A stretch of DNA of 32,000 nucleotides from Candidatus Micrarchaeota archaeon CG1_02_55_22 (GTDB taxonomy: Archaea; Micrarchaeota; Micrarchaeia; Norongarragalinales; UBA97): NCBI GenBank assembly GCA_001871595.1, contig MNVH01000061.1, forward strand, positions 2,065 to 34,064, given 5' to 3'. Shown here in pieces: positions 1 through 32,000 of the stretch (its first letter is position 1; every line of letters starts with the position of its first letter). The position numbers and the translations under genes were made by a program. The notes beneath the pieces were generated by a model. That model made no database searches and was not told the origin of the DNA. It saw only the letters and a program-made list of their open reading frames with translations.

Positions 1-2113
1 CTATCCAGAGGGAGCGCTCGACGTTGGTGCCGTCGGCGTTCCAGTAGTTCCAGCCCTGCTTTTGCAGCGTTGTGTTGTCCGTGTGACTCACGCGGCCGCG
101 CACCGTGATGGAGTCGGCGGTGACGTCGAAAACATACGCGCCTTGGAAGGTGTAGTCGCCGTAGACGTGCACGCCGTCGCTACCTTCAGGGTATTTAGCT
201 GGGTTGACTTCGGCCAGCGTTACGGGCAACACGAGCAACTGTTTTTGCGCGTCGAAGAGAAAAGCGTGGTGGTCGTAGAGCGCGTGCGAGTCGGTGCCGG
301 CATCGCCCAGCGTCAACGACGCGGTTTCCTTCGGAGTGCTTACGTCGGTGACGTCGAAGATGGATATCTTGAGCCCGGTTGGGAAGGCGGTGCCGGTTTC
401 CTCGCCTGCACCGTTCTTGACTGGAATCGCGTCCTTGCCTAGTCCAATCAAGTGGTTCTCGTCTATTGGGTGCAAGTAATTGCTGTAGCCGGGTATCTTG
501 AGTTGTCCCAAGACGCGGGGTTCGGCGGGGTTGGAGAGGTCGATTGCAAACAACGGGTCGAGCTGACGGAACGTGACGAGATACGCGCGGCCGCCCATGA
601 AGCGCGCCGAGTAAATTGTTTCACTCGGCGCAAGGCCTTCAAGGCGACCGACGGTGTTGAGGCCGCGGTCAAGTACAAACACGGCGTTGGTTGAGGGCGT
701 TGGCGAGGCTTTGCTGCGCCATATCTGGTCCGTCGTGGTGGCGAGGCGCAGGTAACCGTTGTGCTCGTCCATGCTGAATTGGTTGAGCGTGCGGCCGGGC
801 ACTTTACCGGTGCCAGCGTACTCTATCGAGTCGCCGAGCGAGAACTTGTTGACTACGGTTTGCTGCGATGATTGCACGCGGTAGTAGTAGTCCTGCTGGA
901 TTTTGTAGACATTCTCCATTATTGTCTCGTAGTCGGTGCGTCCGTCGAGGTAGTCTAGAATGACTTCGAGTTTGATGTTATCCTTGCGCAAGCTGGATAT
1001 GTTGAGTGCTTCGATTGAAGCAATATCACTTGAAACGCTTTCGGGCAACGCGCCGATTGCATCAAGGTAGGGCTGCCACTGCGCATATTCAAAGCCGTAG
1101 CCAGTGTAGACAAGGTAGGCTGCGTCTTGCGAGACGTAGACGTTCTGCGAGTAGCCGGAGAGGACGATTTTACGCGATTCTTGCTGTGATAAGTCGGATG
1201 GGTTGAAGCCTAAAAGCGTGGTGAATTGTTTTCCACCGCAGCCAAGGCACGGAACAAAACTGATGTCGGCCGGTGCGAGCTCGCGCAGGTTGCCGTTGAC
1301 GGCGTAGATGGGCATTGGTAGGCGGCGCGAGGTGCTTGAATAGACGGCGTAGACGGTGCCGTTGATTAGGCGAGCCGCGGTGAGCGAGCCTTGGAAGGTA
1401 ACGTTGCCTTCGTCTTTCGGCGCGGACGGGTCAGAGACGTCGAAGACTTTTGCTACCGAATTGCTTGAGTAGTACGGATAGTAGTCGGGCATGGCAATCA
1501 TCTTCGAGTTTACTGCAGCACCCACGCCGCTTGACGCGGTGTCTTCCTGCGCGATGCCGAGCTTTGTTTCAAGCGGGCGAACTATCGGGTTCCAGTCGTA
1601 GTTGTTGTCCGTGCCAAATGCTACGAGTTTACCGTTGTCGAGGAATAGCGAGTTGTAGTAAATAGAATCGTTTATCGTGTAGAGGAGCTTCGCGTCTGAT
1701 GCAGGGTAGGCTTCAACTATGTTTATTCGCCCTTGCGAGAGCGTGTAAATGTATTTTCCGTCGGTTTTGACTTGGTCGTTCTCGTCGACTCCGGCGACTT
1801 GCACGTTTGTCGAGGAATAACCGGGTGCGGATGTTGCCTGTGGGGCTGGCGCGCTCGAGTCTGTTGCTTTAGCTTCAGCCGTTATCGGCATTGCGCCATC
1901 CATGATTCCGCGTCCGTAAGCGTAAACGTTTGACGACGCGGTAGCGGCAAGGTACGCGGTGACTTCGTCCCACGAGTTGAAGGACTGAAGTCCAGTTCCT
2001 GTTGGCACGGGGGTAGGCGTGGCTGACGGGTTTACAGTATCTTGCACGCACCCTGCAAGGACTACTGCGAACAGCGAGAGAACAACGATTCCAAACAACG
2101 GATAATACCTCAC
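1..2113 (-). CDS. Secreted beta-propeller domain protein (PF09826-like), lipoprotein-type signal; C-terminus lies beyond the window start
   Basis: This edge-truncated minus-strand frame is absent from the ORF track. My translation starts at GTG 2113, preceded by caGGTGGtttta: VRYYPLFGIVVLSLFAVVLAGCVQDT (hydrophobic signal plus LAGC lipobox). It continues with ...RFMGGRAYLVTFRQLDPLFAIDLSNPAEPRVLGQLKIPGYSNYLHPIDENHLIGLG, which matches the conserved core of the beta-propeller domain family as I recall it. All listed plus-strand ORFs in 62..2100 are short shadows. Confidence 0.75.
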   Translation of the reverse strand, partial: MRYYPLFGIVVLSLFAVVLAGCVQDTVNPSATPTPVPTGTGLQSFNSWDEVTAYLAATASSNVYAYGRGIMDGAMPITAEAKATDSSAPAPQATSAPGYSSTNVQVAGVDENDQVKTDGKYIYTLSQGRINIVEAYPASDAKLLYTINDSIYYNSLFLDNGKLVAFGTDNNYDWNPIVRPLETKLGIAQEDTASSGVGAAVNSKMIAMPDYYPYYSSNSVAKVFDVSDPSAPKDEGNVTFQGSLTAARLINGTVYAVYSSTSRRLPMPIYAVNGNLRELAPADISFVPCLGCGGKQFTTLLGFNPSDLSQQESRKIVLSGYSQNVYVSQDAAYLVYTGYGFEYAQWQPYLDAIGALPESVSSDIASIEALNISSLRKDNIKLEVILDYLDGRTDYETIMENVYKIQQDYYYRVQSSQQTVVNKFSLGDSIEYAGTGKVPGRTLNQFSMDEHNGYLRLATTTDQIWRSKASPTPSTNAVFVLDRGLNTVGRLEGLAPSETIYSARFMGGRAYLVTFRQLDPLFAIDLSNPAEPRVLGQLKIPGYSNYLHPIDENHLIGLGKDAIPVKNGAGEETGTAFPTGLKISIFDVTDVSTPKETASLTLGDAGTDSHALYDHHAFLFDAQKQLLVLPVTLAEVNPAKYPEGSDGVHVYGDYTFQGAYVFDVTADSITVRGRVSHTDNTTLQKQGWNYWNADGTNVERSLWI

Positions 2114-2172
2114 TAAAACCACCTGCACTCCTTACGTTGAGCAGAGTTTTTAACTGGTGGGTGGTGTTGAGG

Positions 2173-2179
2173 AAAAAAA
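2173..2179 (-). terminator. Oligo-T (T7 on minus strand) archaeal-type terminator after the ACT-domain gene
   Basis: An A7 run on the plus strand lies 5 nt beyond the stop codon (2185..2187) of the upstream minus-strand gene. Confidence 0.4.
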
Positions 2180-2184
2180 CTGAG

Positions 2185-2865
2185 TTACTTGTTTTGAGGA
2201 TGGCACAGCTCGAAGAGCACGCGGTAGGCGTCGAGTACGTCCTTCTCGTCCAAGAATATGAGCATTTCCGGCACGCAACTCATTATTTCGTACATGTTGA
2301 TTCCGTTGCGTGCCAGTTCGCTTCCGATGACGAGCATTATCCCCGGCGTCTCGACTGCCTTAGGGTGGAGCTTCAAGTCAATCTCGGCAAGGCCCTTGTG
2401 CACGTTAAGGACTATTTTCCTTGGAATCAATTCAAGCATCTTGGGAAGGTTGCGCTCGTCCACGAGAAGCTTGATTGACTCCTCGCCCTGCACGATGCGC
2501 AGCGTCTCGCCCTTCTCGTAGCGCACGAGCCCGAAGAGTTTTGGCAGGACGTCCTGCGCGTCCTGTCCCTTGGACAACGCGATGTTCACGATATGGCTTT
2601 TAGTCGAGAGCGAAGACTGGCCCACCACGTTGCGCGCCGCCTCGTACTGCACGCGCGCCCTGCTCCCCGCAGGGTAACGGCGTACCGACGAGATTATAGC
2701 GTCCTCGGTGCCGCCGATTCCTAGCTTCGAGCAGTACCGCGCCAGCGCCCTGACGTTAATCAAATCTCGGGACAAATCGTGCTGAATCGAGGGGTCGCGG
2801 TCGATGACGCGCCACACTGCCTCGCGGACGCTCCCCGTGCCAAGCCCTCCAATCCTTTTTGTCAT
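2185..2865 (-). CDS. ACT-domain protein with N-terminal HTH-like region (putative amino-acid-binding regulator)
   Basis: 226-aa ORF. The C-terminal GIMLVIGSELARNGINMYEIMSCVPEMLIFLDEKDVLDAYRVLFEL resembles aspartokinase-type ACT repeats. A second ACT-like unit lies upstream (IVNIALSKGQDAQDVLPKLFGLV...). The gene is divergent from leuA, and a TATA-like box sits about 25 nt upstream of the ATG. Confidence 0.55.
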   Translation of the reverse strand: MTKRIGGLGTGSVREAVWRVIDRDPSIQHDLSRDLINVRALARYCSKLGIGGTEDAIISSVRRYPAGSRARVQYEAARNVVGQSSLSTKSHIVNIALSKGQDAQDVLPKLFGLVRYEKGETLRIVQGEESIKLLVDERNLPKMLELIPRKIVLNVHKGLAEIDLKLHPKAVETPGIMLVIGSELARNGINMYEIMSCVPEMLIFLDEKDVLDAYRVLFELCHPQNK

Positions 2866-2877
2866 AAATACGTTATT

Positions 2878-2915
2878 TGTGACAAGTATTTATAATTATT
2901 GTCAATTGTGTCACA
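2878..2915. promoter_or_regulatory. Divergent promoter: TATA-like TATTTATAAT bracketed by inverted repeat TGTGACA / TGTCACA
   Basis: TGTGACA (2878..2884) and TGTCACA (2909..2915) are exact reverse complements. A nested pair, TGACAA (2880..2885) and TTGTCA (2899..2904), also flanks the AT-rich box at 2887..2896. Confidence 0.4.
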
Positions 2916-2960
2916 GGCCATTTAGCTGCTGTCGTTGAAGATGAATGCGGTGGTTTAGAT

Positions 2961-4496
2961 TTGGTAACGGTAGGGACTCGAAAAGTCATTATATTCGACA
3001 CCACGCTTCGGGACGGCGAGCAGTCGCCGGGCGCGTCGATGACGCTTGACGAAAAGGTCGCAGTCGCCCGGCAGCTGTGCCGCCTGGGCGTTGACGTGAT
3101 TGAAGCCGGCTTTCCGGTTGCCTCGCAGGACGACTTTGCGGCGGTGCGGACCATTGCCGGCGAGGCCCGCGGCCCGATAATTGCGGCGCTGTGCCGGGCC
3201 GACCGGAACGACATAACCTGTGCTTGGGAAGCAGTTCGGGGCGCACAAAGGCCGCGCATCCATACCTTTATCGCGACAAGCGACGTGCATCTCGAACACA
3301 AGCTCAGGATGACGCGGCCCGAAGTGCTAGGGCGCATTACCGACTCCGTATCTTTTGCCCGGTCATTGTGCCAAGACGTCGAGTTCAGCGCTGAAGACGC
3401 TTCGCGCAGCGATGAGTCCTTTCTCAAGGCGGCAATCCGGGCGGCGGTAGCTGCCGGAGCGACGACGATTAACATACCGGACACGGTCGGATACAGCCAA
3501 CCGCAAGAGTTTGGCGAACTGGTGAGTGAAATCGTTTCAATGCCCGAAATTACCGCCGGCGGCGTCACGGTGTCGGTCCACTGCCACGACGACTTGGGTC
3601 TGGCCGTGGCCAACTCGCTTGAGGCAATCCGGCGGGGTGCGGGACAGGTGGAATGCACCGTCAACGGCATTGGCGAGCGCGCGGGCAACGCTGCCCTCGA
3701 GGAAGTGGTGATGAACCTGCGCACGCGGGGCGAGTCGTTCGGCGTCCAAACCGGCATTAAAGCAAACGAGTTGTACCAATCAAGCAGGCTGGTAAGCCGC
3801 GTCACCGGCATTGCGGTGCAGCGCAACAAGGCGGTGGTCGGTGCCAACGCGTTCTCTCACGAGGCCGGCATCCACCAGCACGGCATGCTTGCCAACCGCG
3901 CCACTTATGAAATCATGCTGCCGGCAGAAGTGGGGTGGATTGGCGAGGGAATGGTGATTGGCAAGCACAGCGGAAGGCACGCCATCGGTTCGTGCATTAA
4001 GGAGGCGGGCATCACTTTTACAGACGAGCAGCTCGCCCAAGTTGTTTCCAAGGTCAAGTCGCTTGCGGATAGGCAGAAGAGCGTGTCCGCTGAGGAGGTG
4101 GTGGCCATTGCCGAGGGAATGCTTCACGAGGGCGTTGAGCCCGCCTTGCGCGTGGTGGAATACGCCGCGTTCACGGGCAACGGCGCGCCCGCAACCGCGT
4201 CACTTGCCGTGGTTGTCGACGGGCGCACGGTAAAGGCATCGAACCACGGAATAGGCATTGTTGACGCGTCGTTCTCGGCATTGAAAGCGGCGACGGGAAT
4301 TGACGCGCGCCTCGCAGAATACTCGCTCAAAGCCGTTGCCGGCGGGTCGAATGCCTTGGCAGAAGTGACTGTCGCGGTAGAGTCCGGCGGCCGGATTGCA
4401 CGGTCCCGTGGGGTGCACGAGGATGTCGCAGTCGCGTCGCTCAACGCGTTTGTCGCGGCGTTCAACCGGCTTCTGGCATTGAGGGGAATAACATAA
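2961..4496 (+). CDS. leuA: 2-isopropylmalate synthase / citramalate synthase family (LeuA/CimA) with C-terminal regulatory domain
   Basis: FDTTLRDGEQSPG, VHCHDDLGLAVANSL, ECTVNGIGERAGNAALEEVV and SHEAGIHQHG are the HMGL-like/LeuA catalytic motifs. Length is 511 aa with a LeuA-dimer-like tail. TTG start at 2961 is preceded by GGTGG with 6 nt spacing. Confidence 0.9.
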   Translation: MVTVGTRKVIIFDTTLRDGEQSPGASMTLDEKVAVARQLCRLGVDVIEAGFPVASQDDFAAVRTIAGEARGPIIAALCRADRNDITCAWEAVRGAQRPRIHTFIATSDVHLEHKLRMTRPEVLGRITDSVSFARSLCQDVEFSAEDASRSDESFLKAAIRAAVAAGATTINIPDTVGYSQPQEFGELVSEIVSMPEITAGGVTVSVHCHDDLGLAVANSLEAIRRGAGQVECTVNGIGERAGNAALEEVVMNLRTRGESFGVQTGIKANELYQSSRLVSRVTGIAVQRNKAVVGANAFSHEAGIHQHGMLANRATYEIMLPAEVGWIGEGMVIGKHSGRHAIGSCIKEAGITFTDEQLAQVVSKVKSLADRQKSVSAEEVVAIAEGMLHEGVEPALRVVEYAAFTGNGAPATASLAVVVDGRTVKASNHGIGIVDASFSALKAATGIDARLAEYSLKAVAGGSNALAEVTVAVESGGRIARSRGVHEDVAVASLNAFVAAFNRLLALRGIT

Positions 4497-4502
4497 AAGC
4501 GG

Positions 4503-5315
4503 TTGCCGACAAGATATTCAACGAGGATTATGAAGCTTCATCCGAAGATTTTAGGCCTGCTTGAATCCAAACGCCAGGACTTGGCGCAGCTGCCGACAGG
4601 CTACGCTGAAGGCTTGATTGCCAGAATGGACGGCATAAAGCGCAAGCGCGGCGTGTTCAGGAAGGCCATTGCGCGAAACAAGGGCGAGCCAATCCGGTTT
4701 ATTTGCGAGTACAAGCCAGCGAGCCCGTCAAAGGGCGACCTGCCCGCAGCCACGGTTGAGGATACGGTAAAGGCATACGAACGCGGTGGGGCCAGCGCCA
4801 TCTCCGTGCTTACAGAACGACACGTGTTCAAGGGTGGGTTGGAGTTCCTCGAACGCGCTAGGAAGGCTACAAAATTGCCGGTGATGCGCAAGGATTTCAT
4901 CATCGACAAGATTGAATTGCTTGAAGCGCGCGCCTTTGGCGCGGACGCGGTTTTGCTTATTGACGGCATCACCCCGCGCCTTGGTGAATTCATTGCCGAA
5001 GCGGACGCGTTGGGGCTCGACTGCCTCGTTGAATCGTTCGACGCACAGGGCGCCGCGCGTTGCGTTGATGCGGGCGCGAGCATCGTCGGGGTGAACAACC
5101 GCGATTTCGGCGACTTGTCCACGGACTTGTCGCGCGCGGCCAAAGCGTTTAAGGATATTCCGGAAGGAATAGTTTTTGTCGCTGAAAGCGGCGTTGAAAC
5201 GCGCGCTGATGTCGAGCGATATGAAACGCTCGACGTGGACGCGCTGCTTGTAGGCACTGCCCTGATGGAAAGCAGTCAGCCTGAAAGCAAGCTCAAAGAA
5301 CTAAGGGGACAATAA
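4503..5315 (+). CDS. trpC: Indole-3-glycerol-phosphate synthase
   Basis: ICEYKPASPSKG, ISVLTERHVFKGG, LPVMRKDFIID, GADAVLLI, GVNNRD and VAESG match the IGPS TIM-barrel motifs. The start is uncertain: TTG 4503 or ATG 4530. Confidence 0.9.
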   Translation: MPTRYSTRIMKLHPKILGLLESKRQDLAQLPTGYAEGLIARMDGIKRKRGVFRKAIARNKGEPIRFICEYKPASPSKGDLPAATVEDTVKAYERGGASAISVLTERHVFKGGLEFLERARKATKLPVMRKDFIIDKIELLEARAFGADAVLLIDGITPRLGEFIAEADALGLDCLVESFDAQGAARCVDAGASIVGVNNRDFGDLSTDLSRAAKAFKDIPEGIVFVAESGVETRADVERYETLDVDALLVGTALMESSQPESKLKELRGQ

Positions 5316-5318
5316 CCA

Positions 5319-5915
5319 ATGTCTGAAAAAATGATTCTGGGGCGGGGGGGTAAGGCCGCACTGCGCAGGCTAGGCGTCAGCCACCCTGAAGAATTGCGTG
5401 ACCGGATATCCGAGTTTATGCAACCGCCTCACGAGACGCTCAAACCGATTGTTCCCGCCGACATGAACATATCATTCAAGGTGCGCCCGCGGGAAGGAAA
5501 ACCGGTCGTGGTAGAGTTCGCCAGTTCGTCGACGGATTCTTTGCACCGTTTCAATGCGCACCAAGCCATCAACACGGCGCTAAAAGCCGCAGGGCTCGCG
5601 CACCGCGTGGTGCGACCGTTGGCGGCCTCGAAGGGCTTCAACGGAGTATTCGTTGTTGAAGCCGCGCCCGAAGACTACGTTCACGGCCCGCTAGCCGCAC
5701 GCAACCCGGACGTAATGGTCGCGCTCGACGCCGAGATGGCCAATATTGCACGTGCGGTCAAAGAACATGCCGGAAAACATTTCAAGGACTTGGACGCCGG
5801 ACACCAAGGCTCGCGGGAGGACCCGAAGTATTACTCTAACGTCTTCGTCCACCCGGACTTTCCAAGAGTCAATAAACTCGTGCTCATTGACCAAGGCCAC
5901 GCACCCGGAAAGTGA
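5319..5915 (+). CDS. Hypothetical protein embedded between trpC and trpB
   Basis: 198-aa ORF with ATG 3 nt after the trpC stop and its own stop 6 nt before the trpB start. AAGGGGA lies about 10 nt upstream. I recognise no family. Confidence 0.6.
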   Translation: MSEKMILGRGGKAALRRLGVSHPEELRDRISEFMQPPHETLKPIVPADMNISFKVRPREGKPVVVEFASSSTDSLHRFNAHQAINTALKAAGLAHRVVRPLAASKGFNGVFVVEAAPEDYVHGPLAARNPDVMVALDAEMANIARAVKEHAGKHFKDLDAGHQGSREDPKYYSNVFVHPDFPRVNKLVLIDQGHAPGK

Positions 5916-5921
5916 TTTTAG

Positions 5922-7106
5922 TTGAAGAAAGGTTATTTCAGCGATTTTGGGGGCGTGTTCGTCCCGGAGACGCTTATGCCCGCGCTCGTCGAGCTTGAAG
6001 CTGCTTTCGAGTCCGCACGCAAAGACGACGCTTTCCTAGCAGGGCTCGAAAGCGAGTTCAAGTCTTTCGTCGGAAGGCCCACGCCAATCACTTTTGCTCC
6101 ACGCTTGAGCGAAGAACTCGGCTGCGAGTTGTATTTCAAACGCGAAGACTTGTGCCACTCCGGCGCGCACAAGATAAACAACGCCCTCGGCCAAGCCCTG
6201 CTTGCCAAAAAGATGGGTAAAAAACGCGTCATCGCAGAAACGGGCGCGGGACAACACGGCGTCGCGGTTGCAACCGCGGCAGCACGCCTCGGGCTCGAAG
6301 CCGAAATATTTATGGGCGAAGTTGATATGGAGCGGCAGAAGCCCAACGTTTTCCGCATGAAGCTGCACGGCGCTAAAGTCACGCCGGTATCAAGCGGCTC
6401 GAAAACGTTGAAGGACGCGGTCAACGAATGCCTGCGCGAGTGGACTTCGAGCGTTAGAACGACGCACTACTTGCTTGGAAGCGCCTTGGGCCCGCACCCG
6501 TACCCCGAAATGGTCGCGTTCTTTCAGAGCGTCATCGGCCGCGAGGCTAGAAAACAGTTTGCCGAGTCGCCGGGCGGTTTGCCTGACGTAGTCGTGGCGT
6601 GCGTGGGCGGCGGAAGCAATTCAATCGGCATATTCAAAGGATTCCTTGACGAAGCGAGCGTGCGGCTTGTCGGCGTGGAGGCCGGCGGCAGAGGAATAGA
6701 ATCAGGATTGCACGCGGCGCGTTTCTCCGACGCAAAGAAAGGCAGGGTGGGCGTGTTGCACGGTACCAAGTCATTTGTGTTGCAGGACACTGACGGCCAA
6801 ATCGCCGAGACTCATTCGGTGAGCGCGGGGTTGGACTACCCCGCAGTGGGCCCCGAGCACGCCGCGCTGCGCGAAAGCGGCAGGGCAAGGTACGATTACG
6901 CTACCGACACGGAGGCGCTCGCCGCTTTTAAGCTGCTCTCGGAAAAGGAGGGCATCCTTCCCGCGCTGGAGAGCAGCCACGCGCTCGCGTGGGTGGTAAA
7001 GCACGCCAGCGAGCTTGCAGACAAGAGGGTTCTGGTCAACTTGTCCGGCCGGGGGGACAAGGACGTTTTCCACGTTGCCAATGAATTGGGTGAACGAATT
7101 GACTAG
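5922..7106 (+). CDS. trpB: Tryptophan synthase beta chain
   Basis: [49 protein letters not shown] (PLP lysine motif) and [11 protein letters not shown] start is preceded by GGAAAGTGA. Confidence 0.95.
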
Positions 7107-7116
7107 GTTCGCCTCA

Positions 7117-7911
7117 ATGTTTGAGCGGCTCCGCGGCGAGAAGAAGAAAGCAATCATACCGTTTTTTGTCTTGGGCGACCCCGACGAAGAAACAAGTTTT
7201 GAAGTGCTAAAGGCGGCGATTGACGGGGGCGCCGACGCATTAGAGCTGGGTCTTGCTTTCTCGGACCCAATTGCCGACGGCCCGACGGTACAGGCGGCGG
7301 ACGTTCGCGCGCTCGCGTCTGGAATGAATACCGGCAAAGCGCTTGCGCTAGTCAAACGCGTGCGCGCTTACTCGCCAAAGACCCCGATTGGCTTGCTCGT
7401 TTACTATAACCTCGTATTCCAGCCCGGCGTTGACGCGTTCTGCGCCGCAGCGAAGGAGGCGGGTGTTGACGCGGTGCTTGCAGCCGACGTGCCCGTCGAG
7501 GAAATAACACCGCTAAAGGAGGCGTGCGTCAAGCACGGGCTTGATACCGTGATGCTTGCCGCGTTGACTACGCCGGAAGAAAGGCTCGAACGGATTTTGA
7601 AGGTTGCGTCAGGATACTTGTACGTCGTCTCGGTGTTGGGCGTGACCGGCGCGAGAAAAGACGTGCAGGACGAGACGCTTGAGCTGATTGTAAGGCTGCG
7701 CAAGCGCACGCAGCTTCCGCTCGTCGTGGGCTTCGGCATCTCGACGCCGCAGCAGGCACGGCGCGTGTGCGACGCGGGGGCGGACGGCGCGATAGTGGGC
7801 AGCGCGCTCATCAAGGCATTGCAAGAGCATGCGGGCGATGCCGAGGCTCGTGCCGCCGAGGCGAAGCGGTTCGTGGCAGGGTTGAAGAACGGCTTAAGAC
7901 CAGCGGAATGA
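7117..7911 (+). CDS. trpA: Tryptophan synthase alpha chain
   Basis: MFERLRGEKKKAIIPFFVLGDPD..., ELGLAFSDPIADGPTVQ and GFGISTPQQA. The track ORF opens at 7015 inside trpB. ATG 7117 gives the canonical N-terminus; ATG 7081 is an alternative. Confidence 0.9.
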   Translation: MFERLRGEKKKAIIPFFVLGDPDEETSFEVLKAAIDGGADALELGLAFSDPIADGPTVQAADVRALASGMNTGKALALVKRVRAYSPKTPIGLLVYYNLVFQPGVDAFCAAAKEAGVDAVLAADVPVEEITPLKEACVKHGLDTVMLAALTTPEERLERILKVASGYLYVVSVLGVTGARKDVQDETLELIVRLRKRTQLPLVVGFGISTPQQARRVCDAGADGAIVGSALIKALQEHAGDAEARAAEAKRFVAGLKNGLRPAE

Positions 7912-7959
7912 TTACTGCAAGTTAAGCTTTATTTAGTCCGCTTACTAAAAGAGTCTAAA

Positions 7960-8853
7960 ATGGCGGTACGCGATTCTAGCTGGTTTTCAAGCGCGCTTTA
8001 CTCGGACTTCCCCCGGCACTACCAGACTTTTTCCAGCCTGAACGCGTTCGCCCGGAACCGCCTTTTGCGGGCTTTGCAGGTGCCCCGCGTTCCGGATGAG
8101 AGAGTCAGTGCGTTGGAAGTCGGGCCGGGCTTTAGTCCGATGCTTACGCAGAAAAATTTCGGCCGTTCGACGTTCCTCGACTTTTCCGGATGGTTCACGA
8201 AGCACCTGAAAACGGGATTGGACCGAGTCGCCCCGGAAAGGGCGCGCGAGTACTTGATGGCGGTTAGAAATGTCGGTTGGACGAACCAGCCTCACCTGAA
8301 TAGATTGTACGGCCCGAAGCAGTTGGCGCAGGTCAGAGCCGACGCGCAGGCAAGGCTTGACGCGATGGCCGACTCGGAGGGCCTTGAACCTGAACGGTTC
8401 TCCTTCGTGAAAGGCGACTTGCGCCGCCTTCCGTTCGGGCCCCATGCGTTCCACTTGGCGCTGCTACCCGAAGTACTCACCCACATTGAACCGGAGAAGC
8501 GCGCGGACGCAGTTGCAAGGCTTGCCGACGCGGTGACCCACCGGCTCGTCATCGTCGACCGGCCGCCGCAACCGGGCCTTTTACTCGAACCCGAGCCGGT
8601 AAGAATCATCCGGCCCGAAGCGCCGACCGTAAAGCCGGTGATGTCGGAGCAGGCGGTTGACCCCGAAGAGCTCCGAAGAGTGCTTATAAGCAAGGGCTTC
8701 AGGGTGCGCGTGGAAAGGCACGATTTCAGCCACCTGCCGGAATTCAAGGATACGGAAGGCTATTTCCTGCTTACTGCGGACAGGCGGATGCCAGCGCGGG
8801 TCAGGCGGGGCGTGGCGGGCCGTAAGGTGCGGCGTAGCGGACGAGTGCGCTGA
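7960..8853 (+). CDS. Class I SAM-methyltransferase-like protein with degenerate motif I and a strongly basic C-terminal tail
   Basis: ALEVGPGFSP is motif I-like. FVKGDLRRLPFGPHAFHLALLPEVLTHI is motif II/III-like. The tail is RRMPARVRRGVAGRKVRRSGRVR. A TATA-like CTTTATTTAG lies about 27 nt upstream of the ATG. Confidence 0.55.
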   Translation: MAVRDSSWFSSALYSDFPRHYQTFSSLNAFARNRLLRALQVPRVPDERVSALEVGPGFSPMLTQKNFGRSTFLDFSGWFTKHLKTGLDRVAPERAREYLMAVRNVGWTNQPHLNRLYGPKQLAQVRADAQARLDAMADSEGLEPERFSFVKGDLRRLPFGPHAFHLALLPEVLTHIEPEKRADAVARLADAVTHRLVIVDRPPQPGLLLEPEPVRIIRPEAPTVKPVMSEQAVDPEELRRVLISKGFRVRVERHDFSHLPEFKDTEGYFLLTADRRMPARVRRGVAGRKVRRSGRVR

Positions 8854-8902
8854 CAACGGAACAAATACGCTTTTTACCTGTTGCAGCCCATAATAGTTTA
8901 TT

Positions 8903-9994
8903 ATGGATGGATTCGAGTTCGGCGAGAAATTCAAGCTCAAGGTGTCCGGTAGTAGCCACGGCCCAAGCGTCGAGCTGGAGCTTTACGGTTGTCCGGCGGG
9001 AGTAGAGGTTTCGGTTCAAGACATCCAGGCCGAGCTTGACAAGCGCAAGCCGGGCCAGAGCATTCTTACTACTTCGCGCAAGGAAGACGATTTAGTGGAA
9101 GTTTCAAGCGGGATAGCGGACGGACTGACAACGGGCGGCGCTATCAGCATGCTTATCCGCAACAAGAACACTATTTCCGCCCATTATGAATCAATCAAGT
9201 TCAAGCCGCGGCCGAGCCACGCCGATTATCCCGCCCGCGTCAAGTACGGTATGGATTTTGACTTGCGCGGCGGAGCGTTCTTCTCAGCGCGCATGACTGC
9301 CGCGTTCGTGATGGCCGGCGCGGTGGCAAAGAAATTCCTCGCGCAAAAAGGCGTCAAAACGATGGCGTTCACGAAAAGCATCGGCAAAGTAAACGTGGCA
9401 CGCGAGGTCTCTGACGAAGAAATACTGACAAATGTTTACCACAACCCAGTCAACACTGCCGCACCCGAAGCGGCCGAGGCAATGGTTGCAGAGGTTGAGG
9501 CCGCACGGCGCGACGGCGACTCGGTCGGCGGCGTGGTGGAGTGCCGCGTTACTGGGCTGCCTCCCGGCGCCGGAGACCCGTTGTTCAAATCCATCGAGAG
9601 TACGATTGCGCAGGCGGTATTTGCGATTCCTGCGGCCAAGGGAATCGAATTCGGCTCCGGCTTTGCCGGCTCTGCCTCGCGCGGCTCGGCCAACAACGAC
9701 GAGTACCGGCTTAAGGATGGCCGCGTGGTAACCACGTCAAATAACTCGGGCGGAATACTGGGCGGATTGAGCACGGGAATGCCCATAGTGTTCAGGGTGG
9801 CGTTCAAGCCTACTGCCAGCATATTCAAAGAACAGCGTACAGTGGACTTATCAAGCATGACTGAGACCACGCTGAAACTCGAGGGCCGCCACGACCCGTG
9901 CATCGCGATAAGGGCGGTGCCGGTAGTGGAGCACGTCGCGGCTTTTACGACGGCAGACATTCTACTGAGGCCTGAAGAACGTGGACGAAATTGA
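8903..9994 (+). CDS. aroC: Chorismate synthase
   Basis: SGSSHGP, RPSHADY, GGAFFSARMTAA, RRDGDSVGG, NNSGGILGG and GRHDPC motifs. Confidence 0.92.
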   Translation: MDGFEFGEKFKLKVSGSSHGPSVELELYGCPAGVEVSVQDIQAELDKRKPGQSILTTSRKEDDLVEVSSGIADGLTTGGAISMLIRNKNTISAHYESIKFKPRPSHADYPARVKYGMDFDLRGGAFFSARMTAAFVMAGAVAKKFLAQKGVKTMAFTKSIGKVNVAREVSDEEILTNVYHNPVNTAAPEAAEAMVAEVEAARRDGDSVGGVVECRVTGLPPGAGDPLFKSIESTIAQAVFAIPAAKGIEFGSGFAGSASRGSANNDEYRLKDGRVVTTSNNSGGILGGLSTGMPIVFRVAFKPTASIFKEQRTVDLSSMTETTLKLEGRHDPCIAIRAVPVVEHVAAFTTADILLRPEERGRN

Positions 9995-11261
9995 AGTAAG
10001 ACCGGCCGACGGCATGGACGCGTCGGTTGCCGCGCCGCCAGCCAAGGCGTACACTCTGCGCGCGCTCTTTCTCGCCGCACTCGCGCCTGGCCGAAGCGTA
10101 TTGACAAACCCGCTTTACGGCGACGACCAGCGTTACGCCATGGGCGCGTTGACTGGATTCGGCGCGTCGTTCACGCAAGAGGCTGACCGCGTCGTGGTAG
10201 ACGGCGCGGGCGGGGGTTTGCTTGCCCCTGAGAAAGTCTTCATCGGCAATTCTGGCGTCTCGATGCGTTTTCTTTGTTCTGTTGCCGCGCTTGCGGGCAA
10301 GGGCGGCGAAAAGATTGTGGTTGACGGCGACGAGCGGATGCGACAGCGCCCTGCCGGCGAGCTCCTCGACGCGCTCGAAGCGCTCGGCGCGGGCGTAAGC
10401 ACGGCCCGGGGTGATGGATGCCCACCGATAGAAATTATAGGCAAGAGCCTGCGCGGCGGCAAGGCAGTTGTCGACGCGGAAAAGAGCTCGCAGTTCGTCT
10501 CGTCGCTGCTTGTGGCGTTGCCGCTCGCGCCAGAGGATTCAGTCTTATCGATTAAAGGCGCGTTCAACTCACGGCCGTACGTCGGAATCACGCTTGACTG
10601 CATGAAGGAATTCGGCGTAAGAGCGGCGGATGAGGGTAATCGGTTCACGGTCAAGGGCCAGCAGTCTTACACGGCGCGTGAATACGCTATTGAAGGCGAT
10701 TACTCTTCGGCGTCGTTCTTCTTCGAGGCAGCTGCCATCACGGGCGGGCGCGTTCGAGTATCAAACTTGAAAGAGGATTCCTTGCAGGGCGACAAGCGTT
10801 TTCTTGAGCTAATGCGTGGAATGGGCTGCAAGGTGGATTGGAGTAATGGTACGGTCTTGGTTGAGGGGCCGGATCGGCTCGAGCCGGTTGACGCGGATAT
10901 GGCGGATTGTCCTGACATCGTGATGCCACTAGCAGTGGCTTGCGCCTTCGCCGACGGAGAGAGCCGCATAGCTAACGTCGGGACGCTCAAGTACAAGGAG
11001 AGCGACAGGCTTGAAGCAGTTCGGAGCGAGCTCGCACGCATGGGTGTGAATGCTCAAGTAATAGACGGCGAAGAATTAGTCGTCAAGGGTGTTAACCCGG
11101 AAAACTTGCATGGTGCGGCCATTGAAACGTATAACGACCACCGCATTGCTATGTCTTTCGCGGTTGCCGGGCTGCGTGTGCCGGGCGTCAGGATAAGAAA
11201 CCCGGGTTGCGTGAGCAAGAGTTTTCCAGACTTCTTTGAACGGCTTGAAGCGTTGCGCTAG
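9981..11261 (+). CDS. aroA: 3-phosphoshikimate 1-carboxyvinyltransferase (EPSP synthase)
   Basis: PPAKAYTLRALFLAALAPG, GNSGVSMRFL, MRQRP, KSSQFVSSLL, KESDRL and NDHRIAMSFAVAGL. GTG start overlaps the aroC stop by 14 nt, which suggests translational coupling. Confidence 0.92.
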   Translation: MDEIEVRPADGMDASVAAPPAKAYTLRALFLAALAPGRSVLTNPLYGDDQRYAMGALTGFGASFTQEADRVVVDGAGGGLLAPEKVFIGNSGVSMRFLCSVAALAGKGGEKIVVDGDERMRQRPAGELLDALEALGAGVSTARGDGCPPIEIIGKSLRGGKAVVDAEKSSQFVSSLLVALPLAPEDSVLSIKGAFNSRPYVGITLDCMKEFGVRAADEGNRFTVKGQQSYTAREYAIEGDYSSASFFFEAAAITGGRVRVSNLKEDSLQGDKRFLELMRGMGCKVDWSNGTVLVEGPDRLEPVDADMADCPDIVMPLAVACAFADGESRIANVGTLKYKESDRLEAVRSELARMGVNAQVIDGEELVVKGVNPENLHGAAIETYNDHRIAMSFAVAGLRVPGVRIRNPGCVSKSFPDFFERLEALR

Positions 11262-11824
11262 ACAACGGGGCGCGGTCTTGGCTCAGCGGGGTGCCGTGAT
11301 TGCTTGGGCTGGCTGAATTCAGAGAGCACCCTGCGCGCCTTGGCGCCAACTGAATCTTCTGTTACTATCGTGTGCGCTGCGGAACGGTAATGGCCCTCAC
11401 GGGCGACGAGTATTTCACGCAACCGGCCTTCCGGGTCTTCGCCTTGCAGCAAGGGCCGCTTGGCAACCTCTTCGGGGTTGCGCATGAGCCGTGCAACCAG
11501 CTTTTCCGGGCTGGCGCTCAAGTAGAACACGCGGCCGTTGTGGCGTAGCGTCGAGACGTTGCGCGGGTCCAGCACGGCTCCCCCACCGGTTGCTATTATC
11601 ACGTTCTTGAGCTTGCTTACGCGCGCGATGACGTCTGCCTCAAGGTGCCTGAACGCGGGCTCCCCGTCCTCGCTGAATATTTCGTGAATGCTTCGGCCAG
11701 CGGAGCGTTCAATTTCGTCGTCGGTGTCTATGAAGCGCCAGTGCAGTCTTTCTGCGAGTATCTTGCCAAGGCTGCTTTTTCCACTGCCCATCATTCCAAC
11801 AAGCACGATATTGGGCCTATCCAT
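11258..11824 (-). CDS. aroK: Shikimate kinase, bacterial AroK/AroL (P-loop NMP-kinase) type
   Basis: IVLVGMMGSGKSSLGKILAERL, FIDTDDEIE and ATGGGAV. Convergent with aroA; the two stop codons share one CTAG (11258..11261). Confidence 0.9.
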   Translation of the reverse strand: MDRPNIVLVGMMGSGKSSLGKILAERLHWRFIDTDDEIERSAGRSIHEIFSEDGEPAFRHLEADVIARVSKLKNVIIATGGGAVLDPRNVSTLRHNGRVFYLSASPEKLVARLMRNPEEVAKRPLLQGEDPEGRLREILVAREGHYRSAAHTIVTEDSVGAKARRVLSEFSQPKQSRHPAEPRPRPVV

Positions 11825-12075
11825 AAACAGGATTATCTAAACACGATTAAAAGCCTGTTGATGAAACGTGAATAGGAATTACGGTGAAGGTTTGGCGGCA
11901 AGAACGTCACTGGCTTAGGCGCGGATAACCTGCTTGCCGCGCTGGAACTTGGCATCCAAGAAGCGTTTGTACCTACTGCGGCAACGGGCGATGCAATTAT
12001 ATTGCGGGCGCGCGGTAGATTGAGTATGCTTTACCGGCAACCGGATTACTTTGAAAAGGATGGAGCGGCAAGCTG

Positions 12076-12828
12076 ATGCGCGAACCACGAACTCGAGAGG
12101 AATACTTCGCACAGAAAGTAGAGGCTGCACGAAAGGTCCTTGAGGCACTGCATCGCGGCGAACGGACTGGCGTAAAAGGATTCACGCTTGAACGCAGGGC
12201 TTTCGTTCACGGCAACCCCGAGCACGGCGCGATTGCTCAGGCTACGCCTCCACGCGGAGTTGATTGGGTGGTTAACTCGCCCCACCCGACGGCAGAACCG
12301 TTTATAGTCACAATATTTCCTCGCATCGGCGACTTGAACGCCTTGGTTGAACACGCCGGAGACCTTGTCTTTGGAGGTTTTGGTTCTCCGGGAATAGACC
12401 TAAGCGGCTCGGTTGGAACGGTTTCCGCGAAGATAGTGCGGCCGGAAAGCCGCCGTCCGTTCGTTTTCATCGACCACGCGCAAAGCGGTTATAGAACTAC
12501 CAAAGATTACGATGAATTTACTTGGGATGGAAACCACTTGGTTCAAAGCCCTAGCATGCGCGAGTCGTTTCCACGCAAGTTAGCCACGCGTTACGCTGGC
12601 TGGCGGCTTCACGCGTTCGGCCACTTGTTCGGTCAGACTGAGCAAGGCGGAGAACTTGACGGCATTAACCGTATCGTACTACAGCGGACCCACAGTTCAA
12701 GCGGTGAGGAACTGGGACAAACCAACAAGGACTTCTTCGCCCGCGCTGCTGAAGCACACGGATTCCGGGTGCGCGTGTCTCCACATAGAGTCTACGCGAT
12801 TCGGCCGCGCTCGGTCCGCGGGCGCTAG
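12076..12828 (+). CDS. Hypothetical protein
   Basis: 250-aa ORF with ATG preceded by AAGGATGGAG. No family recognised. It ends 7 nt before the convergent nrdB stop. Confidence 0.5.
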   Translation: MREPRTREEYFAQKVEAARKVLEALHRGERTGVKGFTLERRAFVHGNPEHGAIAQATPPRGVDWVVNSPHPTAEPFIVTIFPRIGDLNALVEHAGDLVFGGFGSPGIDLSGSVGTVSAKIVRPESRRPFVFIDHAQSGYRTTKDYDEFTWDGNHLVQSPSMRESFPRKLATRYAGWRLHAFGHLFGQTEQGGELDGINRIVLQRTHSSSGEELGQTNKDFFARAAEAHGFRVRVSPHRVYAIRPRSVRGR

Positions 12829-12835
12829 GCGCAAA

Positions 12836-13831
12836 TTACTCCCAGCTTAGATTGCCCGACGTCTGGTACTCGGTGACGCGTGTCTCGAAGAAGTTCTTTT
12901 CCTTAGACAAATCCACTGATTGGCTCATCCACGGGAACGGGTTCTCGGTGTGGTACTGCTTTGGCAGCCCGATTCGTTCGAGGCGGCGGTCGGCAATGTA
13001 CTCTACATAGTCGATGAACTGTTGCGCGTTTATTCCGAGTATTCCTTGAGGGCACGCGTCGAGCGCGTACTTCTTCTCGAGCTCGACGGACTGCTTGATT
13101 AGCACAACTAACTCGTCTTGGAACTCTTTGCTCCACACTTCGGGGTTCTCAGTGCGAATCGTGTTGATGAGGTCGCAGCCGTAAGCCAAATGCAGGCTTT
13201 CATCGCGCATGATGTACTCGAATTGTTCACCTATGCCTATCATCTTGTTCTGGCGTTTTAGCGCGAGCATCATGGCGAAGCCGGCGTAGAAGAATATGCC
13301 CTCCATGATGACGTAATAACCAACTAAATCGTGCAGGAACTTTCGTAAATCCTCGGTTGTCTTCGTCTCGAAGTTTGGGTCGAAGATGCTTTTCGTCAAA
13401 TCAACAACGAAGTCGTCCTTGTCCTTGATTGACGGAATGGTCTTGTACATGTTGTATATCTCGTCGGGGTTGAGGCCGAGCGTGTCACAACAGTAGATGA
13501 AGGTATCGGTGTGGATTGCTTCCTCGTATGCCTGCCGTAGCATGTACTGGCGGCACTCGGGGTTGGTGACGTGGCGGTATATTGCCAGAACGATGTTGTT
13601 GGCGGTGAGCGATTCTGCGGTCGAGAAGAAACCCAGATTCCATAAGATCAAGCGTCGTTCGGTCTCGCTTAGCACGGTTGTCGATTTCCATTGTTCGACG
13701 TCTTTCTGCATCGAGACTTCTTCAGGCGTCCAGTTGTTGGCTACGCCTGCCTTGTAGTGCTCGCGCGCCCAGAGGTAAGTCATGGGCAAAATCTTGTTCG
13801 GGTCGGTCATTGAGTCGTTTATTATGGGCAT
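12836..13831 (-). CDS. nrdB: Ribonucleotide reductase small subunit, class Ic type (R2c; Phe at the radical-Tyr position)
   Basis: Ligand motifs are FSTAES (Glu73 where class Ia has Asp), EEAIHTDTF (Glu104, His107, Phe111; codon 13499..13501), MEGIFFYAGF and RDESLHL. From memory it lines up block for block with Chlamydia trachomatis R2c (LGFFSTAESL..NNIVLAI..HVTNPE.RQY.LRQA.EEA.HT.TF). GGTGAT SD before the ATG. Confidence 0.92.
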   Translation of the reverse strand: MPIINDSMTDPNKILPMTYLWAREHYKAGVANNWTPEEVSMQKDVEQWKSTTVLSETERRLILWNLGFFSTAESLTANNIVLAIYRHVTNPECRQYMLRQAYEEAIHTDTFIYCCDTLGLNPDEIYNMYKTIPSIKDKDDFVVDLTKSIFDPNFETKTTEDLRKFLHDLVGYYVIMEGIFFYAGFAMMLALKRQNKMIGIGEQFEYIMRDESLHLAYGCDLINTIRTENPEVWSKEFQDELVVLIKQSVELEKKYALDACPQGILGINAQQFIDYVEYIADRRLERIGLPKQYHTENPFPWMSQSVDLSKEKNFFETRVTEYQTSGNLSWE

Positions 13832-13840
13832 TATATCACC

Positions 13841-16660
13841 TTATTGGCATGATTCGCACGTCGGGTCGTCTATCCTGCAAAGTTTGGGCGTGAAGCCCGG
13901 CGTTGAAGCTATTTGTACGGGCGCGGTTGAGGGGTCCGTGCCAGTTGCGCCCGGCGCGGTTGTCTCCATCGCGTGGTACTCGCGTTTTTGCGTAAAGCCG
14001 TACTTGGCCGCGTCGAGCGTTGATTTCTCTATCTGGCTCGCGGCGAGCGTTCGGAGGTAGTACGTTGTCTTCAAACCCATCTTCCACGCGTAGGTGTACA
14101 TTTCGTGCAACCTCGTCCCCGATGCGCCTTTCATGTATAGGTTGAGGGACTGGCTCTGGTCAATCCACTTGCTCCGAACCGCGGCGTGGCGGACGAGCCA
14201 TTCGGTGTCGATTTCGAATACTTCCTTGTACTTGGACCGGAGTTTGTCGGGCAGTGCGGCGAGGAGTTGTACGCTGCCGTCGTAGTACTTGAGCTGGTCG
14301 AGCATCTCATCGTTCCACGCTCCGAGCGCCTTGAGGTCGGTTACTAAATACGAGTTGACTACGGTGAACTCTCCGCTGATGTTCGCCTTGACGTAAATGT
14401 TCTTATAGATTGGTTCGATTGTTGGAATGCAGCCGGCAATCGTTGAAATCGTGGCGGTTGGCGCTATGGCCATGGTGTTCGAGTTGCGCATTCCATACTG
14501 CCGCACGTGCTCGCGCACAGGCGCCCAGTCGAGGGTCTCGACTCGTTGCAGGGGAATTTGTACGCCGCGTTCCTCCTCCAGCAGGGCAAGCGAGTCGAGT
14601 GGAAAGATTCCACGGTCCCACTTGGAGCCCTTGAAACTCGAGTAAGCGCCTTTTTCTTTCGCTATTTCGCTCGATGAGAGTATGGCGTGGTAGGCTACTA
14701 GTTCCATCATCGAATCGGAGAAGGCAACTGCGGCTTCCGAATCAAAGTTGAGGTCGAGCTTGTAGAGCGCGTCGTGCAAGCCCATTACGCCCAAACCTAT
14801 TGGCCGGTGGCGGAGGTTAGAGTTTCGCGCCTCGTCGGTTGGGTAAAAGTTGATTTCGATGACGTTGTCGAGCATTCGTATGGCGGTCTTGACTGTCCTT
14901 GCAAGCAAGTCCTTGTCTAGCTTGCCGTCAACGACGTGGCGGGCGAGGTTGACCGAGCCGAGGTTGCACACCGCAGTCTCGTCGGCCGAAGTATTAAGCG
15001 TGATTTCGGTGCACAAATTTGACGAGTGGACGACTCCGTCGTGGTCTTGCGGTGAGCGGATGTTGCAGGGATCCTTGAAGGTAATCCACGGGTGACCCGT
15101 CTCAAAAAGCATGCTGAGCATCTTGCGCCACAGCTTAACAGCGGAAACAACTTTGTGTTTGCGGATCTTTCCGTTGCGCGCCATTTCTTCGTATTCCGCG
15201 TAACGCTTCTCGAACTTTTTCCCGTATATGTGGTGCAAGTCGGACACTTCCTCCGATGAGAAGAGCGTCCACGTGCCGTCTTCGAGCACGCGCTTCATGA
15301 ACAAGTCCGGAATCCAGTTCGCAGTATTCATGTCGTGCGTGCGGCGGCGTTCGTCGCCCGTGTTTTTCCTTAGGTCGAGGAAGTCCTCGATGTCCAGATG
15401 CCACGTCTCAAGGTAGGCGCACGTGGCGCCGCGGCGCTTGCCCGAGCGGTTGATAGCCATCGTCACGTCGTTGGCTATCTTGAGGAAAGGTATAACGCCT
15501 TGGCTCTCGACTTTCGTGGTTTTTATCCACGAGCCGGTTGCGCGCAGGTTGGTCCAGTCATTGCCTAATCCGCCGCTCCACTTTGAGAGCTGCGCGTTGT
15601 CGCCGAGGCACTTGAATATGTGCTTCAAATCGTCCTCAACCGTAGTGAGGTAGCACGAGCTGAGCTGGGGATTCGTGGTGCCCGAGTGAAAAAGCGTGGG
15701 CGTGGAAGAGACGAAGCGCAGCGTGGAGAAGATCTCGTAGAACTCAAGCGCCTTATCGTTCTTATCCTTCTCGTTGAGGGCGAGTCCCATTGCCACTCGC
15801 ATCCAGAACGATTGCGGCAACTCCAGACGCGTGTCACCCAACTTCAAAAAGTACCGCTCGTAGAGCGTCTGTATGCCGATGAAACCGAAGAATTGGTCCC
15901 GCTCGAGGTTAAGGCCCTTAGAAAGGCGTTCGAGATCGAACTCCAGCAGCGCTGGGTCGAGCAAGCCGTCCTCAACGCCGCGCTTTATCCCTTCAACGAA
16001 TTTTTCGCGGTAAGCCATGCCGTGAAAGTCGTCGGCCGCGGACTTGCCGATTACTTCCTTGTACAGTTTCTGTAGAAAGAGCCGCGCGGAAACGTGGCTG
16101 TAGGCAGGGTCGTGCTCGATGAATGATATTGAAGAAAGGACTAGGGCTTTCTGGATTTCTTCCGTGGTGACGCCGTCATAAATATTTTTTATCGCTTCTT
16201 TTGCAATGGTGTCGATTGACACGTCTTCTTCAAAGCCCTTGCTGGCGCGGGCGATTGACGCCTTGAGCTTGCTTAGTTCAAATAATACCATTCGGCCGTC
16301 GCGTTTTTTGACGCGTAGCTTGCCGAGCAGCGATTTTTGCACGTTCTCGTGGCGGGCGCGCTCGCGGTCGTCGTGGCGCTTGGCGCGGTAGAGAATGTAC
16401 TCTTTTGATACTTCGTAGAGGCCGCGTTTTACGAGGTGCTTTTCCACGAGGTCTTGAATGTTCTCGACGTTTGGGAAGAAGTCGGTGAAGCGTTCCTCGA
16501 CTTCGCGCGTGATATCAACCGCAATCGCGTCTATGAGGTCTTGCGGCACGCTTGCCCCGGTGGCTTTGACTGCCTTGCCTATGGCGTTGCCGATGCGGCC
16601 CGAATCAAAGTCTACTACTTCGCCGTTGCGTTTTACCACCATCATGTTACCGTTTTCCAA
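13841..16660 (-). CDS. nrdA: Ribonucleotide reductase large subunit, class I, with two N-terminal ATP-cone domains
   Basis: Two ATP-cones: VVKRNGEVVDFDSGRIGNAI... and RVKKRDGRMVLFELSKLKASI.... Catalytic motifs are SSCYL and HSSNLCTEI, with a C-terminal CESCQ redox tail. TTG start is preceded by GGGAGGG with 6-7 nt spacing. Confidence 0.93.
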   Translation of the reverse strand: MENGNMMVVKRNGEVVDFDSGRIGNAIGKAVKATGASVPQDLIDAIAVDITREVEERFTDFFPNVENIQDLVEKHLVKRGLYEVSKEYILYRAKRHDDRERARHENVQKSLLGKLRVKKRDGRMVLFELSKLKASIARASKGFEEDVSIDTIAKEAIKNIYDGVTTEEIQKALVLSSISFIEHDPAYSHVSARLFLQKLYKEVIGKSAADDFHGMAYREKFVEGIKRGVEDGLLDPALLEFDLERLSKGLNLERDQFFGFIGIQTLYERYFLKLGDTRLELPQSFWMRVAMGLALNEKDKNDKALEFYEIFSTLRFVSSTPTLFHSGTTNPQLSSCYLTTVEDDLKHIFKCLGDNAQLSKWSGGLGNDWTNLRATGSWIKTTKVESQGVIPFLKIANDVTMAINRSGKRRGATCAYLETWHLDIEDFLDLRKNTGDERRRTHDMNTANWIPDLFMKRVLEDGTWTLFSSEEVSDLHHIYGKKFEKRYAEYEEMARNGKIRKHKVVSAVKLWRKMLSMLFETGHPWITFKDPCNIRSPQDHDGVVHSSNLCTEITLNTSADETAVCNLGSVNLARHVVDGKLDKDLLARTVKTAIRMLDNVIEINFYPTDEARNSNLRHRPIGLGVMGLHDALYKLDLNFDSEAAVAFSDSMMELVAYHAILSSSEIAKEKGAYSSFKGSKWDRGIFPLDSLALLEEERGVQIPLQRVETLDWAPVREHVRQYGMRNSNTMAIAPTATISTIAGCIPTIEPIYKNIYVKANISGEFTVVNSYLVTDLKALGAWNDEMLDQLKYYDGSVQLLAALPDKLRSKYKEVFEIDTEWLVRHAAVRSKWIDQSQSLNLYMKGASGTRLHEMYTYAWKMGLKTTYYLRTLAASQIEKSTLDAAKYGFTQKREYHAMETTAPGATGTDPSTAPVQIASTPGFTPKLCRIDDPTCESCQ

Positions 16661-16970
16661 GCGAATCCCTCCCTACAAATTGATTAAAAGCGCCGAAGCG
16701 CGACAGAGCTGGTTAGAGCTCGCGCAAATCCAGCCAAAATCGTTTCCCACCGGCTTGTCAACCCCGAAGCAACGCCGAATTTCGTCGTTTTTCGGTAACG
16801 CTCTTCGCGGGGATATCAAGACGACAAACTCCACTTTAAGCTTTTTGGTCAAAAACGCACCTAACCAACAAGTAAACGCGTAACTGAGGGGTTTTGCCGC
16901 AAGATACTTCGCCGATTGCCGACAAAAGAACGGATAATTTGTTACCCCTTGAAGCGGGTGGCGTGGAAAC

Positions 16971-17000
16971 TAATATATTGTAATCCGTGGTTGCAATTAC
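16971..17000 (+). promoter_or_regulatory. Candidate nrdD promoter/operator: TAATATAT box with TATTGTA half-site and TTGTAAT/TTGCAAT repeats
   Basis: This is the only strongly AT-rich TATA-like element in the 409-bp nrdA/nrdD intergenic region. TATTGTA (16976..16982) equals a half-site of the palindrome upstream of the glutaredoxin gene. Confidence 0.3.
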
Positions 17001-17069
17001 TCCTCAACTGGAAACGGGTAGGAAAACGTTCCGGGGGAGAAGATTGTTTTTTGTTAGGGGTGGGGAGGC

Positions 17070-20000
17070 ATGCAGTTCAACATACGTAAACGCACGGGTG
17101 AGGTAGTCGCTTTCGACCAATCGAAGATTACCAACGCAATCTATAACGCGGCGAAGGCTGTTGGCGGAAGAGACCGCAAGCTCGCACTCGAATTATCGAA
17201 CAAAGTATTTCTTGAACTGCAAACACAATTCCCCGGCGACGCAATACCTCCAGTCGAAGCCGTACAGGACATCGTTGAAAAGACGCTCATAAAGGAAGGT
17301 CACGCCAAGACCGCCAAGACTTACATACTCTACCGCAAACAGCACGAGGACTTGCGCGACGTCGAGGCGCTGATGAACTCGTTCGACTTGATTCACGGCT
17401 ACATCGGCAAGACTGATTGGAAGGTGAACGAGAACTCGAACATGACGTACTCGTTGCAAGGATTAAACAATTACATTGCCGGCGAAGTGATTGCCAACTA
17501 CTGGCTGCGAAAGTTGTACCCCGCAGAGATTGGCGACGCACACGCCAGCGGCGATTTGCACATCCACGACCTCGGCACGCTCGGGCCGTACTGCGTCGGC
17601 TGGGACTTACAGGATTTGCTCACGCAAGGATTCGGCCACGTCAGCGGCAAAATCGATTCAAAACCAGCGGGACACTTCCGCACTGCGCTCGGCCAAGTAG
17701 TCAACTTCTTCTATACCTTGCAGGGCGAGGCCGCCGGCGCACAGGCATTCAGCAGCTTTGACACCCTCCTCGCACCGTTCATCCGCCACGACAACCTCTC
17801 CTACGATGAAGTCAAGCAATGCATGCAGGAATTCACGTTCAACGTCAACGTCCCCACACGAGTAGGATTCCAATGCATGTCGGAAGACACCACAATCCTT
17901 ACCCCGGAAGGCTGGAAATCGCACGGCCAACTAAAAGTAGGCGACGTAATACGCACGTTTAACGCCAAGACCGGCCAAACGGAGGACAAGCCAATCAAGC
18001 GACTCTTCTCACGTCAATACAAGGGCAAAATGTTCAACCTGCGCAACCGCATTCAAGACCAGCTCGTCACGCCCGAACACCGCGTCGTACGCAAGCCGTT
18101 CAACTCACCCGCTCGGGAATACGTGCTCGAACCAATCGAGAAAGTAATCGAACTCAAGTCCCCGGTAATCATTCCAGTAGCGGGAACGAACTGCCGGCTG
18201 GACGCCCAGATAAATGACGACGAGATACGCCTACTGGCTTGGCTCATTGCCGAGGGCACGAGTGAACATCCCAGCCAAAAGCACCGCCAGTGCGGCCGCA
18301 TCACGCTGGTGCAATCCGCCACGGCAAACGGCGCGTACTGCACCGAGATACAGGAAACGCTCGACGTCCTCGGCCTCGATTACGGATTCACCGAGAAGCA
18401 CGGCACGCAATACAGCCCGAACAGCGTAATGCACCAGTGGCGTATGAACGCCGGGTCGTCACGCCGCGTGCACTCGCTCTTCGGGGAAAGCTACGACATC
18501 AAGCACATCCCGCCAATACTTCGCCAGCTAAGCCAGAAACAAGCACGACTCTTCCTAGAAACGTACCGAAAGGCCGACGGCCAGAAGGACGCGTTCAAGA
18601 TAAGCGTATCCGACGAACGCGTGCTCGAAGGGTTACAGCAAATCGCTTGCGACGCAGGCTACGGTTTCACTACGCTCAACCGTGGCAAGACCGCCATAGG
18701 CAACAAACCGATATACGTCCTGAGAATAATCGAGCACAACGATACCTACATCCAAGAAATTCGCGAAGTGGACTACGAGGGCGTGGTATGGTGCCCAAAT
18801 ACTGACAACGAGACCGTGATCGCGCAACGCAACGGCAAAGTGTTCATAACCGGAAACACTCCGTTCACAAATATCACGATGGACCTCTCGGTGCCGAAGA
18901 ACATGGCGAGCATGCCTGCAATAATTGGCGGCAAACCGGTTGGCGCGCCGTACGGTGATTATGCCGAAGAGATGACGCTGCTCAACCGCGCGTTCGCCGA
19001 GACGATGATGGAGGGCGACGCCAAGGGCCGCGTGTTCACCTTCCCAATACCGACCTACAACATTACGAAAGACTTCCCGTGGGAAAGCGATGTCACGCAG
19101 AAAATCTTCGAGATGACTGCCAAGTACGGCATTCCGTACTTCGCCAACTTCATCAACAGCGACATGAGCACAGAAGACGCACGTTCAATGTGCTGCCGGC
19201 TTCGGTTGGACAACCGCGAGCTGCGCAAGCGTGGCGGCGGATTGTTCGGCGCCAACCCGTTAACGGGATGCTATGACGAAAAGACCGAGATACTCACGGA
19301 GAACGGCTGGAAGCACTTCGCCGACCTTTCGACGGACGACGCGGTATTCACGTTAAGGCAGGATAACGTCATCGAAGCACACAAACCGAACCGGCTATTC
19401 GTCTACGATTGGAACGGAGAAATGTACAACTTCAAGACCAAGTCCCTGGACCTGCTGGTAACGCCCAACCACCGCATGGTTGTCGACCACAAGGGCGGGC
19501 ACCTTGGAAACAAGCTCTCAAGGACGTTCGTAGAAGCGCAAGACTTCAATCACAACGTGCACCGCATACCAAAGCAAGGAACGTGGGCAGGCGTAGAGGA
19601 GGAGTATTTTGAGCTGCCGCAAATCAATTACACCAAGTACGGCGCGCAAGGAAAGACCGCGTACACCGTGACAACCCAACTACTGAAAATTAAGATGGAT
19701 AGCTGGCTCAAGTTCTTCGGCATCTGGCTGGCCGAGGGAAGCTATGACAACGACGGCATCGCGGCCGGCCACGGATACCGGGTATTCATCACGCAACGCC
19801 GCGAGAACGTGAGAAAAGACATAGAATCAATGCTGCGGGAGCTGCCGTTCTCTTTCGCGGCCGAGGGCGACAATTACGTCATCTGCAACAAACAGCTCTG
19901 GACGTACCTAAAGCAGTTCGGCCGCGCATACGACAAGCACGTTCCGGCAGACCTGAAGAGATTGGGCAAACGGCAGTTACGCATCCTGTTCGACTGGATG

Positions 20001-21197
20001 GTCAAAGGCGACGGCCACGTGCGCAAAACCACGGGCCAGACAAATTATTGGACGTCTTCAAGCCGCTTGGCCGGAGACCTGCAGGAGATTGTAATGAAGC
20101 TCGGCTGGCTTGGAACGCTGAGCGAGCGCAATCGGGGAGAAATAAGCATTGAAGGCCGCACCCACAAGACCGTAACCAATTATTGCATCGGTGTGCAAAA
20201 GTCCGGCCGCTACCGCCTCAGAGCGGGTGGCATAAAGAAGGTTGCGTACAACGGCAAGGTATACTGCTGCGAGGTGCCCAATAACACGGTAATGGTCAGG
20301 CGGCACGGAAAAGTATCGTGGTGCGGAAACTCCATCGGCGTGGTGACGATGAACCTGCCACGCGTCGGCTACTTGAGCAAGAACGAGGACGAGTTCTTCG
20401 AACGCCTCACGAAGTTGATGGACATTGCCCGCGACTCGCTCGAACTCAAACGCAAGATTTTGGAGAACTTCACCGACAAGGGAATGTACCCGTACTCTAA
20501 GTACTACTTGCGCACGGTCAAGGAGGCGACGGGCGATTACTGGACCAACCACTTCAACACAATAGGGCTCGTCGGAATGAATGAGGCCCTCACCAACCTG
20601 CTCGGCACCACGATTGCGACCAAGGAAGGCATCGCGTTTGCCGCCAAGACGCTCGACTTCATGCGCGACAGGCTCGCTGACTACCAGGAAGAAACGGGCA
20701 ACTACTACAACCTCGAGGCAACGCCGGCCGAAGGCACAAGCTACCGGCTCGCGCGAAGCGACAAGAAAAAATATCCCGACATCCTTGTTGCCAACAACTC
20801 GCCGGAAGCAAAGCCGTTCTACACCAACTCTACGCAGCTACCGGTCAACCACACCAACGATATCTTCGAGGCGCTGGAATTGCAGGAACCGTTGCAGACG
20901 CGTTATACCGGAGGCACGGTGCTGCATGGGTTCTTAGGCGAAAGAATTGATTGGCGGGCTGCCCGCACTGCGGTCAAGCGCATAGCAGAAAATTACCGCC
21001 TGCCGTACTTTACGCTCACGCCGACGTTCAGCGTCTGCCCCAAGCACGGTTATCTTTCCGGCGAACACGTTTACTGCCCCATCTGCGACGGCGAGATAGG
21101 GTTCAAGGAGGGTGAAGAAAATGGAAAACGAGAGGACACGGTGCGAAGTATACAGCAGAATAGTGGGATACTTGCGGCCAGTAGACCAGTGGAATGA
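17070..21197 (+). CDS. nrdD: Anaerobic (class III) ribonucleoside-triphosphate reductase interrupted by two inteins; this frame lacks the glycyl-radical motif
   Basis: N-terminal ATP-cone (IRKRTGEVVAFDQSKITNAI). Extein motifs include GDLHIHDL, SMCCRLRLD, GGGLFGANPLTG|SIGVVTMNLPR, YNLEATPAEG and YTNS. The Zn-ribbon-like CPKH...CPIC follows. The frame ends in non-homologous sequence (GKREDTVRSIQQNSGILAASRPVE). Confidence 0.9.
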   Translation: MQFNIRKRTGEVVAFDQSKITNAIYNAAKAVGGRDRKLALELSNKVFLELQTQFPGDAIPPVEAVQDIVEKTLIKEGHAKTAKTYILYRKQHEDLRDVEALMNSFDLIHGYIGKTDWKVNENSNMTYSLQGLNNYIAGEVIANYWLRKLYPAEIGDAHASGDLHIHDLGTLGPYCVGWDLQDLLTQGFGHVSGKIDSKPAGHFRTALGQVVNFFYTLQGEAAGAQAFSSFDTLLAPFIRHDNLSYDEVKQCMQEFTFNVNVPTRVGFQCMSEDTTILTPEGWKSHGQLKVGDVIRTFNAKTGQTEDKPIKRLFSRQYKGKMFNLRNRIQDQLVTPEHRVVRKPFNSPAREYVLEPIEKVIELKSPVIIPVAGTNCRLDAQINDDEIRLLAWLIAEGTSEHPSQKHRQCGRITLVQSATANGAYCTEIQETLDVLGLDYGFTEKHGTQYSPNSVMHQWRMNAGSSRRVHSLFGESYDIKHIPPILRQLSQKQARLFLETYRKADGQKDAFKISVSDERVLEGLQQIACDAGYGFTTLNRGKTAIGNKPIYVLRIIEHNDTYIQEIREVDYEGVVWCPNTDNETVIAQRNGKVFITGNTPFTNITMDLSVPKNMASMPAIIGGKPVGAPYGDYAEEMTLLNRAFAETMMEGDAKGRVFTFPIPTYNITKDFPWESDVTQKIFEMTAKYGIPYFANFINSDMSTEDARSMCCRLRLDNRELRKRGGGLFGANPLTGCYDEKTEILTENGWKHFADLSTDDAVFTLRQDNVIEAHKPNRLFVYDWNGEMYNFKTKSLDLLVTPNHRMVVDHKGGHLGNKLSRTFVEAQDFNHNVHRIPKQGTWAGVEEEYFELPQINYTKYGAQGKTAYTVTTQLLKIKMDSWLKFFGIWLAEGSYDNDGIAAGHGYRVFITQRRENVRKDIESMLRELPFSFAAEGDNYVICNKQLWTYLKQFGRAYDKHVPADLKRLGKRQLRILFDWMVKGDGHVRKTTGQTNYWTSSSRLAGDLQEIVMKLGWLGTLSERNRGEISIEGRTHKTVTNYCIGVQKSGRYRLRAGGIKKVAYNGKVYCCEVPNNTVMVRRHGKVSWCGNSIGVVTMNLPRVGYLSKNEDEFFERLTKLMDIARDSLELKRKILENFTDKGMYPYSKYYLRTVKEATGDYWTNHFNTIGLVGMNEALTNLLGTTIATKEGIAFAAKTLDFMRDRLADYQEETGNYYNLEATPAEGTSYRLARSDKKKYPDILVANNSPEAKPFYTNSTQLPVNHTNDIFEALELQEPLQTRYTGGTVLHGFLGERIDWRAARTAVKRIAENYRLPYFTLTPTFSVCPKHGYLSGEHVYCPICDGEIGFKEGEENGKREDTVRSIQQNSGILAASRPVE
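17874..18857 (+). mobile_element. Intein 1 in nrdD (328 aa) with LAGLIDADG homing-endonuclease domain
   Basis: Starts at Cys269 (CMSEDTTILTPEGW) and ends ...VFITGN|T. Dodecapeptide-like motifs are LLAWLIAEGT and LFLETYRKADGQ. Removing it joins VPTRVGFQ|TPFTNITMD. Confidence 0.85.
19269..20330 (+). mobile_element. Intein 2 in nrdD (354 aa) with LAGLIDADG homing-endonuclease domain
   Basis: Starts at Cys734 (CYDEKTEILTENGW) and ends ...VSWCGN|S. Dodecapeptide-like motifs are FFGIWLAEGS and LFDWMVKGDGH. Removing it restores the conserved GANPLTG|SIGVVTMNLPR block. Confidence 0.85.
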
Positions 21198-21252
21198 AGG
21201 AAAGAAGGAAGAGTACGGCCTGCGAAAGGAATTCGCGCTCAAAGAGTGCTAG
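21121..21252 (+). CDS. NrdD glycyl-radical C-terminal segment in a separate frame (43 codons from ATG 21121)
   Basis: My translation is MENERTRCEVYSRIVGYLRPVDQWNEGKKEEYGLRKEFALKEC*. It contains the class III RNR glycyl-radical motif (R-x-x-G-Y; compare E. coli RRTCGYLG). GGAGGGTGA (21107..21115) lies 5 nt upstream of the ATG. The ORF is below the 60-aa track cutoff. Confidence 0.7.
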   Translation: MENERTRCEVYSRIVGYLRPVDQWNEGKKEEYGLRKEFALKEC

Positions 21253-21258
21253 AACCGC

Positions 21259-21978
21259 ATGCAGTTCGGCGGAGTGCAGAAAACGAGCTTCATAGACTAC
21301 CCCGGCGAGATCAGCGCCGTGCTGTTCACGCAAGGGTGCAACTATAGCTGCGCCTATTGCCACAACGCCGACTTAATAGCTTTCAAGGAAAGCGCGGACG
21401 AGAGCGAACGCGTAATCGCCGACCTCCTAACCCGGAAGAAGAACGTTGACGCGGTGACTATTACGGGCGGCGAGCCTACCGTACAACGCGACTTGCCCCA
21501 GTTCATGAAGCGCTTGAAGGATGAGGGGTTCAAAGTCAAGCTCGACACTAACGGGTCAAACCCGGACTCGGTGAAAATGATTCTCTCCAAAGGCCTTGCC
21601 GATTACATGGCAATGGATGCGAAAACCTCGCTCAAAAGGTACCCCGAACTCGCCTTTACCGGCGTGAGCGAACGCGTGCAAGCAACTAGCAGGATAATCA
21701 TGGATTCCGGCGTTGACTACGAGTTCCGTACAACAGCGTTTCCGCCCCTCGTCGGAGAGAGCGAGATGGAGGACATGGCGCAGTGGCTCTCCGGCGCCGA
21801 GAACTATTTCCTGCAACAATTCAATCCCGGCCACACCAACCACCCCAGCGCCAAACTAATCGCGCCATACTCGGTCAAAACGCTCTCGCGCCTGCTCGAC
21901 ATCATCCGCCCCCGCGTCAAGAACGCCTCGCTTCGGGGAGTCGACGTGCCCACGCCCGTAGAAAAGTGCTCTTGCTAG
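21259..21978 (+). CDS. nrdG: Anaerobic ribonucleotide reductase activating protein (radical SAM)
   Basis: SFIDYPGEISAVLFTQGCNYSCAYCHN carries the CxxxCxxC cluster motif. ITGGEP is present. The gene lies immediately downstream of nrdD. Confidence 0.9.
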   Translation: MQFGGVQKTSFIDYPGEISAVLFTQGCNYSCAYCHNADLIAFKESADESERVIADLLTRKKNVDAVTITGGEPTVQRDLPQFMKRLKDEGFKVKLDTNGSNPDSVKMILSKGLADYMAMDAKTSLKRYPELAFTGVSERVQATSRIIMDSGVDYEFRTTAFPPLVGESEMEDMAQWLSGAENYFLQQFNPGHTNHPSAKLIAPYSVKTLSRLLDIIRPRVKNASLRGVDVPTPVEKCSC

Positions 21979-22021
21979 CAAAAACGATTGAAATAAATCT
22001 CAGTCCACACTAATTTCAAGC

Positions 22022-22645
22022 ATGACAAATCTGGCTCGACGGAACTCGTTGCTGTTAAAGCACGCCCGCACCGCAACCTACGCGCTGGCAGTCTTACTCC
22101 TTGCAGTTACCATATTCTTTGCAGGCAACGCGCGCGGAATCAATTACATTAAACTCGCGGACAATACCGGATTTCTCGCCTTCACGTTTTTGTGCCTCGC
22201 GCTCGCCGTCACTCCAATACGCAAACTCTCCCCGTCCTTCGCACTCAACCCGCCGCTCTACCGAGCGCGCCGCGCGCTCGGGGTGAGCGCGTTCGGCTTC
22301 GCCCTCGTTCACTCCGCGTTACGATCCGGCGTCCAGTACGGCGTCAGCTTCGAACGCTTCCTCTTCGTCGCTTCCGGCAACGGCGTTATCTACGGGGTGA
22401 TTGCCTTCGCCATACTCCTGTTGCTCGCCTCGATTTCGACGGACTGGGCCGTGCGCAAGATGGGCAAGGCATGGTTCGACGTGCAGAAGCTCGCCTACCT
22501 CGCCTATCCGCTCATTGTCAGCCACGCGGTGATTGCAGGCATCGACTTTTCCAGCATCAACGCTTATAGCGCGTCATTCGTGCTGGTCGCCGCCGCGACG
22601 CTCGTGCTCGAGGCGGCGCGGGTGTGGAAAGAACGAATAACATAG
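22022..22645 (+). CDS. Ferric-reductase-like transmembrane (MsrQ/YedZ-type, putative heme b) membrane protein
   Basis: About 6 predicted TM helices. RRALGVSAFGFALVHS and PLIVSHAV place His residues in TM helices, as in the ferric reductase TM domain family. Confidence 0.6.
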   Translation: MTNLARRNSLLLKHARTATYALAVLLLAVTIFFAGNARGINYIKLADNTGFLAFTFLCLALAVTPIRKLSPSFALNPPLYRARRALGVSAFGFALVHSALRSGVQYGVSFERFLFVASGNGVIYGVIAFAILLLLASISTDWAVRKMGKAWFDVQKLAYLAYPLIVSHAVIAGIDFSSINAYSASFVLVAAATLVLEAARVWKERIT

Positions 22646-22694
22646 TGACTAACTTTTAAGCAAAGTTTATTAAGTAATTCAGGCACTGTAAAGT

Positions 22695-23810
22695 ATGGCT
22701 TTTGTTCGAAGCAAACAGGTTCGCGGCCGAACGTATTACCAGCTAGTCGAAAGCAAGCTAGTCAACGGCAAGCCCGTCCAGAGAGTGATAAAACACCTTG
22801 GCCCGGAAGGAAAAGCCAAACGTTTTTGTGCGGACAATGGCCTGCAATTCCCCGACACCCCCACAACTGCCTCGCATGATTCTTTCTTTACTTCCCCACA
22901 CCAAGCCGCTGAGCTAGTCACTGCACTGAAGGGTAGGCAGGAGATTCCGCTTAAATTCGCGTATTTGGAAGACGGCGCGGAGAACTGGCGGGGAGTGGTG
23001 GAATCCAAAGAGTATGGGCTGGGCAGCACCGAAACGGAGCTCATAGCGGTTAACGCGGCCAAAATTATAGGCGAGGTCGGAAAAGCCAACATTGTCGACA
23101 TAGGTTGCGGTACCGGAAAGAAAGCAGTACCATTCATAGCTGAAATGACGCGCATCTCGCAACCGAAATACGTAGCATTCGACATAAGCCCCGCAATGCT
23201 TGCGCTTGCCGAATCCAACCTGGTAAAAAAGTTCCCGAAACTTAACACAAACTTTTTCAGTGCGGACTTTGAACAGACCAACCTAGCCCAAGAAATGTTG
23301 CGCTTGAGAGAGAACAACTTTCGCAGGTCGCTGTTCTTGTTCTTGGGCAACACGGTTGGAAACGTCGTAGACAAGGGCCGCGTATTAACAAACCTGCGCG
23401 AAAGCATGACCTTCGATGATTATCTCTTGCTAGGTATAGAACTGTTCGACTTGAACCGAATATCAAAAATTCTGAGCCATTACCGCGACAGTGCAGAGGT
23501 ACGAAGGCTGCTTACTGGCGTGCTTAAACGTTACGGCGTTGAAGGCGACGGACGACTCGACGTTTCTTTCAACAATGAGAAAAGCCAGGTAGAAATACAC
23601 TTGGCACCGCGCCGGGACGCTGACTTGACGGTGAGCGGAAAGAAGATTCGCCTTAAAGAAGGAGAGAAAGTCCTCTTGGCAGTATCTTACAAGGGAACAC
23701 CTAAACGTCTTCAAATACTTTTAGCGGACACCGGCTTCGTTATAATCCACACTTATTTGAGCCCGGAAGAAGATTACGCACTCGTATTGTGCAAGCCCGC
23801 CAGAATGTAA
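22695..23810 (+). CDS. EgtD-like (Methyltransf_33 family) SAM-dependent methyltransferase with an extra N-terminal domain of about 100 aa
   Basis: IVDIGCGTGKK (motif I), YVAFDISPAML, FFSADFEQ, LFLFLGNTVGN, LLLGIEL and a C-terminal SYKGTP...ALVLCKP follow the order of EgtD motifs (LGSG, FDV, GDFE, FLGSTIGN, LLLGTDL, SCKF). The N-terminal segment is MAFVRSKQVRGRTYYQLVESKLVNGKPVQRVIKHLG. TATA-like AAGTTTATTAAG lies about 25 nt upstream of the ATG. Confidence 0.7.
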   Translation: MAFVRSKQVRGRTYYQLVESKLVNGKPVQRVIKHLGPEGKAKRFCADNGLQFPDTPTTASHDSFFTSPHQAAELVTALKGRQEIPLKFAYLEDGAENWRGVVESKEYGLGSTETELIAVNAAKIIGEVGKANIVDIGCGTGKKAVPFIAEMTRISQPKYVAFDISPAMLALAESNLVKKFPKLNTNFFSADFEQTNLAQEMLRLRENNFRRSLFLFLGNTVGNVVDKGRVLTNLRESMTFDDYLLLGIELFDLNRISKILSHYRDSAEVRRLLTGVLKRYGVEGDGRLDVSFNNEKSQVEIHLAPRRDADLTVSGKKIRLKEGEKVLLAVSYKGTPKRLQILLADTGFVIIHTYLSPEEDYALVLCKPARM

Positions 23811-23906
23811 GCGCAAAAAGCTTTTGATCTACACCTTTTCGAACGACGAGCGAGTCGAGTGCGCAGCAGCGCACGACGCAGCGAACGAAAGCAAAAAGGT
23901 CGGAGG

Positions 23907-24037
23907 TGGAGGGAGAGGGATTTGAACCCCCGAACCCCTAAGGGATGAGATGCCTTATCGGCAGCCCCGCTTCATTGTTCGGCGGGGTTCACCAGACCTT
24001 GAGTCTCACGCATTTGGCCGGGCTCTGCCATCCCTCC
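23907..24037 (-). tRNA. tRNA-Leu(CAA), class II, with 46-nt intron at canonical position 37/38 (intron 23952..23997)
   Basis: Minus-strand read: acceptor GGAGGGA/TCCCTCC; D-arm GCA-GAGCCCGGCCAAA-TGC. Anticodon stem TGAGA/TCTCA forms only after removing GTCTGG...ATAAGGC. Loop is CTCAAGA (anticodon at 23999..24001). Variable arm is TCCCTTAGGGGTTC and T-arm is GGGGG-TTCAAAT-CCCTC; discriminator A, no encoded CCA. A T5 run lies 9 nt downstream. Confidence 0.85.
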
Positions 24038-24100
24038 AACTGTTGGCCCGTTATCTTAGTTTTAGTGGGTGGAAGGGCTTTATTAGTTTCGTTGGCGGGG

Positions 24101-24730
24101 TTAGAAGTAGTCGGGTTCGCGGTACTTGCTAGGGTCGAATTCGTAGGGATTGACTTTATGCTGGATTAACCAGCCAGTAAGGCGTGCTTCGGTAAAAACG
24201 CCGTCCTTGAAGAAGGCGCGCATGAACTTGTTTCGAGCTTCAGCTCTTGGCAGCGCTGCCATGACTTTCTTGGCCATTCTGTGCTCGAAGCTAGTTGGAG
24301 TACGCGACATGAATGATTTGAAGTCTTGTGGCCGGTGGCGCTTTAAGTATTCTAGCGCGGACATTGTCGCGACAAATTCATGGACTTTCTTTTCTACGGG
24401 CCTGTCCAAGCCGTGTATTCCGGGCTGGTACAAATGCAATGCATGGCCAACTTCGTGCGCCATGATTGTGTTAGGGTGGTCCAGCGGAGCCTCAGGAAAG
24501 TATTTAACGCCCGGGTTGACCCAGGTAAGAGGCACGCGGCGCTCTTTGCTCGCCATTCCTAAAGGATCGCACCCCCGAAAAGCACGTAGTTCGTCGGGAG
24601 TAAGCGTGGCTTCCACACGTTTGCGTGAATTGGTTGGAATCGGGTGAGTATTTTCCAGTCCCCACATCTTGGTTAAGTCGCGCGACCATCTTGCGGCGAG
24701 TTTTCGCACGGGTTTCGGAGTAACAGCCAT
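24101..24730 (-). CDS. Hypothetical protein with HEXXH zinc-metallopeptidase-like motif
   Basis: 209-aa ORF. IMAHEVGHALH is the only recognisable motif. No signal peptide or TM segment is evident. Confidence 0.55.
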   Translation of the reverse strand: MAVTPKPVRKLAARWSRDLTKMWGLENTHPIPTNSRKRVEATLTPDELRAFRGCDPLGMASKERRVPLTWVNPGVKYFPEAPLDHPNTIMAHEVGHALHLYQPGIHGLDRPVEKKVHEFVATMSALEYLKRHRPQDFKSFMSRTPTSFEHRMAKKVMAALPRAEARNKFMRAFFKDGVFTEARLTGWLIQHKVNPYEFDPSKYREPDYF

Positions 24731-24754
24731 ATGATTAATTCTAACGAATGGCTC

Positions 24755-24760
24755 TTTAAA
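24755..24760. promoter_or_regulatory. Palindromic TATA-like box TTTAAA placed symmetrically between two divergent start codons
   Basis: Exactly 24 nt separate TTTAAA from the minus-strand ATG (24730..24728) and from the plus-strand ATG (24785..24787). Confidence 0.4.
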
Positions 24761-24784
24761 TGAGTTTGCAGTTTAACGTTAATC

Positions 24785-25753
24785 ATGAAGACTGTTGCTA
24801 TTACGGGTGCGGCGGGAAAGCTTGGCCGCGTTGTCGCGCGCTTCTTTTCCGGAAAGGGCTGGCGTGTTGTTGCAATAGTTTTGCCGGGCCACGCGGTGAG
24901 CGCGCGCAATGCGTTGCCGAAGACGAAAATTGTTGAAGCGGATTTGGTTGACCCGTCTGCCAAGGGCATTGCGCGGCTTGCCAAGGCGTTCAAGGGCGTT
25001 GACGCAGTAGTGCATTTAGCGGGATTAGTAGATTACCACGCGCCGCGCAGCAAGTTGTTCGAAGCGAATGTTGAAACAACCGGCAACGCTTTGATTGCGG
25101 CGCGCAAGGCGGGCGTGAAGAGGTTTGTTTACGCGTCGTCCACGACGCTCTACCGCAAGCCCAAGTATTTGCCGATTGACGAGAACCACCCCGTTGAGGT
25201 GGTGAACGAGTACGGGGCGAGCAAGGAGGCGGCCGAGGCGTTGGTGCGCAACAGCGGTGTACCGTACGTTATCTTGCGTCCGTGCGCGTTGTACGGCCCG
25301 GCGTTTACCGCGCAGTATGAATCGCTTTTGAAGCGCATTGAGAAAGGAAGGATGCGCTTGATTGGTGACGGCGGCAACCACGTTGCTTTTCTTTTCGAGG
25401 ACGATGCTGCGGAAGCATTCTTTAAAGCGGCGAGCGGCAAGGCGGTGAACGAAGACTTTATCGTGGCGCCGAACGAGAAGATTACGCAGAGGCAGGCATT
25501 TGGCATCGTGGCAGGGGCTTTGGGCGTCAAGCCGCCGTCGAAGAAATTGCCGAAGCGGTTGGCGTGGCTTGCCGCGTTATTTGAAAAGAACAAGGCGGCG
25601 TTGCTAGGCAAGAGGCCGAGCGTCACGCTTGAGGAAGTGGATTCCATTTGCGGCGACCGGCATTACGATGCGGGTAAGGCCGAGAAATTGTTGGGCTGGT
25701 CGGCGAAGACGCGCTTTAATGATGGCGTGAAAAAGATGGTTGCGGCGCGTTAG
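24785..25753 (+). CDS. NAD-dependent epimerase/dehydratase (extended SDR)
   Basis: VAITGAAGKLGRVV is the Rossmann GxxGxxG motif. YGASKEAAE is the YxxxK catalytic motif. Length is 322 aa. Confidence 0.85.
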   Translation: MKTVAITGAAGKLGRVVARFFSGKGWRVVAIVLPGHAVSARNALPKTKIVEADLVDPSAKGIARLAKAFKGVDAVVHLAGLVDYHAPRSKLFEANVETTGNALIAARKAGVKRFVYASSTTLYRKPKYLPIDENHPVEVVNEYGASKEAAEALVRNSGVPYVILRPCALYGPAFTAQYESLLKRIEKGRMRLIGDGGNHVAFLFEDDAAEAFFKAASGKAVNEDFIVAPNEKITQRQAFGIVAGALGVKPPSKKLPKRLAWLAALFEKNKAALLGKRPSVTLEEVDSICGDRHYDAGKAEKLLGWSAKTRFNDGVKKMVAAR

Positions 25754-26007
25754 TGCAGCACTAAGCCGAACAATAGCTTGAGTAAGAGTAGCGCCCCGAC
25801 TCCGGCGAGGCCGAATATTCCGGTTATGATGACGTTGATTATGCTTAATGGTAGTTCTAGGCCGTAGGGTTGGCCGAAGAAGTTTATCAAAAGCAAGGCG
25901 ATTACGCCGAGCACCGTGTTGACGAGGAAGCGCTTGAAGAGGAAGAAGACGACTATTGCGATTACGATTAGCACGATGGCGGTAAAGATGATTCCGAGAG
26001 TGCTCAT
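25750..26007 (-). CDS. BofA-family small integral membrane protein
   Basis: 85 aa. INFFGQPYGLELPLSIINVIITGIFGLAGVGALLLLK parallels B. subtilis BofA VNMFGGSLGIHVPINLVTTAISGILGIPGIAALVVIK (from memory). Confidence 0.6.
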   Translation of the reverse strand: MSTLGIIFTAIVLIVIAIVVFFLFKRFLVNTVLGVIALLLINFFGQPYGLELPLSIINVIITGIFGLAGVGALLLLKLLFGLVLH

Positions 26008-26053
26008 TGTTTGATTAGGAAAATGCCTGTAATAACGGTTTTGGCTAAAGGTG

Positions 26054-26437
26054 CTAGAATAGGAAGACGAGGAGCCCGATGAAGATGAGGGAGAAGACGA
26101 CGAAGTTGAACGATTCGCGCCAGCCGATTATTGCCATGAAAGCTACGGCCAGAACTAGTATGCCAACAGGGCCGAATGCTAGGGCGGCGAGAATAAAGGA
26201 AACGCTGAGGGAAAGCACTACGAATACGAGTTCTACTAAGAAGAACAGCATTTTAGCTAGTACGGAAACGAACTCGCCCGCGCCAGCGCTGCCCTGCGTG
26301 TCGACCACTGCGAAGACCATGAGAAGGAGTAAGAAATACCCCGCGTACAAGTAATACTTTCCCGACAATTCCACCACTCTACAGTAGTAATTAGCCCACC
26401 GTGGGCTTTTAAGCCTTGGCAAACGAGCCGCAAGCAA
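26054..26437 (-). CDS. Hypothetical multi-pass membrane protein
   Basis: 127-aa ORF with 3-4 hydrophobic helices. The start (TTG 26437) is uncertain. Confidence 0.45.
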   Translation of the reverse strand: MLAARLPRLKSPRWANYYCRVVELSGKYYLYAGYFLLLLMVFAVVDTQGSAGAGEFVSVLAKMLFFLVELVFVVLSLSVSFILAALAFGPVGILVLAVAFMAIIGWRESFNFVVFSLIFIGLLVFLF

Positions 26438-26518
26438 GTTAAAGCATTCCGGCGAAAGAATTGAAGCAATACCGAAACGGCCAAGCGGCCGATTTAAATA
26501 TCAGTAACGTAATAAGCA

Positions 26519-26534
26519 TATTGTATTTACAATA
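26519..26534. promoter_or_regulatory. Perfect palindrome TATTGTA-TT-TACAATA between TATA-like box and the glutaredoxin start
   Basis: 7-bp arms around a 2-nt centre. It lies about 20 nt downstream of GATTTAAATA (26491..26500), so it overlaps the expected transcription start, and 15 nt upstream of the ATG at 26549. Confidence 0.35.
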
Positions 26535-26548
26535 CGAGGGGATGAAGG

Positions 26549-26785
26549 ATGGCTATAAAAGTAACGGTTTACTCGACGCAGGTCTGCCCGTACTGCAGGA
26601 TGGCAAAAGAATATTTGACAAGCAAGGGCGTGCCCTACGAGGACGTTGACGTTTCTAAGGACCACGCCAAGGCGCAGGAAATGATTGACAAGAGCGGCCA
26701 GATGGGCGTACCTGTACTAGACATCAACGGTACGATCATCGTGGGTTTCGACAAGGAAGCAATCGACAAGAGCCTCGGCCGCTAA
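26549..26785 (+). CDS. Glutaredoxin-like protein (CPYC; NrdH/Grx-like)
   Basis: VYSTQVCPYCRMAKEYL and GVPVLDINGTIIVGFD give a thioredoxin-fold glutaredoxin signature. SD GAGGGGATGA lies upstream. Confidence 0.85.
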   Translation: MAIKVTVYSTQVCPYCRMAKEYLTSKGVPYEDVDVSKDHAKAQEMIDKSGQMGVPVLDINGTIIVGFDKEAIDKSLGR

Positions 26786-26854
26786 GCGTACGGATTACGC
26801 AGCCAAAGCCGCAGAGTTAAGAACTCGTTGCATCAGGCAATTCTAGGTGAAAAG

Positions 26855-27994
26855 ATGGATATCTACGAGGAGAGCGCACAGCTCCACGAACAACTCAAGG
26901 GAAAGCTCGAAGTAACAGGGAAAATCAAGGCCGATACCAAGCGCCAGCTCTCACTCGCATACACACCCGGCGTTGCCGAGCCGTGCCGCCGCATCGCAAA
27001 GAACCCTGAAGACGTCTACAAGTACACCATCAAGGGCAACGCGGTTGCTGTGGTGAGCGACGGCAGCGCCGTGCTCGGCTTGGGTAACATTGGTGCACGC
27101 GCGGCAATGCCGGTAATGGAGGGAAAAGCATTGCTCTTCAAGGAGTTCGCAGGAATCGACGCGTTCCCAATCTGCATCGAGTCGCAGGACGCGGACGAAA
27201 TTATTGCAACGGTTCGCAACATCGCGCCGACCTTCGGCGGAATCAACCTCGAAGATATCGCGGCGCCAAAGTGCTTCCGCATCGAGGACGAGTTGCAGGA
27301 CTTGGACATACCGGTCATGCACGACGACCAGCACGGCACCGCCATAGTTGTCTCCGCCGCACTGCAGAACGGCTTAAAGGTAGTGGGCAAAAACATTGGC
27401 GATATCACCATCACCGTGAGCGGTGCCGGCGCTGCAGGCACGGCGATAGCCAAGATACTCCTAGAACAAGGCGCGGGCAACGTTATCGTCATTGACTCCA
27501 AGGGCGTGCTCTCTCACGACCGAAGCGACTTGAACGAGGCAAAACTCTCCCTCGCGAAAGCAACCAACAAAAACAACCTTTCCGGCTCGCTCGCCGACGC
27601 GCTTGCAGGCGCCGACGCATTTATCGGCCTTTCAAAACCCAATCTAGTCACCAAGGAAATGGTTTCAACCATGGCTAGAGACGCAATCGTTTTCGCCATG
27701 GCCAACCCCTCACCCGAGATACTACCGGAAGAGGCGCTCGCCGGCGGGGCCAAAATAGTCGGCACGGGACGCAGCGACTACCCCAACCAAGTAAACAACG
27801 TGCTCGCTTTTCCAGGCGTCTTCCGAGGCGCTCTCGACTCGCGAGCGACAAGGATAACGATGAAGATGAAGCTTGCAGCGGCAAGGGCGCTCGCAGCAGT
27901 AGTTGCCGAACCCACCGCCGACAAGGTCCTTCCCGACGCTTTCGACAAGGCCGCGGTCAAGGCAGTCAGCGAGGCCGTGGCGCAAGCAAAATAG
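26855..27994 (+). CDS. NAD(P)-dependent malic enzyme (short, non-PTA-fused type)
   Basis: LSLAYTPGVAEPC, VVSDGSAVLGLGNIG, PVMEGKALLFKEFAGIDAFPI, FGGINLEDI, HDDQHGTA, GAGAAG and ANPSPE. ATG 26855 is preceded by GGTGA plus 4 nt. The track ORF opens at TTG 26828. Confidence 0.92.
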   Translation: MDIYEESAQLHEQLKGKLEVTGKIKADTKRQLSLAYTPGVAEPCRRIAKNPEDVYKYTIKGNAVAVVSDGSAVLGLGNIGARAAMPVMEGKALLFKEFAGIDAFPICIESQDADEIIATVRNIAPTFGGINLEDIAAPKCFRIEDELQDLDIPVMHDDQHGTAIVVSAALQNGLKVVGKNIGDITITVSGAGAAGTAIAKILLEQGAGNVIVIDSKGVLSHDRSDLNEAKLSLAKATNKNNLSGSLADALAGADAFIGLSKPNLVTKEMVSTMARDAIVFAMANPSPEILPEEALAGGAKIVGTGRSDYPNQVNNVLAFPGVFRGALDSRATRITMKMKLAAARALAAVVAEPTADKVLPDAFDKAAVKAVSEAVAQAK

Positions 27995-28049
27995 TTTCAC
28001 GAAAGAAATTTAAACTTGGAAATGCAATATTTAACAAGAGGTGAGAACA

Positions 28050-28076
28050 ATGGGACCGGGTTGCGGATGCTGCTAA
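28050..28076 (+). CDS. Candidate mini-ORF MGPGCGCC (8 codons)
   Basis: ATG 28050 is preceded by GAGGTGA (28039..28045). Four of the eight codons are Cys. A stem-loop and T-run follow. Coding status is unproven. Confidence 0.3.
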   Translation: MGPGCGCC

Positions 28077-28084
28077 TATTAAAC

Positions 28085-28119
28085 GTTGAGGCTCGCGCCT
28101 CAACAATCCCCTTCTTTTT
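28085..28119 (+). terminator. Stem-loop GTTGAGGC-tcgc-GCCTCAAC followed by T-rich tract (CTTCTTTTT)
   Basis: Perfect 8-bp stem at 28085..28104 and a T5 run at 28115..28119. It lies downstream of malic enzyme and the mini-ORF, and upstream of the ArsR-type gene. Confidence 0.5.
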
Positions 28120-28146
28120 AAAAGCTTGAACGCCCTTAATCTAGTC

Positions 28147-28761
28147 ATGGCGGGAAGCTCAATTACGCTGGACAAGAAGTCTTTCAAGGCACTAGCCAGC
28201 GATACGCGCATCGCCGCACTCAAGGCGCTAGACGAGCGGCGCAAGACCGCTTCGGAACTCGCAAAAGAACTCGCGTTGACTGTACAAAGCGTTTCCGAGC
28301 ATTTGGACAAACTAGCCGAGGCAGGGCTCGTTGAACGCGCCGAGAGCGAACGCAAGTGGGTTTACTACTCGTTGACTGATTCGGGCCGAGCCGTGCTGCA
28401 CCCAGGCTCCGCGCGAGGCTTCTGGGTTCTCCTAGGCATCTCGATACTGGCCTTTGCAGCGGCGTTAAGCCGCCCGGCAACCGACTATTTTACCCCACAA
28501 CCCTTCGCCGCGCAAGCCTTGCCGACGATGCGAGCCGCCGAAGCCGCCAGTGCCATCACTGTACCAGCCGCCAAGGCCGGCGGCGTCTTGGCGGAAAACG
28601 CGGCCGACGCAGCGGCTACGTCTATCCCCAAAACGCTTGGCGCGGCGGCGGAGGCAACGCGCTCGTTCGGGCTCTCGCCCTTGGAGCAGGGTCTGGCGCT
28701 CGTTGCCGTGCTCTTGTTCTTGGCCGCAGTGTTCGTACGCTTCCGGCGTGTCTCACGCTAA
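28147..28761 (+). CDS. ArsR-family winged-HTH regulator fused to C-terminal membrane anchors
   Basis: FKALASDTRIAALKALDERRKTASELAKELALTVQSVSEHLDKLAEAGLVE is an ArsR/SmtB-like wHTH. Two hydrophobic segments follow (FWVLLGISILAFAAAL and LALVAVLLFLAAVFV). ATG 28147 lies about 24 nt after TTTTTAAAA. The track ORF opens at TTG 28126. Confidence 0.75.
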   Translation: MAGSSITLDKKSFKALASDTRIAALKALDERRKTASELAKELALTVQSVSEHLDKLAEAGLVERAESERKWVYYSLTDSGRAVLHPGSARGFWVLLGISILAFAAALSRPATDYFTPQPFAAQALPTMRAAEAASAITVPAAKAGGVLAENAADAAATSIPKTLGAAAEATRSFGLSPLEQGLALVAVLLFLAAVFVRFRRVSR

Positions 28762-28809
28762 GGCTTTCAACGGGATTTAAAACCGTTCTCCGCCTAGAAT
28801 ATTGTTGTC

Positions 28810-30015
28810 ATGAAAACAGGCTTATTGGATTCACCGCCAGCCAAGACGCTCGCCGAATACCGTGCGGTTGGAGGCTTGAACGCTCTTACTAAGGTCTTGA
28901 CTCTATCGCCCGAAGAAGTTGTCGGCATGGTTTTTGAGAGCGGGTTGCGCGGCAAGGGCGGCGCAGGCTATCCGACGGGCAAGAAGTGGTCGTTCCTGCT
29001 TGGCAAGAACGAGTGCGTCGTAGTATGTAACGCTGCCGAGAGCGAGCCGGGCTGCGAGAAAGACCATTACTTGGGCGAAGAAAAGCCGCTAATTGTACTT
29101 GAGGGCGTGCTCATCGCGGCGGCTGCGCTGGCTGCCAAGCGGTGCGTTGTCCTGGTCAAGCGCAATAGCCCCAGACTCTCCGAATCGTTCGAAAAAGCTC
29201 TTGCCGAACTAAAGGCAGGCAAGGTGGCTGGTGCGGAGTCACTTGAAGTCGTCCTCGGCACGAGCCACTACTTGATGGGCGAGGAATCGTCGATAATCAA
29301 CTTGCTCAACAAGAAACCCCCGCTGCCATACCGACGACCGCCCTATCCTGCGGAGAAAGGTGTGGACGGGTTACCAACGCTTGTTAACAACGCGGAGACA
29401 TTCGCAAACATCCCACTCATCATCAACCTTGGTGCTGCAGAGTACGCCACTAACGCCTCATTCTTGTGTACCCTGCACTGGCAAGGCAAGAAGAAGCTTG
29501 TCGAGGCGCGTTTCGGCGAGTCGATTGAACAGCTCGCCAAACGATGCAAGGTGCCCCTCGACGGCGTGAAAGCCTGCCTCACCACCCCGTCCGGCGGGTT
29601 CGTGCCCCGCGAGCTCTTCACCGAGCCCCTCGATTACGACGGCTACGCACGCAAAGGCATTTCCTTCGGCAGCGGTGCAATGATATTCCTCGACGAAAAC
29701 GTTTCAATTCCACGCCAGACCCTTGAATTAACGAAATTCTTCGGCAAATGGACTTGCAGGCAGTGCAAGGAGTGCAGTAAAGGCATCGGAATCGATGCCG
29801 TCGCCGTGCTTGAAGCAGTGTGCGCCGGCACCGCGACGCGCCATGACTACGAATCGCTGGCGAGCTTGTCTGACGCAACCAAGGGCGTGGTTTGCGGGCT
29901 TGCACCCGCTGCGGGCCATGCCATCCGCACCGCCACGCGCTTCTACGCTAAAGAGTTTGAAGCCAGTCTGGCGGGCAAAACAGCCGGAACAGATTGCTGG
30001 GTTGAAGGCCTATGA
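28810..30015 (+). CDS. NuoF-like (complex I 51-kDa family) NAD(H)/FMN-binding iron-sulfur protein, orphan
   Basis: GLRGKGGAGYPTGKKW, VVCNAAESEPGCEKD, YLMGEESSI and LPTLVNNAETFANIP. The C-terminal CRQCKEC...VCGL fits the NuoF N3 4Fe-4S pattern CxxCxxC...C. No nuoE or nuoG is adjacent. Confidence 0.8.
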   Translation: MKTGLLDSPPAKTLAEYRAVGGLNALTKVLTLSPEEVVGMVFESGLRGKGGAGYPTGKKWSFLLGKNECVVVCNAAESEPGCEKDHYLGEEKPLIVLEGVLIAAAALAAKRCVVLVKRNSPRLSESFEKALAELKAGKVAGAESLEVVLGTSHYLMGEESSIINLLNKKPPLPYRRPPYPAEKGVDGLPTLVNNAETFANIPLIINLGAAEYATNASFLCTLHWQGKKKLVEARFGESIEQLAKRCKVPLDGVKACLTTPSGGFVPRELFTEPLDYDGYARKGISFGSGAMIFLDENVSIPRQTLELTKFFGKWTCRQCKECSKGIGIDAVAVLEAVCAGTATRHDYESLASLSDATKGVVCGLAPAAGHAIRTATRFYAKEFEASLAGKTAGTDCWVEGL

Positions 30016-30063
30016 AGGGCGAAAACAAGGTAATTGGGCCCATTACGAGTAAGGCGTGGATAG

Positions 30064-31140
<1,077 letters not shown>

Positions 31141-31141
31141 A

Positions 31142-32000
31142 ATGACGTTAAACACGCTAGACAACTACAAAACCTTACGCGGAAAAACCGTTCTCTTGCG
31201 AATAGACTTGAACAGCGCGTTTGAAGGAAAAAAAATCGTTGCAGGACCACGCTTTGACGAGCACGCAAAAACAGTGGCGCTCTTGGCAAAACAAGGCGCA
31301 AAAGTAGTCATTCTAGCACACCAAGGCCGAAAGGGCGACGACGACTTCACGTCCTTGAAAAAACACGCCGAAGCGCTCTGCAAACTAACCAATATAAAAG
31401 TCGGCTATTCTGCCGACGCAGAAGTTGTCTCGGAAAAAACGCTCGCCCTCGTACGCGGCTTGAAGCCCGGCCAAGTGCTGCTTCTAGACAACCTGCGCTA
31501 CTTGGATGAGGAGACGATGGCACACCCGCCGTACGAGCACTCGCAAGGAAAACTCGTCAGTGCGCTCGCCCCGCTGGCCGACTTGTACGTCAACGACGCT
31601 TTTTCAATGTGCCACCGCGCCCACGAGTCAATCGTCGGCTTCCCCGAAGTGCTCGCATCTGCCGCTGGCCCTACGCTTGAACACGAAATCGAAGCCGCAC
31701 GCAAGGCGCGCGAGCAAGCCGCCCACCCGTGTGTCTACGTGCTGGGAGGAAACAAGCCCAAGGAAGCAATCGGGCTCATGCGCCACGCGCTCAAGAAAGT
31801 TATTGTCGACAAGATTCTCTTGGCGGGCGTGATAGGCGAATTGTGCATGATTGCGCGAGGCAACGAAGTGCCCGCGCCAACGCGGCAAGCGCTTAAAGAC
31901 GCTGGCCACTTGGAGTACTTGCTTGAATTGCGTGATTTGATTCACAAGTACCACGAATTCCTCGAGACGCCGTTCGACTTCATCGTTGAAGGCGAGGACG
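31142..32000 (+). CDS. pgk: Phosphoglycerate kinase, archaeal type; 3' end beyond the window
   Basis: The frame is open to the window edge and is not in the track. My translation is MTLNTLDNYKTLRGKTVLLRIDLNS...VVILAHQGRKGDDDFTSL...YVNDAFSMCHRAHESIVGF. The ATG lies 1 nt after the gap stop. Confidence 0.9.
   Translation, partial: MTLNTLDNYKTLRGKTVLLRIDLNSAFEGKKIVAGPRFDEHAKTVALLAKQGAKVVILAHQGRKGDDDFTSLKKHAEALCKLTNIKVGYSADAEVVSEKTLALVRGLKPGQVLLLDNLRYLDEETMAHPPYEHSQGKLVSALAPLADLYVNDAFSMCHRAHESIVGFPEVLASAAGPTLEHEIEAARKAREQAAHPCVYVLGGNKPKEAIGLMRHALKKVIVDKILLAGVIGELCMIARGNEVPAPTRQALKDAGHLEYLLELRDLIHKYHEFLETPFDFIVEGED

What the first reader, a model, noticed from the sequence alone, without database searches (positions are those of the whole stretch)
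21097..21252. The glycyl-radical C-terminus of class III RNR is out of frame and has its own SD and ATG
The 1375-codon nrdD frame passes the Zn-ribbon-like CPKH...CPICDGE and then ends in unrelated sequence at 21197, with no glycyl-radical motif. The next frame, closed upstream by TAG at 21097..21099, encodes MENERTRCEVYSRIVGYLRPVDQWNEGKKEEYGLRKEFALKEC*. That is the hallmark NrdD C-terminus carrying the radical Gly (RIVGY). Any frame switch must therefore fall in 21100..~21141. There are three readings. (a) A 1-nt insertion or assembly error: deleting one A from the A4 run at 21118..21121 gives a continuous ...GFKEGEEMENERTRCEVYSRIVGY.... (b) Programmed +1 recoding. (c) A genuinely split enzyme whose glycyl-radical peptide is translated separately. 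ATG 21121 sits 5 nt after GGAGGGTGA, the same SD type used before nrdB and the malic enzyme gene. Reading (c) would parallel the stand-alone glycyl-radical spare part GrcA/YfiD of pyruvate formate-lyase, which to my knowledge has not been described for RNR.
Basis: partly seen in the sequence, partly recalled or inferred. Interest (0 to 1): 0.8.

Follow-up and report, generated by a model that had tools for sequence, protein, structure and literature searches.

The report
Two-piece anaerobic ribonucleotide reductase
In this archaeal genome the enzyme that makes DNA building blocks without oxygen is encoded in two pieces, with the radical-carrying tip made as its own 43-residue peptide; hundreds of uncultured microbes and some phages have the same arrangement, which has not been described for this enzyme.

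Summary
The 1375-codon nrdD ORF (17070..21197, two inteins) stops matching NrdD right after its zinc ribbon. The missing glycyl-radical end lies in the +1 frame as a 43-codon ORF (21121..21252), preceded by AAGGAGGGTGA and followed 6 nt later by nrdG.

It is not an assembly error. Four assemblies from two sequencing runs are identical. Two diverged relatives (88% nt, 81% aa) keep the same +1 overlap, an SD and the ATG, and one of them has no A-run.

It is not a pseudogene. In the overlap, every changed codon is synonymous in the small-ORF frame and non-synonymous in the large-ORF frame.

Programmed frameshifting is unlikely. More distant relatives separate the two ORFs by an in-frame stop, a 4-nt overlap or gaps of 53-144 nt, and no slippery site is conserved.

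Best reading: a split class III RNR whose glycyl-radical peptide is translated separately. Stand-alone peptides of this kind fill the top of two database searches. They sit between a radical-domain-less nrdD and nrdG in all ten cellular loci whose gene order I inspected. They also occur alone in phage contigs.

No paper or curated family describing this was found. A 2026 review states that spare-part proteins are known only for pyruvate formate-lyase.

The parts
17070..21197 (+). nrdD large (catalytic) subunit ORF, 1375 codons. It contains an ATP-cone, the NrdD barrel, two inteins and the zinc ribbon. It has no glycyl-radical motif.
   Evidence: It is identical to GenBank OIO24989.1, 'hypothetical protein', from Candidatus Micrarchaeota archaeon CG1_02_55_22.
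17079..17348 (+). ATP-cone domain
   Evidence: Pfam PF03477, residues 4-93, E = 1.4e-19
17874..18857 (+). Intein 1 (328 aa; boundaries VGFQ|C...ITGN|T)
   Evidence: Weak Hint_2 match. Removing it restores a continuous NRDD profile match. Coordinates.
19185..19211 (+). SMCCRLRLD motif. It matches the 'SCCR' cysteine motif that Aurelius et al. describe in T. maritima NrdD.
   Evidence: Read from the sequence. The motif is named in PMC4493059. Its catalytic role here is inferred.
19269..20330 (+). Intein 2 (354 aa; boundaries PLTG|C...WCGN|S) with a LAGLIDADG homing-endonuclease domain
   Evidence: Pfam PF14528. Coordinates.
21036..21086 (+). Zinc-ribbon motif CPKH-x10-CPIC, the last conserved part of the large subunit
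   Evidence: It aligns to the C..H...CPVC segment of T. maritima NrdD 4COI/4U3E. The NRDD profile match ends here.
21097..21099 (+). TAG that closes the +1 frame upstream of the small ORF
   Evidence: It is conserved in L337.
21105..21115 (+). Shine-Dalgarno sequence AAGGAGGGTGA, lying inside the tail of the large ORF
   Evidence: The only GGAGG-N5-10-ATG match in the window. The same aaggagggtg precedes the small ORF in L091. AGGAGG does so in L337, L078 and L107, and GGTGA in L253 and L254.
21121..21252 (+). Small ORF: a 43-aa glycyl-radical peptide, MENERTRCEVYSRIVGYLRPVDQWNEGKKEEYGLRKEFALKEC. It is not annotated in GenBank and is absent from the 15-billion-protein collection.
   Evidence: Pfam NRDD positions 530-562. 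Family of stand-alone homologues. Purifying selection in this frame. Not annotated.
21121..21197 (+). 77-nt overlap of the two ORFs. The large-ORF tail NGKREDTVRSIQQNSGILAASRPVE is an unconstrained read-on.
   Evidence: Across the 60-nt span compared, the changed codons are 0 synonymous and 7 non-synonymous in the large frame, against 7 and 0 in the small frame, for both L337 and L253. The stop position of the tail differs between lineages.
21166..21168 (+). GGA codon of Gly16 in RIVGY, the predicted radical-bearing glycine
   Evidence: It aligns with the glycine of the RIVGY radical motif of T. maritima NrdD in the alignment; Aurelius et al. name that radical glycine Gly621 (PMC4493059). Coordinates.
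21259..21978 (+). nrdG activase (radical SAM). Its ATG lies 6 nt after the small-ORF stop and has no SD or TATA-like box of its own.
   Evidence: NCBIfam TIGR02495 NrdG2, 190 bits against a cut-off of 131. Pfam Radical_SAM. Upstream sequence.

Best explanation
The locus encodes a two-chain class III ribonucleotide reductase.

The large chain is the 1375-aa precursor, about 668 aa once its two inteins splice out. It carries the ATP-cone, the catalytic barrel and the surface zinc ribbon.

The glycyl-radical loop is made as a separate 43-residue peptide (about 5 kDa). Ribosomes start it at ATG 21121, using the strong SD that lies within the last codons of the large gene. nrdG is then translated by re-initiation 6 nt after the peptide's stop codon.

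Inferred steps: NrdG abstracts the hydrogen from Gly16 of the peptide. The peptide inserts into the barrel of the large chain, where the C-terminal loop of single-chain NrdD normally sits, and supplies the radical for catalysis.

The 25 codons of the large ORF that run on past the ATG in another frame are an unselected tail, not a frameshift site.

A likely benefit (inference): oxygen cleaves glycyl-radical enzymes at the radical glycine. In a two-chain enzyme only a 5-kDa peptide is lost, and the expensive intein-bearing large chain can be reloaded. The radical domain would thus be a replaceable cartridge, an obligate version of what GrcA/YfiD does for pyruvate formate-lyase.
For: **Real DNA, not an error**
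- The sequence is 100% identical in four assemblies from runs SRR1534154 and SRR5036776 and in a GenBank MAG.

**The architecture is conserved in diverged relatives**
- L337 (87.8% nt identity) and L253 (81% aa identity, no inteins) have the same +1 overlap, an SD (AGGAGG and GGTGA respectively) and the ATG.
- The linkers differ in sequence and length, and L337 has no A-run.

**Selection acts on the small-ORF frame**
- In the overlap, 7 of 7 changed codons are synonymous in the small frame and 7 of 7 are non-synonymous in the large frame, in both comparisons.
- Across codons 5-32 of the small ORF, window vs L337 shows 8 synonymous and 0 non-synonymous codon changes.
- Across the 21-codon segment RTRCEVYSRIVGYLRPVDQWN, window vs L253 shows 8 synonymous and 0 non-synonymous codon changes.

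**More distant split loci have other junction geometries**
- In-frame TAA immediately followed by ATG, with the same aaggagggtg SD (L091).
- TAGGAGGctataATG (L078/L171).
- Two stops followed by AAGGAGGaaaaATG (L107).
- An ATGA 4-nt overlap (L087).
- Gaps of 53 nt (L086) and 144 nt (L252), and GGTGAgactATG (L254).

**Gene order**
- The order radical-domain-less nrdD, small ORF, nrdG was seen in all ten cellular loci whose gene order I inspected.

**Size of the family**
- In the 5.8-billion-protein search, the best 120 hits are all 39-93 aa.
- In the 1.84-billion-representative search there are 4953 hits, and the best 150 are all 45-149 aa.
- All but a few of the 108 sequences fetched start with Met, followed by a variable leader and then RTxCEVYSRVVGYxRPVxQWNxGK.

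**Where the break lies**
- It falls in a 14-residue insertion between the zinc ribbon and the radical loop, relative to T. maritima NrdD.
- The contiguous relative L028 has a linker there but no SD or ATG.

**Translation context**
- nrdG has no SD or promoter-like box of its own. It sits 0-12 nt from, or overlaps, the small-ORF stop in most of the loci examined.

**The peptide can exist alone**
- 65 phage-contig loci carry the peptide with no NrdD or NrdG detected in the stretch held, up to 10 kb on each side.
Against: - There is no expression, proteomic or biochemical evidence. Translation of the small ORF and assembly of the two chains are inferred.
- A 77-nt overlap is unusual for translational coupling. 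Ribosomes finishing the large ORF pass over the SD and the ATG.
- The SD-ATG pattern alone is not statistically enriched in the window.
- The AlphaFold model of a contiguous relative had low confidence in the C-terminal 50 residues, so it gives no structural support for docking.
- In my rough NJ tree the window's large subunit groups with a contiguous relative (L028), not with the main clade of split bacterial loci. The split may have arisen more than once, or the tree may be unresolved.
- I could not check whether the genome also holds a second, intact nrdD.
Confidence: 0.85

Rival explanations
1. Programmed +1 ribosomal frameshifting between 21100 and 21141 fuses the two frames into one full-length NrdD. 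The internal SD acts as a stimulator, as in prfB.
For: - One base fewer would give a continuous ...GFKEGEEMENERTRCEVY....
- An SD-like element upstream of a shift site is a known stimulator in prfB (my own knowledge).
- The +1 relation is kept in three lineages.
- The codon test shows that the +1 frame is translated, but it cannot tell frameshifting from separate initiation.
Against: - The three overlapping lineages share no slippery or hungry-codon site: gaa gaa aAT G, gaa ggc aAT G and aca cAT G.
- No in-frame stop or obviously rare codon sits at the candidate site.
- Homologous loci have in-frame stops, -1 relations and gaps of 53-144 nt, where frameshifting cannot join the chains.
- What is conserved everywhere is an ATG with an SD.
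- The peptide exists on its own in phage contigs.
Confidence: 0.04
2. A decaying gene: a frameshift mutation inactivated nrdD in this lineage, which relies on its class I RNR (nrdAB, 12836..16660).
For: - The genome has a class I RNR next door.
- GenBank calls the ORF a hypothetical protein.
- DPANN genomes are reduced (my own knowledge).
Against: - The break is shared by lineages that have diverged to 81% aa identity.
- Only synonymous changes are seen in the radical-loop core.
- The large ORF is intact over 1375 codons, including both inteins.
- nrdG is intact and scores above its NCBIfam cut-off.
- The SD and the ATG are conserved.
Confidence: 0.03
3. An assembly or sequencing error: one extra A in the A4 run at 21118..21121.
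For: Deleting one A restores a single frame.
Against: - The sequence is identical in MEGAHIT, Logan and GenBank-MAG assemblies from two runs.
- L337 has the same offset with no homopolymer at the site.
- L253 has it with a linker 5 codons longer.
Confidence: 0.01
4. The small ORF is a true spare part, like GrcA. It is made separately, but its main role is to rescue an intact, oxygen-cleaved NrdD encoded elsewhere in the genome, or in a host cell. The adjacent truncated nrdD would be secondary.
For: - Phage contigs carry the peptide alone.
- Oxygen cleavage at the radical glycine is general to glycyl-radical enzymes (PMC8683613).
- Only 45 kb of this genome was seen.
Against: - In all ten cellular loci whose gene order I inspected, the peptide gene sits directly after a radical-domain-less nrdD and before nrdG. 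This is the pattern of an obligate partner.
- No second nrdD lies in the 32-kb window.
Confidence: 0.06

Closest known systems
GrcA/YfiD of E. coli and Y06I of phage T4 (autonomous glycyl-radical cofactors for pyruvate formate-lyase)
   Same: - A small stand-alone protein that carries the glycyl-radical loop.
- It is activated by the parent enzyme's radical-SAM activase and inserts into a large chain that lacks a working radical domain.
- Phage-encoded copies exist (PMC8683613; PMC13450708).
   Different: - GrcA is about 14 kDa and homologous to the PFL C-terminus. The peptide here is about 5 kDa and homologous to NrdD; Pfam gives only PF13597.
- GrcA backs up an intact PFL after oxygen damage. 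Here the neighbouring nrdD never had the domain, so the peptide looks obligatory.
- The 2026 review states that spare parts are known only for formate lyases.
Single-chain class III RNR NrdD (phage T4; T. maritima, PDB 4COI/4U3E)
   Same: - ATP-cone, barrel, zinc ribbon, RIVGY radical loop and adjacent NrdG are all present.
- The spliced and fused product covers the whole Pfam model.
- In T. maritima the loop dips into the barrel. It must swing out, together with the zinc domain, for activation (PMC4493059).
   Different: - The radical loop is on a separate polypeptide.
- A 14-residue insertion follows the zinc ribbon, and the chain is broken within it.
- There are two inteins.
Split class II RNR NrdJa/NrdJb of Pseudomonas aeruginosa
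   Same: An ancestral single RNR gene is split into two adjacent genes of one operon, with a C-terminal functional module on the small chain (PMC4520616).
   Different: - A different RNR class.
- NrdJb (229 aa) carries redox cysteines, not the radical.
[quoted passage not shown]
Genes-in-pieces class I NrdA of Aeromonas phage Aeh1 (my own knowledge; Friedrich et al. 2007)
   Same: An RNR catalytic subunit split into two separately translated chains that reassemble.
   Different: - That split was caused by a homing-endonuclease gene inserted between the halves, and it is in a phage.
- Here nothing lies between the halves. The homing endonuclease sits inside an intein elsewhere in the gene.
prfB-type programmed +1 frameshifting
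   Same: A +1 frame relation with an SD-like element just upstream.
   Different: - There is no in-frame stop or conserved slippery codon.
- Homologues use other frame relations and gaps.

Membership tests
Class III ribonucleotide reductase NrdD (Pfam PF13597 / TIGR02487) | Catalytic barrel that matches the NrdD profile | tested here: met
   PF13597, E = 6.9e-172 on the raw ORF. After in-silico splicing and fusion the match covers 1-562/562 at 657 bits.
Class III ribonucleotide reductase NrdD (Pfam PF13597 / TIGR02487) | C-terminal glycyl-radical motif (RVxGY) on the same polypeptide as the barrel | tested here: not met
   The large ORF ends without the motif. RIVGY lies in the +1-frame ORF 21121..21252.
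Class III ribonucleotide reductase NrdD (Pfam PF13597 / TIGR02487) | Cys/His zinc ribbon before the radical loop | tested here: met
   CPKH-x10-CPIC aligns with the C..H...CPVC segment of T. maritima NrdD. Metal binding itself was not tested.
Class III ribonucleotide reductase NrdD (Pfam PF13597 / TIGR02487) | Dedicated radical-SAM activase NrdG | tested here: met
   TIGR02495 NrdG2, 190 bits against a cut-off of 131, directly downstream.
Class III ribonucleotide reductase NrdD (Pfam PF13597 / TIGR02487) | Glycyl radical formed and NTP reduced | not testable with these tools
   Needs EPR and activity assays.
GrcA/YfiD autonomous glycyl-radical cofactor (IPR011140) | Small stand-alone protein with a glycyl-radical loop | tested here: met
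   43-aa ORF with its own SD and ATG. Hundreds of stand-alone homologues exist.
GrcA/YfiD autonomous glycyl-radical cofactor (IPR011140) | Homology to the C-terminus of pyruvate formate-lyase | tested here: not met
   The Pfam and NCBIfam scans return only NrdD models, and none for PFL or GrcA.
GrcA/YfiD autonomous glycyl-radical cofactor (IPR011140) | Coexists with an intact parent enzyme that it repairs after oxygen cleavage | tested here: not met
   The adjacent nrdD lacks the radical domain here and in all ten cellular loci whose gene order I inspected. A second intact nrdD elsewhere in the genome could not be excluded.
Split RNR (NrdJa/NrdJb type) | Two adjacent co-oriented genes that together equal one ancestral RNR gene, conserved across a clade | tested here: met
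Split RNR (NrdJa/NrdJb type) | Both chains required for activity | not testable with these tools
   Needs genetics or reconstitution.
Programmed +1 frameshift gene (prfB type) | Conserved slippery or hungry-codon site and a fixed frame relation among homologues | tested here: not met
   The site is not conserved among window, L337 and L253. Homologues show the 0, +1 and -1 relations and also gaps.

The most novel reading that the evidence does not exclude
The 5-kDa peptide is a free, exchangeable 'radical cartridge'. NrdG activates it off the enzyme, it docks into a radical-domain-less NrdD, and a fresh copy replaces it after oxygen cleavage.

On this reading, cellular two-chain NrdDs in DPANN archaea and CPR bacteria, and the phage-borne stand-alone copies, form one unrecognised family. 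The phage copies lie next to terminase, endolysin or integrase genes, with no nrdD or nrdG detected in the stretch held, and include the 144-aa 'nrdD' of virus ANMV-1.

This family would be the first spare-part system for a glycyl-radical enzyme other than pyruvate formate-lyase. It would also be the first glycyl-radical enzyme whose radical residue is obligatorily on a separate chain. Phages would then be re-arming the host's anaerobic dNTP supply with a roughly 50-residue gene.
Probability: 0.5. Interest if true: 0.9.

Novelty: new variant of a known kind. Interest (0 to 1): 0.82.

Why it matters
- **An open question becomes testable.** As described in the sources read here, the radical glycine of a glycyl-radical enzyme sits at the C-terminal end of the catalytic chain itself. 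The only known exception is the PFL spare part GrcA/YfiD. [quoted passage not shown] This locus and its family give concrete candidates for class III RNR: a short, synthesisable peptide, a large chain and an activase.
- **Activation mechanism.** The system allows a direct test of how the activase reaches a buried glycine, because here the loop is not tethered.
- **Annotation.** The peptide is missing from the GenBank record of this genome. No dedicated family turned up in the Pfam, NCBIfam or PHROGs scans. In at least one published virus the fragment was taken for a whole RNR. Metabolic reconstructions may therefore score these nrdD genes as broken, or these viruses as RNR-encoding.
- **Biology.** It suggests how very small-genome organisms at oxic-anoxic interfaces might keep an oxygen-sensitive enzyme affordable.

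Tried and rejected
- **Scans for close relatives.** Scanning GTDB genomes and JGI metagenomes with the repaired C-terminal 306 aa returned mostly contiguous Bathyarchaeia NrdDs at 67% identity or less, and no close relative. The close relatives L253 and L337 came only from the protein search and the cluster look-up.
- **Structure prediction.** AlphaFold2 on P0285, a contiguous relative with a linker, used a 40-sequence alignment. Mean pLDDT was 74, but the finger loop and the last 50 residues were below 60. I drew no conclusion about docking or linker exposure, and I did not run a fold search.
- **Statistics of the SD.** GGAGG-N5-10-ATG occurs once against 3.1 expected, so it is not significant on its own.
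- **Promoter and terminator scan.** The sigma-70 promoter and terminator scan around the operon was uninformative, and the organism is archaeal.
- **Inter-chain zinc site.** I considered that the invariant Cys of RTxCEVYSR might be a fourth zinc ligand linking the two chains. I did not adopt this. Contiguous relatives sometimes have S, T or I there, T. maritima has Asp, and some phage copies have T, P or V.
- **Single origin of the split.** I considered a single origin and did not adopt it. The NJ tree puts the window with contiguous L028, apart from the bacterial split clade. The tree is too crude to decide.
- **RNA elements.** The Rfam scan found no RNA element near the junction.
- **Literature.** Eight searches found no description of a split NrdD or of an NrdD-type spare part. 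The library lacks most subscription journals, so absence is not proof.
Full report
**1. The observation**

The region reads exactly as described. The ORF 17070..21197 (1375 aa) carries several recognisable parts:
- an ATP-cone;
- the NrdD barrel, in three pieces separated by two inteins (17874..18857 and 19269..20330);
- the motif CPKH-x10-CPIC (21036..21086).

Pfam's NRDD model matches this ORF only to profile position 528 of 562. The remaining 35 residues match nothing.

The +1 frame is closed by TAG at 21097..21099. It holds MENERTRCEVYSRIVGYLRPVDQWNEGKKEEYGLRKEFALKEC* from ATG 21121, and this matches NRDD positions 530-562 (E = 1.5e-9). AAGGAGGGTGA ends 5 nt before the ATG. nrdG (TIGR02495, above its cut-off) starts 6 nt after the small ORF's stop.

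Removing the inteins and one base in silico gives a 711-aa protein that covers the whole NRDD model at 657 bits. The two ORFs together are therefore one complete NrdD, cut between the zinc ribbon and the radical loop.

**2. The organism**

The window is contig k127_265279 of a groundwater metagenome. Its NrdD, NrdG and the next protein are identical to OIO24989.1, OIO24990.1 and OIO24991.1 of Candidatus Micrarchaeota archaeon CG1_02_55_22. The consecutive accession numbers show that GenBank annotates nothing between nrdD and nrdG. The exact 43-aa sequence is absent from a collection of 15 billion proteins.

The window looks archaeal:
- GC content is 56%.
- TATA-like boxes lie about 27 nt before many start codons.
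- SDs appear only before internal cistrons.
- One tRNA has a 49-nt insertion in its anticodon loop.

**3. Not an error**

The 271 nt around the junction are identical in four assemblies made by different pipelines from two sequencing runs. More decisive are two diverged relatives.

- **L337** has 87.8% nt identity over nrdD and keeps both inteins. Its junction reads ...ttcaAGGAGGatgaaggcaATGgaagaacag... It has the same +1 overlap but no A-run.
- **L253** has 81% aa identity, no inteins and the same gene neighbourhood. Its junction reads ...gcggaaGGTGAgacacATGgaagcccaa..., with a linker five codons longer and again the +1 overlap.

**4. Not a pseudogene**

I compared the window with L337 and with L253 over the 60-nt overlap span. 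In each comparison seven codons differ. All seven are synonymous in the small-ORF frame, and all seven are non-synonymous in the large-ORF frame.

Across codons 5-32 of the small ORF, window vs L337 shows 8 synonymous and 0 non-synonymous codon changes. Across the 21-codon segment RTRCEVYSRIVGYLRPVDQWN, window vs L253 also shows 8 synonymous and 0 non-synonymous.

The tail of the large ORF also stops at a different position in L253 than in the window and L337. Selection therefore acts on the peptide frame, and the 25-codon tail of the large ORF is an unconstrained read-on.

**5. Separate initiation rather than recoding**

The codon test cannot distinguish frameshifting from a separate start. 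The wider family can. The junctions found are:

| Locus | Junction between large ORF and small ORF |
|---|---|
| L091 (842-kb contig with ftsZ, ftsA, nrdR) | large ORF ends ...aaggagggtgtttaa, ATG follows immediately; same SD as the window, in frame |
| L078 / L171 | gtaTAGGAGGctataATG |
| L107 | two stops, then AAGGAGGaaaaATG |
| L087 | ATGA overlap of 4 nt |
| L086 | 53-nt gap |
| L254 (Ca. Norongarragalina meridionalis) | acgaGGTGAgactATG |
| L252 | 144-nt gap created by a 152-nt duplication or insertion |

All three frame relations occur. The constant feature is an ATG, preceded by an SD in most of the loci. The three overlapping lineages share no slippery site. The contiguous relative L028 has a linker at this point but neither an SD nor an ATG.

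In the window and in L253, nrdG has no SD of its own and lies 5-6 nt after the small-ORF stop. That fits re-initiation by ribosomes that have just translated the peptide; this last point is an inference.

**6. A family, not a one-off**

- A profile of three such peptides, searched against 5.8 billion proteins, gave 3497 hits. The best 120 are all 39-93 aa.
- A 42-sequence profile, searched against 1.84 billion cluster representatives, gave 4953 hits (2486 at E ≤ 1e-10). The best 150 are all 45-149 aa.
- All but a few of the 108 sequences I fetched start with Met, followed by a variable leader and then RTxCEVYSRVVGYxRPVxQWNxGK.
- In all ten cellular loci whose gene order I inspected, the order is radical-domain-less nrdD, small ORF, nrdG. 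In four of the bacterial loci (L086, L091, L335, L336) nrdR lies directly upstream.
- The nearest homologues of the window's large chain (81% and 70% identity) are all split. Next come contiguous Bathyarchaeia enzymes without the linker.
- A crude NJ tree puts the bacterial split loci in one clade and the window beside contiguous L028. The number of origins remains open.

**7. Where the cut lies**

Against T. maritima NrdD (4COI/4U3E), the window has a 14-residue insertion between CPxC and the radical loop, and the cut falls inside that insertion.

In that crystal structure:
- the C-terminal loop dips into the barrel to meet the finger loop;
- the radical glycine is buried;
- the loop is thought to swing out together with the surface zinc domain for activation by NrdG (PMC4493059).

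A cut at this hinge leaves the zinc ribbon on the large chain and frees the loop. My AlphaFold model of a contiguous relative was too uncertain in this region to add anything.

**8. Mechanism**

Shown:
- two ORFs, each under its own constraint;
- a conserved start signal;
- conserved operon order;
- a large family of homologues.

Inferred:
- the peptide is made separately;
- NrdG puts the radical on Gly16;
- the peptide docks into the barrel.

More speculative: the arrangement pays off because oxygen cleavage at the radical glycine then costs only a 5-kDa peptide. The organism also carries a class I RNR, which suggests it meets oxygen.

**9. Phage copies (seen in passing)**

I scanned IMG/VR with the peptide profile. 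Sixty-five of 80 loci have the radical loop in a short ORF, with no NrdD barrel or NrdG homologue detected in the stretch held, up to 10 kb on each side. Some contigs were covered entirely. The neighbouring genes include terminase subunits, an endolysin and an integrase.

Some copies include their own zinc ribbon. One is the 144-aa CDS of archaeal virus ANMV-1. It is annotated 'anaerobic ribonucleoside triphosphate reductase' and was read in the original paper as an RNR.

This shows that the module can exist alone, and it parallels T4 Y06I for PFL.

**10. Comparison with what is known**

- The system works like GrcA/YfiD but is not a member of that family. It is homologous to NrdD, is much smaller, and appears obligatory.
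[quoted passage not shown] It belongs, however, to another class, and the radical site itself is on the small chain.
- The scans of Pfam, NCBIfam (June 2026) and PHROGs returned no dedicated family.
- A June 2026 review states that spare-part proteins are known only for formate lyases, and that it is undetermined whether others exist.
- I found no paper describing this. The searchable library is incomplete, so priority cannot be guaranteed.

**11. Verdict**

This is a new variant of known kinds (class III RNR, split RNR, autonomous glycyl-radical protein). It has clear experimental tests and consequences for genome annotation.

Noticed in passing
L172-L334 (IMG/VR viral contigs); L338:3680-4114 (ANMV-1 virus KP703175): Phage and archaeal-virus contigs carry stand-alone NrdD-type glycyl-radical ORFs of about 45-145 aa. 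They lie next to terminase, endolysin or integrase genes, and no NrdD barrel or NrdG was detected in the stretch held, up to 10 kb on each side (65 of 80 loci). There are three leader types, one of which has its own CxxC...CxxC zinc ribbon. The ANMV-1 144-aa CDS is annotated, and was published, as an RNR. PHROGs has no family for them.
   Followed up: partly
window 17874-18857 and 19269-20330: There are two inteins in nrdD, the second with a LAGLIDADG endonuclease domain. Both are kept in L337 (88% nt identity) and absent from L253 (81% aa identity). An unrelated split-type nrdD (L335, 1147 aa) also carries an intein.
   Followed up: partly
window 23907-24037 (- strand): Rfam finds a tRNA (39 bits) with a 49-nt insertion in the anticodon loop and a long variable arm. 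ARAGORN misses it. It is probably an archaeal intron-containing tRNA.
   Followed up: partly
L252:3831-4047 (Micrarchaeota MAG GCA_016207165.1): A 44-nt direct repeat (3852-3895 and 4004-4047) flanks a 108-nt insert. This leaves a truncated first copy of the small ORF, with AAGGAGG-8 nt-ATG, overlapping the large ORF in +1 as in the window. A complete second copy follows, with a new start. Small proteins P0012 and P0082 show a similar partial duplication of RTxCEVY followed by an insert. The cause is unknown; a mobile element, a local duplication or an assembly artefact are all possible.
   Followed up: partly
window, upstream of the starts at 2865(-), 7960, 8903, 22022, 22695, 24730(-), 24785: TATA-like boxes (TTTAAA, TTATAAAT) lie about 25-30 nt before the ATG with no SD. 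This suggests leaderless archaeal transcripts. SDs appear only before internal cistrons (nrdB, the small ORF, the malic enzyme gene).
   Followed up: partly
window 12836-16660 (- strand): A class I RNR (nrdB, and nrdA with two ATP-cone matches) lies divergently next to the class III operon in a DPANN archaeon. The same pairing is found in L253 and L337.
   Followed up: no
P0156 (149 aa), P0121 and P0171: Odd family members. P0156 joins an unrelated 100-aa N-terminal region and a CPTC motif to the radical loop. P0121 and P0171 contain the radical-loop motif twice in tandem.
   Followed up: no
GenBank names seen: The window's NrdD is named 'hypothetical protein' (OIO24989.1). The split large chain of Ca. 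Norongarragalina meridionalis is named 'Vitamin B12-dependent ribonucleoside-diphosphate reductase', although it matches the class III model.
   Followed up: no
window 4503-11824: A cluster of aromatic amino-acid biosynthesis genes: indole-3-glycerol-phosphate synthase, a PLP enzyme, chorismate synthase, EPSP synthase and shikimate kinase. This is notable for a DPANN genome, which is usually thought to be biosynthetically poor.
   Followed up: no
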